This document shows positions 1 through 64,000 of a stretch of 64,000 nt of DNA, piece by piece. Each line of letters opens with the position of its first letter. Within the stretch, counting starts at the first letter, position 1. The translations under genes and the position numbers were made by a program. Location: NCBI GenBank assembly GCA_958295675.1, contig OY282360.1, forward strand, positions 466,026 through 530,025. Reading direction: 5' to 3'. The stretch comes from Minisyncoccota bacterium (GTDB lineage: Bacteria; Patescibacteriota; Minisyncoccia; Phycocordibacterales; JABAAK01). Below the pieces are notes generated by a model. The model saw nothing but the letters and a program-made list of their open reading frames with translations. It did not search any database and had not been told where the DNA came from.

Positions 1-1178
1 CTAACAGCATATTCACGCATGAGCGGATCAGTAATACAGGCAATAAGGGGTATGAGATCTTCACGAACGCCGCGAAGTAAATCTTCATTGCTGTCTCCGT
101 GAGTTTCAGCGATATATTGAATCATGAACTGTACAACCGGAGATGCTTCTTTCAGGGCTTTTCGGAACACAGAAACATCATGAGCAATGGTATCAGCAGG
201 ATCAGAACCTTCCGGAAGAATAACTGTTTTGATATCCATGCCGAGAGAAAGAGCCATGCCGATAACACGAATAGTTGCCCGCATACCAGCTGCATCACTG
301 TCAAACGCTATAATCAAACGATTGGACAATCTCTGCAACTGCAGAATATGCTCTATAGTAACCGCGGTTCCGGAAGCGGCGACAGCAACCGGAAATCCCG
401 CCTGATGCACCATAACAGTATCTATCGGACCCTCAGTAAGAATAGAAAAATTACTCTTTCGTATATGCTGTTTTGCGATATGCAGCCCGTATAGAAAGAC
501 AGATTTACTAAAAAGAGGCGATTCGGGTGAATTTATATACTTTGCGCCGGTTTTTGTGCCATATTCCCGACCGGAAAAAGCGATAACACGCTTTTGCGCG
601 TCATAAAACGGAAACATGATTCTACTCCGAAATCGATCATACACATTCTTGTCTTTCTGTATACATAAACCTGAATCCACATAATCTGTGAGACGGGGCG
701 TTTTTGAATCGCACAGTGTATGCCAAGCGTCGGGAGCGTAACCAATCCCCCATACCTGTATTGACTCTTCGGTAATACCGCGGGACATAAGATATTTTTT
801 CACGGCATCAGTAAGATTATTCCGATACGCCTCGGTTGCCGATTCTAATATATGATAAAGAGGTGATTTAACATTCTCTTGGGAATGTGTCGCGTCAATC
901 TGTATACCGGCACGGTCGGCAAGAAACGCAAGCGCGCCTTTAAAATCAACACCCTCCATCTCCTCAACAAAAGAAAATATATCGCCTCCTTTTTGTGAAG
1001 AAAAGCAATAATAAAAACCATTATCGGAGTCAACAAAAAAAGAAGGCGTTTTTTCGTTCGTAAAAGGAGATAATCCTTTCATACGCTTTCCTGCAGGCAC
1101 CAAGGAAGTATATTGCGAAACGAGATCTACAATGTCAACTGAGTCCTTAATCGCCTGTTTCACAGCATTATAATCCAT
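1..1178 (-). CDS. dnaG: DNA primase DnaG (partial; C-terminus runs off the window start)
   Basis: Minus-strand ATG at 1178 gives MDYNAVKQAIKDSVDIVDLV... Manual translation continues without stops to position 1. It contains GLSPFTNEKTPSFFVDSDNGFYYCFSS (zinc-ribbon-like), ...ATEAYRNNLTDAVKKYLMSRGITEESIQVWGIGYAPDAWH..., YDRFRSRIMFPFYD, KYINSPESPLFSKSVFLYGLH and the Toprim motif IIAFDSDAAGMRAT. It is absent from the ORF track because no stop lies inside the window. Confidence 0.75.
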   Translation of the reverse strand, partial: MDYNAVKQAIKDSVDIVDLVSQYTSLVPAGKRMKGLSPFTNEKTPSFFVDSDNGFYYCFSSQKGGDIFSFVEEMEGVDFKGALAFLADRAGIQIDATHSQENVKSPLYHILESATEAYRNNLTDAVKKYLMSRGITEESIQVWGIGYAPDAWHTLCDSKTPRLTDYVDSGLCIQKDKNVYDRFRSRIMFPFYDAQKRVIAFSGREYGTKTGAKYINSPESPLFSKSVFLYGLHIAKQHIRKSNFSILTEGPIDTVMVHQAGFPVAVAASGTAVTIEHILQLQRLSNRLIIAFDSDAAGMRATIRVIGMALSLGMDIKTVILPEGSDPADTIAHDVSVFRKALKEASPVVQFMIQYIAETHGDSNEDLLRGVREDLIPLIACITDPLMREYAV

Positions 1179-1212
1179 TACGACTATTGTACCGCAATTC
1201 CGCAAAAAACCA

Positions 1213-4200
1213 TTACTCCTCAGTTGGAGCAGGAGCAGATACTTCTTCTTCTTTTTCTGCAAGACGCCGCGCTATATCATCCCGAACCTCTTTTATAACA
1301 TTAAATTTCTTACTGCCCTCGTAACCACTACCGATAGGAACTAACCTGCCGATAATAACATTTTCCTTAACACCGTCTAAGGTATCCTTCGCGCCGTTAA
1401 TTGATGCTCGAATAAGAACACTGGTAGTATTTTGGAACGATGCGGCGGAAAGAAAGTTATTTCGCGATACTGACACACTCGTAATGCCGGAAACAACATC
1501 CTTGGCCTGTATAAGTTTCTTACCTTCGCTTTCAAGAGTTTCATTGGTTTCAAACAGATCACTCAGTTCAATAGACTCACCGGTGGTGTAGGTGGCATCA
1601 CCGGGGTCAGTGATCAGCATTTGACTGAACATCTGGCGAATAATGATCTCAAAATGAACAGGAGCAACATGAATACCCTGCAACTCGTACACATTAGATA
1701 TTTCACTGAAAATATACTCCTGGGTCACCTCCTTACTGGTGTAAGTGAGCAACTCCTGCAAATCAGCTGACCCGTCCGTGAGAAATTGCCCTTTTTTGAC
1801 TGTATCGCCAACCTTAACCTCAATAAAACGACCCGATGGGATAGTATAGTTCTTTTCAGAAGAGGTGGCTTTTTCATTGCCGACATTAAGATATATTGTA
1901 TGACTGCCGTCAGGATGCGGTTCAATCTTCTCAACAGTACCGTTCGCATGAGATATGGCAGCGGGTGCTTTCGGTACGCGTCGCTCAAAGATTTCTGTTA
2001 CCCTCGGCAACCCTGCCGTAATATCACCTCCAACCGAAACAACTCCTCCCGCATGGCGGGTATTCATAGTAAGCTGGGTACCGGGTTCACCGACCGACTG
2101 TGCCGCTATCGTTCCCACAGGTTCACCGATATCCACAACTTCATTTGTTGTTCTGTCTTCACCGTAACACTTCGCGCATACACCGCGTGCATATCGACAA
2201 GAAACCGGAGATCTGACCTTGATTGAATCAACACTGTCATCCTTATCAATCTTTCCGGCAATCTCAAAGTCTATATACTGATTTTTCTTGGCAATAACCG
2301 TTCCGTCACCGCCGGCAATCTCTTCAACTAAAAATCTGCCCTGTATACGGTCACAAAACGGCGCACCGACACCCGATGCTGTTTTTCTATACAAACGGAA
2401 ACCTTGCGTTGTTCCGCAATTATTTCCTTCAATCTTTAACTCCTGAGCGACGCTGAATAACTTTCTTGAAAGAAATCCCGCGTCAGCTGTTTTCAGCGCC
2501 GTATCCGCAAGACCCTTTCTGGCACCGAACGATGCGTTAAAATACTCAATCGGCGACATACCGTCTTTCATAGATGAAATAACCGGCTGTTCAATCGGAT
2601 CACCGGATGCCGATTCAACAACACCGAACATGGTTGTCATCTCACCCAAATCGTCAAATGAACCGCGTGCGCCTGACTCAATCATGTTTCCTATGGAAGA
2701 ATCCACGGGTATAGTATCACGCACTTCCTTGGTGAGACCGGCTTTAATATCCTGCCATAACAATATATTTTTTCGCTTTCGCTCTGCGAACGATATATAT
2801 CCCTCCTCATACTCGGACATAATTCTTTTTGACTCAGCATACCCTTCCTGTATTTTTTGATCACGATCCTTCGGCACCTTCAGATCAGACCAAGCAAATG
2901 TGATGCCTGATTTAGATGCGTATCGAAAACCGAAGTTCTTTATAGCATCAAGATGCCGGACCAATATTTCTTTGCCGTAAGTATTGATGATATCCTGTAT
3001 AACGGCATTCATGGCTTTTTTAGTGATAGTTTCGTTAACAAAAGGATATTCTCTCGGCAGTTGTACATTGAAAAGAAGGCGACCGACTGTTGTTTCAAAC
3101 ATTTTACCTCTATGCTCCGCATACTTTGGTTTGTCAGAGGCGAGAACTTTGATCTTTGTGCGCAAATCAATAATCCCGAAATCATACGCTGTGATCGCCT
3201 CACTGACACTGCCGAAATAACGCTCTTCGCCTTTTTCACTTTCAGCAATCATAGTCGCCCAATAACAACCGAGTAAAATATCCTGTGTTGCGGGCGATAC
3301 ATTGATAGATCCGGATGCGGGTGTGATGATGTTCTTTAACGAAATCATAATTTCTCGCGCTTCGGTCTGCGCCTCCTCAGAAAGAGGAAGATGCACCACC
3401 ATCGCATCTCCGTCAAAATCCGCGTTGTAGGCAGAGCAGACAAGCGGATGTAATTCCATTGCCAAACCTTCAATAAGAATAGGTTTAAATGCCATGATAC
3501 TCTGGCGGTGCAGTGTCGGTGCTCTGTTTAAGAGCATATACTTACCGGCAATAACTTTTTCAAGCATTTCCCACACAATAGGTGCCTCGGTATCAATAAG
3601 TCGCTGCGCGCCGCGCACATTGTACGCCAGTTCCCGTTCAAGCGCTTCGCCAATAACAAAGGGTCTGAAGATTTCCAGTGCCATTTTCTTAGGCAGACCA
3701 AACTCATCCAACTGTAAATGCGGACCGGCGACAATAACAGTTCTGCCGGTAAAATCAACTCGCTTACCGAGCAAACTAGTTCTGAAATATCCTGTTTTTC
3801 CGCCAAGATATTCAGAAATTGGTTTCAGCTGCTTTCCCTGTCCTCTGCTAGCTGCCGCTCCGCCTCTTCCGACACTCGTTTTTTCAAATAACGCATCAAC
3901 TGCTTCCTGAAGCAGGCGTTTCTCAGTATTGATAAAAATCTGCGGTGTCTTTGTCGCGATGAAATCCTTTAGGCGATTATTCCTGATAATGACAGTACGA
4001 TATAAATCATTCAAATCGGAACTCGCCGGCTGACCGCCCGCGAGCAGCAGAACAGGGCGAATACCCGGAGGAACAATCGGAAGCCGTGTGAGAAACATCC
4101 ACTCCGGACGATTGCCGGATTGAATGAACGACCGAATGAGAAGCAGTTGTTTTTGCAATTTTTCCTGCTGCATCTTGCTCGCGACATCCAGTTCTCCGAG

Positions 4201-4908
4201 TATCTCTTTCTCTTTCTTTTTAAGATCAAAATTTTTCAGCAGATTGTAAACGACCTCCCCGCCTTTTTCTGCCTTAAACAATCCGGGAAACTGCTTGCTT
4301 AACCGTTCGTACTTCACTTCTTCAATAATGGTGTCCTCTTGTATGTGCTCAAGATCATTGATACGATCAGCATGCAATGCCGTCAGCATGATGCGGGTTT
4401 CCTCCTGTGTCGCCTTCTTTATTTTCTCATCAAACTCTTTTTTCACATCTTGTTTTATTTTCTTTCTTTTTGTCTCATCAACACGCGTAATATAATATGA
4501 AGAGAAATAAACAACATTCTGCAATTGCTGTGTCGGCAGACCGAGCAAAGTTGCGACCCGGGAAGGAATTTTCCGCAAAAACCAAAAATGTGCGATCGGC
4601 ACGGCAAGATCAATATGACCCATGCGTTCCCTGCGAACAAGTGCGCGTGTTACCTCAACACCGCAATTCGCGCACTCTATACCCTGATATTGCATCCCTT
4701 TATACTTTCCGCAACTGCATTGAAAATCGTTTTCCGGTCCGAATATTTTCTCACAAAACAAACCATCCCGTTCCGGCCGTTGTGTGCGGTAATTAATGGT
4801 CTCCGGTTTTGTCACCTCGCCAAATGACCATTCCAAAATCTCATCAGGCGATGCGAGATGTATATTGAGAGAATCAAATCGCTGTGTTTTTTTAATTATT
4901 TTTTTCAT
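1213..4908 (-). CDS. rpoC: DNA-directed RNA polymerase subunit beta' (RpoC), 1231 aa
   Basis: Full-length ORF with the beta' zinc-binding CxxC motifs and the NADFDGD active site (AYNADFDGDAM). Confidence 0.97.
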   Translation of the reverse strand: MKKIIKKTQRFDSLNIHLASPDEILEWSFGEVTKPETINYRTQRPERDGLFCEKIFGPENDFQCSCGKYKGMQYQGIECANCGVEVTRALVRRERMGHIDLAVPIAHFWFLRKIPSRVATLLGLPTQQLQNVVYFSSYYITRVDETKRKKIKQDVKKEFDEKIKKATQEETRIMLTALHADRINDLEHIQEDTIIEEVKYERLSKQFPGLFKAEKGGEVVYNLLKNFDLKKKEKEILGELDVASKMQQEKLQKQLLLIRSFIQSGNRPEWMFLTRLPIVPPGIRPVLLLAGGQPASSDLNDLYRTVIIRNNRLKDFIATKTPQIFINTEKRLLQEAVDALFEKTSVGRGGAAASRGQGKQLKPISEYLGGKTGYFRTSLLGKRVDFTGRTVIVAGPHLQLDEFGLPKKMALEIFRPFVIGEALERELAYNVRGAQRLIDTEAPIVWEMLEKVIAGKYMLLNRAPTLHRQSIMAFKPILIEGLAMELHPLVCSAYNADFDGDAMVVHLPLSEEAQTEAREIMISLKNIITPASGSINVSPATQDILLGCYWATMIAESEKGEERYFGSVSEAITAYDFGIIDLRTKIKVLASDKPKYAEHRGKMFETTVGRLLFNVQLPREYPFVNETITKKAMNAVIQDIINTYGKEILVRHLDAIKNFGFRYASKSGITFAWSDLKVPKDRDQKIQEGYAESKRIMSEYEEGYISFAERKRKNILLWQDIKAGLTKEVRDTIPVDSSIGNMIESGARGSFDDLGEMTTMFGVVESASGDPIEQPVISSMKDGMSPIEYFNASFGARKGLADTALKTADAGFLSRKLFSVAQELKIEGNNCGTTQGFRLYRKTASGVGAPFCDRIQGRFLVEEIAGGDGTVIAKKNQYIDFEIAGKIDKDDSVDSIKVRSPVSCRYARGVCAKCYGEDRTTNEVVDIGEPVGTIAAQSVGEPGTQLTMNTRHAGGVVSVGGDITAGLPRVTEIFERRVPKAPAAISHANGTVEKIEPHPDGSHTIYLNVGNEKATSSEKNYTIPSGRFIEVKVGDTVKKGQFLTDGSADLQELLTYTSKEVTQEYIFSEISNVYELQGIHVAPVHFEIIIRQMFSQMLITDPGDATYTTGESIELSDLFETNETLESEGKKLIQAKDVVSGITSVSVSRNNFLSAASFQNTTSVLIRASINGAKDTLDGVKENVIIGRLVPIGSGYEGSKKFNVIKEVRDDIARRLAEKEEEVSAPAPTEE

Positions 4909-4917
4909 ACTGTTATA

Positions 4918-7900
4918 TTATCCTGTTACCTTAGTGCGCTTCCGATCACGCCGCGGAACCTCATCCGACTGATCCCGATCGGGTACATTCATAGTCACAT
5001 CCAAACCGAGGCCGCGCAGGTGGTATAAAAGCACATTAAATGTCGCGGGAATACCGGTTTGAACAATTGGTTCATTATGTATTATTGCTTTATACGCTAT
5101 ATTACGACCGTGCATATCATCGGATTTAATAGTGAGCATTTCACGCAGAATATACGCGGCTCCATGACCGAGCAATGCCCATACCTCCATTTCTCCCAAC
5201 CGGTTGCCGCCGAAACGCGCTCGTCCGCCGGGCGGTTGCTGAGTAATCAACGAATAACGACCGGTTGAACGGGCGTGCACTTTATCCTGCACCATGTGTT
5301 CAAGTTTCATAACATACATCCAGCCAATCGCCACATCGCCGGCGAACCGGTCACCGGTCTTGCCGTCAAACAGTTCAACGCAACCGGTATTCGGAAAACC
5401 GGCTTTTTGTAATTCTTCCTGTACCTCTCCTTCGGTCACCGATGTCATGGGCGGCACAATCGCCTGATAATTCAACGCATGCGCCGCAAGTCCGAGATGC
5501 ATTTCCAAAATTTGACCGAGGTTCTTTCTGGACGGCACACCGAGCGAAGAGAAAATCACATCGACCATTTCACCGTCCTTAGTAAACGGCATATCTTCAA
5601 TCGGCGCGACACGGGATACCACACCCTTGTTTCCATACCGATTCGCCAGTTTATCTCCGACCTGAATACGCCGCAAATCAGCAATAACAATGCGTATCTG
5701 ATTCAGAACACCGACATCCACGCCATATCCACTCTCACGATTCCGTATTGACACCGAAACTACCTTCCCTTTCTCACCGGGAGGAAGTGTTTTTGAGGTG
5801 TCCCGCATATCTTTTGCCTTATCACCAAAAATTGACTGCAAAAGTCGCTCTTCGGCTGACAATTGTATTTCACCGCGCGGTGTCAGCTTACCGACAAGGA
5901 TATCGCCGGGCAATACTTCAGAACCGACACGAACCACGCCTTCAGCATCAAGATTCCGCAATTTCTGATCAGAAACATTCGGTATATCCGCAGTCATAAC
6001 ATCAGGGCCGAGTTTGGTCTGACGTGCTTCCACAACATGCTCTTTTACCTGAGTAGAGGTAAGAACATTATCGCGTACAAGGCGTTCAGATATAATAATA
6101 GAATCCTCAAATGTCCCTCCGTCATACGGTAAAAATGCCACGCGAAGGTTCTTACCGAAAGCAATCTGTCCGTTGGTGGTGGATGCTGTATCAGCTATAA
6201 CATCACCCTTTTTCACCGTATCACCAGGGGACACAGCCGTCCGCTGATGATTCGCGAAAGTATATGCGGATCCCGCCAATGTAAAAACCTCAAGATCATG
6301 CCGCTTAATTTCTTTATTCGTTTTGATACTGATATGATTCGCGTCAGCTTCAACAACTTCCCCATCTTCATCGGCAAGCACCAAACGCCCGGAAGCGCGG
6401 GCAAATTCTTTCCCGTAACCGGTGGATACTAACGGTGCCTCCGGTCGCAAACAAGGAATTGCCTGCAGTTGCATGCGTGTGCCTGTTGCCGCGCGCATCG
6501 GCAGTGTGTTCTGCACGAACGGTATCAATACCGATGAAATAGAAAGAATCTGCCCTGTTGCAACATCCACATAATCAACTTCCTGCGGACTTACCCGCGC
6601 ATATTGTCCCTGATCACGCACTAACACAATATCCTGCATAATTTCATTTTTATCGTTCACGGTAACATGCGCACCGGCAATCCGATACTGTTCTTCTTCG
6701 GATGCGGTAAAGTACGCAACTTCATCAGTTATCTTCCCATTCACTACTTTGAAATATGGACATTCCAATAAACCGTATTTATTAATCCTCGCATACAGCG
6801 TGAGATGCAGGATAAGTCCGATGTTCGCGCCATCAGGAGAATGCAGCGGACAAATGCGTCCATAATGGGTCTGGTGTATGTCGCGAATTGAAATACCGGC
6901 ATGCTCACGGCTCACACCCCCGGTGCCAAGCGCGGATATTGTTCGTAGATGTTCCAAGTTAGTCAGAATGTTCTGCTGTTTTAAGGGTTGCGACAATTGG
7001 TTAGTATTAAAAAAACCGTGAATAGTTGATTGGAATGTGCGCATATACAGCACATTGGTCGGTAATTCAAACATCTTCGGATCCGTGGTCAGCATCTTAT
7101 CCCGCGTATTCTTACGCATACGAACAAATCCTGTTCGCGCGTATTCATACACCAATTCACCGACAGAACGCACACGCCGCAGACCGAGGTGATCAATATC
7201 ATCACCAATTGCGTCAGGTGTATGATTCAAACGCACGATTTCCTTAACAATCAACACAATGTCTTCAAGTGTTAGAATTCTATTTTTAACCGCCTCCGCA
7301 TCGGTGGGCAAACCGAAACGCTTGTTGAAACTGACCCGACCCAACTCGCTCATATCATACCACTCGGGTGAAAACCGCGTCTGCACCATTTGCTTTGCCC
7401 GCTCCGCGCTGACACCGCCGCTGGCACGAAGAATTTTGTAAAATGAAGTCCAAACATCATCCATGATATTCGCATCATCAACCGCAAATGTTTTTTTAAC
7501 ACACTCAAGTGTCCTCGGATCATCTTCAAAAAGCTGAAAAACTGCCTCTTTCGTCTCAGGACCGAATGCGCGAAGAAACAGAGTCACGGGCATTTTCCGG
7601 TTTCCCTGGTCAACACGGACAAAAATCCGACCGTTAGCATCGCTCTCAAAAGCAATCCAAAGTCCTCGCCCTTTCTGCGGTATCACCTGCGCGCCGAATG
7701 TGCGGACTCTTCCGCGCATTTCCGCAAAAAAACGAACACCCTGAGCGCGCACTAATTGCGATACCACGGTTCGTTCAATGCCATTAATGATAAAAGAATA
7801 TTGCGGAGTCATAATCGGTATATCACCGAAAAGCAATTCTTCCTCTTTAGTCGCGCCGACAACTTTATTTTCCAATGCCAACATTACCCGAAACGGAGCA

Positions 7901-8148
7901 GTGTAACTTATAAACTTATCTTTCGCCTCCTGCACTGTCATCCGCGGTTCTTCAAGTTTGGAAGAAAGAAAATTGATAGAAAACCGTTCATTTGAATCAA
8001 TAATAGGGAAAAATTCATCAAACAAACCGGGAAGGTCTTCCTTTAAAAATGTGTCATACGATTCTTTTTGAAATGACAAAATATCCCCCAACGGCAATGT
8101 GGATGCCTTGTACCCTGAAAATGTTTTTTGTGTCCGTTCTGATTGCAT
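4918..8148 (-). CDS. rpoB: DNA-directed RNA polymerase subunit beta (RpoB), 1076 aa
   Basis: Full-length ORF immediately upstream of rpoC. It has conserved RpoB blocks (GEMEVWAL, NRYGNKGVVS). Confidence 0.97.
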   Translation of the reverse strand: MQSERTQKTFSGYKASTLPLGDILSFQKESYDTFLKEDLPGLFDEFFPIIDSNERFSINFLSSKLEEPRMTVQEAKDKFISYTAPFRVMLALENKVVGATKEEELLFGDIPIMTPQYSFIINGIERTVVSQLVRAQGVRFFAEMRGRVRTFGAQVIPQKGRGLWIAFESDANGRIFVRVDQGNRKMPVTLFLRAFGPETKEAVFQLFEDDPRTLECVKKTFAVDDANIMDDVWTSFYKILRASGGVSAERAKQMVQTRFSPEWYDMSELGRVSFNKRFGLPTDAEAVKNRILTLEDIVLIVKEIVRLNHTPDAIGDDIDHLGLRRVRSVGELVYEYARTGFVRMRKNTRDKMLTTDPKMFELPTNVLYMRTFQSTIHGFFNTNQLSQPLKQQNILTNLEHLRTISALGTGGVSREHAGISIRDIHQTHYGRICPLHSPDGANIGLILHLTLYARINKYGLLECPYFKVVNGKITDEVAYFTASEEEQYRIAGAHVTVNDKNEIMQDIVLVRDQGQYARVSPQEVDYVDVATGQILSISSVLIPFVQNTLPMRAATGTRMQLQAIPCLRPEAPLVSTGYGKEFARASGRLVLADEDGEVVEADANHISIKTNKEIKRHDLEVFTLAGSAYTFANHQRTAVSPGDTVKKGDVIADTASTTNGQIAFGKNLRVAFLPYDGGTFEDSIIISERLVRDNVLTSTQVKEHVVEARQTKLGPDVMTADIPNVSDQKLRNLDAEGVVRVGSEVLPGDILVGKLTPRGEIQLSAEERLLQSIFGDKAKDMRDTSKTLPPGEKGKVVSVSIRNRESGYGVDVGVLNQIRIVIADLRRIQVGDKLANRYGNKGVVSRVAPIEDMPFTKDGEMVDVIFSSLGVPSRKNLGQILEMHLGLAAHALNYQAIVPPMTSVTEGEVQEELQKAGFPNTGCVELFDGKTGDRFAGDVAIGWMYVMKLEHMVQDKVHARSTGRYSLITQQPPGGRARFGGNRLGEMEVWALLGHGAAYILREMLTIKSDDMHGRNIAYKAIIHNEPIVQTGIPATFNVLLYHLRGLGLDVTMNVPDRDQSDEVPRRDRKRTKVTG

Positions 8149-8340
8149 TCTGTATGATTATCAATCGACAAAATACTCGGCACACAATACTAAAACGGAC
8201 CCATTGAAAAAACCACCAATGTGCTTCGTTAAAAAGCACCATAGCAAAAATACATTCTTTTTGTCAATACCAAAAAATCACTATAATGTGGATAACTACA
8301 TACTCACTCCTTGACAATCCTACACATTTAACTAAATATA

Positions 8341-8380
8341 AAAAGGATAAAAAATCCCACCAGTGTTTCTACTGGTGGGA
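8341..8380 (-). terminator. Rho-independent terminator hairpin (cccaccagtgtttctactggtggg) with U-tract on minus strand
   Basis: Perfect inverted repeat followed (on minus strand) by a T-run. This is copy 1 of 4 of the same element, one downstream of each LRV gene. Confidence 0.6.
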
Positions 8381-8425
8381 TGGGTTGAGAAACACTCTTA
8401 CAACGAAAAAGAGTGTGCCGGCAAC

Positions 8426-9016
8426 TTATTCTATTTCCCTGTGAACACGAATTTGGGATGGTGTGCGGTCGTGGGCAGTAACCACCAGCCGAACATCCGT
8501 ATCCATATCCGTCGCCAGGGCGGCGAGAACGTCCGGTGGTGTACGGCTGTTGGCAGCAACTGCCATTCGAACACCCGTATCCGTATCTGTCGCCAGGTCA
8601 GCGAGAATGTCTGGTGATGTGCGGTCGTTGTGAACAAGCACAAACCGAACATCCGCATTCGCATCCGTCGCCAGGTCAGCGAGAACGTCCGGTGGTGTGC
8701 GGTCGTGGGCAGCAACCGCAAACCGTACACGCCAATCCTCATCCGCCGCCATAGTAGCGAGAACATCCGGTGGTGTGCGGTCGTGGGTAGCAACCGCTTC
8801 CCGCACCCGCCAATCCTCATCCGTCGCCAGGTCAGTGAGAACCTCCGATGGTATGTAGTCGTTGTGAACAACCACCAACCGAACATCCGCATTCGCATCC
8901 GTCGCCAGTTCAGCGAGAATGTCCGGTAGTGTGCTGTGGTTGACTTTCTGTTCGGTACATCCCGAAACGCCCAACAGAATGAGTACGAATGCACTCAGAA
9001 GTGTGAATGCTTTCAT
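8426..9016 (-). CDS. LRV (leucine-rich repeat variant / HEAT-like) repeat lipoprotein
   Basis: The true start is placed at an internal ATG (9016) giving MKAFTLLSAFVLILLGVSGC (lipobox). Tandem ~23-aa repeats follow, LA.LA.D.D..VR..V..H....P..VL (LRV, PF01816-like). The upstream part of ORF 8426..9244 is read-through of the intergenic region. Confidence 0.7.
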   Translation of the reverse strand: MKAFTLLSAFVLILLGVSGCTEQKVNHSTLPDILAELATDANADVRLVVVHNDYIPSEVLTDLATDEDWRVREAVATHDRTPPDVLATMAADEDWRVRFAVAAHDRTPPDVLADLATDANADVRFVLVHNDRTSPDILADLATDTDTGVRMAVAANSRTPPDVLAALATDMDTDVRLVVTAHDRTPSQIRVHREIE

Positions 9017-9159
9017 GTGACCTCCTGTGGTCTCCGTTGTGAAAGGGCAAAAAGCAATCTGCCACCTAACATATAGTATGCATATATCAGTATAATATGT
9101 CAATAATTCTACCAAAAAATACACTTTTTTCAATATGTTTTGTTGTTTGGTGCGTACTA

Positions 9160-9192
9160 TAAAAAATCCCACCAGCGTTTCCACTGGTGGGA
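9160..9192 (-). terminator. Rho-independent terminator (cccaccagcgtttccactggtggg), copy 2
   Basis: Same hairpin as 8356-8379 and a poly-A on the plus strand (poly-U on minus). It is downstream of the LRV gene 9241..10230. Confidence 0.6.
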
Positions 9193-9240
9193 TAAGTGAG
9201 AGAATGCTCCTCGTTGGAGAAGACAAAGAAGATATACTGC

Positions 9241-10230
9241 TCAATCCCTACCTTCTTCCCGCCAATTGGGATTTTTGGCAACCGCTCTACAAACTTCGAA
9301 TCTGGAATCTTCTAACATCTTTTTGAGGAGATGTAACGGTGTGCTACCGTTATCAGCAACCTTCTCTCGCACCTGCCAATCTGCATCCTCTGCCAATGTG
9401 GCGAGGAGTGCCGGTGGTGTGCTTTCGTTAGAAGCAAGCGCAAACCGCACCCGCCGATCCGAATCCTGTACCAGTTCAGTGAGGACTGACAGCGGTATGT
9501 TTGTGCTATCCTTTTCAGCAACCGCTGCTCGCACCCGCCAATGTGAATCCTTTGCTAGTTTGACGAGAACTGCCGATGATGTGTTGTTGTTTTCAGCAGC
9601 CGCAAGCCGCATCCACACATCCGTATTCTTTGCCAGTTTGACAAGAGCTGCCGGTGATATGTTATTGTTTTCAGCAGCCGCAAGCTGCACCCACAGATGT
9701 GCATCCTGTGCCAATGTGGCGAGAACTGCCGATGGTGTGTTGTTGTTTTCAGCAACTGCTTCCCGCACCTGCCAATGCGTATCCTTTGCTAGTTTGGCGA
9801 GGAGTGCCGGTGGTGTGTTGCCAATGGAAGCAATCATCGCCCGAACACGTTCATTCACATCCTTCGCCATGTCAGCAAGGACCGCCGGCGGTGTGTTGAT
9901 GTGGCGAGCAACCGTAAGCCGCACCACCACATCCGGATTCTCTGCCAGTTTGACAAGAGCTGCCGGTGATATGTTATTGTTTTCAGCAGCCATAAGCTGC
10001 ACCCACGGATGTGCATCCTGTGCCAATGTGGCGAGAACTGCTGGCGGTGTGCTACCGTTGGAAGCAACCGCCGCTCGCACCTGCCAATCCGGATCTCTTG
10101 CCAGTTCAACGAGGACTTCCGGTGGTGTGATGCTGTTACCGGCAACTCTTTCCCGTATCTGCCAATCCACATCTCTTGCCATTTCAGCAAGGGTTTTCAG
10201 TGTTCTTTCATTCAGAGTGTCTGCCTTCAT
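9241..10230 (-). CDS. LRV/HEAT-like repeat protein (no signal peptide)
   Basis: The true start is placed at ATG 10230 (MKADTLNERTLKTLAEMARDVDWQIRERVAGNSITPPEVL...). The Cys-rich N-terminal 200 aa of ORF 9241..10839 is out-of-context read-through across the terminator/promoter region. About 13 LRV repeats. Confidence 0.65.
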   Translation of the reverse strand: MKADTLNERTLKTLAEMARDVDWQIRERVAGNSITPPEVLVELARDPDWQVRAAVASNGSTPPAVLATLAQDAHPWVQLMAAENNNISPAALVKLAENPDVVVRLTVARHINTPPAVLADMAKDVNERVRAMIASIGNTPPALLAKLAKDTHWQVREAVAENNNTPSAVLATLAQDAHLWVQLAAAENNNISPAALVKLAKNTDVWMRLAAAENNNTSSAVLVKLAKDSHWRVRAAVAEKDSTNIPLSVLTELVQDSDRRVRFALASNESTPPALLATLAEDADWQVREKVADNGSTPLHLLKKMLEDSRFEVCRAVAKNPNWREEGRD

Positions 10231-10380
10231 CGTCGCACAATCCTTTTGTTGTGAAAGAGCAGTGAGGAGGTGACAACACCACCTAATATACAGTATGTAC
10301 ATATTAGTGCAATACATCAAGTATCCCCTACAGGAGTACATCTGTTTTTTAATATATTTTGTAGTTTGGTGTATGAAGTA

Positions 10381-10424
10381 AAAAAGAGTAAAAAATATCC
10401 CACCAGCGTTTCCACTGGTGGGAT
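10381..10424 (-). terminator. Rho-independent terminator (cccaccagcgtttccactggtggg), copy 3
   Basis: Identical hairpin and A/T-tract. Downstream of the LRV gene 10470..12053. Confidence 0.6.
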
Positions 10425-10469
10425 GAGTTGAGAGGTGATTCCTCTTGAGCGAATGGAATGGATGAGCAG

Positions 10470-12053
10470 TTATTCCGCTTTCAATGCTTTCCACTGCGCT
10501 TGTACAGATTGTACAACAGATTGTACATCCGCATCCTGCGCTAAGATGGCAAGAACTTCTGGCGATATGTTTCTGTTGAAGATAACCTCCAGTCGCACTG
10601 ACAAATTTGCGTCCTCTGCCAGTCGTGCAAGCACTTCTGGCGGTGTGCTGCCGTTGCGAGCAACTGCCAGTCGCACCCGCCACTCCGCATTCTCTGCCAG
10701 TTTGGCAAGGGTTTCTGGCGGTGTACTGCTGTGGCGAGCAACCTCTTGTTGAACATCTACATCCGCACCCTCTGCCAGTCGTGCAAGCACTTCTGGCGGT
10801 GTGCTGCCGTTGCGAGCAACTGCCGCTCGCATTCGCCAATCCTCATCCTCTGCCAGTCGTGCAAGTACTTCCGACGGTGTGCTGCCGTTGCGAGCAACCT
10901 CTTGTTGAACATCTACATCCGCACCCTCTGCCAGTTTGGCAAGGGTTTCTGGCGGTGTGCTGCCGTTGCTAGCAACCTCTTGTTGAACATCTACATCCGC
11001 ACCCTCTGCCAGTCGTGCAAGCACTTCTGGCGGTGTGCTGCCGTTGCTAGCAACTACCTTTCGCATTTGCCCATCCGCACCCTCCGCCATGATGGCGAGG
11101 GATGCCGGCGGCATGTCGGGATGCCGAGCAGCCACAAGCCGAACAGACGCATAAGCATCCTCTGCCAGGATGGCGAGGGATGCCGACGGCGTGTAGTTAT
11201 GCTGAGCAACCGCATACCGGATATCAGTATCTACATCCTCTGCCAGGATGGCGAGGGATGCCGACGGCGTGTAGTGATGCTGAGCAACCGCACGCCGAAC
11301 AAACGCATAAGCATCCTCTGCCAGGGCAGCGAGCCTTGTCGGCGGCATGTCGGGATGCCCAGCAGCCACAAGCCGAACAGACGCATCCAGATCCTCTGCC
11401 AGGGCAGCGAGCCTTGTCGGCGGCATGTCGGGATGCCGAGCAGCCACAAGCCGAACAGACGCATTCAGATCCTCTGCCAAGACGGCGAGGGATGCCGGCG
11501 GTGTGTTGTCATTGCCAGCAACCAATCGCCGAACAGACGAATCCGGATCCTCTGCCAGGACGGCGAACGATACCGGCGACGTGTCAGGATGCCGAGCAAC
11601 CCATGACCGAACAGACGCATCCGGATCCTCTGCCAGGATGGCGAGGGATGCCGGCGACGTGTTGGGATGCCGAGCAACCCATAACCGAACAAACCTATTT
11701 GCATCCTCTGCCAGGGCAGCGAGCCTTGTCGGCGGCGTGTCAGGATGCCGAGCAACCGCACGCCGAACACCCGCTTCCGGATCCTCTGCCAGGGCAGCGA
11801 GCGTTGTCGGCGGCGTCTCGGGATGCTGAGCAACCGCATACCGAACATCCGCATTTGCATCCTCTGCCAGGGCAGCGAGCGTTGTCGGCGGCATGTCGGG
11901 ATGCCGAGCAGCCACAAACCGAACAGACGCATCCGGATCCTCTGCCAAGATGGCGAGAGTTTTCGACGGCGCGTCTTCGGCATGCACCGACACCGAAATG
12001 CCCGACAGGGTGAGTACGAGTACACTCAAAAGCGTGCACAGTTTCAATTTCAT
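10470..12053 (-). CDS. Secreted LRV/HEAT-like repeat protein, 527 aa (~20 repeats)
   Basis: Signal peptide MKLKLCTLLSVLVLTLSGISVSVHAEDA, then iterated LA.LAED.D..VR..VA.H.DTPP repeats. Confidence 0.75.
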   Translation of the reverse strand: MKLKLCTLLSVLVLTLSGISVSVHAEDAPSKTLAILAEDPDASVRFVAARHPDMPPTTLAALAEDANADVRYAVAQHPETPPTTLAALAEDPEAGVRRAVARHPDTPPTRLAALAEDANRFVRLWVARHPNTSPASLAILAEDPDASVRSWVARHPDTSPVSFAVLAEDPDSSVRRLVAGNDNTPPASLAVLAEDLNASVRLVAARHPDMPPTRLAALAEDLDASVRLVAAGHPDMPPTRLAALAEDAYAFVRRAVAQHHYTPSASLAILAEDVDTDIRYAVAQHNYTPSASLAILAEDAYASVRLVAARHPDMPPASLAIMAEGADGQMRKVVASNGSTPPEVLARLAEGADVDVQQEVASNGSTPPETLAKLAEGADVDVQQEVARNGSTPSEVLARLAEDEDWRMRAAVARNGSTPPEVLARLAEGADVDVQQEVARHSSTPPETLAKLAENAEWRVRLAVARNGSTPPEVLARLAEDANLSVRLEVIFNRNISPEVLAILAQDADVQSVVQSVQAQWKALKAE

Positions 12054-12112
12054 GTGACCTCCTTCGGTCTCTGTGTGAAAGAACAGAAAGCAATCTGCTC
12101 CACCTAGTATAT

Positions 12113-12142
12113 AGTATACATGTGTTAGTATAATATGTCAAA
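12113..12142 (-). promoter_or_regulatory. Sigma70-like promoter for the LRV gene 10470..12053 (TTGACA-17-TATACT on the minus strand)
   Basis: The reverse complement reads ttgaca tattatactaacacatg tatact. The same block is duplicated at 12941-12970, and a similar one lies near 9095-9125. Confidence 0.5.
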
Positions 12143-12199
12143 TACCCCCTCCCAGAAATATCCTTGTTTTTTAGGGTATTTTGTTGTTTGGTGTATGAA

Positions 12200-12246
12200 G
12201 TAAAAAAGAATAAAAAATATCCCACCAGCGTTTCCACTGGTGGGAT
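12200..12246 (-). terminator. Rho-independent terminator (cccaccagcgtttccactggtggg), copy 4
   Basis: Identical hairpin. Downstream of the LRV gene 12281..12880. Confidence 0.6.
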
Positions 12247-12280
12247 GGGTTGAGGAAGACTCCTGCAACCAACTAGTTAC

Positions 12281-12880
12281 TCAGAGTGAATCAAGCCACG
12301 CTTGTACATCTTGTACACCCGCATCCTCTGCCAGGGTAGCGAGTATTGCCAGCGGTGTGTTGGGATTGCGACTAACCACATACCGAACATACGCCTTTGC
12401 ATCCTCTGCCAGGGTAGCGAGTATTGCCGGCGGTGTGTTGGGATTAAGAGCAACCCCGTGCCGGGCACCCATATCCGCATCCTCTGCCAGGGTAGCGAGT
12501 ATTGCCGGCGGTGTGTTGGGATTACGACCAACCCTAAACCGAACATACCCATCCGCATCCTCTGCCAGTCGTGCAAGTGCTTCCGACGGTGTCATGCTGT
12601 TGCCAGCAACTGCCTCTCGCACTCTCCAAACTACATCCTCTGCCAGGGTAGCGAGAATTGCCGGCGGTGTGCGCGACGAAGAAGCAACCCTATACCGAAC
12701 CTCCCACTCCGCATCCTCTGCCATGACGGCGAGGGATGTCGGCGATATCGGTGCAGTGATGCGAGCAGCACTGGGGAGAGGTTCCAGTATTGCAATCCGC
12801 GACGCGTCTTCGGCATGCACCGAAACCGAAATGCCCGACAGGGTGAGTACGAGTACACTCAAAAGCGTGAATAGTTTCAT
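12281..12880 (-). CDS. Secreted LRV/HEAT-like repeat protein (199 aa)
   Basis: True start at ATG 12880 (MKLFTLLSVLVLTLSGISVSVHAEDA). The signal peptide is nearly identical to that of the 10470..12053 gene, and LRV repeats follow. Confidence 0.7.
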   Translation of the reverse strand: MKLFTLLSVLVLTLSGISVSVHAEDASRIAILEPLPSAARITAPISPTSLAVMAEDAEWEVRYRVASSSRTPPAILATLAEDVVWRVREAVAGNSMTPSEALARLAEDADGYVRFRVGRNPNTPPAILATLAEDADMGARHGVALNPNTPPAILATLAEDAKAYVRYVVSRNPNTPLAILATLAEDAGVQDVQAWLDSL

Positions 12881-12940
12881 TATGACCTCCTTTGGTCTCT
12901 GTGTGAAAGAACAGAAAGCAATCTGCTCCACCTAGTATAT

Positions 12941-12970
12941 AGTATACATGTGTTAGTATAATATGTCAAA
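12941..12970 (-). promoter_or_regulatory. Duplicated sigma70-like promoter (TTGACA-17-TATACT) for the LRV gene 12281..12880
   Basis: Sequence 12893-12990 is near-identical to 12063-12150. Confidence 0.5.
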
Positions 12971-13020
12971 TACCCCCCCCCGAGATATCCTTGTTTTTCA
13001 AGGTATTTTAACACAAAGGA

Positions 13021-14025
13021 CTATTTATTCAGCAATAAACACTCTAACGGTAATACTTTTATGGATGATCGTGGAATAGCATACGATGCTTCCAGAAGGT
13101 CTGTAAGCATGGTGAGTGTCAGACCTTCTTTTTTTGATAATGTATCAATAAACTGTCTGTCGTCTTCAGTATATTCCTCAACAATATCAGTTACCTGTTC
13201 ACGCAACAGAAGTGCGGCGCGCAGTTTCCGTATACATAATTTAGCGAAGAGCGGGATATTCGCATTTGTTTGTGACGCGGTAGAAAGAGCAGCAACACCG
13301 GCAGCGATATCATGATCCGCAAGTGCCGCAAGATACTCATTTATCAACCGATGTTTAGGTGCGCCGAGCACTTCTTCTGCAAGTTGATGATCCACGGTCT
13401 TGCCGTCGGCAACAAACAGGATTTTTTGAAGCAATGTGAGTGTGTCACGGAATGATCCTTCTGCCATTAATGCGACAAGGGCGGCGGATTGTTTGGTGAT
13501 CACAAATCCTTCTTTCTTCGCCGCCTCAATGGCTGTATTCTGCAGAACGGCAAGCGACGGCTGCTGAAATTGCAGCGATACACAACGGGAAACAACAGTT
13601 TCCGGTACCTTTTCCGCTTCAGTGGTGACAAGTATAAAAATAACATGCGCGGGCGGTTCTTCCAATGTTTTAAGAAATGCATTGAAAGCTGACTTTGAAA
13701 GCATATGCACTTCATCAAGAATATACACTTTGTACTCCGACTCAACCGGCTGTGTGTACACTGACGCGGTGATATCCCTGATATGCTCAACACTGGTGTG
13801 AGATGCCGCATCAATTTCAAACACATCTATATCCTTACACTGCATTGTCTTTGCGAAAATGCGCGCAATGCTGGTCTTACCGATACCGCGCGGACCGGTA
13901 AACAGGTAGGCATGAGCGGGAGCACCCTGCTTCGCCGCCTTTTCAAGAACGGAAACAACTTGCGGCTGTTCAATAACATCCTCAAATAATTGCGGTCTGT
14001 GTTTTTGGTACAACGCTCGATCCAT
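13021..14025 (-). CDS. dnaX: DNA polymerase III clamp-loader subunit gamma/tau (short form, 334 aa)
   Basis: Walker A GPRGIGKTSIARIFAK. KVYILDEVHMLSKSAFNAFLKTLEEPPAHVIFILVTT is almost identical to the canonical DnaX box. Confidence 0.88.
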   Translation of the reverse strand: MDRALYQKHRPQLFEDVIEQPQVVSVLEKAAKQGAPAHAYLFTGPRGIGKTSIARIFAKTMQCKDIDVFEIDAASHTSVEHIRDITASVYTQPVESEYKVYILDEVHMLSKSAFNAFLKTLEEPPAHVIFILVTTEAEKVPETVVSRCVSLQFQQPSLAVLQNTAIEAAKKEGFVITKQSAALVALMAEGSFRDTLTLLQKILFVADGKTVDHQLAEEVLGAPKHRLINEYLAALADHDIAAGVAALSTASQTNANIPLFAKLCIRKLRAALLLREQVTDIVEEYTEDDRQFIDTLSKKEGLTLTMLTDLLEASYAIPRSSIKVLPLECLLLNK

Positions 14026-14062
14026 ACATCTACATACTACACTACCGTTGCATAGCCGATAT

Positions 14063-15049
14063 TCACCTGTTTGGCATCTGCTGTGGCATACAAGTAATAA
14101 AGTGTTTCACACGCCGTTCAACATCATTAGCGCATTCGGCATGTTCCATGAGATCTGTCCGTAGTTCTTTTGCGCCGTCAAACCCATTCACATATGCCTT
14201 GTAATGTTTCTTCATAATGGAAAAACGCTTTACAGATAGATTTTCCTCAAAAAGTCGGGTATGTTCAATAAGCGCAAACAATTTTTTCTTCACTGTGATC
14301 GATTCCGGTACATCTCCGCTGAAAAACCAAGGATTACCGAAAATGCCGCGCCCTATCATTACACCGTCACATCCGGTCTCTGACACACGCAACCGCGCCT
14401 CAGACATACTTACCACATCACCATTGCCGATAATTAAAGTGCCGGGAGCAATAGCATCGCGCAGTGTGACGATGTGCCTCATACGCTCCCAGTGCGCCGG
14501 CACTTTGGACATTTCTTTCCGGCTCCGCAAATGTACGGTAAGCGCGGCGATACCGGTTCGCAGTAATGTGGGTATCCATGTATCTATCTCATCTACGGCA
14601 TATCCGATTCTCGTCTTCACCGATACTGGCAACCCGGTTTGTTTCGCCGCTGTTATGACTTCAACAGCAGTTTTCGGGGATGTAATCAATGCGGCACCGC
14701 TTCCCTGTTTCTCAACGCTTCGGTCAGGACATCCCATATTGATATCAAGCCCGTCAAATCCGAGGGTTTGAACATGCTTCCCTGCTGTGTACATATTTTC
14801 AGGATTTGAAGTGAATAGTTGCGCGACAATCGGTCGCTGATTCTCCTCAAAAAGCAAATCAACATACAGTGATTCGCGTCCGGGAGAACACAGACCGTCA
14901 GCGGAGACAAACTCGGTCCAGAATATATCCGGCTTACCGTATCGGGCAAACATGGAACGAAAGGCGACATCAGTCACATCCGCCATCGGTGCAATTGCAA
15001 AAAATGGACGGAGGAGTGTGTCCCAGAAAGACGAAGATAATGTGTTCAT
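14063..15049 (-). CDS. tRNA-dihydrouridine synthase (Dus family)
   Basis: TIM-barrel Dus motifs (APMADVTDVAFR, DINMGCP, VSVKTRIG). The start is placed at the internal Met MNTLSS. Confidence 0.82.
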   Translation of the reverse strand: MNTLSSSFWDTLLRPFFAIAPMADVTDVAFRSMFARYGKPDIFWTEFVSADGLCSPGRESLYVDLLFEENQRPIVAQLFTSNPENMYTAGKHVQTLGFDGLDINMGCPDRSVEKQGSGAALITSPKTAVEVITAAKQTGLPVSVKTRIGYAVDEIDTWIPTLLRTGIAALTVHLRSRKEMSKVPAHWERMRHIVTLRDAIAPGTLIIGNGDVVSMSEARLRVSETGCDGVMIGRGIFGNPWFFSGDVPESITVKKKLFALIEHTRLFEENLSVKRFSIMKKHYKAYVNGFDGAKELRTDLMEHAECANDVERRVKHFITCMPQQMPNR

Positions 15050-15882
15050 AGTCCGGTGCCGCCATTCCGTTCCCGACATCCCCATTGCAGCGGTTCACGA
15101 CTCGTCCAATACACCTGCAACGGATCACAAATAGCAATGGATGCGATTTCAGACCGGCTGTCTGAATCGGGAAAAATCTCAACAAGAGTCGCATGCAGTG
15201 CCCGCATAATATCGTAGGGATTTTCTGACATATCAATCCACACACTAACACCGCCGGTTGACTGTATATGCGCATCGTATCCTCCTTTTCGTACCGCGAT
15301 ATATTCAATGAACAAACCTCTCTCCTCTAAAAATTGCAGCACTTCGTGTATTTTATAGAAATGTTCCTCATTCTCACCAGTCGGCATGAACAAATAATCA
15401 CCGACAGCGACCTCACCGGAAATTTTTAATTCACGACCGGTTCGCACAGCGTCAGTTTCACCGAATATAAAACCGTCTGTATCCACAAGCAAACAGCGGG
15501 ACAACGCGCAGTAGGTACCGAAAATTTCCCTGTTAGTCGCTGTTATATGCCATGTATTAAAAAATTTATTCTCTATTTCAACATGATCAAGATGAAGAAA
15601 TTCCTGACGAATCATATCAACAACTTTTCCTCGCTGAAAATAGTACCGTACTGATCCGGGAACAATAAGCCAGGAATCATCCAGCAAATCTTCAATATAC
15701 CGGACAACATCCTCCTGAAGCATCTCCGTTATATCGGACTCCGGATTGATATGAACCGAACGAACGGAAACAAGTGGTAAATGAAGCACAGCAAATAAAA
15801 GCAGTACGCACACACAAAAGATTAAACAAAAACGGCTCATAATGAATAGCAGTCGCCGGCTGGAACGCCGTGCAAACCACAT
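15046..15882 (-). CDS. Membrane-anchored hypothetical protein (possibly an FtsQ/DivIB-like POTRA protein)
   Basis: N-terminal TM helix (LLFIMSRFCLIFCVCVLLLFAV) followed by an alpha/beta domain. No firm motif was found. The start is uncertain because the ORF overlaps the neighbouring genes. Confidence 0.35.
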   Translation of the reverse strand: MWFARRSSRRLLFIMSRFCLIFCVCVLLLFAVLHLPLVSVRSVHINPESDITEMLQEDVVRYIEDLLDDSWLIVPGSVRYYFQRGKVVDMIRQEFLHLDHVEIENKFFNTWHITATNREIFGTYCALSRCLLVDTDGFIFGETDAVRTGRELKISGEVAVGDYLFMPTGENEEHFYKIHEVLQFLEERGLFIEYIAVRKGGYDAHIQSTGGVSVWIDMSENPYDIMRALHATLVEIFPDSDSRSEIASIAICDPLQVYWTSREPLQWGCRERNGGTGL

Positions 15883-15929
15883 TTGCACCTTTGTTTTCAA
15901 TCTTCTTCTTCTCATAATATTTTTTTCCG

Positions 15930-17207
15930 CTATATCTCCCGTTTTCCGCCCATATATGACCAAAGTACTTCGGGCACGGCTATAGTGCCGTCCTCCTGCT
16001 GTCCGTTTTCAAGAAGGGCAATGAGTATGCGCCCCAACGCGAAAACAGTCGCATCATTCATATGCGCGAATTCTTTCTCACCTGAATTCCGTTTTACTTT
16101 GATCCCGAGCCGGCGGGATTGGTATTCACCGATTAAATCCGCGGAATGTGTTTCCCGATACAGATCCTGTCCGGGCATCCATGTTTCAATATCTATCTGC
16201 CGCACATCGGGCAGACCCATGTCGCCGGTACAGACAATAACCACCTGATACGGTAAACCGAGCTGCTGCATGAGATACTCCTGCACCGCCACCAAAAAAT
16301 CCTGCTCCTCTTTTGACTTCTCACCAACTGTGAATGATTCAAATTCAAGTTTATCAAACTGATGCAGGCGAAGAATACCCTTGGTATCCCTGCCATAAGA
16401 ACCGGCTTCCCGTCGGAATGCGGTGGAATAGCCGATATACCGCTTCGGCAATTCGTTTTCCTCAAACATCTCATCCGCATGCATAGCTCCGAGCGCATGC
16501 TCGGCACTGCCGGTCAGAAACAAATCATCTTCAGAAATAAAATATTTATCCTCACGCGGTTCAAGCCGCGCCATGCCGAAAAACATTTTCGGAGTGATCA
16601 TCATCGGTGGCACTACCGGCACAAACGGAACAGAGGGTACGGTCAGATTGTTGTGCGTAATAATCTCATTAAGAACCCGCTCATCCGTTACGACATCAAA
16701 TACCCATTGGATAAGCGCGAACTGCAGCCGCACCGCATCGTTCTTCAGAAAGGTAAACCGAGCACCGGCAACTTTTGCGGCTCGTTCGTTGTCTATAAAA
16801 TCCCGTTCTTTACCGATATCCCAGTGCGCCTTCGGCTGAAAATTAAAAGATGGCTTCTCACCCCATCGGCGCAGCACTGCATTGCCGCTCTCATCTTTGC
16901 CGATTGGCGTGTCCGGAGACGGCACATTTGGAATCAACGCGATCATATCCGTCAAATCCTTAGTGACGGAGCGAAGTGTTTCCTCAGCATCGGCAAGCTG
17001 TTGTTTCAACGCGCCTCCTCTTTCCGCATCCCGCGCATCAGCGGCTGCTTTTCGCTCCTGATTTATACTGCCAATCCTCCGGACCAATTCAGTCCGCTGG
17101 TTATATAGTGCTTCAAGACGATCAAAATCAACCGGATCTTTGTTCTTATTCTCAATCGCCTGCCGAACAATATCCTTATTTTCCAATATAAATGCGATGT
17201 CCAACAT
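15930..17207 (-). CDS. serS: Seryl-tRNA synthetase
   Basis: N-terminal coiled-coil tRNA-binding arm and class II motifs (FRREAGSYGRDTKGILRLHQFDKLE, GLPYQVVIVCTGDMG). Confidence 0.9.
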   Translation of the reverse strand: MLDIAFILENKDIVRQAIENKNKDPVDFDRLEALYNQRTELVRRIGSINQERKAAADARDAERGGALKQQLADAEETLRSVTKDLTDMIALIPNVPSPDTPIGKDESGNAVLRRWGEKPSFNFQPKAHWDIGKERDFIDNERAAKVAGARFTFLKNDAVRLQFALIQWVFDVVTDERVLNEIITHNNLTVPSVPFVPVVPPMMITPKMFFGMARLEPREDKYFISEDDLFLTGSAEHALGAMHADEMFEENELPKRYIGYSTAFRREAGSYGRDTKGILRLHQFDKLEFESFTVGEKSKEEQDFLVAVQEYLMQQLGLPYQVVIVCTGDMGLPDVRQIDIETWMPGQDLYRETHSADLIGEYQSRRLGIKVKRNSGEKEFAHMNDATVFALGRILIALLENGQQEDGTIAVPEVLWSYMGGKREI

Positions 17208-17265
17208 ATCAGTGAGTATACCACATCACCGCCATAGAACTATCCGCCGTTTTACTTTTTCAATG

Positions 17266-19293
17266 CTATTTTTCCAGATTTTCAAGGTATCTGATCTCAT
17301 CGCGTATAATTGCCGCGGTTTCAAAATCAAGTTCAGCAACGGCATCCGCCATCTTTCGCTCTTTTTCCCGTATTGTTTTCTTCGGTGCCTTTTTATACTG
17401 CTCAACATCAAAGACCGCAAGCGATGATACTGTTTTCTTTCTTTTTTCCTCAAGGTCTTCAGTAATGTCTTTGATATTTTTCTGTATTGTCTTCGGTGTG
17501 ATATGATGCTTTTTATTATGCGCAATCTGCAAGACACGCCGGCGATTGGTCTCATCAATAGCCCGTCTCAATGAACCGGTCACGGTGTCGGCATATAAAA
17601 TGACGCGACCTTCGGCATTTCTCGCGGCACGACCGATAGTTTGAATAAGCGAGGTTTCCGACCGGAGAAAACCCTCTTTGTCCGCGTCAAGAATAGCGAC
17701 TAATGTCACCTCCGGCAGGTCCAGCCCTTCGCGCAGCAGATTCACACCGACAAGCACATCAAACACTCCCTTGCGAAACTGCGTGAGAATTTCAATCCGT
17801 TCAATCGTTTTAACATCGCTATGGACATAATTTGCCTCTATACCCGCCTCTTCAAGATATGAGACAAGATCTTCGGCGGTCTTTTTGGTGAGTGTGGTGA
17901 CCATCACCCTGTTTTTCTTCACAATTTCTTTCTTTGCTTCAACGATAAAATCACGAACTTGCCCTTCATAAGTATTACTTCCGGTCACCGCGTGCACCGC
18001 GATTTCCGGATCCACCAGTCCGGTCGGACGAATAATTTGTTCAACAATATGGTTACCGCTGTGCCGTTTCTCATATTCATCAGGCGTCGCTGAAGTATAC
18101 ACTACCTGCCCGACTTGCTCTTCAAACTCCTCAAAGGTCAACGGACGGTTATCTCTCGCCGACGGCAAACGAAAACCATGCTCAACCAGTGTGTTTTTCC
18201 TTGAACGGTCTCCAGCGTACATACCGGATATCTGCGGCACAGTCACATGTGATTCATCTATAACAGTAAGGAAATCAGGTGTACCGTCAGCACTGTGCGG
18301 AAAGTACGACAAAAGCGTATGCGGCGGATCACCCTCACTTCGTCTGTCAAAATGCCGGGAATAGTTCTCAATACCGTTGCAGTATCCTATCTCCTCTATA
18401 AGTGACAGGTCCTGCAATGTTCGGCGGCGCAGGCGCTCCCGTTCTAATACCTTACCCTGCCGATCCAGCAAAGCAAGTTGTTCCTCTAATTCTGCCCGTA
18501 TGGACACGGTAGCATGGCGTTTATCATCTTCACCGGAAACAAAATGTTTTGCCGGAAAAAGAAAGAACACATCAACTGATTCTTCTTCTATCGCCCGTGT
18601 CAGCGCGTTAATACGCGTGATATGTTTCACCGTGTCATCCGAAAACGAAAGGCGATATATCACCTCTTCGTTAACGGGCATAATCTCAACCGCACCCGCG
18701 ATAACACGAACGGTGCCGGGTTGCAACTCTCCTGTCGTCCGCTCAAAATACAACTCAACCGCCTTTCGCACAAGCATCTCACGAGTGAATCGTGCACCCT
18801 GTTCAATACGGACATGCACTTTCTCATACTCTTCAGGACTGCCGAGACCGTATATACAGGAAACCGAAGCGACAACGATCACATCATTTCTGGTCAGCAG
18901 TGCCTGCGTCGCCGCATGCCGCAAACGGTCAATCTCTCTGTTCACCAATGCTTCCTTCGCTATGTAGGTATCAGAACCGGGCACATACGCTTCCGGCTGA
19001 TAATAATCATAGTAAGAAACAAAGTAATGTACCGGACTGTCCGGAAAAAACTCGCGATACTCCTGTGCTAACTGCGCCGCGAGGGTTTTGTTATGTGCAA
19101 TAACCAATGTCGGCTTACCCAATTTTGCTATGACATTAGCCATTGTAAATGTCTTTCCGGAACCGGTCACACCCATAAGTGTCTGATGCTGTGCACCTGA
19201 GGAAAGACCGTCAAGAAGCGATTGTATTGCCTTCGGCTGATCCCCCGCCGGCTGTTTTTCATCAGAAAGAACAAAAGAATTATTGAACTTCAT
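17266..19293 (-). CDS. uvrB: Excinuclease ABC subunit B
   Basis: PAGDQPKAIQSLLDGL, GVTGSGKTFTMANVIAK, a helicase C-terminal region and a UVR domain at the C-terminus. The start is set at the internal Met MKFNNSF. Confidence 0.95.
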   Translation of the reverse strand: MKFNNSFVLSDEKQPAGDQPKAIQSLLDGLSSGAQHQTLMGVTGSGKTFTMANVIAKLGKPTLVIAHNKTLAAQLAQEYREFFPDSPVHYFVSYYDYYQPEAYVPGSDTYIAKEALVNREIDRLRHAATQALLTRNDVIVVASVSCIYGLGSPEEYEKVHVRIEQGARFTREMLVRKAVELYFERTTGELQPGTVRVIAGAVEIMPVNEEVIYRLSFSDDTVKHITRINALTRAIEEESVDVFFLFPAKHFVSGEDDKRHATVSIRAELEEQLALLDRQGKVLERERLRRRTLQDLSLIEEIGYCNGIENYSRHFDRRSEGDPPHTLLSYFPHSADGTPDFLTVIDESHVTVPQISGMYAGDRSRKNTLVEHGFRLPSARDNRPLTFEEFEEQVGQVVYTSATPDEYEKRHSGNHIVEQIIRPTGLVDPEIAVHAVTGSNTYEGQVRDFIVEAKKEIVKKNRVMVTTLTKKTAEDLVSYLEEAGIEANYVHSDVKTIERIEILTQFRKGVFDVLVGVNLLREGLDLPEVTLVAILDADKEGFLRSETSLIQTIGRAARNAEGRVILYADTVTGSLRRAIDETNRRRVLQIAHNKKHHITPKTIQKNIKDITEDLEEKRKKTVSSLAVFDVEQYKKAPKKTIREKERKMADAVAELDFETAAIIRDEIRYLENLEK

Positions 19294-19879
19294 ACAGTTC
19301 AATGACAAACTGCAGTGTCGTGTTCGGTGGAATACTCCCAACCTGACGATCACCGTATCCCGCTTCCGGCTGTATCACCACAATACGCACACCGCCTTCA
19401 CGCATACCTTCCACACCGCTGTCAAAACCGGGAATAACTTGTCCGCTTCCGAGTGTGAAAATAAACCCGCTCTCCGGATCTATATTTTTATCAAATTCAA
19501 TTTCCTGCCCCGTCTCTGTATCAACAAATGTACCGACATAACCAACCCGAACCGTCCCGCCGTTTGATGCCTTCAAACCGTTCCCTTCTTTCAAATCAGC
19601 GACGAGTACATTGCCATCAAGCCGGTTCTCAGCCTGAATCTGCTGCGACTGAACATCAGTATCCTCCAGCGCACTGAGCTGCTTTGCGCGTTCAGATACA
19701 ACAAGACCGCTATTAGAAGAAAGTGTATCTTGTGTGTTAATAACATTATTCGCGAACAAATCAGACACGAATATCTTGGGAAGAGGGAAAAATATCCCGC
19801 CAAAAATAATAATAAAAAAAACAACCGCCACACTAACACCAATGTATGTGTGTAATGTTTTTGTATCCATATACTGCAC
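19280..19879 (-). CDS. FKBP-type peptidyl-prolyl cis-trans isomerase with N-terminal membrane anchor
   Basis: FKBP core VRVGYVGTF...FIFTLGSGQVIPGFDSGVEGMREGGVRIVVIQPEAGYG. Confidence 0.85.
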   Translation of the reverse strand: MQYMDTKTLHTYIGVSVAVVFFIIIFGGIFFPLPKIFVSDLFANNVINTQDTLSSNSGLVVSERAKQLSALEDTDVQSQQIQAENRLDGNVLVADLKEGNGLKASNGGTVRVGYVGTFVDTETGQEIEFDKNIDPESGFIFTLGSGQVIPGFDSGVEGMREGGVRIVVIQPEAGYGDRQVGSIPPNTTLQFVIELYEVQ

Positions 19880-20001
19880 AGCATACCATATTCAAAAACA
19901 CTATGTGGAATACTCACTTTGTTCCTGTCTGAACAGTGTGTGCAACACGATATAAAAAAGAAACGCGCTGTCCTTGCAGGACAACGCGTTGAACAATAAC
20001 C

Positions 20002-20547
20002 CTAGTCACCTTCGTTCCTGATCAGCCATTCCAAAGCCCGCACTTTCTTATCATTCGCAACATCGCTTACTCTCCGAACAGCGCGGGTTGGCTTACCGGC
20101 TTTCGGATGCTCGGATGCTAACCTACGAACATATCTGCTCGGATCCGCGGCGAGTATGGCAACTATATGACCGGGAATATTCGGATTCCGGGCAAGTGCC
20201 GCCCGAACTCTTTTCTCCTCATCCGGCGACACAAGAATGCCGTAGAGATGCGGACTGAGATCCGAACGCTTGGCAAGTTCTTCGCGCACCCAACCACTCC
20301 GGTCCTCAACCAAAATGGATGACACCCGAAGAGGTAGGTTACACGGATACCGTGCGACCATAAGACGAACATCTTTATGCCTACTGGTCGCCAATCTTCC
20401 GAGTGTCCGGACGGAGGCGTTACATCCCGATTCTGCAAGAATCCTCTCCGCATCCACGGGCGATGTGTTCCTGGAAACTGTAGCCGCGGAAACAGGCGAC
20501 GCGGAAGTCAGTGCTGCCAAGAATACTGCAATCAAAAGATGCTTCAT
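20002..20547 (-). CDS. Secreted LRV/HEAT-like repeat protein (181 aa)
   Basis: Signal peptide MKHLLIAVFLAALTSASPVSAA. It has repeats of the ..D....VR..LA..P..P type. Confidence 0.55.
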   Translation of the reverse strand: MKHLLIAVFLAALTSASPVSAATVSRNTSPVDAERILAESGCNASVRTLGRLATSRHKDVRLMVARYPCNLPLRVSSILVEDRSGWVREELAKRSDLSPHLYGILVSPDEEKRVRAALARNPNIPGHIVAILAADPSRYVRRLASEHPKAGKPTRAVRRVSDVANDKKVRALEWLIRNEGD

Positions 20548-20610
20548 GTGCTCCTCCTGTATGAATGAGCGGTGATAGCTCGGTATGGGCTATCCAGTAG
20601 TATGTATATA

Positions 20611-21243
20611 TCATATAATATGTTTTGTCAATGAAAGCAAGGTTTCTTTATCGCCGTCTACATACAGACCTTCTCCGTTCCGCAACAGAACAATCTGATC
20701 AGCGGTCAGATGATATTTTTCACAAAAATCCCGTATAGCCGAGTCCATGGAGGAATCATAGTGAGGAATAATATGCCGAGAAACAAAATTAAAACCGCTG
20801 TAATCAGTCACCCCGTCAATATTTCTATCAGGATGCACCTCATCCGCTGAGGATATATCCGGCGATGCGATCACTGCTCCGGCACTGGAGCCGATATACA
20901 AGCCGCCGCGAGCACATAAAGCAAGTATCTGTTCACGAATAGACACAGATGAAACTTGTATGCTGCGCAAAAGGTGAAATGTATTGCCGCCGCAGACATA
21001 AATGAGATCAGTATCCGCATCAATTGATTCTCCTGCATCAAAATCAACAAAAGAAACTGTAAGACCCATATCCTCCAGTTGTTCCTTGGTTACCGCATTC
21101 CATGGCGCATGTTCTTTTTCCGGTCGAGCGGTAGTCACAATGTGCGCTTTGGTATACATCCGATCACGGACTATATTCCGAACTTTTTCCAGTATTGCCG
21201 GCGAACTAAAACCGCTTGACACCAACAATCCGTGAAACGCCAT
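20611..21243 (-). CDS. Peptidase S51 (dipeptidase E / cyanophycinase-like) family protein
   Basis: The nucleophile-elbow region GGLYIGSSAGAVIASPDI and the ~210-aa size are typical of the S51 family. Confidence 0.65.
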   Translation of the reverse strand: MAFHGLLVSSGFSSPAILEKVRNIVRDRMYTKAHIVTTARPEKEHAPWNAVTKEQLEDMGLTVSFVDFDAGESIDADTDLIYVCGGNTFHLLRSIQVSSVSIREQILALCARGGLYIGSSAGAVIASPDISSADEVHPDRNIDGVTDYSGFNFVSRHIIPHYDSSMDSAIRDFCEKYHLTADQIVLLRNGEGLYVDGDKETLLSLTKHII

Positions 21244-21244
21244 G

Positions 21245-21844
21245 CTATATCTTCCCTACTAAATCAGTACCCGGTGTCAGCGTTCTGTCGCCATCCGTCC
21301 AACTCGCCGGACACACCTGTCCGGGATGCTCACGCACATACTTCGCCGCTTTCACCTTCCGCAGCAATTCACGAGCCGATCTGCCGATGGAGTTATCATT
21401 CACCTCAACACCGCGAACAACTCCGTCAGGATCAATGATAACTGTCGCGCGATACGCAAGACCGTCTTCCTCGCAATAGACATTAAACGCATCAACAAAC
21501 TCATGCCGATGATCAGAACCCATAGCAAACTGCACCTTTCCGATTGTGTCGGATGTCTCATGCCACATCTTATGGGAAAACACGGTATCAGTGCTCATTG
21601 ACACAACTTCAACCTCTTCCTCACGAAACTCATCGTACAACGACGCAAGTTCACCGAGTTCAGTCGGACAAACAAAGGTAAAGTCACCGGGATAGAAAAA
21701 AAGAACCAACCACTTTCCGCGATACGCACGAACCGTGGTGTCCTGTATGTCACCGCCGACAAAGATCTTAAACGCCATATCTTCCGGCACAGTATCGCCG
21801 ACTGATATTGGTGTGATATATTCAAATGTATCCATAGTATCCAT
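21245..21844 (-). CDS. Peroxiredoxin (AhpC/TSA family)
   Basis: WLVLFFYPGDFTFVCPTELGE (peroxidatic Cys). The start is placed at the internal ATG 21844 (MDTMDTFEY). Confidence 0.85.
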   Translation of the reverse strand: MDTMDTFEYITPISVGDTVPEDMAFKIFVGGDIQDTTVRAYRGKWLVLFFYPGDFTFVCPTELGELASLYDEFREEEVEVVSMSTDTVFSHKMWHETSDTIGKVQFAMGSDHRHEFVDAFNVYCEEDGLAYRATVIIDPDGVVRGVEVNDNSIGRSARELLRKVKAAKYVREHPGQVCPASWTDGDRTLTPGTDLVGKI

Positions 21845-21995
21845 AATGATATTTTCTATATAATGCTGCAACTTGATAATATACATACAATATACCGCAC
21901 ATACGGACGATAATGCAACATACACAAAAGAAAATGAACATCCACTGTACAATCGGAGGGAGGAGAATGAATAAATATAGTATACTGCTTTCGGT

Positions 21996-22877
21996 ATGGC
22001 AGATATATGCAAAGAACTACGGAAACAACTGCATGAGTTAGATGTTCTGCGAGAATCGTGTGTATCTTTACTTGTCAGAAAAGGAATGGAATCTGCTGCG
22101 ACGAAGGAAACGATTGGAGAGTTTGATACACTTACGGAAGAATTGCATGATGCGGTGGTACTGTACAGACAGCCGTTTAATGAGCGTCTGGACGATATAG
22201 AGCGGAAGATGAAGAAGAAAGAAAACCTGACAAAATGGGAATACTGGGTGTTGTATGGTATAGATCTGCACCTGAAGGGTGGGAATCATGAGGAAAGAGA
22301 AAGACGAAAAGATATGGTGAAAAGATGGAGAAGTGATGAAGAAAAGAAACAAGATCTCGCACTTGCGCTTGACATCATTCCCGATCGTATTTCCGTGACT
22401 GAAAAAGAAGCACTTTCCGGTAACATACAGTACCATTATGGTGGTTTATGTCCGCCGGGTCATTTACATCCACCCCGTGGCATCGCCTCCACTTCTGGTG
22501 ATGAACTTATACTGCCTGAGGAGATTAGTGGTGGTCTTACTCTTAGTGCTCTCATCTCCGTACATAAACTTACCTTACCAAAAGAAATTGGTGGTTTTCT
22601 GATGCTTGACAATCTTACTTCTGCCGGCGCCGGACTGACTATGCCGGAGAAAGTTGGTGGTAGTCTGCACCTTGACAATCTCAAATCCATAAAGATTAAG
22701 CTCACTATGCCGAAGAAGGTTGGTGATAATCTGAATATTAGCGGACTCAGATCCATAAATACTAAGATCACCTTTCCGGAGGAGGTTGAAGGTATTATAT
22801 ATGTAAACAAAGCACTACCAGAAAACGAGAAAGAAGAACTGGAGAGACGATATCCGGGTAAGATTCGTGAGGTATAA
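21996..22877 (+). CDS. Member 1 of the MADICKELRK paralog family (293 aa; ~5 repeats)
   Basis: Conserved ~150-aa N-terminus, 20-aa repeats (L.L..L.SI.T.LTMP..VGG) and a conserved C-terminus ...ALPENEKEELERRYPGKIREV. Confidence 0.8.
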   Translation: MADICKELRKQLHELDVLRESCVSLLVRKGMESAATKETIGEFDTLTEELHDAVVLYRQPFNERLDDIERKMKKKENLTKWEYWVLYGIDLHLKGGNHEERERRKDMVKRWRSDEEKKQDLALALDIIPDRISVTEKEALSGNIQYHYGGLCPPGHLHPPRGIASTSGDELILPEEISGGLTLSALISVHKLTLPKEIGGFLMLDNLTSAGAGLTMPEKVGGSLHLDNLKSIKIKLTMPKKVGDNLNISGLRSINTKITFPEEVEGIIYVNKALPENEKEELERRYPGKIREV

Positions 22878-22909
22878 ATTTTAGTGAACCATGCTATCTT
22901 ACTCTTGGT

Positions 22910-24103
22910 ATGGCAGATATATGCAAAGAACTGCGGAAACAGTTACATGAGTTAGATGTTCTACGGAAAACTTGCGGCTCTTTGCTTCTCAGAGAAGGAA
23001 TAGAATCTGATACGGCGAAGAAAGCGGTTAGGGAGTTTGATACGCTGGCGGAAGAATTGCGTAGTGAAGTTGCGTTCTACAAACAACCATATAGCAAGCG
23101 TTTAGACGGCATAGAACGGAAGATAAATAATGATGAGAACCTGACAAAATGGGAATGCCGGGTGCTGTACAATGTAGACTGGTACCCGGGAATTATAAAT
23201 TTTGAAAATGAAGGAGAGAATAGACAAGAAGACATGGAAAAAAAGAGAAGCGATGAAGAGAAGAAACAGGATCTCGCGCTCGTGTTTGACACTACTCCCA
23301 ATCATATTTCTCTGACTGAAGAAGAAGCACTTTCCGGTAATATACGATATCATTATGGTGTTCTGACTTTTCGCTGGGAATCCATAGATACTGAGCTCAC
23401 TATGCCGGAGGAGGTTGGTCGTGGTCTGGATCTCAGGAGCATCACATCCATAAAGACTAATCTCACTATGCCGAAGAAGGTTGGTGGTGATCTGGATCTT
23501 TGCAATCTCAAATCCATAGATGCTGATCTCACTATGCCGGAGGAGGTTGGTGGTAATCTGGACTTCCTTTATCTCACATCCATAGATACTGATCTCACTA
23601 TGCCGAGAAAGATTGGTGGCTATCTGAATCTTGGCAATCTCAAATCCATAAATACTAAACTCACCATGCCGAAGAAGGTTGGTGGTGATCTGTATCTTAA
23701 CGGTCTCACATCCATAAAGACTAATCTCACTATGCCGGAGGAGGTTGGTGGTAATCTGCATCTTGGCGCTCTCACATCAATAAATACTAAACTCACCATG
23801 CCGAAAAAGGTTCGTGCCAATTTGGATCTTGGCGGACTCATATCCATAGATACTGATCTCACTATGCCGGAGGTGGTTACTGGCGATTTGTCTCTCAAAA
23901 AGCTCGCCTCCGCAAAGGAACTCATCCTCCCAGAAGAAATCAGGAGAAGCTTGTACCTCAACGGTCTCACCACTACCCAAGGTGTCGTCAAATGGCCATC
24001 AAAGGTTGGGCTTGTTGTGTATATAAACGAAGCACTGCCGCAGGAAGAGAGAGAAGAATTGGAGAAACGATATCCGGGTAAGATTCGTCGTGTAACAATT
24101 TAG
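22910..24103 (+). CDS. MADICKELRK family member 2 (397 aa; ~11 repeats)
   Basis: Same N- and C-terminal domains. The conserved intergenic junction (gtgaaccatgctatcttactcttggtATGGCAGATATATGC) precedes the start. Confidence 0.8.
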   Translation: MADICKELRKQLHELDVLRKTCGSLLLREGIESDTAKKAVREFDTLAEELRSEVAFYKQPYSKRLDGIERKINNDENLTKWECRVLYNVDWYPGIINFENEGENRQEDMEKKRSDEEKKQDLALVFDTTPNHISLTEEEALSGNIRYHYGVLTFRWESIDTELTMPEEVGRGLDLRSITSIKTNLTMPKKVGGDLDLCNLKSIDADLTMPEEVGGNLDFLYLTSIDTDLTMPRKIGGYLNLGNLKSINTKLTMPKKVGGDLYLNGLTSIKTNLTMPEEVGGNLHLGALTSINTKLTMPKKVRANLDLGGLISIDTDLTMPEVVTGDLSLKKLASAKELILPEEIRRSLYLNGLTTTQGVVKWPSKVGLVVYINEALPQEEREELEKRYPGKIRRVTI

Positions 24104-24128
24104 TGAACCATGCTATCTTACTCTTGGT

Positions 24129-25649
24129 ATGGCGGATATATGCAAAGAACTGCGGAAACAGTTACATGAGCTGGATACACTGCGGAAATCGTGTGGCTCT
24201 TTGCTTCTCAGAGAAGGAATGGAATCTGATGCGGCAAAGGAAACAGTTAGAAAGTTTGATACACTTGCGGAAGAATTGCGTGATGATGTTGCATTTTATA
24301 GACAACCGTTTGATGAGCGTTTGGACGATATAGAGCGGAAGATGAAGAAGAAAGAGAATCTGACAAAATGGGAATGTCGGGTGCTGTATGGTATAGATTG
24401 GTATCCGGGAGGTGCTGAGTATGAGGACGATAAAAGACGAAAAGAAATTGTAGAAAAATGGAGAAATGACGAAGAAAAGAAACAGGATCTCGCATGTGCG
24501 CTTGACATTACACCTGATCGTATTTCCGTGACTAAAGAAGAAGCACTTTCCGGTACCATACGATACCATTACGGTGCTCTGAATCTTGGCGGACTCATAT
24601 CCATAGATACTGATCTCACTATGCCGGAGGAGGTTGGTGGTGGTCTGTGGCTCAACGGTCTCACATCCATAAAGACTGATCTCACTATGCCGAAGGAGGT
24701 TGGTGGTCATCTGGATCTCCGCACTCTCACATCCATAAAGACTAAGCTCACTATGCCGAAGAAGATTGGTCGTTATCTGGATCTCCGCAGTCTCACATCC
24801 ATAGATACTGATCTCACTATGCCGGAGGAGGTTGGTGGTGATCTGTATCTCCACAAACTCACATCCATAAATACTGAGATCACCATGCCGGAGGAGGTTG
24901 GTCGTGATCTGTATCTTGGTGGACTCACATCCATAGATACTAAATACACTATGCCGAAGAAGATTGGTGGTGAACTGGATCTTTGCGGACTCACATCCAT
25001 AAATAATGAGCTCACTATGCCGGAGGAGGTTGGTAGTGATCTGTATCTTAACAATCTCAAATCCATAGATACTGATCTCACTATGCCGAAGAAGATTGGT
25101 CGTTATCTGGATCTCCGCAGTCTCAAATCCATAAAGACTGATCTTACTATGCCGGAGAAAGTTGGCACTAATCTGCAACTCAGCAGTCTCAAATCCATAG
25201 ATACTGATCTCACTATGCCGAAGGAGGTTGGTGGTGAACTGAATCTTAGCGGACTCACATCCATAAATACTAAGATCACTATGCCGAAGGAGGTTGGTGG
25301 TGATCTGTACCTCCACAAACTCACATCCATAGATACTGAGATCACTATGCCGGAGGAGGTTGGTGGTGATCTGTATCTTGACAATCTCAGATCTATAGAT
25401 ACTAAATTCACTATGCCGGAGGAGGTTGGTGGTGATCTGCAACTTGGCAATCTCAAATCCATAGATGCTGAGCTCACTATGCCGGAGGAGGTTGGTGATA
25501 ATCTGTATCTTGGTGGACTCACATCCACTCAAGGTATCACTGATTGGTCATCAAAGATTGGAGGTGTTATATATGTAAACGAAGCACTGCCAGGCAATGA
25601 GAAAGCAGCACTGGAGAAACGGTATCCGGGTAAGGTAGAATACAGGTGA
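24129..25649 (+). CDS. MADICKELRK family member 3 (506 aa; ~17 repeats)
   Basis: As above. This is the longest repeat array, made of LTSIDTDLTMPEEVGGDLYL-type units. Confidence 0.8.
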   Translation: MADICKELRKQLHELDTLRKSCGSLLLREGMESDAAKETVRKFDTLAEELRDDVAFYRQPFDERLDDIERKMKKKENLTKWECRVLYGIDWYPGGAEYEDDKRRKEIVEKWRNDEEKKQDLACALDITPDRISVTKEEALSGTIRYHYGALNLGGLISIDTDLTMPEEVGGGLWLNGLTSIKTDLTMPKEVGGHLDLRTLTSIKTKLTMPKKIGRYLDLRSLTSIDTDLTMPEEVGGDLYLHKLTSINTEITMPEEVGRDLYLGGLTSIDTKYTMPKKIGGELDLCGLTSINNELTMPEEVGSDLYLNNLKSIDTDLTMPKKIGRYLDLRSLKSIKTDLTMPEKVGTNLQLSSLKSIDTDLTMPKEVGGELNLSGLTSINTKITMPKEVGGDLYLHKLTSIDTEITMPEEVGGDLYLDNLRSIDTKFTMPEEVGGDLQLGNLKSIDAELTMPEEVGDNLYLGGLTSTQGITDWSSKIGGVIYVNEALPGNEKAALEKRYPGKVEYR

Positions 25650-25671
25650 ACCATGCTACCTTACTCTTGGT

Positions 25672-26532
25672 ATGGCGGATATATGCAAAGAACTGCGAAA
25701 ACAGTTACATGAGTTGGATGTCCTGCGTGAATCCTGTGTCTCAGTGCTTGTCAGAGAAGGAATAGAATCCGATACAGCAAAGGAAACGATTAAGAAATTT
25801 GATGCACTGGCAGAAGAATTGCGTGACAATGCTGTATTTTACAAACAACCGTTCAGTACACATTTGGATCGTATAGAGTGGAAGATAAATAATGATGAGA
25901 ACCTGACGAAATGGGAATACTGGGTGTTGTATGGTATAGATCAGCACCTGAAAGCTAACAATTATAAAGAAAAACGAAGACGAAGAGATATGGTGACAAA
26001 ATGGAGAAGCGACGAAGAAAAGAAACGGGATCTCGCATTTCTATTTGACACTACTCCTGACCGTATTTCTTTGACCGCAAAAGAAGCATGTTCCGGTACT
26101 ATACGATATCATTACGATGATCTGAATCTTGGTATTGTCACAGCCATATATTATGAATCCACTATGCCGGAGGAGGTTGGTGGTGATCTGTATTTTGGCA
26201 ATCTCAGACTCATACGGTATAAGACCACTATGCCGAAGAAGATTGGTGGTGAACTGGATCTTTGCGGACTCACATCCATAAATAATGAGCTCACTATGCC
26301 GGAGGAGGTTGGTGGTGGTCTGTGGCTCAACGGTCTCACATCCATAAAGACTGATCTCACTATGCCGAAGGAGGTTGGTGGTGATCTGCATCTCAATAAT
26401 CTAACTAGCACGCAAGGTATCACTAACTGGCCTGTCAAAATTATAGGAACTGTGAAAATAAACACAGCACTACCGAAAAATGAGAAAGTGGAAATGGAGA
26501 AACGGTATCCGGGTAAGGTAGAATACAGGTGA
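25672..26532 (+). CDS. MADICKELRK family member 4 (286 aa)
   Basis: As above. Confidence 0.8.
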   Translation: MADICKELRKQLHELDVLRESCVSVLVREGIESDTAKETIKKFDALAEELRDNAVFYKQPFSTHLDRIEWKINNDENLTKWEYWVLYGIDQHLKANNYKEKRRRRDMVTKWRSDEEKKRDLAFLFDTTPDRISLTAKEACSGTIRYHYDDLNLGIVTAIYYESTMPEEVGGDLYFGNLRLIRYKTTMPKKIGGELDLCGLTSINNELTMPEEVGGGLWLNGLTSIKTDLTMPKEVGGDLHLNNLTSTQGITNWPVKIIGTVKINTALPKNEKVEMEKRYPGKVEYR

Positions 26533-26554
26533 ACCATGCTACCTTACTTTTGGT

Positions 26555-27496
26555 ATGGCAGACACAACCAGAAAGAGAAACATATGCGAAGAACTGCGGG
26601 AACAATTGAATAAATTGGACATTCTGCGGAAATCGTGTGGCTCTTTGCTTCTCAGAGAAGGAATAGAATCTGATGCGGCAAAGAAAACGATTGGAAAGTT
26701 TGATACGCTGGCGGAAGAATTACATGATGCGGTGGTACTGTACAGACAGCCGTTTAATGAGCGTTTAAACGGTATAGAGTGGAAGATAAAGAACAAAAAG
26801 GACCTGACAAAATGGGAATGTCGGGTGTTGTATGAGATTGATTGGTATTCGGAATTTTATGAGCATGAGGAGGATTTAAGACGGGAAGATATAGAAGTAA
26901 GGAGGAGTGACAAAGAAAAGAAACAGGATCTTGCGCTTGCGTTTGATACCACTCCTAACCGTATTTCCGTGACCGAAGAAGAAGCGATATCAGGCGATAT
27001 ACGGTACCATTACGGTCTTCTGGATCTTAGCAAACTCACATCCATAGATACTGAACTTACCATGCCGAAGGAGGTTGGTGGTGATCTGTTTCTTGGCGAT
27101 CTCAAATCCATAGATACTAAATGCATTATGCCGGAGAAGGTTGGTGGTGGTCTGTATCTTGACAATCTCAGATCTATAGATACTAAATGCACTATGCCGA
27201 AGGAGGTTGGTGGTATTCTGAGTCTTCGCGGACTCACATCCATAAAGACTAAATTCACTCTGCCGGAGGTGGTTGGTGGTCCTCTGAACTTCCTTAATCT
27301 CGAATCCATAGACACTGATCTCACTATGCCGGAGGTAGTTGGTGGTGACCTGTATCTCAATAATCTAACTAGCACGCAAGGTATCACTAACTGGCCTGTC
27401 AAAATTATAGGAACTGTACATGTGAATCAAGCACTGCCAGACAACGAGAAAGCAGCACTGGAGAAACGGTATCCGGGTAAGATTCGTCAGGTATAA
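26555..27496 (+). CDS. MADICKELRK family member 5 (313 aa; N-terminus variant MADTTRKRNICEELREQL)
   Basis: As above. Confidence 0.8.
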   Translation: MADTTRKRNICEELREQLNKLDILRKSCGSLLLREGIESDAAKKTIGKFDTLAEELHDAVVLYRQPFNERLNGIEWKIKNKKDLTKWECRVLYEIDWYSEFYEHEEDLRREDIEVRRSDKEKKQDLALAFDTTPNRISVTEEEAISGDIRYHYGLLDLSKLTSIDTELTMPKEVGGDLFLGDLKSIDTKCIMPEKVGGGLYLDNLRSIDTKCTMPKEVGGILSLRGLTSIKTKFTLPEVVGGPLNFLNLESIDTDLTMPEVVGGDLYLNNLTSTQGITNWPVKIIGTVHVNQALPDNEKAALEKRYPGKIRQV

Positions 27497-27528
27497 ATTT
27501 TAGTGAACCATGCTACCTTACTCTTGGT

Positions 27529-28482
27529 ATGGCGGATATATGCACAGAACTGCGAAAACAACTGCATGAGTTAGATGTTCTGCGGGAATCGTGTGGCTCT
27601 TTGCTTCTCAGAGAAGGAATAGAATCCGATACAGCAAAGGAAACGGTTAGGAAATTTGATGCACTGGCGGAAGAATTGCATGATGCGGTTGCATTGTACA
27701 AACAGCCGTTCAGTGAGCGTTTGGACAACATAGAACGGAAGATGGAGGACAAGAAGAACCTGACAAAATGGGAATGTCGGGTGCTGTATGGTATAAATCT
27801 GCACTTGAATGGTATAGATCTGCACTTGAAAGGTAGCAGTTATGAGGAAAAAAAAAGACGACAAGATATGGTAGAAAAATGGAGAAGTGACGAAGAAAAG
27901 AAACGGGATCTCGCACTCGCGCTTGACATCATTCCCGATCGTATTTCCGTGACTGAAGAAGAAGCACTTTCCGGTAACATACGATATCATTACGATGATC
28001 TGAATCTTGGTGGACTCACATCCATAAACATAAAGACTGAGATCACTATGCCAGAGGAAGTTAGTGGTAATCTGAATCTCTTTTTTCTCAAATCCATAGA
28101 TACTAATTTCACCTTTCCGGAGAATATTGATGGTTATCTGAGCCTACACAAACTCACATCCATAGATACTGAGATCACTATGCCAGAGGAGGTTGGTGGT
28201 GAGCTGGATCTTGAAAGTCTCACATCCATAAAAACTAAGCTCACTATGCCGAAGAAGATTGGTGATTATCTGAGCCTACACAGTCTCACATCCATAGACA
28301 CTGATCTCACTATGCCGGAGGTAGTTGGTGGTGACCTGTATCTCAATAATCTAACTAGCACGCAAGGTATCACTAACTGGCCTGTCAAAATTATAGGAAC
28401 TGTACATGTGAATCAAGCACTGCCAGACAACGAGAAAGCAGCACTGGAGAAACGGTATCCGGGTAAGATTCGTCAGGTATAA
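27529..28482 (+). CDS. MADICKELRK family member 6 (317 aa)
   Basis: As above. Its C-terminal 50 aa are identical to those of member 5. Confidence 0.8.
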   Translation: MADICTELRKQLHELDVLRESCGSLLLREGIESDTAKETVRKFDALAEELHDAVALYKQPFSERLDNIERKMEDKKNLTKWECRVLYGINLHLNGIDLHLKGSSYEEKKRRQDMVEKWRSDEEKKRDLALALDIIPDRISVTEEEALSGNIRYHYDDLNLGGLTSINIKTEITMPEEVSGNLNLFFLKSIDTNFTFPENIDGYLSLHKLTSIDTEITMPEEVGGELDLESLTSIKTKLTMPKKIGDYLSLHSLTSIDTDLTMPEVVGGDLYLNNLTSTQGITNWPVKIIGTVHVNQALPDNEKAALEKRYPGKIRQV

Positions 28483-28514
28483 ATTTTAGTGAACCATGCT
28501 ACCTTACTCTTGGT

Positions 28515-29327
28515 ATGGCGGATATATGCACAGAACTGCGAAAACAACTGCATGAGTTAGATGTTCTGCGGAAATCGTGTGGCTCTTTGCATCTCAAAGA
28601 AGGAATGGAATCTGATGCGGCAAAGGAAACGATTGGAAAGTTTGATACGCTGGCGGAAGAATTGCGTGATGCTGCGGTATTCTACAAACAGCCGTATAAC
28701 GAGTGCCTGAAGGGTATAGAGTGGAAGATAAAGAACAAAAAGAACCTGACAAAGTGGGAATGTCGGGTGCTATACCGTGTGGACAGTAAGCATCCGGGAG
28801 GTATCAATGCTATTGATATGGAAAGGCAACTTTTTCTAGAGAAAAGGAGAAGTGACAAAGAGAAGAAACAGGATCTCGCGCTCGTGTTTGATACCACTTC
28901 CAATCGTATTTCTTTGACTGAAGAAGAAGCACTTTCCGGTAACATACGGTACCATTACGGTGATTTAGATCTTGAAGGCATTACTGACGCTCAAGAACTT
29001 AAGGATCTCACACTACCGGAAGAAGTTAGTGGTAATATGGATCTCTATCATCTTATCTCTGCTGAAGGATTCACGCTGCCAAGAAAAATTGGTGGCACTC
29101 TAGATCTCAGCAATCTCACCTCTGCTGAGAAACTTACACTACCGGAGGAGATCAATTTATTTTTATATATCCAAAATCTCACCACTGTCCAAGGTATTAT
29201 CAAATGGCCATCAAATGTTGGGGGTGCAGTGTACACAAACATTGCATTACCCCCGAAAGAGGCGGAAAAACTAAGGAAACGATATCCGAATAAAGTTGTT
29301 TGTTTTGATTCGGATATAGGAAGCTAA
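28515..29327 (+). CDS. MADICKELRK family member 7 (270 aa; divergent LTSAE-type repeats)
   Basis: Conserved N-terminus. The repeats (LTLPEEVSGNMDLYHLISAEGFTLPRKIGGTLDLSNLTSAEKLTLPEE) resemble those of member 9. Confidence 0.75.
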   Translation: MADICTELRKQLHELDVLRKSCGSLHLKEGMESDAAKETIGKFDTLAEELRDAAVFYKQPYNECLKGIEWKIKNKKNLTKWECRVLYRVDSKHPGGINAIDMERQLFLEKRRSDKEKKQDLALVFDTTSNRISLTEEEALSGNIRYHYGDLDLEGITDAQELKDLTLPEEVSGNMDLYHLISAEGFTLPRKIGGTLDLSNLTSAEKLTLPEEINLFLYIQNLTTVQGIIKWPSNVGGAVYTNIALPPKEAEKLRKRYPNKVVCFDSDIGS

Positions 29328-29339
29328 AGAAAGATATTG

Positions 29340-29390
29340 TATTAATCTTATTTCTACGAAAAGAGCCGGTACACAAAAAAATGCTCCGCG
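29340..29390. terminator. Bidirectional hairpin terminator (tgctccgcgtcaacggagca) between convergent genes
   Basis: aaaaaaatgctccgcgtcaacggagcactt lies between the stop of member 7 (+) and the stop of the HAD gene (-). Confidence 0.5.
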
Positions 29391-29972
29391 TCAACGGAGC
29401 ACTTGTGAATTACCGGCAATGTCCTGAATAACTCTGTACAACGCATTCCACGAGTCAACTCGTGTAACGGAAGAACTGACAGAATCATTGCGGTTGTTTG
29501 CCCACAAAAACATGCACAGATTCGGCACAATGCCGACGAGATGCTCAAGGACTTCAGCACTATCGTCAACAAAGAAATCAAGTCCGGTGGCAGCAGATGC
29601 CTTGCTTTCCTTCCAACCGACACCAGTAAACGGAAGATGCAGACCGTGTGTTTCTGACCACAAACGAGCGGTTTCAAGCGCAACATCTCTGCGCGCGGTA
29701 ATCACACGCACATCATGCCCTTCGGCAAGAAGTTGACCGATGCACTCAACGGCACCTTTGACTGGTTTGGTTCGAAAAAGAAAATCCGTATTGTAAATGA
29801 GCGGATGAAACTCATCGTAGTACTGCTCACGAGTGAGTATTCCCTTTTCCAACATCACTGAGGACCGCAAATCCGCCGGATCAACATCTATACCGCACAA
29901 CTCCCGTATGCCGAGCGTTTTCACCTCCTCATCGTTCGCGATGACACCGTCAAAATCAAGTCCGAGACGCAT
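29391..29972 (-). CDS. HAD-superfamily hydrolase (5'(3')-deoxyribonucleotidase-like)
   Basis: N-terminal HAD motif I LGLDFDGVIAND. The ~190-aa size is typical of NT5C-like HAD phosphatases. Confidence 0.5.
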   Translation of the reverse strand: MRLGLDFDGVIANDEEVKTLGIRELCGIDVDPADLRSSVMLEKGILTREQYYDEFHPLIYNTDFLFRTKPVKGAVECIGQLLAEGHDVRVITARRDVALETARLWSETHGLHLPFTGVGWKESKASAATGLDFFVDDSAEVLEHLVGIVPNLCMFLWANNRNDSVSSSVTRVDSWNALYRVIQDIAGNSQVLR

Positions 29973-30036
29973 GGTTTCCTCCTATTCAATGCCGTCTGGA
30001 TGCAGTATACCATAAAATGCTCCGCGAAATATGTGA

Positions 30037-30480
30037 CTACTTACCGCAGCACTTCGGACACTTACAACCGTAAGGTTTGATAAAATCATTGAAATATTCT
30101 TTCCCGTAATCATAAGAAAGCTCCTCACCATCTTTAATATTCCGGCGCGCATAGATATAGATTTTTCCACGCACAATATCTGTCTCACAATTCGGACGGC
30201 AGGAATGATTAATGTATCGCGCCATATTGTACCGCGGTGTGCCGTCCACTACCTTCCTGCTATTCACTTCAAAAAGATACTTTCCTTTCTTTGTATCCGC
30301 TTCTTCCGGCGTGAGTATCGGTCCGTAATACTCAATAACAAAATCACCTCGTTTAATATTTTCACCGGCAAAAAGACCGAATCCGGCGGATGACTTTCCG
30401 ACTGTATATGTATATTTACCGACACGCGGGCGATGTATAGCAACATGCGACTTCCCGCCTTTTTTCAGTGTTCTCTGCAT
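30037..30480 (-). CDS. SET-domain protein-lysine methyltransferase-like protein with C-terminal Cys cluster
   Basis: GFGLFAGENIKRGDFVIEYYG...ARYINHSCRPNCE...ELSYDY (SET motifs NHSC and ELxxDY), followed by a post-SET-like CKCPKCCGK. Confidence 0.8.
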   Translation of the reverse strand: MQRTLKKGGKSHVAIHRPRVGKYTYTVGKSSAGFGLFAGENIKRGDFVIEYYGPILTPEEADTKKGKYLFEVNSRKVVDGTPRYNMARYINHSCRPNCETDIVRGKIYIYARRNIKDGEELSYDYGKEYFNDFIKPYGCKCPKCCGK

Positions 30481-30572
30481 ATACCCTGCAGTATGACAGC
30501 AGTATGCTAAACCGCCCGCGCATCGGTGGAATACTTAACGACATACTTGCTTGCTTTTGGTATGCCGAACAT

Positions 30573-31148
30573 CTACGGCAGTGCAATACCCTCCTGACGG
30601 GCAATGGTGGCAAGCGCGTGAAATATACGAAGATGCAGTTCGGCATCATAGAGTGCCGAATGTCGTTTATCTTCCTCATTTTCAATACCGAGCGTCTCAA
30701 GCATAGTGGTCATACCGGCAGTGCCGAGCACCATAAGCGAAAGTGATGAGATGTCCATCGTTCGCCGTGAAAGCGGCAATTTAGAATCAGTCCGGTAAGT
30801 GTCCCAAAGCGCATCCAACATTAAATAATCAAAATATGCATTCGCGGCAATGATATGCAAATCGGTATCCGCATCAATGCCATACCGCTTCACTATCTCC
30901 TGCTCAAACTCTCTGAGAAACTGTTCCGCATCAATGCCGTGTGTCTGCGCCGCTTCTCTGCCGATACCATGTACTTCTTCAGCTTCTGTATCCCAGGAAA
31001 ATGTGTCAGGCACATAATTAATATTCCATTCCTTTTTCCCTTTCGGCTGCAGATGTTCATCCAAATATATGACACCACATTGAATAACCTGTGATGAACA
31101 AAAATCAACGCCGGTAGTTTCAGTGTCTAAAGCGATAAATCTATGCAT
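30573..31148 (-). CDS. DEDDh 3'-5' exonuclease (DnaQ/epsilon-like)
   Basis: Exo I motif FIALDTETTG and the ~190-aa size. Confidence 0.7.
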   Translation of the reverse strand: MHRFIALDTETTGVDFCSSQVIQCGVIYLDEHLQPKGKKEWNINYVPDTFSWDTEAEEVHGIGREAAQTHGIDAEQFLREFEQEIVKRYGIDADTDLHIIAANAYFDYLMLDALWDTYRTDSKLPLSRRTMDISSLSLMVLGTAGMTTMLETLGIENEEDKRHSALYDAELHLRIFHALATIARQEGIALP

Positions 31149-32430
31149 ACGCCTGTTGTATAGGAGAAAAACCAACCTCTTTCATAGCAGATAGGATACC
31201 ATCGGGAGTCGTATCAAGCAGACGCTCACCGCCATTCACCTTGTCGGTGAACTCAACCTTCTTTTGTGCATGCGTCTTATCAGAGACAACCAACCGAACC
31301 GGAATACCGATAAGATCACAATCAGCGAATTTTTCTCCCGCGGATACATCCCGATCATCAAAAAGAACATCAAGACCGTGCTCCTGCAGCATGCGGTACA
31401 ACATATCGGCAGCAGTAAATGTTTCTTTTGAATCACCCAGCGCGATGAGATGCGCGCTGAACGGTGCCACAGACATAGGAAGCGACATACCGCTATCCTC
31501 GCCGTACTTCTCAACAATCACACCGAGCAAACGGGCAGGTCCGATACCATAGGAACCCATAAAAACAGGTTGCGGCTTGCCGTGCGCATCGGTATAGGTA
31601 AGATCAAGCGGTTCGGAATATTTTGTACCGAGTGTGAAAATATTACCGACTTCGGAAGCAGCAACCCGTTCCAAATCATTCTTCTGCAATCCAATCTTCT
31701 CAAGTGTTTCATCAGTGCACACTTCCTCGTTTACAGCAATCTTCTTTTTCGGATCTAGGTAAATAGTATCCTCGCCGGCGGGTATTACGGTTTGAAATTC
31801 ATCGCTGAAATCAGAAAAAGCGCCGCCGCTCGCGAATGTACGGTAAGTGTCATCACCTAAACCGACTCGCGTAAACACACGCATATATGCCTCGGCGCAT
31901 TGCTCGTAAAACACAGCATGCTGCTCCTCATCAGCGCAAAAAGAGTACAAATCTTTCATCATAAATTCACGAGTACGCATGATACCGCTCTTCGCGCGCT
32001 TTTCATTCCGAAATTTGGTCTGAAACTGATACACATACAGAGGCACATCACGGTATGAATGAATATGATTTCGCATCATCTCGGTTACCGGCTCCTCGTG
32101 TGTCCAACCGAAACCGACATCACCGCCGGCACTGAGGTGTGAACGAAACCATATTTCATCGGCATCATCACCCCATCGTCCGGATTTCTCCCACACATCA
32201 GGACTCTGCAGACCGCTCATGCTCAGTTCCTGACCGCCGATTGATATCATCTCTTCGCGGATAATGCGTATAATCTTTTCCAAAGAACGAAGCCCGAGTG
32301 GAAGAAAACTGTAGACACCGGCCATAGTTTTATGAATATACCCGGCACGGATAAGAAGCTTAGCATTGCGCGCGACCTCATCAACCGGCACCTCCTTGCG
32401 TGTTTTCGTCACTAACACTGACTGTTTCAT
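31141..32430 (-). CDS. proS: Prolyl-tRNA synthetase (compact form, 429 aa)
   Basis: Class II motifs (FRNEKRAKSGIMRTREFMMKDLYSF, GSYGIGPARLLGVIVE) and a C-terminal anticodon-binding domain. Confidence 0.88.
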   Translation of the reverse strand: MKQSVLVTKTRKEVPVDEVARNAKLLIRAGYIHKTMAGVYSFLPLGLRSLEKIIRIIREEMISIGGQELSMSGLQSPDVWEKSGRWGDDADEIWFRSHLSAGGDVGFGWTHEEPVTEMMRNHIHSYRDVPLYVYQFQTKFRNEKRAKSGIMRTREFMMKDLYSFCADEEQHAVFYEQCAEAYMRVFTRVGLGDDTYRTFASGGAFSDFSDEFQTVIPAGEDTIYLDPKKKIAVNEEVCTDETLEKIGLQKNDLERVAASEVGNIFTLGTKYSEPLDLTYTDAHGKPQPVFMGSYGIGPARLLGVIVEKYGEDSGMSLPMSVAPFSAHLIALGDSKETFTAADMLYRMLQEHGLDVLFDDRDVSAGEKFADCDLIGIPVRLVVSDKTHAQKKVEFTDKVNGGERLLDTTPDGILSAMKEVGFSPIQQAYA

Positions 32431-32495
32431 GCATTACAGTGTACCATACTCAACCATAATTACATAAGAAAAAATGATAGTACACTATTTTTAGT

Positions 32496-33419
32496 ATGGC
32501 AGATATATGCACAGAACTGCGGAAACAACTGCATGAGTTAGATGTTCTGCGGAAATCGTGTGGCTCTGTGCTTCTCAGAGAAGGAATGGAATCTGATGCG
32601 GCAAAGAAAACGATTGGAAAGTTTGATACGCTGGCGGAAGAATTGCGTGATGTGGTGGTACTGTACAAACAGCCGTTTGATGAGCGTTTGGACAACATAG
32701 AACGGAAGATGGAGGACAAGAAGAATCTGACAAAATGGGAATGTTGGGTGCTGTATGGTATAGATAAGTATCTGAAAGATAACAATATTTTTGAAAGAGA
32801 AAGACGAAAAAATATAGTGAAAAGATGGAGAAGCGATGAAGAGAAGAAACAGGATCTCGCATATGCGCTTGACATCATTCCCGATCATATTTCCGTGATT
32901 AAAGAAGAAGCACTTCTCGGTACTATACGGTATCATTATGATGATCTGAATCTTGGCAAACTCACATCCATAAATACTAAGTTCACCATGCCGGAGGTAG
33001 TTGGTGGTGATCTAAATCTTGGCGATCTCACATCCATAGATACTGATCTCACCATGCCGGAGGTGGTTGGTCGTAATCTAAATCTTGGCGGTCTCACATC
33101 CATAAAGACTAATCTCACTATGCCGAAGGAGGTTGGTGGTCATCTGAATCTTGGCGGTCTCACATCCATAGACACTGAACTTACCATGCCGAAGAAGATT
33201 GGTGGTTATCTGAAGCTTCTCAGTCTCACATCCATAGATACTGAGCTCACTCTGCCGGAGGAGGTTGGTGGTCTGGATCTCGGTAATCTCACCACTACTC
33301 ATGGTATTATCAACTGGCCTATAAAAATTAGAAACCTTATATTTGCAAACCCAGCATTGCCAGACAACGAAAGAGAAGAACTGGAGAAATGGTATCCGGG
33401 TAAGGTTCGATACGAGTGA
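32496..33419 (+). CDS. MADICKELRK family member 8 (307 aa)
   Basis: Same N-terminus, LTSIDTDLTMPEVVGG repeats and the C-terminal ...ALPDNEREELEKWYPGKVRYE. It forms a second cluster separated from the first by four housekeeping genes. Confidence 0.8.
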   Translation: MADICTELRKQLHELDVLRKSCGSVLLREGMESDAAKKTIGKFDTLAEELRDVVVLYKQPFDERLDNIERKMEDKKNLTKWECWVLYGIDKYLKDNNIFERERRKNIVKRWRSDEEKKQDLAYALDIIPDHISVIKEEALLGTIRYHYDDLNLGKLTSINTKFTMPEVVGGDLNLGDLTSIDTDLTMPEVVGRNLNLGGLTSIKTNLTMPKEVGGHLNLGGLTSIDTELTMPKKIGGYLKLLSLTSIDTELTLPEEVGGLDLGNLTTTHGIINWPIKIRNLIFANPALPDNEREELEKWYPGKVRYE

Positions 33420-33441
33420 ACCATGCTACCTTACTTTTGGT

Positions 33442-35094
33442 ATGGCAGATATATGCAAAGAACTGCGGAAACACTTGAAAGTATTGGACGGATTGCGGGA
33501 ATCGTGTCTCTCTCTGCTTGTCAGAGAAGGAATAGAATCTGATGCGGCAAAGAAAACGATTGGAAAGTTTGATACGCTGGCGGAAGAATTGCGTGCTGCT
33601 GCGGTATTCTATAGAAAGCCACTTAGTGAACATTTAGATAACATAGAACGGAAGATATCACAAGGTGTAACTTGCACGAAACAGGAATACCGTCTGCTGT
33701 ACAACATAGATCAATATCCGGGAGATGTTAGATATGGGAAATATAAAAGACGAGAAGAAGAAATAGAAAAAGGAAGAAGTGACAAAGAGAAGAAACAGGA
33801 TCTCGCGCTTGCGCTTGATACCACTCCTGATCGTATTTCTTTGAGTTCAGTAAGCGTGCTATTGCGTGGCAAACAGTATCATTATCATTACGGTAATTTA
33901 AATTTCAATGTGATTCCCCGTCGTTTCATCTCCGCCGGAATCACCCTGCCGAAAGAAGTCTGGGGCAATCTAACTCTTGATGAATCCATCTTCATCAATG
34001 CCACCTCCTCCGTCGTCAGGGGAGTTACCCTGCCACAGAAGATTAATGGTGATCTGTGGCTCAAAAATCTTACCTCCGCAGAAGGGCTCACGCTACCGGA
34101 GAAAATTAGTGGCGATCTACTGCTTGATAAACTCACCTCTGCGGAAGGACTCGAATTGCCGGAGAATATTGGTGGTAATCTGGATCTTCGCGGGCTCACC
34201 TCTGCGGAAAATCTTGAATTACCGAAAGAGACTAGCGGCGAGTTGGATCTTAGCGGGCTCACCTCCGCGAAAGGGCTTGAGTTGCCGGAGAAGATTTGTG
34301 GTAATCTGGATCTTCGCGGGCTCACCTCTGCGGAAGGGCTTATACTGCCGGAGAAGATTGGTGGTAATCTGGATCTTCGCGGGCTCACCTCTGCGGAAGG
34401 GCTTATACTGCCGGAGAATATTGGTGGTAATCTGAATCTTCGCGGGCTCACCTCTGCGGAAAATCTTGAATTACCGAAAGAGACTAGCGGCGAGTTGGAT
34501 CTTAGCGGGCTCACCTCCGCGAAAGGGCTTGAGTTGCCGGAGAAGATTTATGGTCTGTCTCTCAACGGCCTCACCTCCGCAGAAGGGCTTGAGTTGCCGA
34601 AGGAGATTAGAATAAGTTTGGATCTCAACGGGCTCACCTCCGCGGAGGGACTCATCTTGCCGGACAAAATTAACGTTGCTCTGTCTCTCAACGGCCTCAC
34701 CTCTGCGAAAGGGCTTGAGTTGCCGGAGAAGGTTAACACACTGGAACTCAACGGTCTCACCTCCGCGGAAGGGCTTGAGTTGCCGAAGGAGATTAGAGTA
34801 AGTTTGGATCTCAGAGGTCTCATTTCCGATGAGGGACTGACCCTGCCGGAAGAGATTGGTGGTAATCTGGATCTTCGCGGGCTCACCTCTGCGGAAGGGC
34901 TTATACTGCCGGAAGAAATCGGTGGCAGTCTGTGGCTCAACAAGCTCACCACTATCCAGGGTTTCGTCAAATGGCCGTCAAGTGTGAGTTATGATATATA
35001 TTTAAACAGAAGACTACCAGCGGAAGAAATAGAAAATTTGTATAAACTACATCCGCCGTATAAAATTAATTTTAGTCGTTCTATTGCAGTTTAA
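33442..35094 (+). CDS. MADICKELRK family member 9 (550 aa; ~25 divergent 21-aa repeats GLTSAEGLELPEKIGGNLDLR)
   Basis: The true start is at ATG 33442, preceded by the conserved junction. The ORF track extension from 33343 is read-through. It has the conserved N-terminus and a distinct repeat subtype. Confidence 0.78.
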   Translation: MADICKELRKHLKVLDGLRESCLSLLVREGIESDAAKKTIGKFDTLAEELRAAAVFYRKPLSEHLDNIERKISQGVTCTKQEYRLLYNIDQYPGDVRYGKYKRREEEIEKGRSDKEKKQDLALALDTTPDRISLSSVSVLLRGKQYHYHYGNLNFNVIPRRFISAGITLPKEVWGNLTLDESIFINATSSVVRGVTLPQKINGDLWLKNLTSAEGLTLPEKISGDLLLDKLTSAEGLELPENIGGNLDLRGLTSAENLELPKETSGELDLSGLTSAKGLELPEKICGNLDLRGLTSAEGLILPEKIGGNLDLRGLTSAEGLILPENIGGNLNLRGLTSAENLELPKETSGELDLSGLTSAKGLELPEKIYGLSLNGLTSAEGLELPKEIRISLDLNGLTSAEGLILPDKINVALSLNGLTSAKGLELPEKVNTLELNGLTSAEGLELPKEIRVSLDLRGLISDEGLTLPEEIGGNLDLRGLTSAEGLILPEEIGGSLWLNKLTTIQGFVKWPSSVSYDIYLNRRLPAEEIENLYKLHPPYKINFSRSIAV

Positions 35095-36274
35095 AAATTA
35101 ATCTGCCGACACGCAAAATATGTTCATTACCTTTTTTAAGGGCATACTGTACATCTGTTATTTTTTCACCATCAAGCGAAACTGCTCCTTGCGCAAATTT
35201 TCGTTTTGCATCAGCATTTGATGAGGCAGCATATTTGACGACGATATCAAGCAATGATGCGTTATCCGAAAAAGTAATACTCACCGCATTATCCGGAACT
35301 GCTTTTTCACTGAACTGCCGCACATATGAGTTCTTTGCCTCTTGTGCGTGTCGTGTTCCCCAAAACAGCGTTATAATCTCCGAAGCGAGACGCAGTTTCG
35401 CGTCGCGCGTCGCCGTACCGCCCGACACATGCATTGCGCGTACCTCATCCATCGGCACACGGGTGCATCCCCGGAATAGAGGGAGGATAAAACTATCGGG
35501 AAGTGCCATAATGCTGCCGAACATTTTGTGGTTGCCGCCCTCCTCCATATCAACAAACACACCGGTGCCGGTACTTTTTGACATCATCACCCCATCCGCT
35601 TGAATCAGTTCCATAGCAATAACAAATTTTTCTTTTTTTAGGTATCGCCGTACCATCGTCCGCCCGACCAGCGCATTGAAAGTTTGATCGGTACCGCATA
35701 ATTCAGCATCAACCCGCATGGCAACGGAATCATACCCTTGCAGAATCGGATATATCATCTCGTGTGTATAGAGAGGTTTCCCATCCTCCATTCGTTTCCG
35801 GAACATGTCCCGCTCCAACAGTTGCTGAACGGTGGTGCTCTGCATAAGAGTAAGAAAGTCAGACATGGAGAACATATCAAACCACCTGTTGTTATAACCA
35901 ATCTTCGCTCCGCCAAACCGTGAAAGATGTAAAATCGGCGCAATCTGTCTGCGCCACAGACGCACATTCTTGCGCACCTGTGCCGGAGTGAGGTGCGGAC
36001 GGAGAGATTCCCTGCCACTCGGATCACCGACTAAACCGGTGAACAAGCCGAATAAAAGCGTTACTTTCGCGCCGAGACGGCGCATGTCTTCCAAAAAAAG
36101 GATATTCTGCACATGTCCTAAATGTATCCGTTCGGCGGTCGGGTCAATCCCGAAATATATATGAAACGGCTTATCGGCAAGCACATGTTCTGTAAATACT
36201 TCCTTGGACGGAATAATATCGGCAACAATCTCCCGTTCAAACAATGTGTCAATCTGTTCACGAGTTACCTTCAT
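35081..36274 (-). CDS. tyrS: Tyrosyl-tRNA synthetase
   Basis: HIGH motif (PTAERIHLGH), KMSKS motif (MMSKSTG) and a C-terminal S4-like domain. The 397-aa size matches TyrRS. Confidence 0.85.
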   Translation of the reverse strand: MKVTREQIDTLFEREIVADIIPSKEVFTEHVLADKPFHIYFGIDPTAERIHLGHVQNILFLEDMRRLGAKVTLLFGLFTGLVGDPSGRESLRPHLTPAQVRKNVRLWRRQIAPILHLSRFGGAKIGYNNRWFDMFSMSDFLTLMQSTTVQQLLERDMFRKRMEDGKPLYTHEMIYPILQGYDSVAMRVDAELCGTDQTFNALVGRTMVRRYLKKEKFVIAMELIQADGVMMSKSTGTGVFVDMEEGGNHKMFGSIMALPDSFILPLFRGCTRVPMDEVRAMHVSGGTATRDAKLRLASEIITLFWGTRHAQEAKNSYVRQFSEKAVPDNAVSITFSDNASLLDIVVKYAASSNADAKRKFAQGAVSLDGEKITDVQYALKKGNEHILRVGRLIFKLQ

Positions 36275-36499
36275 ACAGACGGCAGTATACCACTACTGTG
36301 AAGTAATCTGCCGGACAATATCTTGAGTGCGATTATCCACCATCCGCCGCATATGTATCATCGCGCTCCGGCGCGCGCTGTCGCTTGCCGCTGTTCTGCC
36401 CTTCCCGACTAATCGCGCCAAACAATACACAATTTTACACTTGATGGTGTGTGAATACATGCTGTGCTGCATTACATATACTATAGCACGGTCAATATA

Positions 36500-37402
36500 T
36501 CAGAAAAATGTCTGTTGATCTGTTTCTACAAAGCGCCTTCTGTGCAAAACAGCAATAAGGACAAGGAGTTCCGCGGCAATAACGGTCAATGCTATCGCTA
36601 TCCACATCAGCATCTGATTGCTGTAATCAGGAATATTAACGATTGTAGTCGGCGCAGAATGTGCATCAGATGAGGATGTCCGCTGTATAGATGCGGAATC
36701 CAGATCGGCAGATGCACTCTGTGATTTAAATGTCGGTTTCACCGCCACGGAAACCGGAGATTCCTGCTGCAGCTCTTTCAGAACTTCCTGTTCAATTTCC
36801 TCTACCACTTCTTCTTCAACCGCAACTTCCTCCTGACCGGGTTCGGTATTCATAACGGTTATCGGATTAACCGCAATCGCGCCGGGAGTTGCCGGACCGG
36901 CAATCTGTTGCCCATTAACAACATGCAGTGATGCGCCGGTACCGGACGCCCGAGGATCCGGCGTGTAGAAGAATGAGAACACTGTCTCTTTGGTCTGCAT
37001 ATTGTAAATATCCAGACCTTCACCGATACCGCCCTGCTGCCGCAAACTGAATTTTGAAAGAAACAGAGGCGAGGAATATGCCGGATATTCATTCATAAAA
37101 ACATCTTCATCCTGCACTATAACACCGACCTCACCCGGCGACAAATCTTTGATACCATCACCTGACTCCCTGATGTAGTGACGGGTATTCCCTTCCACGA
37201 AACGAAACGCGGTCACATCAAGGGTCTGCTGACTGTCATTTATAATCTCAAGCCATTCATAACCGCTATCTTTCTTTTGAGGGGGATCATACATCACTTC
37301 CGTAATAGCAATCTGCGCGGAAGCGAGGATGATCAGACCGTGAACAGCACAAATCGCGCTTATTCCGAAGATGCAGAATTGAGATGCAAATCCGCGTACC
37401 AT
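36500..37402 (-). CDS. Lamin-tail-domain (LTD) surface protein with signal peptide and C-terminal TM anchor
   Basis: LTD signature ITEVMYDPPQKKDSGYEWLEIINDS...LDV. Signal peptide, and a C-terminal hydrophobic anchor WIAIALTVIAAELLVLIAVL. Confidence 0.72.
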   Translation of the reverse strand: MVRGFASQFCIFGISAICAVHGLIILASAQIAITEVMYDPPQKKDSGYEWLEIINDSQQTLDVTAFRFVEGNTRHYIRESGDGIKDLSPGEVGVIVQDEDVFMNEYPAYSSPLFLSKFSLRQQGGIGEGLDIYNMQTKETVFSFFYTPDPRASGTGASLHVVNGQQIAGPATPGAIAVNPITVMNTEPGQEEVAVEEEVVEEIEQEVLKELQQESPVSVAVKPTFKSQSASADLDSASIQRTSSSDAHSAPTTIVNIPDYSNQMLMWIAIALTVIAAELLVLIAVLHRRRFVETDQQTFF

Positions 37403-37434
37403 ACCCGACTACAGGAGTATGTTCATCACATGTC

Positions 37435-39849
37435 TTACCCGCCAACAATAACAGTCGGGAGCGTGAGAGCGGAACTGGCGTTGCCGGCAGTGTCCGTCAC
37501 GGTAATTGTGCAGCTCTCATATCTCCCCGTATCCAGCTCATAGGGTACTCCATAACCGCCGTTGCGAACCATAAACTTAAGAAGTCCATCCCCGCATACA
37601 TTGTTATAACCCACACTCAGCCAATCACCCGGCTGTATACCGGAAACGGTGGTGGGAACAACAACATTGTCTGAATCAGCACCCGCAAAACCGAGTACAG
37701 AAGCCGAAGTACCGCTTATCAGTGTCGGAGAAGAGGTGTTGCGCACGAAAACAAGAACATTTCTCTTGCTGCTCATCGTGTCATCGTCATCAGTCACCGC
37801 AAAACTAAGTTTCACGCGGTTGTCCTTGGCGACACCGCTCGCAGGTGAAAAATGAACAGTGTAGACAATGTACACATTGCCGCTGCCATAGGTAACTTTT
37901 CCTTTCTCATACCTCGCCGCACTGGCATCAGTCGCGGTCATAGTCACCGAAACACGGTCAGAAACATTTGAACTGGAATACCGGGTATCATTATCGGCAA
38001 TCTTAACTTTCACAGTAACGCTGTCCTTGGTGGTGAAGAAAATATTCTGTCCGGCGGTAACGGATGATTTGCCGTCAAACTCTCGAACATCAACAACCGG
38101 CCTATCCACATCCACCTGCACTGCTGCTTCAACAACAAGTTCTTCTTCAGGGGGTTCAACGCGCTCACCGGCAACAGCGGCGATACCCGGCGTGGGCGCG
38201 CCTTCAACTATCTCACCGGTTGAAAGGATGTGCAGCGTCTTACCATTTTTATACGCACCGTTGCTCCGCTTATAAGTTACGCTGTCAATAACAGTTGATC
38301 CGGAACGAAGTCCGATGGTCTCACCGCTGTCCGTGAGAGAGATTGATGCGGTAAACAGCGGTCCGCTGTGTGACGGATACTCACTCCGAAAAGTGTTGAG
38401 ATCACCATTTTTCACAATAACAGCAACATCACCATTGGCAATTGTTGTTCCGCCGGAGCGATGTGTGATGCTTTTCGGACTGCCTCCGTCAACAATAGCG
38501 AGATCATCAACAACAGTTATAGTTGAAGAGCCGCTGTTGACAATTTCAATCCATTCCCCGCCCTCGGTACTGACATAACTCATTTCGCTTATCTCAACAG
38601 TAAGCGCAGTAATGCCGGTAATTTCGTCCGAAGAGGAGTACGCGGTATGATTCGCGAGATCAGTCACTTTCATACATACATACTTATTATTGTTATCAGA
38701 ACCGAACAGGTTAATAGTTGCTGTGTGCGTTTTCACGCCTTCGTCATCAGTTTCCGTTACAACCGGCACCGTCTTTGCTTCCGTTGCAACCCCGTCATAT
38801 GCCGCCTTATCAGCACAGGCGGAAGTATGCATTTTGTAACTCACTTCAGTCGGCGGCGAAGTGTCGGTAATAGTCGCGGTGATCTTTTTGCGCGAAGTAT
38901 TTCCTGTCGGTGCTGTCATTGAGAAAGCGACCGAAGGGGTATCAGTGTCTATAACCGCCGGATTGCCGTCATGGGTAACGGCACCCGTTCTGAGCGTGTC
39001 GCTTCCCTTTTTAATCGTGTAAGTAATCCGTCCGGAAGGATCATCCGCGGCAACAGTGTAGGTAAACTCTTTGTTGATAGCAGTGGCACCGGAGGATGCG
39101 GTCATGGTCCGCTCGACAGCACCTATGCTTATTTTCGCCGTTACACCGCTCGGTAACGCACTGGCATGAAAGACACGCAAAGTAATCACATCACCTGTAT
39201 CCAAAAGAGTAAGATCACCGGCAGCAGTGCCGTTCGCGATAGAAGACGATACTGACACGCCGGCGGTAATCGGCGTGAATGATTCTATCGGGTTCACCGC
39301 TATCTCACCGGGTGTCGGCGGTGCGGCGACAAGCCGCGCGTTCAGACCGACATGCAGTGAAATACCTGTCCCGTTTGCCCGCGCATCGGTGTTGTAGGTG
39401 ACAGCATGCACTTTTGTCGCGCCGTTTGAAGCATACAGCGCGACTCCTGTGCCGTTGGTGTCCGGAAGCGTGAATGAACTGCTGTACAACGGTCCGCTAT
39501 AACCGCTGTATGCCGTTGAAAAATCAGATGCGCTCGCCGCAATAACCGCGACTGCTCCGGCAGCAAGAGACGCTGTGGTAGTGCCGTGTGTTGAAATACT
39601 CCGCTTGGTGCCGTCATTGACACCGACCTTCAGTGTTGAAAGATCCACCGCGGCACTGCTTGTGTTAATAATCTCAATCCATTCCCCGCCCTTGTGCGGA
39701 CTATACATCACTTCCGTTATCTCAACATCATTCGCGCTCTGCGCGCTCACAGTAAAAAGAAAAGAGAATGCAAATAATACAAGAAAGACAACCGATGAAA
39801 TAAAAAACCAACTATACCGAATATTTATATGATTTGTATGTGTATTCAT
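37435..39849 (-). CDS. Large secreted multi-LTD (lamin tail domain) surface protein (~805 aa)
   Basis: Signal/TM anchor followed by at least two LTD signatures (EITEVMYSPHKGGEWIEIINTS; EISEMSYVSTEGGEWIEIVNSGS) and long Thr/Ser/Val-rich beta-rich regions. Confidence 0.72.
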   Translation of the reverse strand: MNTHTNHINIRYSWFFISSVVFLVLFAFSFLFTVSAQSANDVEITEVMYSPHKGGEWIEIINTSSAAVDLSTLKVGVNDGTKRSISTHGTTTASLAAGAVAVIAASASDFSTAYSGYSGPLYSSSFTLPDTNGTGVALYASNGATKVHAVTYNTDARANGTGISLHVGLNARLVAAPPTPGEIAVNPIESFTPITAGVSVSSSIANGTAAGDLTLLDTGDVITLRVFHASALPSGVTAKISIGAVERTMTASSGATAINKEFTYTVAADDPSGRITYTIKKGSDTLRTGAVTHDGNPAVIDTDTPSVAFSMTAPTGNTSRKKITATITDTSPPTEVSYKMHTSACADKAAYDGVATEAKTVPVVTETDDEGVKTHTATINLFGSDNNNKYVCMKVTDLANHTAYSSSDEITGITALTVEISEMSYVSTEGGEWIEIVNSGSSTITVVDDLAIVDGGSPKSITHRSGGTTIANGDVAVIVKNGDLNTFRSEYPSHSGPLFTASISLTDSGETIGLRSGSTVIDSVTYKRSNGAYKNGKTLHILSTGEIVEGAPTPGIAAVAGERVEPPEEELVVEAAVQVDVDRPVVDVREFDGKSSVTAGQNIFFTTKDSVTVKVKIADNDTRYSSSNVSDRVSVTMTATDASAARYEKGKVTYGSGNVYIVYTVHFSPASGVAKDNRVKLSFAVTDDDDTMSSKRNVLVFVRNTSSPTLISGTSASVLGFAGADSDNVVVPTTVSGIQPGDWLSVGYNNVCGDGLLKFMVRNGGYGVPYELDTGRYESCTITVTDTAGNASSALTLPTVIVGG

Positions 39850-40004
39850 ATACCTTATAAAGAACATTAATAAACAGTCCGTGCCGCCCGCACTATCGTG
39901 TTAACCATAAAAAAATAGTACATCAAAAAATATAGCGCGAATTATTTTTTACACATAGCAAACGACATATATAAATATCGGAAACAATCTATATTGGAAA
40001 CAAT

Positions 40005-40580
40005 CTAAAAGTGCATGATGATGTATGCCATTACTGTAAAACTAATAGTATAGTATCCGGCATGAATCGCCCATAATTTCATTGCGCGACAATTATCGGT
40101 CCCGGCAAACATCTCGCCCGCAAGCACACTGGCAACAAACGCCATTGAGAAAACAGCAAGTAATAAAACGGGAGTAGCAGAAAACAAAGAAATCAATCCG
40201 ACAAAACAGGAAAAAATAATAAGGGCGGCAAATTGAACAATCAAGGCGGATATATTTGTCTTTTCATCCGCCGGCTTGCCTGCGAGGCGCATCCAATGCT
40301 TTCTGAATAAAAAACCATACCACACCATACCGATAACAAATGCCGTGACTGCAGCCACAATTACCGGCATCCACGGGAGTGTGGCAAGCGCATCAGATAC
40401 AGCGGAAAATACAATCGGTTCGCCGGCGACAGACGGTATCAATTCCACAACCTGTGTTTCCACCACATACGACGGCTCACTAAAATACTCCGCATCCGCA
40501 TGCACAACAGTAAGACCGATATCAGGTAATGAAAATCTGTCAATTACATCTGAAATTGCCATACTGAAGTAGTATACCAC
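40005..40580 (-). CDS. Polytopic membrane protein, hypothetical
   Basis: Four to five predicted TM helices and no recognisable motif. Confidence 0.4.
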   Translation of the reverse strand: MVYYFSMAISDVIDRFSLPDIGLTVVHADAEYFSEPSYVVETQVVELIPSVAGEPIVFSAVSDALATLPWMPVIVAAVTAFVIGMVWYGFLFRKHWMRLAGKPADEKTNISALIVQFAALIIFSCFVGLISLFSATPVLLLAVFSMAFVASVLAGEMFAGTDNCRAMKLWAIHAGYYTISFTVMAYIIMHF

Positions 40581-40696
40581 AGATTGTGAACAAAAGAATC
40601 AAGATCTACAGACATGACCACGACAACCGCGCGGAAAACATGACAGTCAACCCACATACATAAAAAAATACTTTGCCGTGTTATCATGCGGTGTGT

Positions 40697-41572
40697 ATGG
40701 ATGTTCGCACACAGTTTTTTTTAAGTATGGTGGGTCTCGGTATTATTGTCATATTCCTCAGTGTTCTGGTGTACCTTTCCGCAACGACTGACCCGCTGCC
40801 GAACAATGAAACTGAATCTCTATTCAGACCGGTTGCTATTGATAGTTCAAATACACTCGGCGTGAACACATTATTCCCCGGTCGTTCCGCCGACAATGAA
40901 AACACGCTCGAAGAAAGTGAGGAAGATATTATCGCGACGGTCACATTACAGGACACTAAAACCCCGGGAACAGAATTAAACGAGAACGAAGAAAAAAATT
41001 TGAAAGATAATGAGATAGAATACACAGTTCGGATGTCCGTTTCATGGAGTAAACTACTCTTCCCGGATTGGTATCCTGCAGGCGCACACCTGTCCCCCAT
41101 GGTCGTGTGGTCGCACCGACTTGAAGACGCGGTGTTCAAACCGGGTGAAATCGCCAGCGACGGCATGGAGAGAATGGCAGAAGTTGGTGCCACCGCTGAA
41201 CTAAAAAAAGAAATTGAATATCTCGGCAACGCCGGCTATCTGCTGCACTACGCGACCGGCAGGCGAATTGACGCGCCCGGAGAAGATTCCGTCAATGTTA
41301 TATTATCCGCAAACACACCGCTGGTAAGCGCGGTAAGTATGGTAGCACCGAGTCCGGACTGGTTTGTTGCCGCGCGCAATGTTCGTCTTTTTCAAAACGG
41401 ACAATGGATTGACCGGTTGTCCGTACCGGCTACACTCTATGATGCGGGAACTGACAGCGGCGACACATTCACCGCGCGCAACGACGACACCAACCCGCCG
41501 AATTCTATCACTGCCCTGCCGTCCGCACCGACAGTGCCGATAGTGACATTTGAATTCATTCGCGTGAATTGA
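40697..41572 (+). CDS. Secreted/anchored Spondin_N-like domain protein
   Basis: N-terminal signal anchor. The domain contains ...LSPMVVWSHRLEDAVFKPGEIASDGMERMAEVG...APSPDWFVAARNVRLFQNGQWIDRLSVPATLYDAGTDSG, which matches the F-spondin N-terminal (Spondin_N) fold signature (SPDWFVG...DAGTDSG). The start is chosen at the internal Met MDVRTQ. Confidence 0.55.
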   Translation: MDVRTQFFLSMVGLGIIVIFLSVLVYLSATTDPLPNNETESLFRPVAIDSSNTLGVNTLFPGRSADNENTLEESEEDIIATVTLQDTKTPGTELNENEEKNLKDNEIEYTVRMSVSWSKLLFPDWYPAGAHLSPMVVWSHRLEDAVFKPGEIASDGMERMAEVGATAELKKEIEYLGNAGYLLHYATGRRIDAPGEDSVNVILSANTPLVSAVSMVAPSPDWFVAARNVRLFQNGQWIDRLSVPATLYDAGTDSGDTFTARNDDTNPPNSITALPSAPTVPIVTFEFIRVN

Positions 41573-41576
41573 AATA

Positions 41577-42935
41577 TCACGATCGCTCGCGCATCACTTT
41601 CTGTATCTCCTCCCGAATAATGCGTCGTTCATCCCACGGCAATGATTCTCCGCGCACTTCCATAGTCAACTCGGCTCCTTTGCCGGTAATAATGACCACA
41701 TCACCGCCGCGCGCCATTGCAATAGATTTATAAATCGCCTTTCTCCTGTCCGGTTCAACCTCCCACCTTGCTTTCTCATTTTTCTTGGCACCGGCAACCA
41801 CTGCGTCAATAATTATTTTTGGGTCATCAAAAAACGGATCCACATCGGTGATGATGGTTCTGTCAGCATAGGCGGTGGTCGTCTCCCCTATCTGCCGCGC
41901 ATTATACTTCCAACGGGACGCACCGACAGCACCGACAACCATAATCACCGCGCCGTTCTTTCCTGCATACCCACTCAGCGCGTTGTACACGCTCGCTATA
42001 CTGAGCGGTTCATGCGCATAATCACAAAAAACTTTAAAAGGCTGTCCTTCATCAATACACTCAAGCCGACCGGGAAGCACAATTGACGACAACGCCTGCT
42101 GTATCACCTCCGAGGAAGTATCACAATACCGTTTCGCAAGCAGTATTGCCGGTGTGACATTTCTGACGGTAATTGAACCGGGAAGTGATACGGTATACCT
42201 GTCTCCTTCAAGAAAAAAAACATTTTCATCCCTTCCGCTTTCCTCATCTATACATGCCCGCACCGAAGCATTCGGTCCGAATCCGAACAAAATCTGCTCG
42301 CTTCGGGATGAAGAAGCGCAATTACGAAAATATTCCATATACCGATCATCGGCATTCAGTAGCACAAAACGCGGTATCGGTTTGCCGTGTATTACTTTCT
42401 GATACATTTGCGCATGCCGTCTGAACAACCGTCCTTTAACCGCGCGGTATCGCTCAAAAGTTTTATGCGTCACGAGATGTTCCGCGGCAAGATTAGTGAA
42501 CACCAAAGAGTCATAATGCACACCGAGATCCCTGAATTGCCGTATTCCCTCTGACGGTGTCTCAATAACCGCATACACGCAACCGGCATCAAGCATATTA
42601 CGAAGCTGCCGCTGCACAAAACCGCGTCCCGGCATGGTCATGTGCATGGTATTCGGGTACACCTCATTGCCGATACGCGTTTCAACAGTGGAAAGAAGTC
42701 CTGTTTTGCATCCGGATGCGGAAAGCACTGCATGGAGAAACAAAGCTGTGGTGGTCTTTCCTTTGGTGCCGGTCACACCGATGACAATAATGTGTCGGGA
42801 TGGATGTCTGTACACAATAAACGCGACGACGGCAATGATAAAATGATATGTGAGCATTAAAAACTCCGGTATATACCGCACAACACCACCCTTAACTTTT
42901 CTGACAATTGACCACGGTGCGTCCATTTTCAGCAT
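41577..42935 (-). CDS. Mur ligase family protein (MurE/MurF-like UDP-MurNAc-peptide ligase)
   Basis: P-loop VIGVTGTKGKTTTALFL and Mur ligase middle and C-terminal domain pattern. The specific paralog was not resolved. Confidence 0.65.
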   Translation of the reverse strand: MLKMDAPWSIVRKVKGGVVRYIPEFLMLTYHFIIAVVAFIVYRHPSRHIIVIGVTGTKGKTTTALFLHAVLSASGCKTGLLSTVETRIGNEVYPNTMHMTMPGRGFVQRQLRNMLDAGCVYAVIETPSEGIRQFRDLGVHYDSLVFTNLAAEHLVTHKTFERYRAVKGRLFRRHAQMYQKVIHGKPIPRFVLLNADDRYMEYFRNCASSSRSEQILFGFGPNASVRACIDEESGRDENVFFLEGDRYTVSLPGSITVRNVTPAILLAKRYCDTSSEVIQQALSSIVLPGRLECIDEGQPFKVFCDYAHEPLSIASVYNALSGYAGKNGAVIMVVGAVGASRWKYNARQIGETTTAYADRTIITDVDPFFDDPKIIIDAVVAGAKKNEKARWEVEPDRRKAIYKSIAMARGGDVVIITGKGAELTMEVRGESLPWDERRIIREEIQKVMRERS

Positions 42936-42956
42936 TACTAATCAGTATACCACCAC

Positions 42957-44039
42957 TTACCGGTTATACTCCTCACGAAGCTCAACCATGGTGGCTAAGT
43001 ACCATTTTCTCAGAAAACGGTATGCCCGAGTAACAGGATACCACCGTACAGCACGAAATATCCGATATCGAAGACCGGAAACGACAATATCCAGTAAATC
43101 TCCCCTATCAACAACATTCCCGCCAAATTTCCCCTTAAAAGCGGACTGCGCACGCAGGGTTCGCAGCACCGTATCATCTTGCATTGAAACAGCACCGAGG
43201 TTGTACCGCCACAATCCTTGTTTTTTTGAGTCCTTAATCGCCGTGTACAGTGCCAGGGTGGGCATCGTCTCATATCCGGGTGCATTTGCTGTAAGCATAC
43301 AATGGGCTTCATATCCGGCATAAGCGGTAATCACGGCAGAAACCGGCGTTTTACCGTCAGAAATATACCCAAGCGTCAATGTCACATATTCCGGGTTAGC
43401 GTTCATCTCATCAAAGAGAGATTCATAGTATGCAAACGGATGCATTTCACAGTTATCAGATGCCGATTCCGCGGAAAGTAATGCATACACATTTGAAAGG
43501 TGTGATTTAAAATCTGTTTTTTCTGAATAAAAGCGGATATTCTCCTTGTCCTGCTCATATTGCTTGACAATACTTCTCGTGTCAGCAGCAAAATTGCCGA
43601 TAATGGCATCCAAATCTTCATTAAGAGTGATAACTCGTTCAGTAGGCGGACGGCTTTCCGCGCTGAGAGTTCGTTCCGCGGGTTTGGTGCGTATACGCCG
43701 CGATGTCGGCTCTCCCTGTATACGAATATGCACGGTGTCCGTAACCGCATCAAGACACTGACGGCAAAGTTCTTCATAAAATTCCTCTTCAATTGAAACT
43801 GAACCAAAAGAACCGAGCGGTCCGTGAAATGCGACCCACACCGTACCGAGCAACGGCACAGTGTGTCCGACACACTGAACATACGCCCGAATTTTATTCT
43901 CCTCATCATCCATAGCAAGAGCAACAATCGGACGACCGATCCGTTCCTGCCATCGACGATAAAAAAGACCCTGATACAATGAAATATCCTTAAAATGCTT
44001 CTCCGGGTCAAACGAATTGGGCGGTGTGTACAGATACAT
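42957..44039 (-). CDS. FemAB-like / GNAT-fold peptidoglycan interpeptide-bridge transferase-like protein (tentative)
   Basis: Size (~360 aa), position next to the Mur ligase and weak overall resemblance. No diagnostic motif was confirmed. Confidence 0.35.
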   Translation of the reverse strand: MYLYTPPNSFDPEKHFKDISLYQGLFYRRWQERIGRPIVALAMDDEENKIRAYVQCVGHTVPLLGTVWVAFHGPLGSFGSVSIEEEFYEELCRQCLDAVTDTVHIRIQGEPTSRRIRTKPAERTLSAESRPPTERVITLNEDLDAIIGNFAADTRSIVKQYEQDKENIRFYSEKTDFKSHLSNVYALLSAESASDNCEMHPFAYYESLFDEMNANPEYVTLTLGYISDGKTPVSAVITAYAGYEAHCMLTANAPGYETMPTLALYTAIKDSKKQGLWRYNLGAVSMQDDTVLRTLRAQSAFKGKFGGNVVDRGDLLDIVVSGLRYRIFRAVRWYPVTRAYRFLRKWYLATMVELREEYNR

Positions 44040-44079
44040 AGTAAATAGTGTACCTCATTAAGAAAGGAATAATCTATAA

Positions 44080-45330
44080 TTACTGAAACATGCCGCGTGA
44101 GCGTTTTTGCCGATGCCGAGTAATCGCGAAACGGTGCGCCTCGGCATTGGCACGAATAATAGCATGTTCATAGTCACGAGCGAACATGGGCGCGCCGAGC
44201 ACCGCGCGGGGTGTATGCTTCTCGGTCTTCACCACAGAAACAATAGGGATGGCGATACCGCTTTCCGTCAGTATATTTTGCGCGGCATCAAGATGCGCTT
44301 TTCCGCCGTCCATGACAATAAGACGGGGTAACGGCCATTCGGAATGCCGCAGACGGCGTTCCAGTATCTCTCGCAGCGCGCCGATATCGTCACCGGAAAC
44401 AGCTTCACGGATAGTGAATGTCCGATAGTCGGCTGGGGACATTTCTCCGTCAACAAGCACAACCATAACACCGACTGTATCTTTTCCCGCAAGATGCGCG
44501 ATATCATACGCTTCAATACGAAACGAACGGACACCGGGAACGGAACCTGTGTCTATACTTTCTTTTTTAATAAGCGCGACATCCTGTATATGCGTCAACG
44601 CGAAGATGCGCCGACGCACCTCTTCCGCTTTCTCAAATTCCCGTTCCTTGGCGTATTGCTTCATCTCACGCTCCAGCATAGCAATCAGTTGTTTCTTTTT
44701 CCCGCTGAAAAACAGGACTATTTCCCGTATCCGTTTCGCGTATGCTTTTTTATCTATAAGACCGGCGCACATACCGGGACACAGACCTAATTGCGCGCGG
44801 AAACACATGCGGGAACTTTTTCCGCTTGCGCGATCATGCGGCACGCATGAATCGCGAAACGGTAGAATCTTCCGTAGCACCCGAAGTGCCTCTTTGAGCA
44901 TGCCGCCGCGCGGGAACGGACCGAATATATGGCTGAATTCCATGCTCGTAATTCCCTGCTCTACATTCCTTCCGCGAACAACAAGTACACGGGGAAAATC
45001 CTCTTTCGTGATACCGACAAACTGAAAACTCTTATCATCCTTATCAACAACATTGTATGCCGGCTTGTACTTTTTTATAAAATTCGCTTCAAGAATATAC
45101 GCCTCTAAAACGCTGTCAGTCGGTATGATTTCCACTCGTTTTGCCTGTTCAACCGCATCAACAATGCGCGCACCCCTGTCGGAAGCGAGACGACCGGAAA
45201 AATAACTTCGTACACGACTGCGTAAATCAGTTGCCCGACCCGCATACAACACAACATCTCCGACACCGCGAAACAGGTATACACCCGGCAGTTCTGGTAC
45301 TATCTTAAAATCAAGATCATGTTGCTTCAT
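44080..45330 (-). CDS. uvrC: Excinuclease ABC subunit C (short form without C-terminal HhH)
   Basis: GIY-YIG motif (GVYLFRGVGDVVLYAGRATDLRSRVRSYF), a UvrBC-interaction region and a C-terminal RNase-H-like endonuclease domain. The start is placed at ATG 45330, downstream of the upstream terminator hairpin. Confidence 0.82.
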   Translation of the reverse strand: MKQHDLDFKIVPELPGVYLFRGVGDVVLYAGRATDLRSRVRSYFSGRLASDRGARIVDAVEQAKRVEIIPTDSVLEAYILEANFIKKYKPAYNVVDKDDKSFQFVGITKEDFPRVLVVRGRNVEQGITSMEFSHIFGPFPRGGMLKEALRVLRKILPFRDSCVPHDRASGKSSRMCFRAQLGLCPGMCAGLIDKKAYAKRIREIVLFFSGKKKQLIAMLEREMKQYAKEREFEKAEEVRRRIFALTHIQDVALIKKESIDTGSVPGVRSFRIEAYDIAHLAGKDTVGVMVVLVDGEMSPADYRTFTIREAVSGDDIGALREILERRLRHSEWPLPRLIVMDGGKAHLDAAQNILTESGIAIPIVSVVKTEKHTPRAVLGAPMFARDYEHAIIRANAEAHRFAITRHRQKRSRGMFQ

Positions 45331-45345
45331 GAATACAGTATATAA

Positions 45346-45386
45346 AAAAGAAAAGGCGGGACAAGAAGTCACCGCCTTTTAACCGA
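45346..45386 (-). terminator. Rho-independent terminator (aaaaggcgggacaagaagtcaccgcctttt) for gene 45410..46171
   Basis: GC-rich hairpin with flanking A/T tracts. Confidence 0.55.
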
Positions 45387-45409
45387 GCGTTGCAGCACGA
45401 AGAAGCGTG

Positions 45410-46171
45410 TTATTTCAGCAGCATTTCCTTGAGGTACCAGAATCTGTCTGGTTTTTTTGAAATTATTCTTCTTATTTTTTCCTCCACTTCCGCCTCAAAC
45501 GGAAAATGGTTACGCATGTCACGCAAGAAATTCGTAATCAAACGAATTGCTTGTCTGTCAGAAAAAGTGATGATGATTTGAACAGCGCGCAGGACAATGT
45601 CCTGACGACAACTGACCATATTACACTTTTCGCTCTGATCAATCGTCCGCTGCCAAAATTCGATGTGAAAAAGCGCAGTCATGACCTCATTGCACCTGCT
45701 AATCCGCACATTCCCTTCACCGCATTTCACTGTGCTAACCTCTCCCGTTTCAAAGAGAATGATGGACTGATGTCCCGGAAGCATGTGCAACAGATTCGCA
45801 TCCGAATCACGCAGCAGGGTATAAGACAAAGGAACCTTTTCCCAAGCCGTAAGCCGTTTCAAATCGTGAAAAATCGCTTTCCACGAAACGCTTGATTGAT
45901 GTTCTCCTTCCGACGGAAGAAAACTCACCTTGAGATAAACGCCTGCCTGACCCGTCAGATTACAACGATCAATCACCGTACCGTCACCAAACAACCAGGA
46001 AGGTTTGATCGTTTGCGAATCTAAAACCCGAAAACAATTCTGCCGATTCGGGTTATACGGCAGAATGTTCACTACATTTGCAAGGCGTACAACTGGACTC
46101 ACGCCGAAACTAGAAAAAGCAGCGGGGGTTTTTTCAACCACACGGAATTTCTTCATTTGTGTTTCCTCCAC
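45410..46171 (-). CDS. Hypothetical protein (253 aa)
   Basis: Intact ORF followed by a terminator. No motif was recognised. Confidence 0.4.
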   Translation of the reverse strand: MEETQMKKFRVVEKTPAAFSSFGVSPVVRLANVVNILPYNPNRQNCFRVLDSQTIKPSWLFGDGTVIDRCNLTGQAGVYLKVSFLPSEGEHQSSVSWKAIFHDLKRLTAWEKVPLSYTLLRDSDANLLHMLPGHQSIILFETGEVSTVKCGEGNVRISRCNEVMTALFHIEFWQRTIDQSEKCNMVSCRQDIVLRAVQIIITFSDRQAIRLITNFLRDMRNHFPFEAEVEEKIRRIISKKPDRFWYLKEMLLK

Positions 46172-46382
46172 AAGTGGAAATTTACGGGTACTCTAATTGC
46201 ACCCTAAAATAGTATACCAGTGCAGAATAAATATAACAACAGGAAATATAAAATAATAATTAGCGTAAAAAGCAAGAAAATACAATAAGTACCGAACAGT
46301 ATTATACACCGCTACCACAAAATACAAAAAAGAATCGCGGTGATTCCGAAGAATCACCGCGATGTAAGAAGAAAGGGAGTAA

Positions 46383-47381
46383 CTACTTGTTCCCACCAAT
46401 CCCCTTCTTAAGCGAGGATGCCATGTCCTCGCTCATGATGGAAGGAGCCGCCGGCGCCCTCTTACTCTGCTGCTTCCAGGAAAAACGGTAGAGTTTGTCC
46501 ATCGCCCGATTGAACAGACGATTTTGGCGATCGTTCAAGTCACAGGAATTCAAGAACTTTTTCAAACCCTCTACCTGCTTATCGACTTGCTTTGCAAAGT
46601 CCTCCTCGAGAGAGGTGGACTCATCGCCTTCAAAAGCCAACATGTTCAGAAGGTTTATCGCCTCCCAGGCAACAGAGGAACGATACTTGTTGATATTCCT
46701 TTTGTTAAGAAAACGCAATCTCTTCGAAACAATATCGAAGAATCTCTTGCTCCGGAAGAAGAAGGCGGTCTCGACGTTGAGAACGGAACGATTGGCATCG
46801 CCACTCTCTCTGTTAAGCAAATCAAGACCTTTCTCCGTATAGGAGATGATCTGGACCTCCCCTGTCGGCAGAAGAAGCGCGACAAAGGTGTTCGGACGAA
46901 ACTGCACCAACACCTCACCACTTCCCTGAGCGGGAACGAAAGCCGGTTTCCGGTCATCCAAATGAATGGTGCACGAACCCGTCCAAAAGGTATAACCGGC
47001 TTCCGAACGGAGATCAAACTTCACAAGCACCCGTTCATCATCACGGCCATCCGGTTTCGCAAGAAAATAGGAAGGTTTTTCACCCGCCTCGTTATTGCTT
47101 TCCACCAACGCGCGACGGCAGCGGACGAAGCCCGCCTTCTCATCCGTGTAGAGAGGACCCTTAAGCGGTCGAGGGATTGACCGCCCTCCCGCACGAAGCC
47201 ACAGTTGACCATCTTCTGGGGCATCCCACTCTAGCGAGACGCCCTCACTGATGACGAAGTCGCTGGTGTCGGAATTCCATGCTGCGGTGTATGCCGTTGC
47301 CGGCAGCTTGGCCTCCCTTTTCAGCAGTGTGCTGGCGGGGTTGACCGTGACAAGGTCGTCAACGGAAATCTTTATGGCCAT
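46383..47381 (-). CDS. Hypothetical protein (332 aa)
   Basis: Intact ORF. No motif was recognised. Confidence 0.4.
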   Translation of the reverse strand: MAIKISVDDLVTVNPASTLLKREAKLPATAYTAAWNSDTSDFVISEGVSLEWDAPEDGQLWLRAGGRSIPRPLKGPLYTDEKAGFVRCRRALVESNNEAGEKPSYFLAKPDGRDDERVLVKFDLRSEAGYTFWTGSCTIHLDDRKPAFVPAQGSGEVLVQFRPNTFVALLLPTGEVQIISYTEKGLDLLNRESGDANRSVLNVETAFFFRSKRFFDIVSKRLRFLNKRNINKYRSSVAWEAINLLNMLAFEGDESTSLEEDFAKQVDKQVEGLKKFLNSCDLNDRQNRLFNRAMDKLYRFSWKQQSKRAPAAPSIMSEDMASSLKKGIGGNK

Positions 47382-47533
47382 GAGCCATCCTCCTTTTACT
47401 GAAAAAGAAACAAATGCTTACCTCCACACTCTCGAGCGAAGATCAGCATCTTTTGAAAAAGAAAATGGAGAGATAGTAACTTCAATCTCACCATTATGTC
47501 CGTTATGTATTATACAGTAAAATAAATAAATAG

Positions 47534-47755
47534 TCAAATAAAAAACACCGGAGGTGAAACATCCCAACAATCAGCACGATTGGCACGATGCTTCACTTTC
47601 CGGCAATATTTGCTCCGATCCCGTTCGGTACGGGAACGGAACTGAGGATTCGTCACCAAATCTTTGGCAACCCAATTCCCTGCTTTGTGCGACTCAAGCT
47701 GCTTAAGCCGCCGACGCTGCCGTTTTGACAGCCCTTTTTTAGCAACCGTGCTCAT
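47534..47755 (-). CDS. Small basic hypothetical protein (73 aa)
   Basis: Lys/Arg-rich ORF. It may not be a real gene. Confidence 0.25.
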   Translation of the reverse strand: MSTVAKKGLSKRQRRRLKQLESHKAGNWVAKDLVTNPQFRSRTERDRSKYCRKVKHRANRADCWDVSPPVFFI

Positions 47756-47860
47756 GCTCTCCTCCGTTTCAGGTTTGCTACACTATATATAATAGCAAAA
47801 TATAGAATATTTGTCAAAATTTCAATAAAACACTTACAAAGAGGAGTATCTCCTATATAC

Positions 47861-47889
47861 TTGACAATTCAATAAAAATTGTGTATTAT
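47861..47889 (+). promoter_or_regulatory. Strong sigma70-type promoter TTGACA-17-TATTAT
   Basis: ttgaca attcaataaaaattgtg tattat. The transcription start site is predicted near 47896. Confidence 0.6.
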
Positions 47890-47895
47890 ATATAT

Positions 47896-48036
47896 GGGTG
47901 ACGGGCGGATGCGACTCTATACGATATTGGCTACAGTCCACCCTACCCCTTCGGGACTGCGCCCTCTCCGTCATCACCTTTATACTTATCAGGCACCCCC
48001 TGCGGTTCTCCGCAGGCGGTGCCTACCACTTTTTTA
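47896..48036 (+). ncRNA. Candidate ~140-nt small RNA (unknown family) between consensus promoter and intrinsic terminator
   Basis: 5' GGGUGACGG pairs with 3' CCGUCAUCACC. It has an internal CCC-UUCG-GGG hairpin and a terminal hairpin ggcaccccctgcgg/ccgcaggcggtgcc followed by UUUUUU. It has no coding potential. Confidence 0.45.
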
Positions 48037-48136
48037 ATACATACACTAAGGTTCTTAGTGCGTACTGATACTAACTATAATACACCCCACCTTTTTTAAC
48101 TTGTATAATTACTATTTTATTGGTATAGTATTTATT

Positions 48137-48589
48137 GGAGATGGGAAGTGTCCCATCAAGACCCCATCAGGTAGGGAAGGGATTGGTACTCTCTTCGTGA
48201 AGGTGCGTGGTACTTAGAGAAAGCGTTTAGTGTGGAAAGGGTGGATCGGCGGTGTAATTCCCCGAAAATTCCGAAATGTCCCTCATTCTTTAACAAGGAT
48301 TGAGGTTTGGGTAACTGTGATGGACGAGCATAAACCACTTACCAATGGTTTGTGCAAACTCTCGTCTATTGCAGCGCCGGACCTGCTGGCAGTGGGTGCT
48401 GTCCAAGCCTGCGTGAGCCTTCCGACGTATATATGCCAAGGTTTCTGCACGCTGGGAACGGCTGCCATTGCTACGGCCGCGCGCCACAAAACATTTCCAA
48501 ACACTGAAAAAGGTCGGTAACATCCCGAGTGCCTGCTTCCTGTCTCCACCCCACACACATGTACATGTGTGTGGGGTGCATTCTTTTTT
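48137..48589 (+). ncRNA. Candidate large structured RNA, copy 1 (~450 nt, unknown class)
   Basis: Promoter TTGTAT-17-TATAGT at 48101-48129. Conserved sequence blocks are shared with copy 2 (gggaagtgt, ggtgyaattcccc, caaggattgaggtt, ttccgacgyatayagccaaggwtt, aaacactgrmaaaaggtcggtamcatc). The overlapping ORFs of the two copies are not similar at the protein level. It ends in a hairpin terminator at 48549-48589. Confidence 0.4.
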
Positions 48590-48796
48590 ACTCTGTGTCA
48601 GGTACCAGTAGAACACCTGCGCACCATTTTCTCATATCCTTCTCATCTGTACCTAACCTGCGTGGGGTGATTTTTTGCTGGCTATCAATGCTCTATATAG
48701 GCGGTGCTTTTTCCCACTTTGTATGCATGTGACAAGTGCTTTGTTAGGTTTTGATATCATAAATATAGCAAGGGATACACCTCTATGGTATAAAAC

Positions 48797-48824
48797 TTGC
48801 GAAAAATTGATCGTTTGCTATAAT
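48797..48824 (+). promoter_or_regulatory. Sigma70-type promoter TTGCGA-16-TATAAT for RNA element copy 2
   Basis: ttgcga aaaattgatcgtttgc tataat. Confidence 0.55.
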
Positions 48825-48831
48825 ACCATGC

Positions 48832-49314
48832 AGAAGATGGGAAGTGTTGGTGTGTCACAAAAAACACAACGGATTCTCATCAAGCGGGGAAGAAAGTCAT
48901 TTTCTGCTTGTGAGAATATTCAGATACTCCCGATGCAGCGTTTCAGTGCGGATACGAGTGGACCGGTGGTGCAATTCCCCGGAAAGCTTGAAGTGTCCTC
49001 GTCCTTTTGCAAGGATTGAGGTTGGCTACCGCATAGACAAGCAACTCACACTGTACCGCAGTGGTTTAAAAAAAGTGCTTGTCTTTGTACGGTTCACGAA
49101 CCCCCTGGTTCTGGAAGCTAGAGCTCATCAGCGAGTAGTAAGTGGATTCTTCCGACGCATACACGCCAAGGATTCCGCTCGCCGAGTTGGCTAACCATTA
49201 CCAACGGTCGTGTACATAAAATCACTTCCGAAACACTGGCAAAAGGTCGGTACCATCGGATATCGAACCTTCCCATCTTCTTCTTACCCCACCTATGTGT
49301 GGGGTGATTTTTTT
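48832..49314 (+). ncRNA. Candidate large structured RNA, copy 2 (~480 nt, paralog of 48137-48589)
   Basis: Same conserved blocks in the same order as copy 1, with variable intervening segments. Terminator ccccacctatgtgtgggg+T7 at 49287-49314. Confidence 0.4.
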
Positions 49315-49435
49315 GCTGGCTATCAATGCTCTATATAGGCGGTGCTTTTTCCCACTTTGTATGCATTTGACAAGTACTTTGTTAGATGTTGCTATCATAA
49401 GTATGTCAAAGGATACATCCCTTTCCTATATATAC

Positions 49436-49464
49436 TTGCGAAAAGGTATGAAATATTGTAGTAT
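49436..49464 (+). promoter_or_regulatory. Sigma70-type promoter TTGCGA-17-TAGTAT for the small membrane protein gene
   Basis: It sits in a repeated module homologous to 48656-48830. Confidence 0.5.
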
Positions 49465-49524
49465 AGATATTAAAGGTAGCAGTAAGGTGCCTTTGTTCTG
49501 TTCATTGCAAAAAGGAAGCGATTG

Positions 49525-49851
49525 ATGTCAAGAAACACCGCAGATGTTGATAGGAATGAAGAAGGTTTTCTTTCCTCATTCCCGGAAAACATCTTTCTCT
49601 TTGCACCCTTCATGATCTTGGGCGCGGGTTTCGTTAGCATACTGGTGTTCAAAACACCTTTCATGCCGACAATGCTCACCAGCGTGACGATCTTGATCAT
49701 AACCGCCTGCACTTTTTTGTTTGAGATGGCTGCGCGGTCTGAGCATAACGATCTACCTGCGAAATGGATCCTTGTCGGACTACTACTTGCACTTGCCTCT
49801 TTTGGGACCTTAACGGGGCTGTCTTGGCAGCTGCACATCGGGTGCACATAA
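49525..49851 (+). CDS. Small membrane protein (108 aa, 3 predicted TM helices)
   Basis: RBS aggaag 7 nt upstream of ATG 49525, hydrophobic segments, and a terminator ccccttcctctgcggaagggg+T7 at 49871-49899. Confidence 0.5.
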   Translation: MSRNTADVDRNEEGFLSSFPENIFLFAPFMILGAGFVSILVFKTPFMPTMLTSVTILIITACTFLFEMAARSEHNDLPAKWILVGLLLALASFGTLTGLSWQLHIGCT

Positions 49852-50042
49852 TCGGAACAACCACCACAATCCCCTTCCTCTGCGGAAGGGGATTTTTTTA
49901 TAGTATCCGTGTGTTCTTTTGTACTGTAGATTTCCGGATATGTATCTTGTAGCATTTTTTGCTATGATAGTTCCGGCTTCCCATCTTCTCCTTACCCCCA
50001 CCTATGTGGGGTGATTTTTTTATCACATACCGGATAACACTA

Positions 50043-52691
50043 TCAGGATTTTTTCTTGAGAACTTTTTTTAAATACTGACCGGTATAACTGCCGGACTCT
50101 TTTGCCACAGATTCAGGAGTTCCCGCAACAACGATAGTGCCGCCGCGCTCACCGCCTTCCGGACCTATGTCCACAACATAATCCGCATTCTTAATCACAT
50201 CCAAATTGTGTTCAATCAGCAATACTGTATTACCGCGATCCACCAGACGGTTTAATATCTCTATGAGCCGACGAACATCTTCATAATGCAGACCGACGGT
50301 CGGTTCATCCAGCAGATACATAGTTTTTCTGGTATTCGGTCGGTACAGTTCGGAGGCAATTTTCACCCGCTGCGCTTCACCGCCGGAAAGTGTTGTGGAC
50401 GGCTGACCGAGTTCAAGGTAGCCGAGACCGACATCAACCAAAGTGCTCAGGCGATCATGAATTGTCGGTATGTGCTTAAAAAATTCCGCTGCCTCTTCGG
50501 TCGGCATCACGAGCACTTCATGAATATTTTTCCCGCGATAAGTGGTATCCAACACCTCCTTGCTGTATCGCTTGCCGTGACATTCATCGCAAATCACATA
50601 CACCGTCGGCAGGAAATGCATCTCAACGGCGATAGAGCCGTTCCCTTCGCACTTCTCACATCGTCCGCCGGGGACATTAAATGAAAATCGTCCTGATTTC
50701 CAACCGCGATACCGCGCGTCCTCAGTCGCGGCAAAAAGGTCGCGAATATGCGTAAACGCGCCGACATAGGTGACGGGCGTAGAACGCGGCGTGCGTCCTA
50801 TGGGCGATTGGTCAACCAGCACAACCCTGCTTAAATCAGTATATCCCTCAAACACCTTTGTATTAAAATTTCTCTTCACCGTCAGCCGCCGCTCAAGTTT
50901 GTGACGCAAATTTTTGTACACAATATCATACAGCAGCGTTGACTTCCCCGATCCGGAAACACCGGTAATCGCCACCAGCCGTCCGAGCGGAATGGTAACG
51001 CTCACATTATTAATATTATTCGCCGTCGCACCGCGCAGCGTCAGCTGACCCCGATTCTCAGTCCGCCGCCGCTCAGGAACGGCAATCAGCCGGTCTCCGC
51101 GCAGATACGAAAGTGTCAGCGATCCGGAAGAATTGCGCTTGCTCGTGAGCAGCGATTCAAGAAAACCGGAGACGACCACTTCCCCGCCATGTTTCCCCGC
51201 TGCCGGCCCTATATCAACGATATAGTCGGCCGCGAAGATGGTGTCCTCATCATGCTCAACAACAATGATGGTATTACCGAGATCACGCAGATGCAGCAGA
51301 GTCCGTATTAACCGGTCATTATCCCGTTGATGCAGACCGATGGTGGGTTCATCAAGCACATATAACGCACCGACCAAACCGGAACCGAGCTGTGAAGCGA
51401 GCCGTATCCGCTGCGCTTCACCGCCGGAGAGCGTATTTGCCTTACGGTTCAGGGTCATGTACTCAAGCCCGACATTCCTCAAAAAAGTGATGCGGCTGAT
51501 TATTTCATTCAGCAGCGGTTCCGCGATATCCTGCTGCTGCTTGTTAAGCGTTAATTCACCAAAAAAAGAAGCGGCATGCTCAACGGTTAATCCGATAATC
51601 TCATGTATGCTATGCTTTCTTTTTTTGCCGGTAATAAAGACATGAAGCGCTTCAGGACGGAGTCGCGCGCCGTGACAGGCACCGCATGGTTCATCATCAA
51701 ACACATCAACCTGCCCGAGACCGTTGCATTCAGGACACGCGCCGTACGGTGAATTGAACGAAAACAAACGCGGTTCAATTTCAGGAAAAGAAAAACCGCA
51801 GGCGGGACACAGAAAGCGGGACGAAATGAGGGATTCAGAGCCGTCCGGATAACCGAGACGCACAAGACCGTCCGCCTCATGAATGGATCGCTCAACGGCA
51901 TCCGACAGCCGTTCACGGAACACGCGCGGATCCTTGGCATAGTCGCTGATATACAGCGCATCAACATGTATATCAATATCATGTTTCTTGGTCTTGCTGA
52001 GTGTGAGACGATTCCGAAGAGCATGTTCAGCACCGTCAACACGCGCGGTTTCATACCCTTTCCGCAACATATCATAGAGCAGCTGGTAGTATTCCCCTTT
52101 TCGGCCGATGACAAGCGGCGCAAGCACACGGAGTATCCTCTCGTTATACGCAACCCCGGCAACCGAACTACTCTTCTCCAACCACTTCTCCCGCTTGATC
52201 TTCCGTTCAATCCGCCGCACAATCTCATCCTTAGAAACCTTCTCAATCACATGCGAACATGACGGACAAAACGGCGTGCCGACACGGGAAAAGAGTACCC
52301 GAAGATAGTCGTACACTTCAGTGATGGTCGCGACGGTTGAACGCGGATTGTTGGACCTATTCTTCTGATCAATAGAAATAGCGGGAGAAAGACCGGTAAC
52401 TTCCCGAATCTCCGGCTTCTGCATCTGCCGAAGAAACTGCCTGGCATACGCGGAAAGCGATTCAACATACCGTCGCTGCCCTTCAGCGAAGATGGTGTCA
52501 AACGCCAGCGATGACTTGCCGGATCCGGAGATACCGGTACATACCGTCAGCATATTGCGCGGAATATCAACATCAATGTTTTTCAGATTATGCGTTGACG
52601 CGCCGCGAATGCGAATCCATTTGCTGTCATGCGCCATTCCGCTCTTTTTCGCGCGCGCGCCGCTTTGTTTCTTTTTTCTTTTTTCCGGCAT
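50043..52691 (-). CDS. uvrA: Excinuclease ABC subunit A
   Basis: Two ABC modules ([14 protein letters not shown] and [14 protein letters not shown]), zinc-finger Cys clusters and the [12 protein letters not shown] signature twice. The start is set at the internal ATG (MPEKRKKK), since the ORF track N-terminal extension is Cys/hydrophobic read-through. Confidence 0.95.
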
Positions 52692-52695
52692 ACTA

Positions 52696-54480
52696 TCAGC
52701 TCCGTTCTTCTGAAGAAGAAAACACGGCATCTTTTTGCACAAGCATCCGCACTGCATCATCAACAGAAAGCACCTGTTTCCTATCATCCATCTCCAAAGT
52801 AACAGCACCTGCATCGCGCTCTTTTTCACCGATCACAATCCGAGCAGGTATTTTTTCAGCATGTGTTTTCGCCACTTTCCTGCCGACACTCTCATCACTC
52901 ATATCACAATCAACCCGAAGACCGGCACCGACAAGACGGTCAGACACAGTACGCGCGTATGCATGCGCACTCTCACCGACTGACAGCACCCGCACCTGCA
53001 CCGGCGCGAGGAAAAACGGAAAATAGCCGGCGAAGTGTTCAATCATCACGCCCAAGAAACGCTCCAGAGAACCGGACACGGCGCGATGTATCATTATCGG
53101 CACCTGCTTCCTGTTGCCGGAGTCAACATAGGAAAGATTAAAACGCTCCGGCATCACAAAATCAAGCTGTATGGTCGCCAACTGCCACTTCCTGCGCAGC
53201 GAGTCCCGAAAGTGAAAATCAATTTTCGGTCCGTAAAACGCCGCTTCCCCCGCTTCAATGACAAACGGCAAACCAGCGCGCTCAAGCGCGCTTGTAAGGT
53301 ATCGTTCAGCATTGTCCCACACGGCATTGTCACCGAGATAGCTGTCCGTATCACTGCCGCGCACCGAAAGAAACACTTCACAATCATCACCGCGGAAAAA
53401 ACCGAGTGCGGTGTAGAATTCCTTGATAAGTGAAATGGTCGCGGAAACTTCCTCCTCAATCTGCTCTTCCGTGCAGAAAATATGCCCGTCATCCTGCGTA
53501 ATACTCAGCACCCGTGTCAGACCGAGCAATTCGCCCTTCTGTTCATCCCGATAGTTGGTCGTGAATTCCGCGTATCGGATAGGAAGATCGTTATAGCTCC
53601 GCAGCGCGCTCGCGTATATCTGCGTGTGGTGCGGGCAGTTCATCGGTTTCAGCACAAATTCGTCATGCCTGCCGCGCACGGTGAGCAGTTCATCGCCGAA
53701 TTTATCCCAATGCCCCGATGTCTCGTACAATTCTTTCTTCGCCAGATGCGGTATCCATACATGCTCATAGCCGTACCTTTCCAACAGCACAGACAAAGAT
53801 TTTTCCAATGCCCTGCGAAGCGCGTTCCCTTTCGGCGTGAACAGCGGCAATCCGGAGCCGACTAACGGCGAAAAAGTAAACAACCCTAATGCTTTCCCTA
53901 TCTTCCGATGATCCCGCGCCTTTGCTTCTTCAAGCATTCGCTGATACTCATTAAGGTCTTCCTTGGTGTCAAACGCAAGACCGTACACACGCGTCAGCAT
54001 AGTATTTTGCTCATCACCGCGCCAGTACGCGCCGGCAACGGATTGCAGCGCGAAACTGTCAGGATGTATGGAAGAAATATCGTCAACATGACCGCCGCCG
54101 CATAAGTCAATAAAATCACCGGAAGTATATAATGTAATCTCTTTTCCGGCGACAGAAAGTTCGTCAATCAACTCACACTTGTACGGATTATCCTTAAAAT
54201 ACGCAAGTGCCTCCTCTGATGAAACAACCTTTTTTTCAAAAACAGTCCATTGCCCGAGCATCTCCCGCATTTTTTCCTCAACGGCACCCAAATCATCAAC
54301 AGAAAGCGGAACAGGAATTTCAGCATCATAGTAGAAACCGTCATCAATGGCGGGACCGATGGCAAGCTTAGTACCGGGATACAAAGCAACCAGTGCCGCG
54401 CCGAGCGCGTGCGCCAAAGAGTGCCGTTTCTCCTGCAATACATCTGCGGTCTCAGAACTCATACCTTGGTAGAATAACAC
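52696..54480 (-). CDS. thrS: Threonyl-tRNA synthetase (N-terminally reduced, 594 aa)
   Basis: Editing-domain motif [10 protein letters not shown]...[11 protein letters not shown], catalytic-core motif [12 protein letters not shown]...[23 protein letters not shown] and a C-terminal anticodon-binding domain. There is no TGS domain. Confidence 0.9.
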
Positions 54481-54510
54481 AATGAAAAAGCAGCAAACAA
54501 TCAGATATCA

Positions 54511-54978
54511 TCACCGCGAAAAACCGGAATCATGCTCAAAGGGACCGCGGGACGATGCCATAACGGCAAGCCGATCCGCCTTTTCATTCCCTTCTTCATT
54601 TGAATGCCCTTTCACCCACTTGAAAACCACATGTTCCTTCACCAACACATCAAGTTCTTTCCACAAATCAACATTCTTGATTGGTTGTTTCCTGCCGCGT
54701 TCAAGACGCATCCATCCGTTCTCTTTCCAACCGCGCATCCACTGCGTAATTCCTTTCCGCACATACTCGCTGTCAGTCCAGATAGTGATAGTATCAACGG
54801 CACCATATTTTTTCAGCACTTCAATCACCGCGCGCAGCTCCATCCTGTTATTCGTTGTTCTGTAGTACCCCTGAGAAAAAGTGTATTCTAAAGCACCGTC
54901 CCGATACACCACCGCACCGATACCGCCAGGACCCGGATTTCCTTTACATGACCCATCCGTGTATACCTCATATTCCAT
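54511..54978 (-). CDS. rnhA: Ribonuclease HI
   Basis: YTDGSCKGNPGPGG, ...TNNRMELRAVIEVL, ...WTDSEYV... and the KGHSNEEGNEKADRLA motifs. Confidence 0.85.
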   Translation of the reverse strand: MEYEVYTDGSCKGNPGPGGIGAVVYRDGALEYTFSQGYYRTTNNRMELRAVIEVLKKYGAVDTITIWTDSEYVRKGITQWMRGWKENGWMRLERGRKQPIKNVDLWKELDVLVKEHVVFKWVKGHSNEEGNEKADRLAVMASSRGPFEHDSGFSR

Positions 54979-55062
54979 ACAGCACAATGTAGCACAGCAG
55001 TATATCACTTTATCCACCATACTAAAAATATCTCCTCACCCCTACCTTAAACTATAAGTATA

Positions 55063-58000
55063 ATGCACATTACCCACAAAATCCTGCAAGTTGCACTTGC
55101 CATAAGTATACTCAGCATGCTGTTCGTGTCATACGGCATGACAGACGCACAGACCGCGTGCGCGGACGGAGAAGTACTCACCCTCGCCAGTACGGGTCTG
55201 GAGTGTGTTTCCGCGGAGCAGGCATTGCTGGAATCCAATAACTGTCCCGAAGGACAGTTTCTGCAGGTGACCACGGTCAACGGCGTCAGACAGGTTACCT
55301 GTGCCAGTGTTCCGACAGTGGACCCCCCAAAAGAATGCGGCACGGGAGAGTATGTCCGCGGTGTCAACAATGACGGGTCGCTGGACTGTGCGACCATTCA
55401 GACCGTCCCTTCCTGTGCAGTGTCGGTCTCACCCGCATCGCCGACAACAGCACAGTCGTTCACCTTAACGGTGACACCACGGAACTTCTCTGCTGCCGGT
55501 AACTATACCTACCGCTGGAAGTTTGACACGCAGAGCAGAATACTGCGTGAGGAAACGACCGCAATGACCTCAGATACCCTGTCCATTAACGCAGGAGACA
55601 TCGCCAACCCGTACAACTCACCGTACTATGTGACGGTGACGAAAAGCACACAAAGTACCTCATGCGGTATCGTGGTGCCGGTGGTTGCTGCTACCGTTCC
55701 ATCCTGCTCCGGCGGAAGTGTCAGCTGGACTGTGAACAACAAGACCTGCACCGGTTCCCTAGACGAGACAAAATCCGGTAGCAGCGATACTGCAATTGAT
55801 AGCAACAGACCGCCCACCGGCAGCGCGACCTATCACTGTAATAATGACAGGACATGGGGAGAACCAACGAGCGCATCATGTGCAGACGATCCTCCCCACT
55901 GCCAAGAAGACGATGAGGTCACCTGGACAGTAGGCAGTCACACCTGCACCGGTTCCCGAGACGAGACAAACTCCGGTAGCAGCGATACTGCAACTGATAG
56001 CACCGGACCGTCAACCGGTAGCGCGACCTATAGCTGCAACAACGGTGCCTGGACCGAACCGACTAACACAAGTTGCGAATCTACAACTCTTCCTCCTCTC
56101 AAGTGTTCAGGCGGTAGTGTTGATTGGAGCGTGGACAATCACGACTGCACCGGTTCCCGAGACGAGACAAACTCCGGTAGCAGCGATACTGCAACTGATA
56201 GCACCGGACCGTCAACCGGTAGCGCGACCTATAGCTGTAACAACGGCGACTGGATCGCAACTAGCATGAGTTGCGGATATGGAGATCCACCCTGTAATTG
56301 CACCCCGTCCGCAACCGACAGCACAACCGCCGGTACCCGTGCCACACCTCATACATGGTGCAAGAGATCCTGCGCCGGTCGTACTGTCAGATGGACCGTG
56401 AACGGCAAGACCTGTTCGGGCTCCTTGCCAGAAGTAACTCCTGAAGCCGATATAGGTGAAAATCCAACCACCGTGTGGGACACGACTGGAACGACACGCG
56501 GCAGAGCCATTTACGACTGCAATGATGGTACCTTGAGCAACCCGCTGTTCGCGTGGTGCACAAGTGCGACGACATCCTGCGCCGCTGATACAGTCAGCTG
56601 GACCAAGAACGGCAGGACTTGCACAGCGTCCCGACCTATGGCACCTTCCGGCGGAGAGGTCTTCATACGGAGTACCGAAGGAACATCACGCGGCAGTGCG
56701 AAGTACCTCTGTACCAATGGCACCTGGAGCGACGAGCCATCTTTCGCATTGTGCGACAGAACATGTGCCGGTGGTACGGTCAATTGGACAGTAGGCAGTC
56801 ACACCTGCACCGGCACCCGAACCACAACACGACATGGTGGCGGCAGCGTCGCGAGGGATGCCACCAAACCAACAATCGGTGTCGCCGCCTACAGATGTGT
56901 TAATGGTACCTGGAGAACCATGTTTAGTAGATACGATGCTTCTTGGATTTTCTGGAGACATTGGAGTGACAATATGCATGACTCAATATGGTTAAGCGGA
57001 ACCGGTGCGACTTGCTCATCCACATCCTGTCCCGCCGATATAGTCACATGGAGTGAAGACAACAACAGAATTTGCAGATTTTCCCGCTCAATTACACCTT
57101 CCGGTGCATACGCTAATCTATTGGACACTGATGGATCAACGGGTGGTGGCGGATTTTACAAATGTAACGACAATGGCTCATGGGATGATGCTGACAGCAC
57201 GAATGCCTGCACCACGAGTGGGTGTCTGCAAGACGGCGTATGCGATACCAGCAGGCAGAACAGGTGCTCGTCCGGCACGCTCTACAATGATGCCAATGAC
57301 TCCGCGGTGGCTGACACGACCACGCACTACAAATGGCGCTGCGACGGACGGAATGGCGGAAAAAACTCTCCTGTCTGCGAAAAGGAAAAACCGTGCGGCA
57401 CCTGCAACTGCACTACATCAAAAACAGACGCTACGAACGCCGGTACTTGCAGTACCACCGGCAATACCTGCACCGTCTCGGCAAATAACTGTCCGAAGAG
57501 CCCTAAATGCGGTTCCTGGTCACCGGCACGAAACACGGTCTGTAGCGGCACGAGATTCACCCAGTTCAGAACCTGCAACACTGAGTGTAATAACTGTGCA
57601 ACAAGTCGGTTGACGACCGGGACAAAACCCCAAAGTGGGACATGGTCACCGGCACGAAACACGGTCTGTAGCGGCAAGAGATTCACCCAGTCCAGAACCT
57701 GCGGTTCACGATCAACGACCGGCACGAAACCGGCGACAAATTGTCAATGGGGACCTTGGAGTGATTGGAGTACATGTTCAAATGGCTCCCAAAGCAGATC
57801 AAGAAGTAAAACCGTAACCGAGTCAACCTGCGGCACCTGCTCAGGTTCAAGCACCCAATCACAGTGTTGTGGTAGTGGATGCACTCCTGTTCCTTGTGTC
57901 TGCACCGCATCAAAAACCGATGCCGCGAACAAAGGCACCTTGTCTGACGGCAGCGGTGCCTGCACCGTCACGGCGAATAACTGTCCGACAAAAACCTGCA

Positions 58001-60489
58001 ACTGCACTACATCAAAAACCGATGCTACGAACGCCGGCACCTGGTCTGACGGCAGCGGTGCCTGCAACGAGGCGAATAATTGTCCACAAACACCTGTATG
58101 CAACAATGCTGAAGTAGATGAATGCTTAGTCGGGCGCAAATCAAACACCGGCACGAGATGTCAAGATACCACTACGCTTGACCGTTGGTGTTGCATAGGA
58201 AAGCCCGACACTGAGATAGCGTATTGTGACATAAAGAAACCGGGATGTGAGGATAAAGATGTAACTTGGGGAACTCAATGTGGTGGAAGCACAGGAACAG
58301 CAAGTGCAAGCGGAAGTAAGGTAGTCGCCAATACTAAAGCTGGCTACACCGGCAGCGCGACCTACAGTTGTAACAACGAAACATGGAGTGGTCCGACCGC
58401 TTCGAGTTGTAGAGAGAATTTGTGTGAATGGAGTACCTGGTCACCGGCGGCGAATACAAAAACCTGCGGCACATCATTCACGCAAGAGAGAACCTGCGGT
58501 TCTGGAGATGAAACCAAACAGGAAACCCAAACCGCGACCGGTACCAAACCCAGTGCTTGGAGCACCTACGCACCGGCAACGAGCACGGTCTGCAGCGACG
58601 AATCATTCACGCAAGAGAGAACCAGAACCTGCGGTGACCCCACAAGCGAAGAGAGAACCGCGAGAGGGACGGCAACCTGGAGTACCTGGTCACCGGCGGC
58701 GAATACAAAAACCTGCGGCACATCATTCACGCAAGAGAGAACCTGCGGTTCTGGAGATGAAACCAAACAGGAAACCCAAACCGCGACCGGTACCAAACCC
58801 AGTGCTTGGAGCACCTACGCACCGGCAACGAGCACGGTCTGCAGCGACGAATCATTCACGCAAGAGAGAACCAGAACCTGCGGTGACCCCACAAGCGAAG
58901 AGAGAACCGCGAGAGGGACGGCAACCTGGAGTACCTGGTCACCGGCGGCGAATACAAAAACCTGCGGCACATCATTCACGCAAGAGAGAACCTGCGGTTC
59001 TGGAGATGAAACCAAACAGGAAACCCAAACCGCGACCGGTACCAAACCCAGTGCTTGGAGCACCTACGCACCGGCAACGAGCACGGTCTGCAGCGACGAA
59101 TCATTCACGCAAGAGAGAACCAGAACCTGCGGTGACCCCACAAGCGAAGAGAGAACCGCGAGAGGGACGGCAACCTGGAGTACCTGGTCACCGGCGGCGA
59201 ATACAAAAACCTGCGGCACATCATTCACGCAAGAGAGAACCTGCGGTTCTGGAGATGAAACCAAACAGGAAACCCAAACCGCGACCGGTACCAAACCCAG
59301 TGCTTGGAGCACCTACGCACCGGCAACGAGCACGGTCTGCAGCGACGAATCATTCACGCAAGAGAGAACCAGAACCTGCGGTGACCCCACAAGCGAAGAG
59401 AGAACCGCGAGAGGGACGGCAACCTGGAGTACCTGGTCACCGGCGGCGAATACAAAAACCTGCGGCACATCATTCACGCAAGAGAGAACCTGCGGTTCTG
59501 GAGATGAAACCAAACAGGAAACCCAAACCGCGACCGGTACCAAACCCAGTGCTTGGAGCACCTACGCACCGGCAACGAGCACGGTCTGCAGCGACGAATC
59601 ATTCACGCAAGAGAGAACCAGAACCTGCGGTGACCCCACAAGCGAAGAGAGAACCGCGAGAGGGACGGCAACCTGGAGTACCTGGTCACCGGCGGCGAAT
59701 ACAAAAACCTGCGGCACATCATTCACGCAAGAGAGAACCTGCGGTTCTGGAGATGAAACCAAACAGGAAACCCAAACCGCGACCGGTACCAAACCCAGTG
59801 CTTGGAGCACCTACGCACCGGCAACGAGCACGGTCTGCAGCGACGAATCATTCACGCAAGAGAGAACCAGAACCTGCGGTGACCCCACAAGCGAAGAGAG
59901 AACCGCGAGAGGGACGGCAACCTGGAGTACCTGGTCACCGGCGGCGAATACAAAAACCTGCGGCACATCATTCACGCAAACGAGAACCTGCGGTTCTGGA
60001 GATGAAACCAAACAGGAAACCCAAACCGCGACCGGTACCAAACCAAGAGACGGCGGATGGAGTACCTATGGTTCTTGCGAATGTACCTCCAGCACTTTTG
60101 ATGCGGCGAACGCCGGTACACAGAGCAGAACCTGCAACAACCCGGTACGGGGGTGCTCCGGCAGCGCATGCTCCGGCAGCGCATCCCAATCCTGTACCGT
60201 CTCGGCGAATAATTGTCTAGAAAGAAACGGTCAGTGTGGTGGTGACCCTACAATAAGCGGCGACGCATTCACTGGATACTATGTTCTTAATAAGCATAGG
60301 AATTCACTCTGTAAATATGGGACATCTTATGGTTTTAGATCATTACGAGAAAGCGACCAAGGAGGTACTCAACATCCAAATCCTAATCTTAGATTCTACA
60401 AAGCAGTTTGGAAATGCGCTGAAAGCAGCAATGATGTTTCTGTTTCTGTTGCCAGTTGTTCCAAAACATTTTTTGTGCCGGGCTCCTAG
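55063..60489 (+). CDS. Giant secreted Cys-rich protein (1808 aa) with thrombospondin-type-1-like (WSxWS...C...RTC) repeats
   Basis: Signal peptide MHITHKILQVALAISILSMLFVSYGMTDAQTA. The N-terminal half holds repeated ~50-aa Cys modules (C.GGSV.WTV....CTGSRDETNSGSSDTATDS.GPSTGSATYSCNNG.W). The middle carries GSWSPARNTVCSGTRFTQFRTC and CQWGPWSDWSTCSNGSQSRSRSKTVTESTCGTC (TSR-like). The C-terminal half is 6.5 identical 83-aa repeats WSTWSPAANTKTCGTSFTQERTCGSG...WSTYAPATSTVCSDESFTQERTRTCGD. Confidence 0.8.
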   Translation: MHITHKILQVALAISILSMLFVSYGMTDAQTACADGEVLTLASTGLECVSAEQALLESNNCPEGQFLQVTTVNGVRQVTCASVPTVDPPKECGTGEYVRGVNNDGSLDCATIQTVPSCAVSVSPASPTTAQSFTLTVTPRNFSAAGNYTYRWKFDTQSRILREETTAMTSDTLSINAGDIANPYNSPYYVTVTKSTQSTSCGIVVPVVAATVPSCSGGSVSWTVNNKTCTGSLDETKSGSSDTAIDSNRPPTGSATYHCNNDRTWGEPTSASCADDPPHCQEDDEVTWTVGSHTCTGSRDETNSGSSDTATDSTGPSTGSATYSCNNGAWTEPTNTSCESTTLPPLKCSGGSVDWSVDNHDCTGSRDETNSGSSDTATDSTGPSTGSATYSCNNGDWIATSMSCGYGDPPCNCTPSATDSTTAGTRATPHTWCKRSCAGRTVRWTVNGKTCSGSLPEVTPEADIGENPTTVWDTTGTTRGRAIYDCNDGTLSNPLFAWCTSATTSCAADTVSWTKNGRTCTASRPMAPSGGEVFIRSTEGTSRGSAKYLCTNGTWSDEPSFALCDRTCAGGTVNWTVGSHTCTGTRTTTRHGGGSVARDATKPTIGVAAYRCVNGTWRTMFSRYDASWIFWRHWSDNMHDSIWLSGTGATCSSTSCPADIVTWSEDNNRICRFSRSITPSGAYANLLDTDGSTGGGGFYKCNDNGSWDDADSTNACTTSGCLQDGVCDTSRQNRCSSGTLYNDANDSAVADTTTHYKWRCDGRNGGKNSPVCEKEKPCGTCNCTTSKTDATNAGTCSTTGNTCTVSANNCPKSPKCGSWSPARNTVCSGTRFTQFRTCNTECNNCATSRLTTGTKPQSGTWSPARNTVCSGKRFTQSRTCGSRSTTGTKPATNCQWGPWSDWSTCSNGSQSRSRSKTVTESTCGTCSGSSTQSQCCGSGCTPVPCVCTASKTDAANKGTLSDGSGACTVTANNCPTKTCNCTTSKTDATNAGTWSDGSGACNEANNCPQTPVCNNAEVDECLVGRKSNTGTRCQDTTTLDRWCCIGKPDTEIAYCDIKKPGCEDKDVTWGTQCGGSTGTASASGSKVVANTKAGYTGSATYSCNNETWSGPTASSCRENLCEWSTWSPAANTKTCGTSFTQERTCGSGDETKQETQTATGTKPSAWSTYAPATSTVCSDESFTQERTRTCGDPTSEERTARGTATWSTWSPAANTKTCGTSFTQERTCGSGDETKQETQTATGTKPSAWSTYAPATSTVCSDESFTQERTRTCGDPTSEERTARGTATWSTWSPAANTKTCGTSFTQERTCGSGDETKQETQTATGTKPSAWSTYAPATSTVCSDESFTQERTRTCGDPTSEERTARGTATWSTWSPAANTKTCGTSFTQERTCGSGDETKQETQTATGTKPSAWSTYAPATSTVCSDESFTQERTRTCGDPTSEERTARGTATWSTWSPAANTKTCGTSFTQERTCGSGDETKQETQTATGTKPSAWSTYAPATSTVCSDESFTQERTRTCGDPTSEERTARGTATWSTWSPAANTKTCGTSFTQERTCGSGDETKQETQTATGTKPSAWSTYAPATSTVCSDESFTQERTRTCGDPTSEERTARGTATWSTWSPAANTKTCGTSFTQTRTCGSGDETKQETQTATGTKPRDGGWSTYGSCECTSSTFDAANAGTQSRTCNNPVRGCSGSACSGSASQSCTVSANNCLERNGQCGGDPTISGDAFTGYYVLNKHRNSLCKYGTSYGFRSLRESDQGGTQHPNPNLRFYKAVWKCAESSNDVSVSVASCSKTFFVPGS
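58432..60050 (+). repeat. Perfect 249-bp tandem repeat x ~6.5 inside the giant TSR-like gene
   Basis: Antisense ORFs at 58566, 58815, 59064, 59313 and 59562 are 100% identical 249-nt units. The last unit has one substitution (Q->T). Confidence 0.9.
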
Positions 60490-60574
60490 GATTAGCAACG
60501 CTGTATATAAGAGCAAATAAAAAAACCCCCGCGGATAACCGCGGGGGTAGTGCCTTGTAGGCGAAAAAAAGAGG

Positions 60575-63148
60575 TTACCGATCAACGACCGGCAGCATCG
60601 CCGCAGCGCAGCGGAAGTCAACGAGTCCCTGACCGAATTCACGGTCAACCCCGGGCTCCCCGATATCCGTCGCGCACGACTTCAGGGCGTGCACCACATC
60701 CTCCGCATCCTCGTAGGTCTGGAAGAGGTGGAACACCGCCGCGCTGAGTGCCGGTGCCGATGCCGAGGTAATCCTCGACTGCTCCACCGCGAAGCACTGC
60801 TCCCTGGTGTCGCCGCACATCATGACACCGGTATCCGGCACGACCGTGCCGTCCTGTCTGCGCACCGCCGCGGTCGCCATCAGCACCTTACCGGTCCTGA
60901 CCGCGTCCATCGTTGCGGTATACATCCACCGCCGACCGCCATCATCACAGGTGAAGTACGAATGGTCAGGACGCCACAGGTCCCGATCCGGATTGTCCGG
61001 CGGATCGCACTGATTCACGCTATGGTGGTTCACATTACCGGCACTCGCCACAAATATGATATTGTGCGCAGCAATGTGCTCCGCAGCAAGCCTGTTGAAG
61101 GCGGGCAGTACCGACCGGTTCACCACCAGGGTCTCGGCGCGCAGAGCGGCGTTGTCCGGGTGGGTCAGGAAGCCGTACGCACCGTCCACTACGCGCCAGT
61201 CCGTTATCCCCGGACCGTGCACATGGATGTTCGCTTTCGGCACGCCCTCTTCTTTCATGTTCACATACACCGTCCGCTGGGCATGGCTGCCCTCAAACGC
61301 TTCACCATCAGCCAACTCCGAGATCACCAGTTTGTAGCGGTGTTCGTCATCGTCAGTGATACGACCGATGAGGTCGCGCATGCCGGCGAAGGACAGGGTG
61401 TTGGTTACCGTGATCGGCTCGGTGTGCGTGGCTTCCGCGCCGTAGCGGTCGGTAACGGTCAGGGTGACCGGGTAGGTCGTTGTGGCGGGGTAGCGACCCT
61501 CGTAGCCGTGGCGAGCGCCCCGGGTACGCCCGAAGAACCAGGTACTGTCGTAGACAAACAGGGGGGTCGGACCGGTGCCGGTCGTGGTGTCAACCCGCAG
61601 ACTGTTCTCCCCGAAGTCCCAGGCGTAGTCCGTGAGGTCTCCTTTGGACGCGGTGGCGTCAAAGCGGATGCCGAACGGGATGCCGTCGTCCTCCTCGTAG
61701 GTGAACGATGCTTCCACAGGTCTGGCGATGACCCGAATGCCTGCCGGTGTGTAGGAGAGGTTGGTGAGGTGCCCGGTTGTTGTCTGTATGAGGGACAGCA
61801 GGATGACGGGATTGGTCGCGGTGACCATGAGCCGCCACTTACCGCTGCCGTCGCCGAGTCCCAGATCTTCCAGCCGTTTGGCGGTGAAGGTTTTCACTTC
61901 ATTGCCCCGCAGGGTGATGCGGACTGTACTGTCGCCTTCTCTGCCTCTATCGTCAAAGCCGCGGACGGTGACCGTGGTCACGGCACCCGTGGTGTTGACG
62001 ATTCGCAAACTGCTCTCCCGATCGGTATTGCTGCCCGGGTTGAGTATGGGTACCTGGTGCGTCCGTCCCGCATCACCCACGATATCGTGGAGTGCGGTGA
62101 GAAAACCGTCATCGGTGCGCATGTAGGCGAGTACCTGTAGGTCCAGATCGCCGGAGACCGTCAGCCGCCAGTGACCGGTACCGTCGCCGACACCGGTGAT
62201 ACCTTTGGCGACACTGCCGTTTTCCAGATCATTGGAGTTGAAGTGCCGCACCTGATTGGCGCCGATGGGGATGGTGAACGAGCCCCGTTCGGTGCCCGAG
62301 TCATCCCTGGCGCGTACCGTCACGGTGCCCGCTTCCGGTGAGCGGTTGATGATCCGCGCGAAACTCTGCCTGAACCGCGAGACCGCGGTGAACAGCGGAA
62401 TCGTGGTGCCTTCCGGTGCCGATGAGAGGTTCGTGAGGTAGCCGACCTTGGTGCTCATGAGGGACATGACGACAATGGATTCCGGTGCCGTGACGAGCAA
62501 TCGCCACTTACCGCTTCCGTTGCCGAGTCCTCCGTTCTCCAGGTCTTTCGCGCTCAGGGTACGTGCACCGTTGGGGCGGAGGGATACCGTCACGGGACGG
62601 TCTCCCGCTGCACCCTGATCGTCAGTACCCCGCACGGTTACCGTGATAGTCCGCCCCGACCGATTGATCAGCCGGAGCATACTCTCCTGGTTCACGTTTG
62701 AGGCGGGATTGAAGGTCATGACCCGGTAGACCCCGTCAGGGCCTCGTGCCACGGTGTTGTTCATCGCGGTGAGAAAGCCGTCATCGGTACGCAGGTACGC
62801 GGTGACCGCAATCGGCAGCGCACTGTCCAGTGCGAGCTGCCAGTCACCGGTGCCGTTGCCGATACCGGTGATACCTTTCACGGCATTGCCGTTCTCCAGG
62901 TCGTCTGAGTTGAAGTGGTACACCGCGGATGCAGCGATGCGGAACGAACTCCGGTGCAGGACACCGGCATCGTCACGGGCACGGATTGTGACCGTACCGT
63001 CTCGGTGTGCGAGATTCACGACTCGCGTGAATCCCTGCCGAATACCGTCATTCGCGGGAGCGAACAGCGGTACCGTCTGTGTTTCGCCGACTGCGAATGT
63101 CGCGGTCAGCAGGAAAACAGGCAGGATGCCTGCTGCTCGTCTGTGCAT
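60575..63148 (-). CDS. Secreted modular protein (857 aa): duplicated ~215-aa beta-rich modules + PKD-like domain + C-terminal subtilase-like (degenerate) domain. Markedly GC-rich.
   Basis: Signal peptide MHRRAAGILPVFLLTATFAVG. Two copies of a module each contain two sub-repeats (GTVTIRARDD.G...F.I.A..V.HFNSDDLENG...KGITG.G.GTG.W). PKD-like motif FTYEEDDG...FDATASKGDLTDYAWDFGE. The C-terminus has FVASAGN and TSASAPALSAAV, reminiscent of S8 oxyanion/Ser motifs, but clear Asp/His motifs were not found. Confidence 0.65.
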   Translation of the reverse strand: MHRRAAGILPVFLLTATFAVGETQTVPLFAPANDGIRQGFTRVVNLAHRDGTVTIRARDDAGVLHRSSFRIAASAVYHFNSDDLENGNAVKGITGIGNGTGDWQLALDSALPIAVTAYLRTDDGFLTAMNNTVARGPDGVYRVMTFNPASNVNQESMLRLINRSGRTITVTVRGTDDQGAAGDRPVTVSLRPNGARTLSAKDLENGGLGNGSGKWRLLVTAPESIVVMSLMSTKVGYLTNLSSAPEGTTIPLFTAVSRFRQSFARIINRSPEAGTVTVRARDDSGTERGSFTIPIGANQVRHFNSNDLENGSVAKGITGVGDGTGHWRLTVSGDLDLQVLAYMRTDDGFLTALHDIVGDAGRTHQVPILNPGSNTDRESSLRIVNTTGAVTTVTVRGFDDRGREGDSTVRITLRGNEVKTFTAKRLEDLGLGDGSGKWRLMVTATNPVILLSLIQTTTGHLTNLSYTPAGIRVIARPVEASFTYEEDDGIPFGIRFDATASKGDLTDYAWDFGENSLRVDTTTGTGPTPLFVYDSTWFFGRTRGARHGYEGRYPATTTYPVTLTVTDRYGAEATHTEPITVTNTLSFAGMRDLIGRITDDDEHRYKLVISELADGEAFEGSHAQRTVYVNMKEEGVPKANIHVHGPGITDWRVVDGAYGFLTHPDNAALRAETLVVNRSVLPAFNRLAAEHIAAHNIIFVASAGNVNHHSVNQCDPPDNPDRDLWRPDHSYFTCDDGGRRWMYTATMDAVRTGKVLMATAAVRRQDGTVVPDTGVMMCGDTREQCFAVEQSRITSASAPALSAAVFHLFQTYEDAEDVVHALKSCATDIGEPGVDREFGQGLVDFRCAAAMLPVVDR

Positions 63149-63360
63149 GAGAAACGTCCTCGTTGTGTGTGGAAAGAACAGGGTTCTGGCGGGTAGTGTA
63201 GCATATTTTGCTGGTTTATGCTGTGGCAGATACTGTACAGCGTCTCCTATGTTAATGAATGTATGTTTTGAAACATCTTTGACTTTTTCTTTTTCTTTTT
63301 TTTTATTTTTTTAATTGATAATCAGTATCGCGGTATCCCGCGATGTATACTACGGGGTAA

Positions 63361-63431
63361 CGGACTGTAGCATAATGGTAGTGTGCACGCATGGGGTGCG
63401 TGTGGTTCGGGTTCGATTCCCGGCAGTCCGA
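63361..63431 (+). tRNA. tRNA-Pro (anticodon GGG)
   Basis: Manual fold: acceptor CGGACUG/CAGUCCG, D-arm GCAU-AAUGGUA-GUGU, anticodon stem CACGC/GCGUG with loop AUGGGGU (anticodon GGG), T-arm UCGGG-UUCGAUU-CCCGG and discriminator A. CCA is not encoded. Confidence 0.65.
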
Positions 63432-63514
63432 CTCTGTGTAGCATCATATAGTGGAAAGCAATGTCTTTCTATAGCTCCGCACCATGCTGAATCATGTTTT
63501 GTATCACGCTGCTA

Positions 63515-63958
63515 TTACTGTTGAAGACCGGAAACAAATTCCAGCATCTGCTCTATCTTGCTCTGCAATCGCTCTTCCGTCTCACGCGCTCTGCGGGCGG
63601 TATATGTATCCAAATCCTGCAAAGATAACAATCGTTCCTGGTGTCCCTTCGCGAGGATTGATAATGACATGCGCAGGAATCTGATGAAATGATTGAAAAC
63701 CGCCCTGTCCGAACGGGATACATCAGTGATTGATTCACCGGTTGATTCAATAATTTTAGGAATCAGGTTTCTTTGAATCGGCAGGAAACATAACGGGGAA
63801 TCGGCATAGTACCGCGCCGGTACAAACAGTCCGTCCTCATTCTTTTTATACCCATAATCAATTTGTACGCCGTTTTCATTTATGTGTTCAATCTGATTCA
63901 TTTTTCTTCTGGTTGCCTTTTCTAAATCATCAGAAATAACTTCGTCAACGGAGCACAC
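63515..63958 (-). CDS. Hypothetical protein (147 aa)
   Basis: Intact ORF near the window end. No motif was recognised. Confidence 0.3.
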   Translation of the reverse strand: MCSVDEVISDDLEKATRRKMNQIEHINENGVQIDYGYKKNEDGLFVPARYYADSPLCFLPIQRNLIPKIIESTGESITDVSRSDRAVFNHFIRFLRMSLSILAKGHQERLLSLQDLDTYTARRARETEERLQSKIEQMLEFVSGLQQ

Positions 63959-64000
63959 GACATCGCCTGTTTCCCGGTCAATGATAATGGTGTCAACACC

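Follow-up and report, generated by a model that had tools for sequence, protein, structure and literature searches.

The dnaX-rpoB spacer of a Paceibacterota (Kaiserbacteria-like) CPR bacterium with a genome of ~0.72 Mb is the site of four consecutive genes, A to D, all on the minus strand and all with LRV-repeat products (positions 8354-13005 of the window, the 64-kb stretch of DNA that was analysed; Table 1). These genes probably constitute a tandem array of cassettes that is specific to the lineage and turns over rapidly; its products would mostly be exported binding scaffolds. The gene family itself is of a known type. Each of A, B, C, and D surpasses the gathering score of the Pfam LRV model (PF01816), which served as the threshold, and the flanking genes were identified as rpoB/rpoC and a DNA polymerase III gamma/tau-delta'-type AAA+ gene (dnaX), as the original prediction had proposed for both the tandem genes and their flanks. 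The four genes are indeed adjacent, but the family extends beyond them to a fifth, LRV-like gene (E) ~7 kb from the array. Gene E is more divergent than A-D; motif searches and alignment indicate homology between its promoter (20631-20595) and that of the cassettes, and its terminator is unlike the cassette hairpin. The long ORFs that were expected to arise spuriously on the opposite strand are also present: alternative-frame and opposite-strand ORFs across the cluster reach 186-335 aa, and a Pfam search of these gave no match.

Table 1. Features of the LRV cassette array and of the outlying family member, in window coordinates.
Feature	Position	Strand	Description
Cassette D 5' module	12881-13005	-	G9 tract 12973-12981; promoter TTGACA-17-TATACT 12969-12941; ~55-nt leader; GGAGG ribosome-binding site
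Gene D	12281-12880	-	199 aa; predicted Sec-type signal peptide MKLFTLLSVLVLTLSGISVSVHA|EDA; 5 LRV repeats (~5.5 units); C-terminal cap; Pfam LRV E = 1.6e-23
Terminator of D	12209-12246	-	ATCCCACCAGTG-GAAA-CGCTGGTGGGAT, then T-run
Spacer and cassette C 5' module	12054-12208	-	promoter TTGACA-17-TATACT 12141-12113
Gene C	10470-12053	-	527 aa; predicted Sec-type signal peptide MKLKLCTLLSVLVLTLSGISVSVHA|EDA; 18 LRV repeats (~18.5 units); cap; Pfam LRV E = 5.5e-67
Terminator of C	10387-10424	-	same hairpin as that of D, then T-run
Spacer and cassette B 5' module	10231-10386	-	weaker promoter TTGATG-17-CATACT 10320-10292, read from the sequence and from alignment with the other promoters
Gene B	9241-10230	-	329 aa; no signal peptide; 12 LRV repeats; Pfam LRV E = 7e-49
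Terminator of B	9156-9193	-	from terminator scan and hairpin pattern search
Spacer and cassette A 5' module	9017-9155	-	promoter TTGACA-17-CATACT 9103-9075
Gene A	8426-9016	-	196 aa; predicted lipoprotein-type signal peptide MKAFTLLSAFVLILLGVSG|C; ~6 LRV repeats; Pfam LRV E = 1.1e-19
Terminator of A	8344-8381	-	hairpin variant ATCCCACCAGTAGAAACACTGGTGGGAT, then T-run; also right-hand boundary of the variable segment
Gene E	20002-20547 (promoter to 20631)	-	181 aa; predicted secreted; basic; LRV-like; Pfam LRV E = 1e-8

A-D share one layout. A sigma-70-like promoter precedes a leader of ~55 nt that contains a GGAGG-type ribosome-binding site, and after the ORF come a 12-bp GAAA-loop hairpin and then a T-run; the promoters, terminators, and signal peptides are predictions at the level of consensus. 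The predicted promoters conform to TTGACA/TTGATG-17-YATACT, a motif that, with its homologue at gene E, is unique to these genes within the window. That of D scores 11/12 in a promoter scan, and that of B falls under the scan threshold. The hairpin pattern CCCACCAGYGTTTCYACTGGTGGG occurs in 4 copies in 64 kb, against 0 expected, and is likewise confined to the cassette genes; all four copies are terminator-like in the scan (11-12 bp stem, then a T-run). A hairpin follows every gene, as had been claimed; three copies are identical, and the one after A differs at 2 bases. Over six copies the pairing is 97%, and the sister strain shows one compensatory change, from C:G to U:A. A-D are thereby predicted, from these elements, to be four independently transcribed units. 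The proposal that the genes arose as duplicated cassettes of promoter, signal peptide, repeats, and terminator holds and can be extended, in that the entire intergenic module (terminator, spacer, promoter, and leader; ~220 bp) is homologous among all four genes. For instance, the terminator and spacer after C share 93% identity with the module that follows D.

A single, conserved LRV gene in this spacer, which would have spoken against the original proposal, was found in no relative. The within-species comparison comprised two strains, this one and L011, the flanks of which are 95.6% identical over 8.4 kb. Homology breaks at position 12936, directly 3' of the -10 hexamer of D, and returns at 8380. 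L011 has the same bookends, a promoter and a terminator, with just two cassette genes inside them, g1 and g2; these have promoter and terminator types as in A-D, and both are without a signal peptide. Neither is an ortholog of A-D: g2 has 37-42% amino-acid identity to them, 42% being the maximum for the cassette genes, and g1 has a sub-threshold HEAT match only and is degenerate in appearance. Additionally, LRV repeats were sought at the dnaX-rpoB loci of four relatives with 73-76% rpoB identity (L014, L015, L017, and L018), and none were found; dnaX adjoins rpoB in L015, L017, and L018, and one non-LRV gene separates them in L014. As L011 carries different genes and the more distant relatives carry none, the array appears to be lineage-specific and subject to fast turnover.

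The repeats of A-D are 26 residues (78 nt) long, in frame, and make up almost the whole of each ORF. Period-78 arrays were recovered by two methods. A repeat HMM found 42 units, none of them outside the cluster, and a further weak site near 20.1 kb. TRF reported period 78 in A (6.1 copies) and D (5.2 copies) and arrays at 10613-11054 and 11072-11957 in C, the repeats of which fall in two sub-blocks (C01-C11 and C12-C18). Gene B has an internal 312-nt (4-repeat) duplication, with a TRF period of 312. For 36 of 41 units the nearest neighbour lies within the same gene, and pairs are up to 95% identical. Recombination, both between the 78-nt repeats and between the intergenic modules that are homologous to one another, is the most likely route by which the array changes. 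Judging from the end states, whole genes would be duplicated, deleted, or replaced via unequal homologous recombination or gene conversion between intergenic modules, and repeat number would shift by recombination among the 78-nt units.

The 5' regions of C and D share the promoter TTGACA-17-TATACT, as predicted, and are near-identical, although over ~210 nt (about -125 to +85 from the ATG) and not the ~150 bp first described. Positions 12055-12153 and 12883-12981 are 98% identical, and 11967-12046 and 12800-12879 are 95% identical. The module, which includes promoter and signal peptide, is 93-100% identical overall and ends sharply past the signal-peptide cleavage site, where identity falls to 50-75%; it is far more alike than the synonymous sites of the two strains (rpoB pS 0.153). 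A comparable arrangement, in which the 5' untranslated and signal-peptide regions are conserved and the repeat-containing bodies downstream of them diverge, occurs in the Mycoplasma vsp and vpma families (PMC2268961). If the locus were similarly a programmed phase- or antigenic-variation (contingency) locus, then surface LRV proteins would switch expression or size at high frequency within the population, via slippage of the G9 tract at the D promoter and cassette recombination. This explanation is unlikely, though it is the best placed of the alternatives. The G9 tract, which directly adjoins the -35 hexamer of D, is not the same in the C copy or in the sister strain, cassette content is swapped between strains, and the genome is reduced and probably that of an episymbiont; clustered paralogues in a reduced genome and a homopolymer near a promoter also recall Vpma of M. 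agalactiae, Vsp of M. bovis, and Vlp of M. hyorhinis. However, each gene here is provided with a promoter and a terminator of its own, and the four share one orientation. No recombinase, invertase, or reverse transcriptase is present among the large ORFs of the window, and no Xer-type recombinase or inversion site adjoins A-D. The homopolymer is found at a single gene, where it is not part of the -35/-10 spacer, and the lipobox is restricted to A, with B (predicted cytoplasmic) and both sister-strain genes lacking a signal peptide. The repeats of the array would also be folded solenoid units and not short linear epitopes. Among CPR genomes, that of a Gracilibacteria (BD1-5) member has a hypervariable repeat-containing gene with a probably extracellular product, interpreted as an attachment-related surface protein (PMC6851277). 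In that case, however, just one gene, with PTD repeats of 9 nt, varies at the nucleotide level within a population while its amino-acid sequence is conserved (PMC6851277), whereas A-D form an array of several genes in which the solenoid repeats are 78 nt long and differ mostly at non-synonymous sites.

The block was also described as more GC-rich than its surroundings, and composition is indeed not uniform with the flanks: GC is 0.53-0.59 in the cluster genes and 0.45-0.47 in rpoB, rpoC, and dnaX. Nevertheless, the GC and codon-usage profile located the excess in codon positions 1 and 2, with GC3 within the range of the window, and the cluster's own amino acids combined with housekeeping codon preferences give an expected GC of 0.561, against 0.566 observed. 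The excess therefore comes wholly from amino-acid composition and is no sign of foreign DNA, so that the block is GC-richer without being compositionally foreign. A horizontally acquired island placed between dnaX and rpoB is thus improbable, even though the same spacer lacks the block in relatives and long LRV proteins from Deinococcota and cyanobacteria head the database matches. Those matches are just 27-53% identical, which is likeness at the level of the repeat consensus; the cassette promoter is common to gene E, 7 kb away; and the borders are without mobility genes, tRNA, or integration repeats. The founding LRV gene may nonetheless have been acquired by ancient transfer.

The products of the array are acidic and are predicted to fold as alpha-solenoids similar to 1LRV, as indicated for B by its structure model and for A, C, and D by sequence. 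The AF2 model of B (pLDDT 85.7) is an all-helical solenoid of helix pairs, which Foldseek superposes on 1LRV with an rmsd of 3.6 A over 202 columns at 29% identity; the model of D is of too low confidence to be of use (pLDDT 41.6). In a PDB sequence search, 1lrv_A was the sole match. A-D match the family of this prototype, the Azotobacter vinelandii LRV protein (PDB 1LRV), well above threshold and share its solenoid of two short helices per repeat, but their repeats are longer (those of 1LRV are ~two residues shorter per unit in the HMMER alignment), they have 0-1 Cys each and no N-terminal Fe-S cluster domain, 3/4 bear predicted export signals, and they are far shorter than most database LRV proteins (about 600-2200 aa). 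Foldseek ranks HEAT and HEAT-like alpha-solenoids (PP2A A subunit, artificial alphaRep) highest for the B model (E 2e-8 to 1e-6), and the whole-protein Pfam HEAT score is above cut-off for A, B, and C. Yet superposition on them is poor (rmsd 6-13 A), no individual HEAT stretch of A-D passes alone, and HEAT repeats have about 31-47 residues as compared to 26. As in HEAT and alphaRep proteins, a conserved helical framework (L4, A5, L7, A8, E9, D10, V15, R16, A20, N/H22, T25, and P26) supports variable surface positions (2, 3, 6, 11-14, 17, 18, and 21), which fall on a single face of each helix and in the loop.

The N-termini of A, C, and D are hydrophobic (12-aa Kyte-Doolittle maximum 2.6-2.9), with a lipobox (VSG|C) in A by pattern match and the cleavage motif VHA|ED in C and D; that of B is not (0.04). 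This agrees with the earlier assignment of three secreted or lipoprotein members and one without a signal peptide. Export of C and D would thus depend on Sec and signal peptidase I, A would be a membrane-anchored lipoprotein, and B would be cytoplasmic. To our knowledge, no function is established for any LRV-repeat protein. By analogy with HEAT-type and other solenoid proteins, the cassette proteins are most likely non-enzymatic binding scaffolds. Three of the four (A, C, and D) would act at the cell envelope, and ligand-facing surfaces would diversify between paralogues and strains, with partners plausibly on a host cell, phage, or competitor, as expected of an episymbiotic CPR bacterium. 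Since B and both L011 genes have no signal peptide, an envelope role is not the common denominator of the cassettes. Strain-specific, fast-evolving paralogues in different predicted compartments might instead protect against toxins or phage proteins, as decoys or immunity proteins, with the exported and cytoplasmic mix fitting the compartments of the threats, and some database homologues fuse LRV repeats to NACHT NTPase domains (Pfam PF05729). Such a defence array is very unlikely: PADLOC gave no matches, no NCBIfam model scored above cut-off, and the neighbours are dnaX and rpoB, with no adjoining toxin, secretion-system, or NTPase gene.

Across the repeat units, pN is 0-0.04 at framework positions and 0.27-0.49 at variable positions. 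Omega over independent repeat-unit pairs is 1.28 (bootstrap 0.91-1.91), as compared to 0.019 for rpoB; because it is not significantly above 1, relaxed constraint fits the data equally with diversifying selection. That the genes are decaying duplicates, a functionless by-product of repeat instability persisting by chance, is the least credible alternative: omega near 1 among recent repeat copies, the different content of the two strains, and the degenerate appearance of g1 are compatible with it, but the four ORFs are intact over 42 repeats with zero frameshifts or stops, the framework residues are near-invariant, and promoters, ribosome-binding sites, signal peptides, and terminators are kept, and the hairpin shows the compensatory change.

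The four minus-strand genes between dnaX and rpoB (A to D) are best explained as a lineage-specific tandem array in which every gene forms a self-contained cassette of a promoter, a leader of about 55 nt, an LRV open reading frame and a hairpin terminator. Pfam LRV (PF01816; gathering cut-off 21.6) scored 69.8, 161.3, 218.1 and 81.8 bits against A, B, C and D, respectively, with E-values from 1e-19 to 6e-67; LRV_2 was matched too, and HEAT more weakly. Although whole-protein scores pass the cut-off of canonical HEAT (PF02985), no individual stretch in A-D does, and the unit here is 26 residues long, compared with about 31-47 residues in canonical HEAT. No NCBIfam model was matched above cut-off. 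Two independent repeat finders recovered the 78-nt period in all four genes, and one of them, TRF, gave copy numbers of 6.1 (A), 6.3 (B), 5.7 and 11.4 (C) and 5.2 (D), with an additional 312-nt higher-order duplication in B. The repeat consensus is P-x-x-L-A-x-L-A-E-D-x-x-x-x-V-R-x-x-V-A-x-N/H-x-x-T-P. A six-frame scan of the whole window with a repeat HMM confined LRV units to the A-D cluster and one weak site near 20.1 kb. The long spurious ORFs expected opposite the genes are indeed present (opposite-strand or other-frame, 186-335 aa); none has a Pfam match, and they are by-products of the periodic composition.

Features of the dnaX-rpoB interval and of other parts of the window
Feature	Position	Strand	Product	Description
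rpoB	4918-8148	-		one flank of the A-D array
rpoB promoter	8238-8267	-		near-consensus TTGACA-18-TATGGT with TG extension, immediately past the terminator of A
A	8426-9016	-	196 aa	6 units of 26 residues
B	9241-10230	-	329 aa	12 units of 26 residues
C	10470-12053	-	527 aa	18 units of 26 residues and a cap
D	12281-12880	-	199 aa	5 units of 26 residues and a cap
G9 homopolymer	12973-12981			immediately 5' of the -35 element of D; at D only
dnaX	13021-14025	-		dnaX/holB-type AAA+ clamp-loader gene, other flank of the A-D array
E	20002-20631	-	181 aa	fifth LRV-like gene
Second tandem paralogue array	21996-29327	+	270-506 aa	seven consecutive genes
LTD and Spondin_N genes	36500-39867; 40673-41572	-; +	300 and 810 aa (LTD)	two adjacent Lamin-tail-domain (LTD) proteins and a Spondin_N-domain protein
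Long ORF	55063-60489	+	1808 aa	no Pfam match; GC2 0.67
Long ORF	60575-63148	-	857 aa	weak PKD match only; GC3 0.75

Homologue searches with B, C and D as queries returned only generic LRV proteins at no more than 50-53% identity, with no orthologues among the matches listed. For D, at least 14,722 clusters (50% identity) matched at E <=1e-3, and none of the matches listed was more than 50% identical; the best match to C was 53% identical across roughly half of its length. By these comparisons the A-D proteins are new, orphan-like additions to a very large known family. To our knowledge, no function has been assigned to LRV repeats despite the size of the family, and a literature search for LRV retrieved only papers on Leishmania RNA virus, plant LRR-kinases and NOD2, and no functional study of bacterial LRV proteins. 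The sole large-contig match to B (P0246) lies outside the CPR, in a locus that also has MoxR AAA and VWA genes, and is uninformative for the array. On a non-CPR contig (ENA ERZ25069349 contig_7, 8001-14655), the gene for a 570-aa LRV protein immediately precedes those for a MoxR-type AAA ATPase, a VWA/DUF2201 protein and a DprA-LRV fusion, a different genomic setting for LRV repeats that is possibly informative.

An AlphaFold2 model of B from its single sequence (pLDDT 85.7) consists of alternating helices of 7 and 9 residues, one pair per repeat, as assigned by DSSP with alpha and 3-10 helices not told apart. Foldseek groups this model with HEAT-type solenoids (PP2A A subunit, alphaRep), and it superposes most closely on 1LRV (rmsd 3.6 A over 202 columns, 29% identity). 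Similarly, 1lrv_A was the sole relative found for B in a PDB sequence search, the aligned part being the repeats of that protein only; the same search with C gave zero matches. For B, the model therefore predicts a two-helix repeat building a 1LRV-like superhelix. The model of D (AF2, no alignment) was unusable (pLDDT 41.6). The A. vinelandii LRV protein (1LRV) carries an N-terminal 4Fe-4S cluster domain, whereas A-D have no Cys cluster (one Cys in mature A, that of the lipobox, one in B, and none in C or D). When the repeat register is mapped onto the B model, the invariant positions 4, 5, 7, 8, 15, 16, 19 and 20 fall on the same side of each helix; of the variable positions, 2, 3, 6 and 17, 18, 21 occupy the other side in an i, i+1, i+4 pattern, and 11-14 are in the loop. 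The products are viewed as non-enzymatic alpha-solenoids.

Export signals were assessed by a positive N-terminus, a hydrophobic core, and either an AXA-type site (signal peptidase I) or the lipobox [LVI][ASTVI][GAS]C (signal peptidase II). It had been proposed that three members carry such signals and one does not, and hydrophobicity maxima of 2.6-2.9 in A, C and D versus 0.04 in B bear this out. The N-termini of C and D read MKL(KLC/F)TLLSVLVLTLSGISVSVHA followed by EDA (MKL...VHA before the cleavage site, ED after it), that of A reads MKAFTLLSAFVLILLGVSG followed by C (LLGVSG, then C), which fits the lipobox pattern, and that of B, MKADTLNERTLK, has no hydrophobic segment. From these features, C and D are predicted to be secreted, A lipid-anchored and B cytoplasmic. 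All four are acidic in mature form, with a pI of 4.5-4.8 in A, C and D and of 5.8 in B.

The same hairpin was described behind each gene in the original prediction; it reads ATCCCACCAGTG-GAAA-CGCTGGTGGGAT, with a T-run after it, and lies 40-50 nt past the stop codon in 4/4 cases. Its stems are of 11-12 bp with 6-7 GC pairs and the T-run follows directly; all four sites scored as terminator-like and are predicted to be intrinsic (Rho-independent) terminators. The 24-nt hairpin core occurs four times in the 64 kb, against 0 expected, with no further copy in the window. A hairpin scan of metagenome contigs gave three matches (L008-L010) in unrelated phage-like or plasmid-like settings, and no cassette relatives. 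The proposed TTGACA-17-TATACT promoter was found ahead of both C and D (11/12 matching positions each), with TTGACA-17-CATACT ahead of A (10/12) and a weaker TTGATG-17-CATACT, read from the sequence, ahead of B (8/12); with their hexamers and a spacer within 16-18 nt, these are putative sigma-70-type promoters.

The module of terminator, spacer, promoter and leader can be aligned as a whole among all four genes. The near-identity reported for the 5' regions of C and D extends over about 210 nt (approximately -125 to +85 from the ATG) at 93-100% and spans promoter, leader and signal peptide, dropping to 50-75% right past the predicted cleavage site. The A module is about 61-89% identical to that of C and D in parts, and B resembles the others weakly in promoter and leader and is without the signal peptide. 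A riboswitch or structured leader was ruled out: no Rfam family was matched in the whole window, and consensus folding of the four leaders gave no covariation support. The G9 tract upstream of D is a possible slippage site; its counterpart reads GGGAGGGGG in the paralogous C copy and GGAGTTGGTG in the sister strain. At the other end, rpoB has its own promoter after the terminator of A, and this region is kept in the sister strain; therefore, transcription of the array appears to be kept apart from that of rpoBC.

The nearest genomes are MAGs of Candidatus Paceibacterota and Kaiserbacteria. Relatives at 73-76% rpoB identity keep the gene order serS-x-dus-dnaX-rpoB-rpoC-dnaG-rpoD, and the interval itself is variable. 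It is a spacer only in L015 (113 nt) and L018 (166 nt), measures about 320 nt in L017, and in L014 (76% rpoB identity to the window) holds a single 117-aa gene (3120-3473) with Gly/Glu-rich GGGSGENGGGQKGTEDAP repeats and no Pfam match, which is not LRV. L012 and L016 are rearranged, with a transposase and a PIF1 helicase, respectively, upstream of rpoB. As anticipated, no single conserved LRV gene occupies the locus, 0 LRV repeats having been found in L012 and L014-L018. In a further Candidatus Paceibacterota locus (L001, OZ244939.1, 11020-12566), two paralogous small secreted proteins that are not LRV follow dnaX with a common signal peptide, MRKLLIPAVAALALG; here too, the position downstream of dnaX is taken by a gene pair with a duplicated signal peptide.

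The sister strain (L011, ENA ERZ19488997) provides the decisive comparison, and exact look-ups of C, dnaX and rpoB yielded no third strain. The rpoB of L011 has 99% protein and 96.2% DNA identity to that of the window (pS 0.153, omega 0.019), and its flank is 95.6% identical across 8.4 kb. Homology covers dnaX and the first cassette promoter, ends at 12936 just past the -10 hexamer, and restarts at 8380, within the last terminator hairpin. The variable stretch of L011 is 1.3 kb and contains two genes only: g1, of 111 aa with a sub-threshold HEAT match, and g2, of 228 aa with a Pfam LRV match (E = 1.6e-31; 106.9 bits). Each has a cassette-type promoter and hairpin terminator, neither has a signal peptide, and g2 is only 37-42% identical to A-D. 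The second L011 hairpin has a compensatory C:G to U:A change; in the alignment of six copies, 97% of cells are paired, with this one compensatory change. The same bookends, first promoter and last terminator, thus enclose non-orthologous cassette sets in two strains. Additionally, since B, g1 and g2 are predicted to be cytoplasmic, export is not common to all cassettes. The array probably grows, shrinks and is replaced via homologous recombination between the intergenic modules of about 220 bp, with recombination among the 78-nt repeats as a second route of change.

Programmed phase variation, as at the Mycoplasma Vsp/Vpma loci (PMC2268961), is a less well supported alternative. All members of Vsp, Vpma and Vlp systems are lipoproteins, whereas a lipobox is found here in A only; each gene has its own promoter; and none of the scanned window ORFs showed a recombinase, integrase or reverse transcriptase domain. 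A switch based on a homopolymer within a promoter spacer is opposed by the position of the G9 tract, which lies outside the spacer, ahead of the -35 hexamer, and occurs at D only.

A horizontally acquired island is likewise less well supported. The cluster does have the higher GC content claimed for it (0.53-0.59 versus 0.45-0.47 in the flanks), with the excess in codon positions 1 and 2. However, combining the amino acids of A-D with the codon preferences of eleven housekeeping genes of the window gives an expected GC of 0.561, against 0.566 observed and 0.478 in the housekeeping genes; Ala and Pro make up 17% and 7% of the cluster proteins, versus 7% and 4%. Because the proteins' own amino acids reproduce the GC rise, foreign DNA was ruled out as its cause and there is no compositional evidence for foreign origin. 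The A-D cluster shows that a GC anomaly can be wholly an amino-acid effect. An immunity or defence array is also less well supported, as PADLOC-DB gave 0 matches for A-E, g1 and g2.

Within the array, the nearest relative of 36/41 repeat units lies in the same gene, and some non-adjacent pairs are 90-95% identical (C13/C16, B03/B07 and A01/A04), which in sequence comparison indicates recent segmental duplications. The non-coding part of the C/D module differs by about 2%, compared with 15% at rpoB synonymous sites between strains; therefore, its duplication or conversion is younger than the strain split. Changes between recent repeat pairs are largely non-synonymous, and framework positions are almost invariant. 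Omega among repeats was 1.70 when pooled over non-independent pairs and 1.28 over 13 independent pairs; positive selection was not demonstrated, since the bootstrap interval of the latter (0.91-1.91) includes 1. This pattern is consistent with an exposed face that diversifies or is under relaxed constraint; functionless decay is a less well supported reading of the locus. In close repeat pairs, 50% of differences involve A on either side, all bases are involved without adenine bias, and there are 89 transitions and 62 transversions. Diversity-generating retroelements have a nearby reverse transcriptase and adenine-specific differences between template and variable repeat, and a DGR target was ruled out by the lack of adenine bias and of a reverse transcriptase in the scanned ORFs. 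Integron arrays combine an intI integrase with attC sites and cassettes that have no promoter; an integron was ruled out by the lack of an integrase in the scanned ORFs, the own promoter of each cassette and a hairpin with the T-run of a terminator.

Families of tandem paralogues that share a conserved 5' module are already known. What is new in the LRV cassette array is the combination of LRV cassettes, conserved promoter and terminator bookends, between-strain replacement and a fixed site by rpoB in a CPR genome. A hypervariable repeat gene is known from another CPR lineage (PMC6851277). For the cassette products, a role as variable scaffolds for binding at the cell envelope of an episymbiont is plausible. 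CPR bacteria are believed to depend on host-cell contacts, and we know of few candidate contact proteins. The locus offers a compact, well-delimited case, with four small LRV proteins, clear export signals on A, C and D, promoters and terminators that are strong by prediction, and cassettes replaced between strains at one fixed chromosomal address. Should the variable solenoid faces bind molecules of a host or phage, the array would give access to host specificity in Paceibacterota at the level of strains; otherwise, it would be a clean example of repeat genes and regulatory modules co-duplicating in a reduced genome. A bolder and rather improbable proposal is that the dnaX-rpoB spacer is a dedicated contingency locus, in which bookends and intergenic modules are recombination handles for swapping, multiplying, losing and resizing (in 26-residue steps) LRV cassettes, the G9 tract might tune expression, and a fast-changing repertoire of binding proteins in envelope and cytoplasm decides which hosts or phages are engaged. 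If true, this would be a new, recombinase-independent type of surface variation, and LRV repeats would gain their first functional context.

Several other features of the window are of related interest. The outlying gene E, which scores 35.4 bits against Pfam LRV, encodes a signal peptide, MKHLLIAVFLAALTSASPVSA, and a mature protein of pI 10.3. The promoter of E, TTGACA...TATTATATGATATATACATACTA, shares homology with the cassette promoter but its terminator is different, and E may be either an older or a co-regulated member of the family. The products of the second tandem array all start with MADIC(K/T)ELRKQLHELD and have no Pfam match, with pairwise identities of 48-69% and gaps of 22-32 nt between genes. 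The 1808-aa and 857-aa ORFs, which lie next to each other, are compositional outliers in the window. Finally, the LTD and Spondin_N proteins are probably further envelope or extracellular proteins.

Follow-up and report, generated by a model that had tools for sequence, protein, structure and literature searches.

A tandem family of LRR-type proteins with hypervariable repeat units in a small Paceibacterota genome

Nine tandem genes from a Paceibacterota bacterium (Patescibacteria/CPR; chromosome of 724.5 kb) encode proteins with conserved ends around a variable number of short repeats, which a predicted structure places in the LRR fold class. We propose that these genes belong to a lineage-specific tandem expansion of soluble, diversifying LRR-type binding proteins, with nine members in the 64,000-nt stretch of DNA that we analysed (the window) and no fewer than 17 genome-wide. 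We give this reading a probability of about 55%. The genome-wide count is made up of the 15 family proteins listed on the genome's 724,510-nt contig plus g3 and g9 (Table 1), both of which are missing from that list. As to the host, the SerRS encoded in the window is 73–74% identical to the SerRS of two closed Paceibacterota chromosomes.

Under our proposal, new variants would come about when units are duplicated or deleted, when they are shuffled through crossovers within the conserved framework, and when neighbouring genes undergo gene conversion. Each copy would be transcribed from its own promoter (for seven of the nine, at the junction between genes), and the mRNA would be leaderless or nearly so. 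The outcome would be a repertoire of binding proteins with differing specificities for variable partners, either molecules of the host cell or those of phages; an N-terminal helical hairpin would do the docking or oligomerisation. The family occupies 15% of the window and about 2.3% of the 724-kb genome. Because that much of a genome shorn of most metabolism is spent on one fast-evolving family, we think that the family is important for the lifestyle of this bacterium, most plausibly in dealing with its host or with phages.

Gene array and junctions

The original prediction described nine plus-strand genes, seven of them contiguous and two more beyond four housekeeping genes, with products of 270–550 amino acids. 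All of this was correct. The nine open reading frames are intact (seven at 21996–29327 and two at 32496–35094), and tblastn searches with four parts of the protein found exactly these nine copies in the window, without stray fragments. The gaps between family genes are 22–32 nt. The four genes between the blocks are on the minus strand and encode an NT5C-like nucleotidase, a SET-domain protein, an RNase T-like exonuclease, and ProRS. (The start of g9 was set by the family's ATG and junction; the mechanically called ORF opens at a TTG at 33343.) We also considered an 857-aa ORF at 60575–63148 as a long-form member of the family (see below) and rejected it. Among the paralogs, the N-terminal regions show pairwise synonymous divergence of 0.27–1.2 and a dN/dS of about 0.33, which indicates that this region is under purifying selection and that the genes are functional.

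Table 1. Family genes and associated features in the window
Feature	Position	Strand	Description
g1	21996–22877	+	293 aa, 5 repeat units; first half of C-terminal cap missing
g2	22910–24103	+	397 aa, 9 units of 22 aa
g3	24129–25649	+	506 aa, 14 units of 22 aa; 66-nt period, 14.5 copies, 80% match
g4	25672–26532	+	286 aa, 4 units; units 3–4 chimeric
g5	26555–27496	+	313 aa, 5 units; 6-aa insertion after Ala2
g6	27529–28482	+	317 aa, 5 units; structure-modelled protein
g7	28515–29327	+	270 aa, 3 units of 21 aa
g8	32496–33419	+	307 aa, 5 units of 22 aa
g9	33442–35094	+	550 aa, ~16 units of 21 aa; 63-nt period
-10-like box TAGTATACT	21978–21986	+	9 nt upstream of g1 ATG
-10-like box TAGTACACT	32478–32486	+	9 nt upstream of g8 ATG
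Junction TGCTAYCTTACTYTTGGTATGGC	22892–22914, 24111–24133, 25654–25676, 26537–26559, 27511–27533, 28497–28519, 33424–33446	+	
282-nt perfect repeat	27304–27585 = 28290–28571	+	covers gene 3' end, junction, next gene 5' end

The near-invariant junction that had been described does occur as seven exact copies of TGCTAYCTTACTYTTGGTATGGC (0 expected by chance), which precede seven of the nine genes; it is missing before g1 and g8, each the first gene of its block. Mean pairwise identity among the junctions is 95.7%, as compared to 59–82% at third codon positions of the adjoining coding sequence, which shows that the junction is under purifying selection. The junction had been seen as part of a recombination-type architecture, but with this level of conservation it is better read as an expression signal. 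In it, a TGnTAnnnT box lies 9 nt upstream of the ATG. Both g1 and g8 have a -10-like box instead, and TAGTATACT is the probable promoter of g1, which begins the first block. These boxes fit the pattern TRGTAYACT, which has nine matches where 0.76 would be expected; six of these lie 7–9 nt ahead of a start codon (SerRS, ProRS, TyrRS, a Mur ligase, g1, and g8). Because the spacing of the box within the junction equals that of the genome's TRGTAYACT consensus boxes, the mRNAs are likely to be leaderless or nearly so. Judging from these patterns, each family gene probably has its own promoter. (A generic scan for sigma-70 promoters and terminators did not find more sites in the region than expected.) The junction is a testable case of per-gene leaderless promoters within a tandem array.

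Protein anatomy, predicted fold, and relatives

All nine proteins have the N-terminal region of about 150 amino acids that ends in RYHYG/D, as had been predicted. All have the C-terminal tail as well, although g1 lacks the first half of it. The repeat unit had been given as 20 amino acids, but the unit as it was written has 22 letters, and its period is 22 aa (66 nt) in all but g7 and g9, in which it is 21 aa (63 nt). The number of units does vary widely, but by our count from 3 (g7) to about 16 (g9), with one capping unit in addition, and not from 4 to about 17. The consensus of the unit is xLxLxxLTSIxTxLTMPEEVGG, with L1, L3, L6, I9, M15, P16, and V19 almost invariant. The capping unit and the helix that follows it have the pattern ...LP.nEk..LekrYPgK, and the proteins stop 40–45 residues past the last unit, with no further domain.

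The N-terminal region has two parts: a helical hairpin (residues ~1–60), which is specific to this lineage and has conserved cysteines (Cys5 and Cys22), and a helical linker or cap (~61–150). In the predicted model of g6, the hairpin consists of helices at 2–28 and 34–57, the linker of helices at 61–146, the solenoid runs from about 153 to 294, and the cap helix is at 300–309. The predicted solenoid superposes on solved LRR domains, and the length of the unit and its conserved hydrophobic pattern are those of the LRR superfamily. At the level of the model, these features show that the proteins belong to the LRR fold class. The canonical LxxLxLxxN/CxL segment with its Asn/Cys ladder was not found: the segment reads VGGxLxLxxLTS. 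Of 44 units, 40 have Leu at the ladder position; the first hydrophobic residue is displaced by one. None of the nine proteins matches a Pfam LRR model at E ≤ 1, and NCBIfam has nothing for them; across the paralogs, whatever scans of Pfam, NCBIfam, PHROGs, and PADLOC returned was noise, either below threshold or caused by the repeats. A sequence search of the PDB found nothing for the family, and Foldseek found nothing significant in the PDB.

The original prediction could not assign the N-terminal domain to any known family. No domain library matches it, but its second half is part of a widespread module. A profile of the N-terminal region found 584 representatives at E ≤ 1e-3, and most of these matches span positions ~32–63 through 151 and lie midway in proteins of 600–900 aa. 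The linker, the repeats, and the C-terminal tail make up one module, absent from both Pfam and NCBIfam, which terminates thousands of otherwise different, uncharacterised proteins of this length, mostly from Patescibacteria. The matches of these long forms to the profile have E values of ~1e-19 down to 1e-10 (positions 32/63–151), and more than 2,290 long-form clusters are related to P0041 at E ≤ 1e-10. A few of these clusters carry an organism name, always one from Parcubacteria, Uhrbacteria, Falkowbacteria, or Paceibacterota, and their annotation is 'hypothetical' throughout. This module could become a family model.

In the long forms, the linker has the pattern ...L.FLY.iD......D.....R..KkDLa..f.....IS.T.EEAL.G.I.YHYG.L and is followed by units of 21–22 aa and the KYP tail; the same arrangement is found in all nine proteins. 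The long forms and the window family are homologous in their linker, 21-aa LRR units, and C-terminal tail, and these parts have the same predicted structure in both. In contrast, the long forms begin with a region of about 350 aa (WxKYxQGS...WCTA...GDFYVYYS...PRxAIRM, as in 'WVKYEQGS...TGWCTA...GDFYVYYS') that is missing from the nine proteins. The window family is a short form in which the hairpin stands in place of the N-terminal region of the long forms. Also, the window family is tandemly amplified, while the long forms that we examined are single genes among housekeeping genes. The neighbourhoods of long and short forms have no conserved partner genes in common. One relative, P0030, is alone in matching PF13306 (E = 9.4e-12). 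Scans with patterns from the family alignment found no relative in GTDB species genomes, IMG/VR viral contigs, or JGI metagenomes.

A profile search with just the hairpin found two fragments and nothing else. In another lineage (locus L087), a hairpin-like N-terminus is joined to a WD40 propeller, in a gene that adjoins an LRR short form. By BLASTP, P0033 is 38% identical to this WD40 neighbour over 60 aa (E = 1e-7); comparing the neighbour to the N-terminal profile with hhalign gave no significant match.

Recombination and rapid evolution

The paralogs differ chiefly in the number of units and at four positions in each unit, around its first strand. Unit positions 22, 2, 4, and 5 are hypervariable, with entropies of 2.8–3.0 bits, as compared to 0–0.8 bits for the framework (L1, L3, L6, S8, I9, T14, M15, P16, V19, and G20). 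If L1 and L3 are equated with L4 and L6 of the canonical LxxLxLxxN, then the variable positions are 3, 5, 7, and 8. In characterised LRR proteins, these four positions form the ligand-binding face. The hypervariable positions have a dN/dS of about 1.5, but this is not a proper test of positive selection because the positions were picked post hoc for their variability and the units are non-orthologous.

Besides the 282-nt perfect repeat (Table 1), units 3–4 of g4 are a chimera of unit 7 and unit 2 of g3: the two genes share perfect tracts of 88 and 93 nt, which have 24 nt of the conserved framework in common. And g9 contains a perfect internal duplication of 114 nt (34184 = 34436), offset by four units. 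The perfect tracts (88–282 nt) and the chimeric units show that gene conversion has taken place. The arrays are a compact natural case of LRR diversification through unit shuffling.

Rapid evolution is also apparent from the syntenic orthologs P0009 and P0010, which are only 81–82% identical (dN of 0.11), while six neighbouring proteins are 97.4–99.0% identical (dN of 0.004–0.012). The whole-gene dN/dS for this pair is 0.41, and relaxed constraint would also fit. The original prediction of a recombination-prone and diversifying family agrees with these results. Variation in repeat number between strains was not seen in this pair, our sole cross-strain orthologs, which have the same number of repeats.

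Alternative readings and known systems

Hydropathy reveals nothing like a signal peptide or a transmembrane segment in any of the nine proteins (Kyte-Doolittle scores do not exceed 1.37 for 19-mers, or 1.15 for 12-mers in the first 45 aa). The original prediction had noted the missing signal peptides and still offered surface variation as an example of what the family might do. Because no signal peptide was found, surface display is unsupported.

We considered that the proteins might nevertheless be exported to interact with a host, as adhesins or effectors, in parallel to internalins, BspA/TpLRR proteins, the LRR proteins of Leptospira, or T3SS LRR effectors. Patescibacteria with genomes this small are mostly episymbionts. 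Secreted effectors and surface proteins are among the top structural matches. Also, because about 8 of 75 sampled long-form relatives (such as P0030 and P0032) have signal-peptide- or lipoprotein-like N-termini, the module can work outside the cell. And LRR expansions in clade T1 of the oral TM7 have been read as adhesion factors (PMC7739484). However, signal-peptide-like and transmembrane segments are lacking from 12 of 12 sampled short forms as well as from the nine proteins, and we found no secretion-system genes, sortase motifs, or cell-wall anchors beside the arrays. T3SS are not known from this phylum. Overall, export seems rather unlikely.

Another reading is that the family is a cytoplasmic recognition repertoire against invaders, with LRRs that sense or act as decoys for phage proteins, for instance, as in NLR-type or other immune receptors. 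This would fit with soluble proteins whose predicted binding positions are hypervariable, and with many, rapidly evolving paralogs. The WD40 protein at L087 would suit conflict systems, with their 'small adaptor plus sensor repeats' logic, although the hairpin comparison comes from just one locus. We doubt this reading: neither in the proteins nor alongside them did we find an effector domain such as an NTPase, nuclease, or TIR, PADLOC gives no matches, and no relatives turned up in viral contigs.

A variable, cassette-like core between conserved 5' and 3' ends, together with perfect conversion tracts of up to 282 nt between neighbouring copies and chimeras of units, might also suggest programmed variation, in which one or a few expressed genes are rewritten from donor cassettes (antigenic or phase variation, or VLR-like assembly). 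This is very unlikely. All nine genes have a complete ORF with a start codon, a junction or -10-like box, and a constrained N-terminus, and none resembles a silent cassette; with no promoterless or truncated donor copies among the nine, we reject a silent-cassette system. No recombinase, invertase, or reverse transcriptase was found in the window, and as no reverse-transcriptase domain was found among the scanned ORFs of the window, we reject a DGR target as well. Furthermore, because synonymous divergence is 0.3–1.2, most of the sequence is not being homogenised. Finally, although repeat-rich arrays are prone to misassembly and fragments of the family lie on very short contigs elsewhere (P0016, P0027–P0029), we reject an assembly artefact (such as one gene misassembled) or decaying pseudogenes, given nine distinct and intact ORFs (N-terminal dS of 0.27–1.2, dN/dS of 0.33), a 724.5-kb contig that is recorded in two archives, and an identical copy of paralog P0010 on an independent long-read contig.

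We return to our proposal of a diversifying expansion of soluble binding proteins. In its boldest form, which is a long shot, a minimal-genome symbiont would maintain a repertoire of LRR receptors, intracellular or exported by an unconventional route, that is driven by recombination. Shuffling and conversion among individually promoted copies would keep making new specificities against host or phage molecules, and would be, in their logic, a bacterial counterpart of variable LRR recognition systems. The Cys-bearing, 60-aa hairpin would be a movable docking module, one that WD40 propellers can carry too.

Among known systems, the T3SS effectors with LPX repeats of 20 or 22 residues (YopM, IpaH, SspH1, and SlrP) resemble the family in their units of 20–22 residues with an 'LTS...LP' signature, in their helical N-terminal cap, and in being multi-copy, with conserved ends and a variable number of LRRs. 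Fold and unit length agree, while sequence similarity is marginal (SlrP, E = 0.0068, and only with the long-form profile). The hairpin, the linker, and the C-terminal 'KYP' cap differ from these effectors, the NEL ubiquitin-ligase domain of the IpaH/SspH/SlrP class is missing, and there are no T3SS genes in the window. LIC12234 and LIC11098 from Leptospira have canonical 23-residue units that Pfam recognises, are secreted or at the surface with signal peptides, and have no flanking modules in common with the family. As for BspA/TpLRR proteins (PF13306, LRR_5), none of the nine proteins matches at E ≤ 1, and the window family lacks a signal peptide (by hydropathy). Within the CPR, oral Saccharibacteria (TM7) of clade T1 have 12–24 LRR proteins per genome, half of them in one clade-specific gene cluster, with some tandem insertions of 1–3 copies (PMC7739484). 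Those proteins belong to COG4886 and to a different class of Patescibacteria; their likeness to the window family is one of description. Lineage-specific LRR expansions in host-associated bacteria, including CPR, have been described already, and the window family is of a familiar kind in an unfamiliar form.

Nine intact paralogs in two blocks

The original prediction described nine related plus-strand genes in two blocks, and we confirmed that all nine (g1-g9) are intact. They are also real and distinct, because their N-terminal regions differ by a pairwise dS of 0.27-1.2 (median dN/dS 0.33). Searches with separate parts of the proteins (tblastn) found exactly nine copies in the window and no relics of the family elsewhere in it. 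The nine genes add up to 9,744 nt, or 15% of the window. By our arithmetic, the 17 known paralogs together take up ~17 kb (about 2.3% of the genome). The array runs opposite to the prevailing gene direction, and the GC skew flips across it. We rejected the long antisense ORFs in the repeat arrays as genes; they are by-products of periodic sequence.

Features of the window and, where stated, of the unrelated metagenome contig L087
Feature	Position	Strand	Description
g1-g7 (block 1)	21996-29327	+	Intact, head to tail
g8-g9 (block 2)	32496-35094	+	Intact
Four genes between the blocks		-	NT5C-like nucleotidase, SET-domain protein, RNase T-like exonuclease, ProRS
SET-domain protein	30037-30480	-	Between the two blocks
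Antisense ORFs	22068-25532 and 33888-34970	-	Up to 456 aa, through the repeat arrays
Perfect repeat	27304-27585 = 28290-28571		282 nt
g6 linker duplication	27788-27835		21-nt unit, 2.3 copies, in frame (GINLHLN/GIDLHLK)
TRGTAYACT sites	17215-17223, 21978-21986, 32438-32446, 32478-32486, 36284-36292, 42944-42952, and others		Motif hits
LRV proteins	8426-9244, 9241-10839, 10470-12053, 12281-12931, 20002-20547	-	PF01816 LRV/LRV_2
Lamin-tail-domain proteins	36500-39867
Large ORF	55063-60489	+	1,808 aa, no Pfam match
Large ORF	60575-63148	-	857 aa, no Pfam match
Methyltransferase-SET fusion (L087)	5263-6372	+	3.3 kb upstream of P0033
P0033 and WD40 beta-propeller genes (L087)	9661-11857		WD40 gene directly after P0033

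The window also encodes RpoB/RpoC, several aminoacyl-tRNA synthetases, UvrABC, lamin-tail-domain proteins, and LRV repeat proteins. The SerRS shares 73-74% identity with its counterparts on two closed Paceibacterota chromosomes (641 and 697 kb) and 68% with the one in a Kaiserbacteria MAG. The closest closed genomes are OZ244939.1 and OY764332.1, and related strains are contained in the ENA assemblies ERZ19488997 and ERZ19489113. The five proteins with Leucine-rich-repeat-variant repeats (LRV, HEAT-like) are a second repeat-protein expansion; the N-terminus of the one at 20002-20547 is signal-peptide-like. GC content is unusually high at 10-12 kb (56.5%, versus about 47% elsewhere). Around the 1,808-aa ORF, the AT skew is extreme (0.44 at 58-60 kb) and the GC content is raised, at about 55%. 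The SET and lamin-tail-domain proteins together add to a "eukaryote-like" domain flavour.

A predicted leucine-rich solenoid behind a composite N-terminus

As had been predicted, the nine aligned proteins share an N-terminal region of ~150 aa and a C-terminal tail around a repeat core of variable length. The repeat unit is not 20 aa, as first stated: the units of g7 and g9 repeat every 21 aa (63 nt), those of the other genes every 22 aa (66 nt). Each protein has 3 to about 16 units plus one capping unit (Tandem Repeats Finder counts 14.5 for g3 and 12.5 for g9). We found no meaningful model match to the paralogs in Pfam, NCBIfam, PHROGs, or PADLOC, and no relative in PDB by sequence. An AlphaFold2 model of g6, from an alignment of paralogs and relatives, was confident (pLDDT 86.5, pTM 0.78) and has four parts: a long hairpin of two helices (residues 2-28 and 34-57, pLDDT 63-76); 5-6 short helices at residues 61-146 (pLDDT above 85 for the most part, a variable loop at 92-102 being the exception); a solenoid whose units each have four short strands; and a terminal helix (residues 300-309). 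The model thus predicts that the repeat core is a short-unit leucine-rich repeat (LRR) solenoid, which bears out the original description of it as LRR-like. The LRR is non-canonical, with the segment VGGxLxLxxLTS and leucine at the usual Asn/Cys ladder position.

The possibility that the family is lineage-specific had been raised, and searches of other genomes place the exact family (N-terminus MADICKELRKQL...) in a single lineage only. A word-indexed search located 15 members together on one contig of 724,510 nt; a related strain had one ortholog, and tiny contigs carried a few fragments. Since the 15 omit g3 and g9, the genome holds at least 17 paralogs. No family member turned up in pattern scans of GTDB species genomes, IMG/VR, or JGI metagenomes.

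With the N-terminal region as the query, an HMM search retrieved 584 representatives (E ≤ 1e-3). In nearly all of them, the match is restricted to profile positions ~32-63 through 151 and lies in the middle of an uncharacterised protein of 600-900 aa (the long form). Inspection showed that, after the matched region, these relatives carry the same 21-aa units (LxLxxLTSAEGLxLPExIGG) and end in the same "...L..KYP.L" tail. With one long-form relative (P0041) as the query, we found over 2,290 clusters (E ≤ 1e-10). Those with an organism name are from Parcubacteria, Uhrbacteria, Falkowbacteria, or Paceibacterota, and the annotation is hypothetical throughout. At least one widespread member is from a genome with Firmicutes-like neighbouring genes. 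Because the relatives match only part of it, the N-terminal region is composite, with a lineage-specific hairpin (~residues 1-60) joined to a widespread, undescribed LRR N-cap or linker (~residues 61-150). So the original view of this region as unassignable holds for the profile libraries, but its linker part is widespread.

Other lineages have short forms too. P0033 (272 aa), a hairpin-bearing short form on contig L087, aligns to residues 32-311 of g6 (31% identity, E = 2e-33). The first 60 residues of the WD40 protein encoded next to it are 38% identical to the Cys-bearing helical hairpin of P0033 (E = 1e-7). Because these neighbours share the hairpin, it looks like a module that can be carried by different repeat scaffolds, as judged from this one locus. 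A search with the hairpin alone turned up nothing further. We also noticed that genes for SET proteins lie near short forms at two loci only (the window and L087), which could be a coincidence.

Hydropathy showed no signal-peptide-like or membrane segment in the nine proteins, in agreement with the original prediction, and all nine are acidic. Of the long forms sampled, about 11% carry signal peptides. The sequences of g1-g9 do not support export, though these proteins may be exported all the same.

Junction and probable start signals

The genes are separated by 22-32 nt. The original prediction had them joined by a nearly invariant junction: the motif TGCTAYCTTACTYTTGGTATGGC occurs seven times (none expected by chance) and is missing only ahead of g1 and g8. 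The junction copies are 95.7% identical. In the adjacent coding sequence, third codon positions are only 59-82% identical, so the junction is itself under selection.

In the window's housekeeping genes, TGGTAYACT often lies 7-9 nt ahead of the ATG. TRGTAYACT (mostly TGGTATACT) has nine hits in the window versus 0.76 expected, and six of the nine precede a start codon by 7-9 nt, those at g1 and g8 among them. This excess and spacing point to -10 boxes for leaderless or near-leaderless mRNAs. Most of the 16 gene starts that we inspected have no Shine-Dalgarno sequence upstream. The genome apparently depends on extended -10 promoters and on such mRNAs. At the same 9-nt spacing to the ATG, the internal junction carries TGCTAYCTT (the pattern TGnTAnnnT), and we infer that the junction is a promoter or initiation signal for each gene. 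(A generic sigma-70 scan was uninformative here.)

Diversification and known parallels

Recombination is directly visible in the array. The 282-nt perfect repeat covers a gene end, the junction, and the start of the next gene. In g4, units 3-4 are chimeric, made from units 7 and 2 of g3, with tracts of 88 and 93 nt that overlap within the conserved framework. In g9, four units are perfectly duplicated (114 nt). Between strains, the singleton paralog P0010 shares 81-82% identity with its syntenic ortholog P0009 (dN 0.11, dN/dS 0.41), while six neighbouring proteins are 97.4-99.0% identical (dN 0.004-0.012). These tracts, chimeric units, and fast divergence fit the predicted recombination-prone, diversifying family, although P0010 and P0009 have equal repeat numbers. 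Besides the in-frame duplication in the g6 linker, there is a 23-aa duplication (NGIERKIKKKENLTKWEC...) in the linker of P0012, a paralog outside the window, so slippage extends beyond the LRR core.

Across 44 units of 22 aa, positions 22, 2, 4, and 5 have entropies of 2.8-3.0 bits, versus 0-0.8 bits for the framework. If L1 and L3 of the unit are the canonical L4 and L6, then these would be positions 3, 5, 7, and 8 of LxxLxLxxN, which are exposed and contact ligands in characterised LRR proteins. The non-synonymous/synonymous ratio is about 1.5 at the hypervariable codons versus 0.49 at framework codons, but this excess is only suggestive, because the choice of positions was post hoc and the units compared are non-orthologous.

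Of the readings considered, a repertoire of soluble LRR binding proteins, specific to this lineage and amplified in tandem, has the best support. The paralogs would derive from the widespread linker-LRR module, be expressed gene by gene, and diversify by gain and loss of units, unit shuffling, and gene conversion. For a minimal-genome episymbiont, the most plausible putative ligands are host or phage molecules. Less probably, the LRR paralogs might be immune sensors or form a programmed cassette system, but the parts that define such systems are lacking: effector and NTPase domains are absent, there are no silent copies, and neither a recombinase nor a reverse transcriptase was found nearby.

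Host-associated bacteria are well known to carry multigene LRR families whose ends are conserved and whose repeat numbers vary, such as internalins, Leptospira LRR proteins, IpaH/SspH/YopM effectors, and BspA-type proteins. Oral TM7 clade T1, which is also CPR but a different lineage, has a clade-specific LRR expansion with 12-24 LRR proteins per genome (PMC7739484). So LRR expansion in host-associated bacteria, CPR included, was already known, and ours is a new form of it: a subfamily without a match in any profile library searched, with a hairpin and linker undescribed so far, clear recombination footprints, and a junction that seems to hold a promoter.

Follow-up and report, generated by a model that had tools for sequence, protein, structure and literature searches.

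The open reading frame at 40697-41572 of the window (the whole 64,000-nt stretch of DNA that was analysed) encodes a protein that carries a genuine Spondin_N (FS) domain, as confirmed by the agreement of profile, pairwise sequence and predicted fold. The best explanation for this protein, to which we would assign a probability of roughly three in four, is that it is an ordinary CPR spondin-family protein whose anchored and stalked FS domain would act as a Ca2+-dependent module for surface binding or adhesion, and not part of a split F-spondin. An earlier note on this DNA had described an "F-spondin-like architecture split across genes"; the FS-domain part of that description stands, and the proposed split with a TSR-like giant protein does not. 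The features of the gene and its product are as follows.

40640..40669, forward strand: promoter-like site ATGACA-18-AAAAAT (9 of 12 matches in a consensus scan only; a weak candidate, scored against a consensus that may not be the host's).

40697..41572, forward strand: coding sequence of the spondin (FS) domain protein, 291 aa (ORF list; MDV start in orthologues; identity to P0001; Pfam Spond_N, 117.9 bits).

40703..40786, forward strand: predicted N-terminal transmembrane helix or uncleaved signal anchor, residues 3-30, VRTQFFLSMVGLGIIVIFLSVLVYLSAT (hydrophobicity; AF2 helix).

40787..41008, forward strand: acidic, low-complexity stalk, predicted to be disordered, residues 31-104 (composition; AF2).

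41009..41569, forward strand: FS (Spondin_N, PF06468) domain, residues 105-291 (Pfam, NCBIfam, phmmer, AF2, Foldseek).

41348..41365, forward strand: PSPDWF motif, residues 218-223, with D221 the equivalent of the human F-spondin Ca2+ ligand D325 (alignment; PMC3117680).

41438..41461, forward strand: YDAGTDSG motif, residues 248-255, with D249 and D253 the equivalents of D354 and D358 (alignment; PMC3117680).

The reading frame runs on the forward strand from the ATG at 40697 to a TGA stop at 41570-41572 in the ORF list and specifies 291 aa, so that the coordinates and the length of ~290 aa reported earlier were correct. A mechanical alternative start (TTG, 40673) lies upstream of this ATG; ATG 40697 was taken as the true start because the orthologues all begin with MDV, aligned at this codon, and because the public-database copy of the protein (P0001, NCBI/ENA) is also 291 aa long and 100% identical to the window protein over its full length. 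The gene is divergent from a gene for a DUF1761 membrane protein, with a 116-bp intergenic region between them; the promoter-like site, situated about 28 nt upstream of the ATG, is the sole such match within this spacer. On its other side the spondin gene is convergent with a Mur-ligase gene, and the two stop codons are 4 nt apart. An opposite-strand ORF at 40684-41229 (181 aa) was set aside as a shadow of the real spondin gene. The spondin gene is native, since it resembles the genes around it in GC fraction (0.499) and occupies a syntenic place in four related genomes; the orthologues P0002, P0006 and P0007 served for the synteny comparison. On the same grounds, the ideas of a eukaryotic contaminant and of a recently transferred gene were rejected.

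We examined the protein with profile, pairwise and structural searches, two of which (a PF06468 profile search and a comparison of the predicted structure to F-spondin) had been proposed as checks in the earlier note. The only Pfam match in the protein was Spond_N, PF06468, with an E value of 8.3e-34 and a score of 117.9 bits, where the gathering threshold is 24 bits; the match covers residues 108-277 and spans profile positions 2-175 of 194. The NCBIfam model NF038123 ("spondin domain-containing protein") scored 84.3 bits against a cutoff of 40, and phmmer against PDB sequences retrieved the FS domain of mindin (3D34, E 3.7e-21) and that of F-spondin (3Q13, E 1.2e-12). An AlphaFold2 (AF2) model, built from a 35-sequence alignment, had a mean pLDDT of 85.6; within the FS domain most 10-residue blocks were at 94-98, with three C-terminal blocks at 79-88. 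The modelled domain is a C2-variant beta-sandwich, with two helices (residues 155-163 and 167-178) inserted among its strands between beta2 and beta3, as judged from AF2 and Foldseek together; this agrees with the FS fold, in which the two helices are antiparallel and a long linker joins beta7 and beta8. In a Foldseek search of the PDB, only two structures were matched at E<=1e-3, these being 3D34 (E 3e-18, target-normalised TM 0.80-0.82, rmsd 2.3-3.1 A, 26-28% identity) and 3Q13 (E 3e-15, target-normalised TM 0.71); the next match was at E 0.07, and the best match to a canonical lipid-binding C2 domain, at E 1.3, was not significant. The earlier identification of a Spondin_N-like domain is thus borne out by the profile score, by the 3D34 and 3Q13 matches and by the fold. 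The structure named for comparison in the note, 3COO, was the wrong one, as it shows the reeler domain at the N-terminus of F-spondin (PMC4882317); the FS structures are 3Q13 and 3D34.

The region which had been singled out as the hallmark of the domain, SPDWFVG...DAGTDSG, is present; the quoted sequence APSPDWFVAARNVRLFQNGQWIDRLSVPATLYDAGTDSGDTFTA is found at residues 217-260. In human F-spondin, whose FS structure with its Ca2+ site was solved at 1.95 A resolution, D325, D354 and D358, from the motifs P322SPDW and D354AGTD, make up the solvent-exposed Ca2+ site, and a membrane- or GAG-targeting role has been proposed for the domain (PMC3117680). The three ligands correspond to D221, D249 and D253 of the window protein. 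Over the 35 aligned relatives PSPDW (P218-S-P-D221-W) and DAGTD (D249-A-G-T-D253) are invariant, as are Y248, D249, G251, T252, D253 and G255; this conservation of the ligand residues suggests that the window protein would bind Ca2+.

The window protein is an ordinary member of an already catalogued bacterial spondin family, and the exact protein is already in the public databases. PF06468 was present in all 120 of the homologues listed, of 160; full-length relatives were 38-57% identical and lie on contigs of 0.5-0.85 Mb, which is as large as CPR genomes are. Among the matches listed, the closest named relatives are from Candidatus Kaiserbacteria, one of which (P0026) carries the NCBI name [quoted passage not shown]; the host is a small-genome bacterium of the Patescibacteria (CPR), placed by these closest named relatives. 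A locus scan with one genome per species gave at least 598 Spond_N loci in species-representative genomes of many phyla; those listed include Kaiserbacteria, Saccharibacteria, Spechtbacteria, Planctomycetota, Bacteroidota and Acidobacteriota, and also Gammaproteobacteria (Pseudoalteromonas, Vibrio, Photobacterium), Verrucomicrobiota, Spirochaetia, Myxococcota and others. When 1.84 billion cluster representatives were searched exhaustively with HMMER, 2,745 matched at E<=1e-3, of which 1,717 were at E<=1e-10, and some proteins had up to 8 FS domains. In large relatives, 2-8 FS domains are accompanied by modules of the Por_Secre_tail, He_PIG, TIG, Calx-beta, cadherin, PKD and DM13 types; for example, P0134 has 7 FS domains, and P0147 has a T9SS Por_Secre_tail. 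From the giant tandem-FS proteins and these module fusions it follows that bacterial surface proteins make repeated use of the FS domain as a module. Two of the database proteins from outside the window, P0133 and P0134, carry 7-8 tandem FS domains within 3704 and 1526 aa, respectively. In the literature searched, no experimental characterisation of any bacterial FS-domain protein was found. Two Spondin_N genes receive an incidental mention within the L-amino-acid-oxidase gene cluster of Pseudoalteromonas luteoviolacea (PMC6316408), and the main text of a Patescibacteria genetics paper does not mention the spondin domain (PMC10633639).

The window protein showed no essential difference from the bacterial NF038123/PF06468 family, in which a single FS domain of ~180 aa likewise follows an N-terminal membrane anchor, and in which the PSPDWF and YDAGTDSG motifs are invariant, as in P0026; the latter is 43% identical to the window protein, and other full-length CPR relatives are 45-57% identical. 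Within the family, the CPR subgroup has a transmembrane helix and an acidic stalk (~75 residues in the window protein), whereas members from Bacteroidota, Planctomycetota and other phyla have a lipoprotein signal peptide and a short linker. The multi-domain bacterial surface proteins share the FS domain and a similar extracytoplasmic or surface context with the window protein, but they are 500-4,000 aa long and combine FS with He_PIG, TIG, Calx-beta, cadherin, lactonase or GSDH, whereas the window protein is single-domain. [quoted passage not shown] The FS domain of F-spondin (spondin-1; 3Q13) is, like that of the window protein, an 8-stranded C2-variant sandwich with two helices between beta2 and beta3. 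F-spondin, however, also has a reeler domain (3COO) and six TSRs, and its FS domain or the sequence close to it bears three disulfides and an N-glycan; in the window protein there is no cysteine (and so none of the three disulfides), no reeler domain and no TSR.

The 291-aa protein contains zero cysteines and a single strongly hydrophobic segment, for which the Kyte-Doolittle 19-residue windows start at residues 3-16 and reach a maximum of 2.81. In the AF2 model residues 3-30 form one helix (pLDDT 89-97), and the alignment shows that a hydrophobic N-terminus is kept in the CPR relatives; the lone hydrophobic stretch and the modelled helix support the earlier description of the protein as anchored. 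Residues 31-104 are rich in E, T, N and D, with a net charge of -12, and were modelled at pLDDT 51-61 without secondary structure; in the alignment this stalk differs in length and sequence between orthologues. The Pfam search of the protein found no reeler domain, residues 1-104 being accounted for by the transmembrane helix and the disordered stalk, and no TSP1 repeat was found C-terminal to the FS domain, the protein ending with the last FS strand at residue 291. Relatives outside the CPR have, in the alignment, lipoprotein-type N-termini (L-x-x-C) in place of the transmembrane helix; this suggests an extracytoplasmic location across the FS-domain family.

The N-terminal segment might instead be a cleavable signal peptide, cut after L27-S28-A29 to free a soluble stalk and FS domain. 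The small-residue "LSA" (residues 27-29) that follows the hydrophobic stretch, widely kept as "SAT" in the orthologues, would suit such a cut, and the animal FS-domain proteins are secreted. We nevertheless think release unlikely: the hydrophobic core of ~23 residues, modelled as a 28-residue helix, exceeds the usual length of a cleaved signal peptide and suits a typical membrane anchor, and relatives in other phyla are lipid-anchored through a lipobox, which makes membrane tethering the norm for the family. Far less probable is the arrangement suggested in the earlier note, with the FS protein and a TSR-like giant protein forming two cooperating halves of an F-spondin-like extracellular system. 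That note placed the giant protein ~14 kb away, which was accurate: the giant ORF (55063-60489, forward strand, 1808 aa), coding for a cysteine-rich repeat protein rich in Thr and Ser, begins 13,491 nt after the spondin stop codon. Both proteins are predicted to be extracytoplasmic and are encoded in the same 64-kb window, and one unit of the giant protein (aa 894-943, CQWGPWSDWSTCSNGSQSRSRSK...) shows a WxxWxxW...RSRS pattern, its top PDB sequence matches all being TSR-containing (thrombospondin-1, E 0.0031; F-spondin TSR, 0.057; C9, 0.27). This isolated unit of ~50 aa, however, scored 17.3 bits for TSP_1, below the Pfam cutoff of 21.6; the full giant protein gave no Pfam match at E<=0.01, and its 6.5 tandem WSTWSP repeats matched nothing. 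A single borderline TSR-like unit at aa 894-943 is thus plausible from its sequence matches. About ten opposite-strand genes, mostly housekeeping, separate the spondin and giant genes (among them Mur ligase, FemAB-like, UvrC, three without a Pfam match, UvrA, ThrRS and RNase H), and the orthologous locus L003 runs Spond_N, Mur ligase, FemAB, UvrC, UvrA, ThrRS, RNase H, after which come a gene of 284 aa and DprA but no giant gene. A tblastn search with the giant protein against 84 Spond_N loci, taken with flanks of up to 10 kb on either side, gave 0 matches, and a repeated WSxWS..C protein was present in 0 of the 84. Close relatives of the giant protein were confined to its own 724,510-nt contig (the protein itself and one 97%-identical paralogue), and none occurred on the many 0.6-0.85 Mb contigs, from other near-complete genomes, that bear spondin orthologues. 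The window protein, moreover, has no reeler domain, and among the bacterial relatives examined there was no fusion of FS to TSP_1 or to Reeler. The co-occurrence of the spondin and giant genes is a peculiarity of one genome, and the two proteins are independent.

The neighbours on the other side of the spondin stop codon raise the further idea that the FS protein works together with the Mur ligase and the FemAB-like protein as an accessory factor in the assembly or sensing of peptidoglycan, perhaps with the wall or a lipid-linked precursor as its ligand. In the window the block of Mur ligase, FemAB-like and UvrC genes meets Spond_N tail to tail, and the same arrangement is found at L001/L002, L003/L004, L005 and L006, where the orthologues are 43-57% identical. 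The convergent orientation, however, makes a shared transcript impossible, and the conserved block also holds UvrC, UvrA and ThrRS; because of this orientation and the unrelated housekeeping genes in the block, the adjacency of Spond_N and Mur ligase is best read as inherited gene order. The adjacency does not extend to more distantly related Kaiserbacteria (L021, L007), to Saccharibacteria (L011) or to Spechtbacteria (L018), and tblastn of the window Mur ligase, FemAB-like protein and UvrC found nothing in the loci from other phyla. We therefore regard a part in cell-wall synthesis as improbable. A gene partner conserved across CPR lineages was likewise considered and rejected, the Mur ligase/FemAB/UvrC block being confined to the closest relatives and absent in those same four loci (L021, L007, L011, L018). 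In the CPR loci compared, DUF1761 was not conserved beside the Spond_N gene, and a lamin-tail-domain (LTD) protein recurred only in L021.

Several other observations were made in the window. Just upstream of the spondin gene, on the reverse strand, are genes for two LTD proteins, at 37435-39867 (810 aa) and 36500-37402 (300 aa); the latter scored 31.9 bits, just below the Pfam cutoff of 34.3. At the Kaiserbacteria locus L021 an LTD protein is encoded divergently upstream of the Spond_N gene, and the LTD and spondin genes may represent a loose cluster of surface proteins. The reverse-strand region 41577-44039 holds the Mur ligase (452 aa, with only its middle and C-terminal domains detected) and, next to it, the FemAB-like protein; the latter had no Pfam match in the window, its orthologues carry FemAB/Acetyltransf_6, and the pair is conserved in related genomes. 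From 47400 to 49470 there are ~2 kb without an ORF of >=120 aa in a genome that is otherwise densely coding. Within this stretch a unit of ~720-730 nt has been duplicated in tandem and has diverged (48241-48800 versus 48958-49430, with 78-94% identity between pieces), and the 32 nt at 48547-48578 form a perfect palindrome. When the region at 47.4-49.5 kb was scanned for repeats and against Rfam, no known RNA family was matched. The ORF-poor stretch falls within an insertion of ~4.7 kb between UvrC and UvrA, a place where L003 has only a 58-aa ORF. At 58429-60044 the giant gene holds a 249-bp tandem repeat in 6.5 near-perfect copies (99%), and the TSR-like unit at aa 894-943 of its product corresponds to nt 57742-57891. 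Its GC fraction is 0.545 versus 0.482 for the window, the AT skew reaches +0.44 at 58-60 kb, and the paralogue (P0122, 97% identical) is 1356 aa long; the giant protein is probably a fast-evolving surface protein. Local GC was 0.54-0.58 at 10001-12000 and at 56001-64000, compared to 0.43-0.49 in most of the window, and many overlapping ORFs on both strands were seen at 10.4-12.9 kb.

In the favoured reading, that of an anchored and stalked surface module, the N-terminal helix would be an uncleaved signal anchor that places the FS domain outside the cytoplasmic membrane, and the stalk would let the domain reach through or beyond the cell wall; by our estimate, ~75 residues could span up to ~25 nm when fully extended. 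By analogy to the animal domain, the exposed Ca2+ site may bind an anionic surface ligand such as lipid head groups or phosphorylated or sulfated glycans, and this ligand could reside on the envelope of the cell itself or on a host cell. The role would then be that of an adhesin or of ligand recognition, and not enzymatic. A surface or adhesin role is favoured because the large relatives fuse their two to eight FS domains to modules of the Por_Secre_tail, He_PIG, TIG, Calx-beta, cadherin and PKD types; a binding role for the FS domain of the window protein itself is argued from analogy. Points against it are that V-I-L stands in place of the LEV triplet of mindin, that the disulfides of F-spondin are missing, and that Foldseek recovered no significant similarity to lipid-binding C2 domains (best E 1.3).

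Cultivated CPR relatives are described as obligate episymbionts. A more specific proposal, which we offer tentatively and consider rather doubtful, is that the TM-anchored, stalked FS proteins kept in several lineages of Patescibacteria (Kaiserbacteria, Saccharibacteria, Spechtbacteria) are Ca2+-dependent adhesins with which these ultrasmall episymbionts bind anionic lipids or glycans on the host surface. If this were true, such proteins would do in prokaryotes what has been proposed for the FS domain of animals, namely membrane targeting, and they would fit a bacterial origin of the FS domain of the animal matrix. As a discovery the window protein carries little weight, the family being already modelled by Pfam and NCBIfam and present in hundreds of bacterial species; a split eukaryote-like matrix protein would have been of interest, and is unsupported. 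A small, cysteine-free, single-domain protein with a strictly conserved Ca2+ site and an architecture suited to surface display is nevertheless a convenient model for the question of what FS domains bind, and its conservation in genome-reduced CPR bacteria suggests a useful function at the cell surface, possibly host attachment.

Follow-up and report, generated by a model that had tools for sequence, protein, structure and literature searches.

RsaE/RoxS is a small RNA (sRNA) of the Bacillales (Firmicutes), and expression of RoxS depends on ResDE. Its gene stands alone, is ~100–140 nt long, and has its own promoter and intrinsic terminator; the RNA carries the motif UACCCCUU in a hairpin loop and a second motif, CAUC(C/A)CCUUU, just ahead of the terminator. 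RsaE/RoxS contains several unpaired C-rich (CCCC) regions, including a duplicated CCCCUUUGUU, and these regions pair with G-rich Shine-Dalgarno sequences (PMC4409812). RsaE is conserved among Firmicutes (PMC6158497). The candidate sRNA described here has size, promoter/terminator architecture, single-stranded seeds, and a lineage-restricted distribution in common with the Rho-independent, Hfq-independent, trans-acting sRNAs of Gram-positive bacteria. It also resembles the 6S and 4.5S/SRP RNAs in its rod-like hairpin appearance and strong promoter, and transcription-attenuating riboswitches or leaders in having a structured 5′ domain that is closed by a P1-like helix, then a short linker and a terminator. 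6S RNA is a rod of ~180 nt with a central bubble that resembles an open promoter. To our knowledge, regulatory RNAs are almost uncharted in the Patescibacteria (CPR), which have tiny genomes, and our search of the literature on CPR non-coding RNAs found nothing relevant.

The candidate lies in a 64,000-nt stretch of DNA (the window), which is >90% coding and comes from a genome of ~724 kb. The host belongs to the Patescibacteria/Paceibacterota and is of the Paceibacteria type, as a scan of GTDB representatives anchored on UvrC returned only such genomes, the best with 63% identity. Here, a GC-rich, non-coding stretch of ~140 nt is probably a small RNA gene (Table 1).

Table 1. Positions of the candidate sRNA, its parts, and neighboring features. 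Positions are those of the window, except for entries in the related loci L087 and L088.
Feature	Position	Strand	Description
Sigma-70-type promoter	47861–47889	+	−35 TTGACA 47861–47866, 17-nt spacer, −10 TATTAT 47884–47889
Predicted primary transcript	47896–48035	+	~140 nt; based on sequence and fold, ends predicted
Core domain	47896–47979	+	helices with high predicted pair probability; stability not above shuffled controls
Core closing helix	47896–47901 with 47974–47979; 47904–47909 with 47967–47972	+	
Core internal loop	47910–47928	+	asymmetric, 19 nt
Core inner helix	47929–47939 with 47954–47963	+	GGC/GCC and CAGUCC/GGACUG
Apical loop, candidate seed region	47940–47953	+	C-rich, ACCCUACCCCUUCG; 14 nt, mean unpaired probability 0.93
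Linker	47980–47990	+	single-stranded, A/U-rich, UUAUACUUAUC; 11 nt, mean unpaired probability 0.99
Intrinsic-terminator-like element	47991–48035	+	hairpin 47991–48024, spacer ACCAC 48025–48029, U6 48030–48035
47-aa sense frame	ATG 47894 to TAA 48035–48037	+	starts at predicted transcription start, ends in terminator tail
big1 promoter	48101–48129	+	TTGTAT-17-TGgTATAGT
big1	48137–48590	+	structured RNA, ~450 nt
big2 promoter	48797–48824	+	TTGCGA-16-TATAAT
big2	48831–49316	+	structured RNA, ~450 nt
Repeat D1	48659–48805 / 49296–49444		terminator tail plus promoter module, 88% identity
47-nt repeat	49269–49315 / 49977–50021		final 47 nt of big2 with terminator, recurring by uvrA stop; 91% identity
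p109	49522–49851	+	ORF
Lineage-specific insertion	~47818–50042		2.2 kb, uvrA stop to conserved p73 promoter; sRNA, two large structured RNAs, ORF p109
p73	47534–47755	−	73-aa basic protein
p73 internal terminator hairpin	47603–47548		
p253 and p332 genes	45410–47381		
uvrC	44080–45372	−	
uvrA	50043–52829	−	
Unit X	L088 6043–6212 (wider span 6008–6212)		12/12 promoter, tandem terminators, z = −3.8
Unit Y	L087 10785–10975 (wider span 10745–10975) = L088 ~6262–6450 (6229–6450)		TTGACA-18-TAGTAT promoter, 10/12

Multiple features of the DNA support an independent transcription unit. First, the TTGACA-17-TATTAT promoter that an earlier note on this DNA had read by eye is present on the + strand and agrees with the sigma-70 consensus at 11 of 12 positions. 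Sites that match at 11/12 or better occur five times in the 64-kb window, compared to 1.07 expected from first-order Markov simulations, and three of the five cluster at 47.5–47.9 kb. From this promoter, we infer a transcript start at ~G47896, the first purine 7 nt past the −10 element, and an end at the final U of the U6 tract. Second, GC content is 60% in the body of the sRNA but 26% and 28% in the two intergenic stretches that flank it. Third, the terminator hairpin (AGGCACC-C-CCUGCGG / UUCU loop / CCGCAGG-C-GGUGCCU), with a predicted energy of −28.8 kcal/mol, is the most stable among the 14 sites on both strands of the window at which a hairpin is followed by T6. Finally, by our own estimate, a promoter match of at least 11/12 and a terminator of this kind would co-occur by chance within 200 nt on the same strand ~0.02 times in the window. 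The promoter match, the strength of the hairpin, the rarity of chance pairings, and the GC contrast therefore indicate that these signals are real and beyond chance, and a near-consensus promoter followed, in AT-rich DNA, by a GC-rich body and a very stable hairpin with U6 is most simply read as a transcription unit that stands alone.

The overall arrangement is that of a stand-alone sRNA gene with an intrinsic terminator, as the promoter, a body free of ORFs that score as coding, a terminator on one strand, and an intergenic location are all present; the caveat is a 5-nt spacer between the stem and the U-run. In the earlier note, the terminator had been described as a 14-bp GC hairpin plus U6 and as textbook. 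The 7+7 bp of the stem and the U6 are there, but a C–C mismatch interrupts the stem and the U-run is 5 nt away from it. With these departures, and with no call by a simple terminator scan, "textbook" was too generous a description. Because of the distance between stem and U-run, termination may be leaky.

Such leakiness, together with the mismatch in the stem, would suit a reading in which the unit forms the 5′ leader, or the first cistron, of a longer RNA whose transcription continues into big1, a structured RNA that starts 100 nt downstream on the same strand and has a weaker promoter of its own. The unit would then be a processed precursor or a cis-acting attenuator, and its succession of aptamer-like domain, linker, and terminator does resemble a transcription-attenuating leader. 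However, we found no antiterminator alternative, and the centroid structure kept both domains intact in a 242-nt context, which argue against a riboswitch-like leader. Moreover, the unit matched no riboswitch or leader family, big1 and its paralog big2 each have a promoter, no similar element lies ahead of big2, and the element downstream of the sRNA is an RNA rather than a regulated coding gene. We regard the leader reading as improbable, and treat the unit below as a stand-alone sRNA candidate.

The earlier note had also proposed a rod in which the 5′ and 3′ parts of the transcript pair. This pairing is predicted, with 5′ GGGUGA/GGCGGA joined to 3′ UCCGUC/UCACCU in both the minimum-free-energy (MFE) and centroid structures, but the core that it closes is no more stable than its shuffled counterparts. 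Indeed, the whole 141 nt folded with −55.5 kcal/mol and z = −5.0, whereas the 85-nt core by itself gave −26.7 kcal/mol and z = −1.23, a value matched by 26 of 200 shuffles. The significance of the whole-transcript fold is thus supplied by the terminator hairpin. Among GC-corrected 141-nt genomic windows, the sRNA unit ranked no higher than 261 of 6386. An internal CCCUUCGGG hairpin (CCC-UUC-GGG), another part of the earlier proposal, is disfavored, as the MFE structure pairs CAGUCC with GGACUG and leaves the C-rich segment as a 14-nt loop.

Searches of known RNA families bore out the by-eye statement that the transcript is not tmRNA, SRP, 6S, or RNase P RNA. Rfam 15 at gathering thresholds found a tRNA-Pro alone in the whole window, and the covariance-model scan that the earlier note had called for gave no family, including 6S, at gathering score for the candidate. 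At E ≤ 10, searches over 1.3 kb and over 161 nt returned no match to 6S, SRP, tmRNA, RNase P, or a riboswitch, and ARAGORN reported tRNA-Pro and no tmRNA in the window. The architecture also differs from these RNAs. Compared to 6S RNA, the candidate is too short, with a core of just 84 nt, and does not have the central bubble; compared to SRP RNA, it is without the domain IV motifs. A housekeeping RNA would also be expected to be conserved in relatives, and this sRNA is not.

Among 4227 Rfam models, the top match was RsaE/RoxS (RF01820), which scored 17.1 bits where the gathering score is 79. Its E value was 0.83 in the 161-nt search and 6.7 in the 1.3-kb search, and the match is not significant. 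In this sub-threshold alignment, the RsaE loop consensus is identical in the sRNA, CAUCCCCUUUGU is aligned to CAUCACCUUUAU, and the terminators align, but the outer helices remain unaligned and part of the score reflects a generic terminator match. The sRNA has one unpaired C-rich loop, which contains CCC and CCCC. A second motif like that of RsaE, CAUCACCU, falls in a predicted paired region (mean unpaired probability 0.22); this second motif, with CAUCACCUUU, has one C fewer than its RsaE/RoxS counterpart and is mostly buried in the closing helix. The sRNA also has an additional 36-nt 5′ arm. At most, then, the likeness to RsaE/RoxS would be one of functional analogy and not of membership, although no other concrete mechanism is suggested by the anatomy of the candidate. 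A rival reading would place the candidate, in strongly diverged form, within a known family (RsaE/RoxS, 6S, SRP, tmRNA, or RNase P RNA). It is suggested by the identical loop motif of this one sub-threshold alignment, but no family reached gathering score, ARAGORN was negative, the candidate differs in size and architecture from the last four of these RNAs, and the host is a member of the Patescibacteria rather than of the Firmicutes among which RsaE is conserved. We consider such membership extremely improbable.

Coding potential was assessed as a log-likelihood, using codon usage trained on 22 long genes from the window. The earlier note had stated that there is no ORF. Taken literally, this statement does not hold, as three ORFs overlap the unit (52 aa, or 47 aa from ATG 47894; 56 aa; and 47 aa on the reverse strand), but their codon usage scores as non-coding. 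The sense frames gave −9.8 and −2.9 bits, compared to a mean of +13 bits and a 5th percentile of +2.2 bits for genuine 47-codon gene chunks, and none of the overlapping ORFs had a Pfam or PHROG match. The unit is unlikely to be coding. The 47-aa sense frame nevertheless spans exactly the distance from the expected start to the terminator, as would be the case for a leaderless mRNA. Against an mRNA of this kind, this is the frame that scored −9.8 bits, below the 5th percentile of genuine gene chunks; two further frames are open, as expected at 60% GC; there is no Shine-Dalgarno sequence; and the terminator hairpin would have to encode part of the peptide. We judge a leaderless mRNA to be very improbable.

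The reading that we favor, as a plausible but tentative one, is that the unit specifies a lineage-specific, independently transcribed, non-coding RNA of ~140 nt that would most likely act in trans, possibly through its C-rich loop. In this model, the near-consensus housekeeping promoter would drive strong and probably constitutive transcription from ~G47896, and the very stable hairpin plus U6 would stop most transcripts at ~48035. The mature RNA would expose three single-stranded segments, the 14-nt C-rich loop, the 19-nt internal loop, and the 11-nt linker, on a modest hairpin scaffold. By analogy with the C-rich regions of RsaE/RoxS, the loop could pair with G-rich, Shine-Dalgarno-like segments of mRNAs, and such pairing might repress translation or alter mRNA decay. 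We propose this C-rich-loop mechanism with modest confidence.

Searches for targets within the window gave results close to background. Complements of the three single-stranded segments occurred at approximately chance frequency, and when the loop was paired with the 45 translation-initiation regions of the 64-kb window, 4 of 45 fell below 5% background compared to 2.25 expected, which is not significant. The top loop-pairing matches belonged to UvrB, RNase H, and two LRV-repeat proteins. Of the complements, the best was a perfect one of 12 nt to the internal loop (ACUCUAUACGAU); it occurs at 25868–25879 on the + strand, within the coding sequence 25672–26532, where ~0.09 would be expected; it is not at a ribosome-binding site and is not significant. 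Pairing of the sRNA with big1, big2, and the leaders of p73 and p109 was not above background.

Comparison with related genomes places the sRNA in DNA that is specific to this lineage. Of 80 related loci, 70 have uvrA a short distance ahead of uvrC in the same orientation, in most cases at <600 nt, whereas these genes are 4.67 kb apart in the window, where thrS is a further flanking gene. Four loci with homologs of p73, in which UvrA is 81% identical to that of the window, have the gene order thrS-uvrA-p73 homolog-uvrC-FemAB-like gene. The uvrA to p73-homolog distance is just 43–284 nt in the closest relatives, and the p73 promoter is recognizably conserved in one of them, L087. The gene order of the relatives and this promoter indicate that p73 is ancestral at its position. 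The DNA between the uvrA stop codon and the conserved p73 promoter is a lineage-specific insertion, in which the sRNA, big1, big2, and p109 all lie on the + strand. On the other side of p73, the p332 and p253 genes have been inserted.

The sRNA itself is present as a single copy in the window, and we found no homolog with blastn at word size 7 or with a covariance model built from the single sequence (R1) in 88 related loci (1.38 Mb; 80 anchored on UvrC in Paceibacteria and 8 anchored on p73). Exact-motif scans of viral and JGI metagenome contigs and blastn against phage and plasmid collections were likewise empty. One R1 match in L087 (148–214; 13 bits, E = 0.8), which has an identical ACCCUACCCC loop, was rejected as a homolog of the gene because it lies within a GC-rich tandem repeat without promoter or terminator. 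Similar GC-rich, tandem-like repeats occupy intergenic DNA of the relatives (L087 148–530 and 9717–9940; L088 5380–5600), including the site that corresponds to the RNA island of the window. In the same orientation as the sRNA, these repeats contain GGGTGCGGGCGG, which weakly resembles the sRNA 5′ end GGGTGACGGGCGG (p ~0.07 before multiple-test correction), and another contains ACCCTACCCCCTCG, which weakly resembles the sRNA loop (p ~0.03 before multiple-test correction). Such repeats could have been the raw material of the sRNA body.

Within the insertion, a module of terminator tail plus promoter is duplicated (repeat D1) and drives big2 and p109. The end of big2 recurs near the uvrA stop codon, and direct repeats thus flank a p109 cassette. 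The island grew by local duplication or insertion. The sRNA segment AGGCGGTGC...CCACTTT was considered as a third copy of D1, but its similarity was not significant (p = 0.56).

These observations bear on the main rival to the sRNA reading, namely that the unit is a functionless transcribed by-product of a rearrangement hotspot, in which a GC-rich and possibly repeat-derived fragment came to lie between a promoter and a terminator shuffled into a hypervariable site. Its position in a lineage-specific insertion, the repeated duplication of terminator/promoter modules in the island, the GC-rich repeats at the homologous site in relatives, a core fold that is not above chance, and the lack of a homolog are all consistent with such an origin. 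However, useless, strongly promoted DNA would be unlikely to persist in so small and densely coding a genome, where the intergenic regions of the window are <370 nt except for the first 1.2 kb (in which an ORF extends past the edge) and the 2,287 nt that separate p73 from uvrA. In addition, the promoter is near-perfect, the terminator is the strongest in the window, and the similarities to the repeats become marginal once multiple tests are corrected for. On balance, we consider a by-product rather unlikely and continue to prefer a functional sRNA.

Two further units in the relatives with 81%-identical UvrA also bear on this choice. Like the sRNA, units X and Y fall in the uvrA–uvrC interval and are built from a promoter, a GC-rich ORF-free body, and a strong terminator, and unit X begins with (A)GGUGA and closes with UCACCU ahead of a short linker and terminator. 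Unit Y (z = −7.7) is predicted to fold into three hairpins, with a CU-rich stretch left single-stranded. Unlike the sRNA, both units lie between the p73 homolog and uvrC, across the p73 gene from the site of the sRNA, and their strand relative to that gene is the opposite one. We found no significant match in sequence or common structure between these units and the sRNA, no sequence similarity between them and big1 or big2 of the window, and no Rfam family for either. The presence of units X and Y at uvrA–uvrC indicates that this clade carries small RNA genes at the site. It raises the prior that promoter- and terminator-flanked GC-rich units here are genuine RNA genes, and also shows that they turn over rapidly; the uvrA–uvrC interval resembles a hotspot of rapid RNA-gene evolution.

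The large RNAs big1 and big2, which lie directly downstream of the sRNA, are paralogous. Each has its own terminator as well as its own promoter, and their MFE z scores are −6.7 and −5.5, respectively. Patches of the two are 77% identical, compensatory changes occur at 14 of 91 consensus pairs, and both have a 5′/3′ closing stem, GAGAUGGGAAG/CUUCCyrUCUC. We detected no reading frame conserved between them, no Rfam match at E ≤ 10, and no match elsewhere in motif or covariance-model searches, and they could belong to a new class of large non-coding RNA. Homology of the sRNA to big1 or big2 was considered, and none was found.

With these RNAs, three strongly promoted candidate non-coding RNAs (one of 140 nt and two of ~450 nt) lie within 1.4 kb, and the sRNA might be a structured RNA that binds a protein or RNA of the island, for example the two large RNAs or p73, rather than mRNAs. 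Its clustering with big1 and big2 on one strand, the 44-nt divergent promoter region that it has in common with p73, and a UAUAC-containing motif, read from the sequence in both the internal loop and the linker, would fit a binding partner of this kind. By contrast, homologs of p73 in relatives have no adjacent sRNA, duplex energies with big1 and big2 did not exceed background (best p ~0.08), and the core structure is not unusually stable, and we think it distinctly improbable that the sRNA serves this role. A broader scenario, and quite a speculative one, is that one lineage of Paceibacteria carries an RNA-only module in which the sRNA is a guide, regulator, or partner of big1/big2, with the uvrA–uvrC interval acting as a nursery for unrelated sRNA genes that come and go.

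On its own, an unconserved sRNA candidate is an ordinary prediction, and the value of this one hinges on its expression and on the neighboring large RNAs. If the sRNA is real, then reduced genomes still invest in lineage-specific RNA genes, and uvrA–uvrC is a defined hotspot of their gain and loss. Arguably, big1/big2 and p73, in which a terminator precedes the stop codon, are more interesting than the sRNA.

The p73 gene is divergent from the sRNA and lies 140 nt upstream. An exhaustive HMMER search found five distant relatives of its product. The p73 ORF contains a strong intrinsic terminator with the stem CCGGAAAGUGAAGCAUC...GAUGUUUCACCUCCGG followed by UGUUUUUUAUUUGA. The stop codon starts 12 nt past this stem, and a terminated mRNA would therefore lack a stop codon. 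In three of the five homologs (L081 8129–8368, L084 9821–10069, and L087 10001–10192), a covarying hairpin and a U-rich tract also precede the stop codon. A terminator before the stop codon is a hallmark of BrfA and ArfA, RF2-dependent ribosome-rescue factors that are made from non-stop mRNAs (PMC6881298). By eye, p73 seemed to resemble E. coli ArfA, but its assignment as ArfA was rejected, as it had no ArfA/BrfA match in PDB sequences, Pfam, NCBIfam, PHROGs, or PADLOC; its one Pfam match was a weak one to DUF7230. We consider p73 a candidate for a new family of alternative rescue factors in Patescibacteria.

In a search of 5.8 billion proteins, p332 (332 aa) and p73 returned no protein other than themselves and p109 returned none, and exact look-ups of p332 and p73 returned no record. 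Products p253, p332, and p109 have no Pfam, PHROG, PADLOC, or NCBIfam match. Codon usage in p253 and p332 is native-like, and p332 shows no more than a faint tblastn match (29–32% identity) with a gene that follows the FemAB-like gene in L087 and L088.

Repeated terminators occur elsewhere in the window. Four near-identical hairpins (CCCACCAGUGGAAACGCUGGUGGG plus a T-run) lie on the − strand, with T-runs at 8354, 9166, 10395, and 12217, and are interspersed among genes for LRV/HEAT-repeat proteins at 8.4–12.1 kb. Two of the 11/12 promoters, at 12141 and 12969, are near the terminators of these LRV/HEAT-repeat genes.
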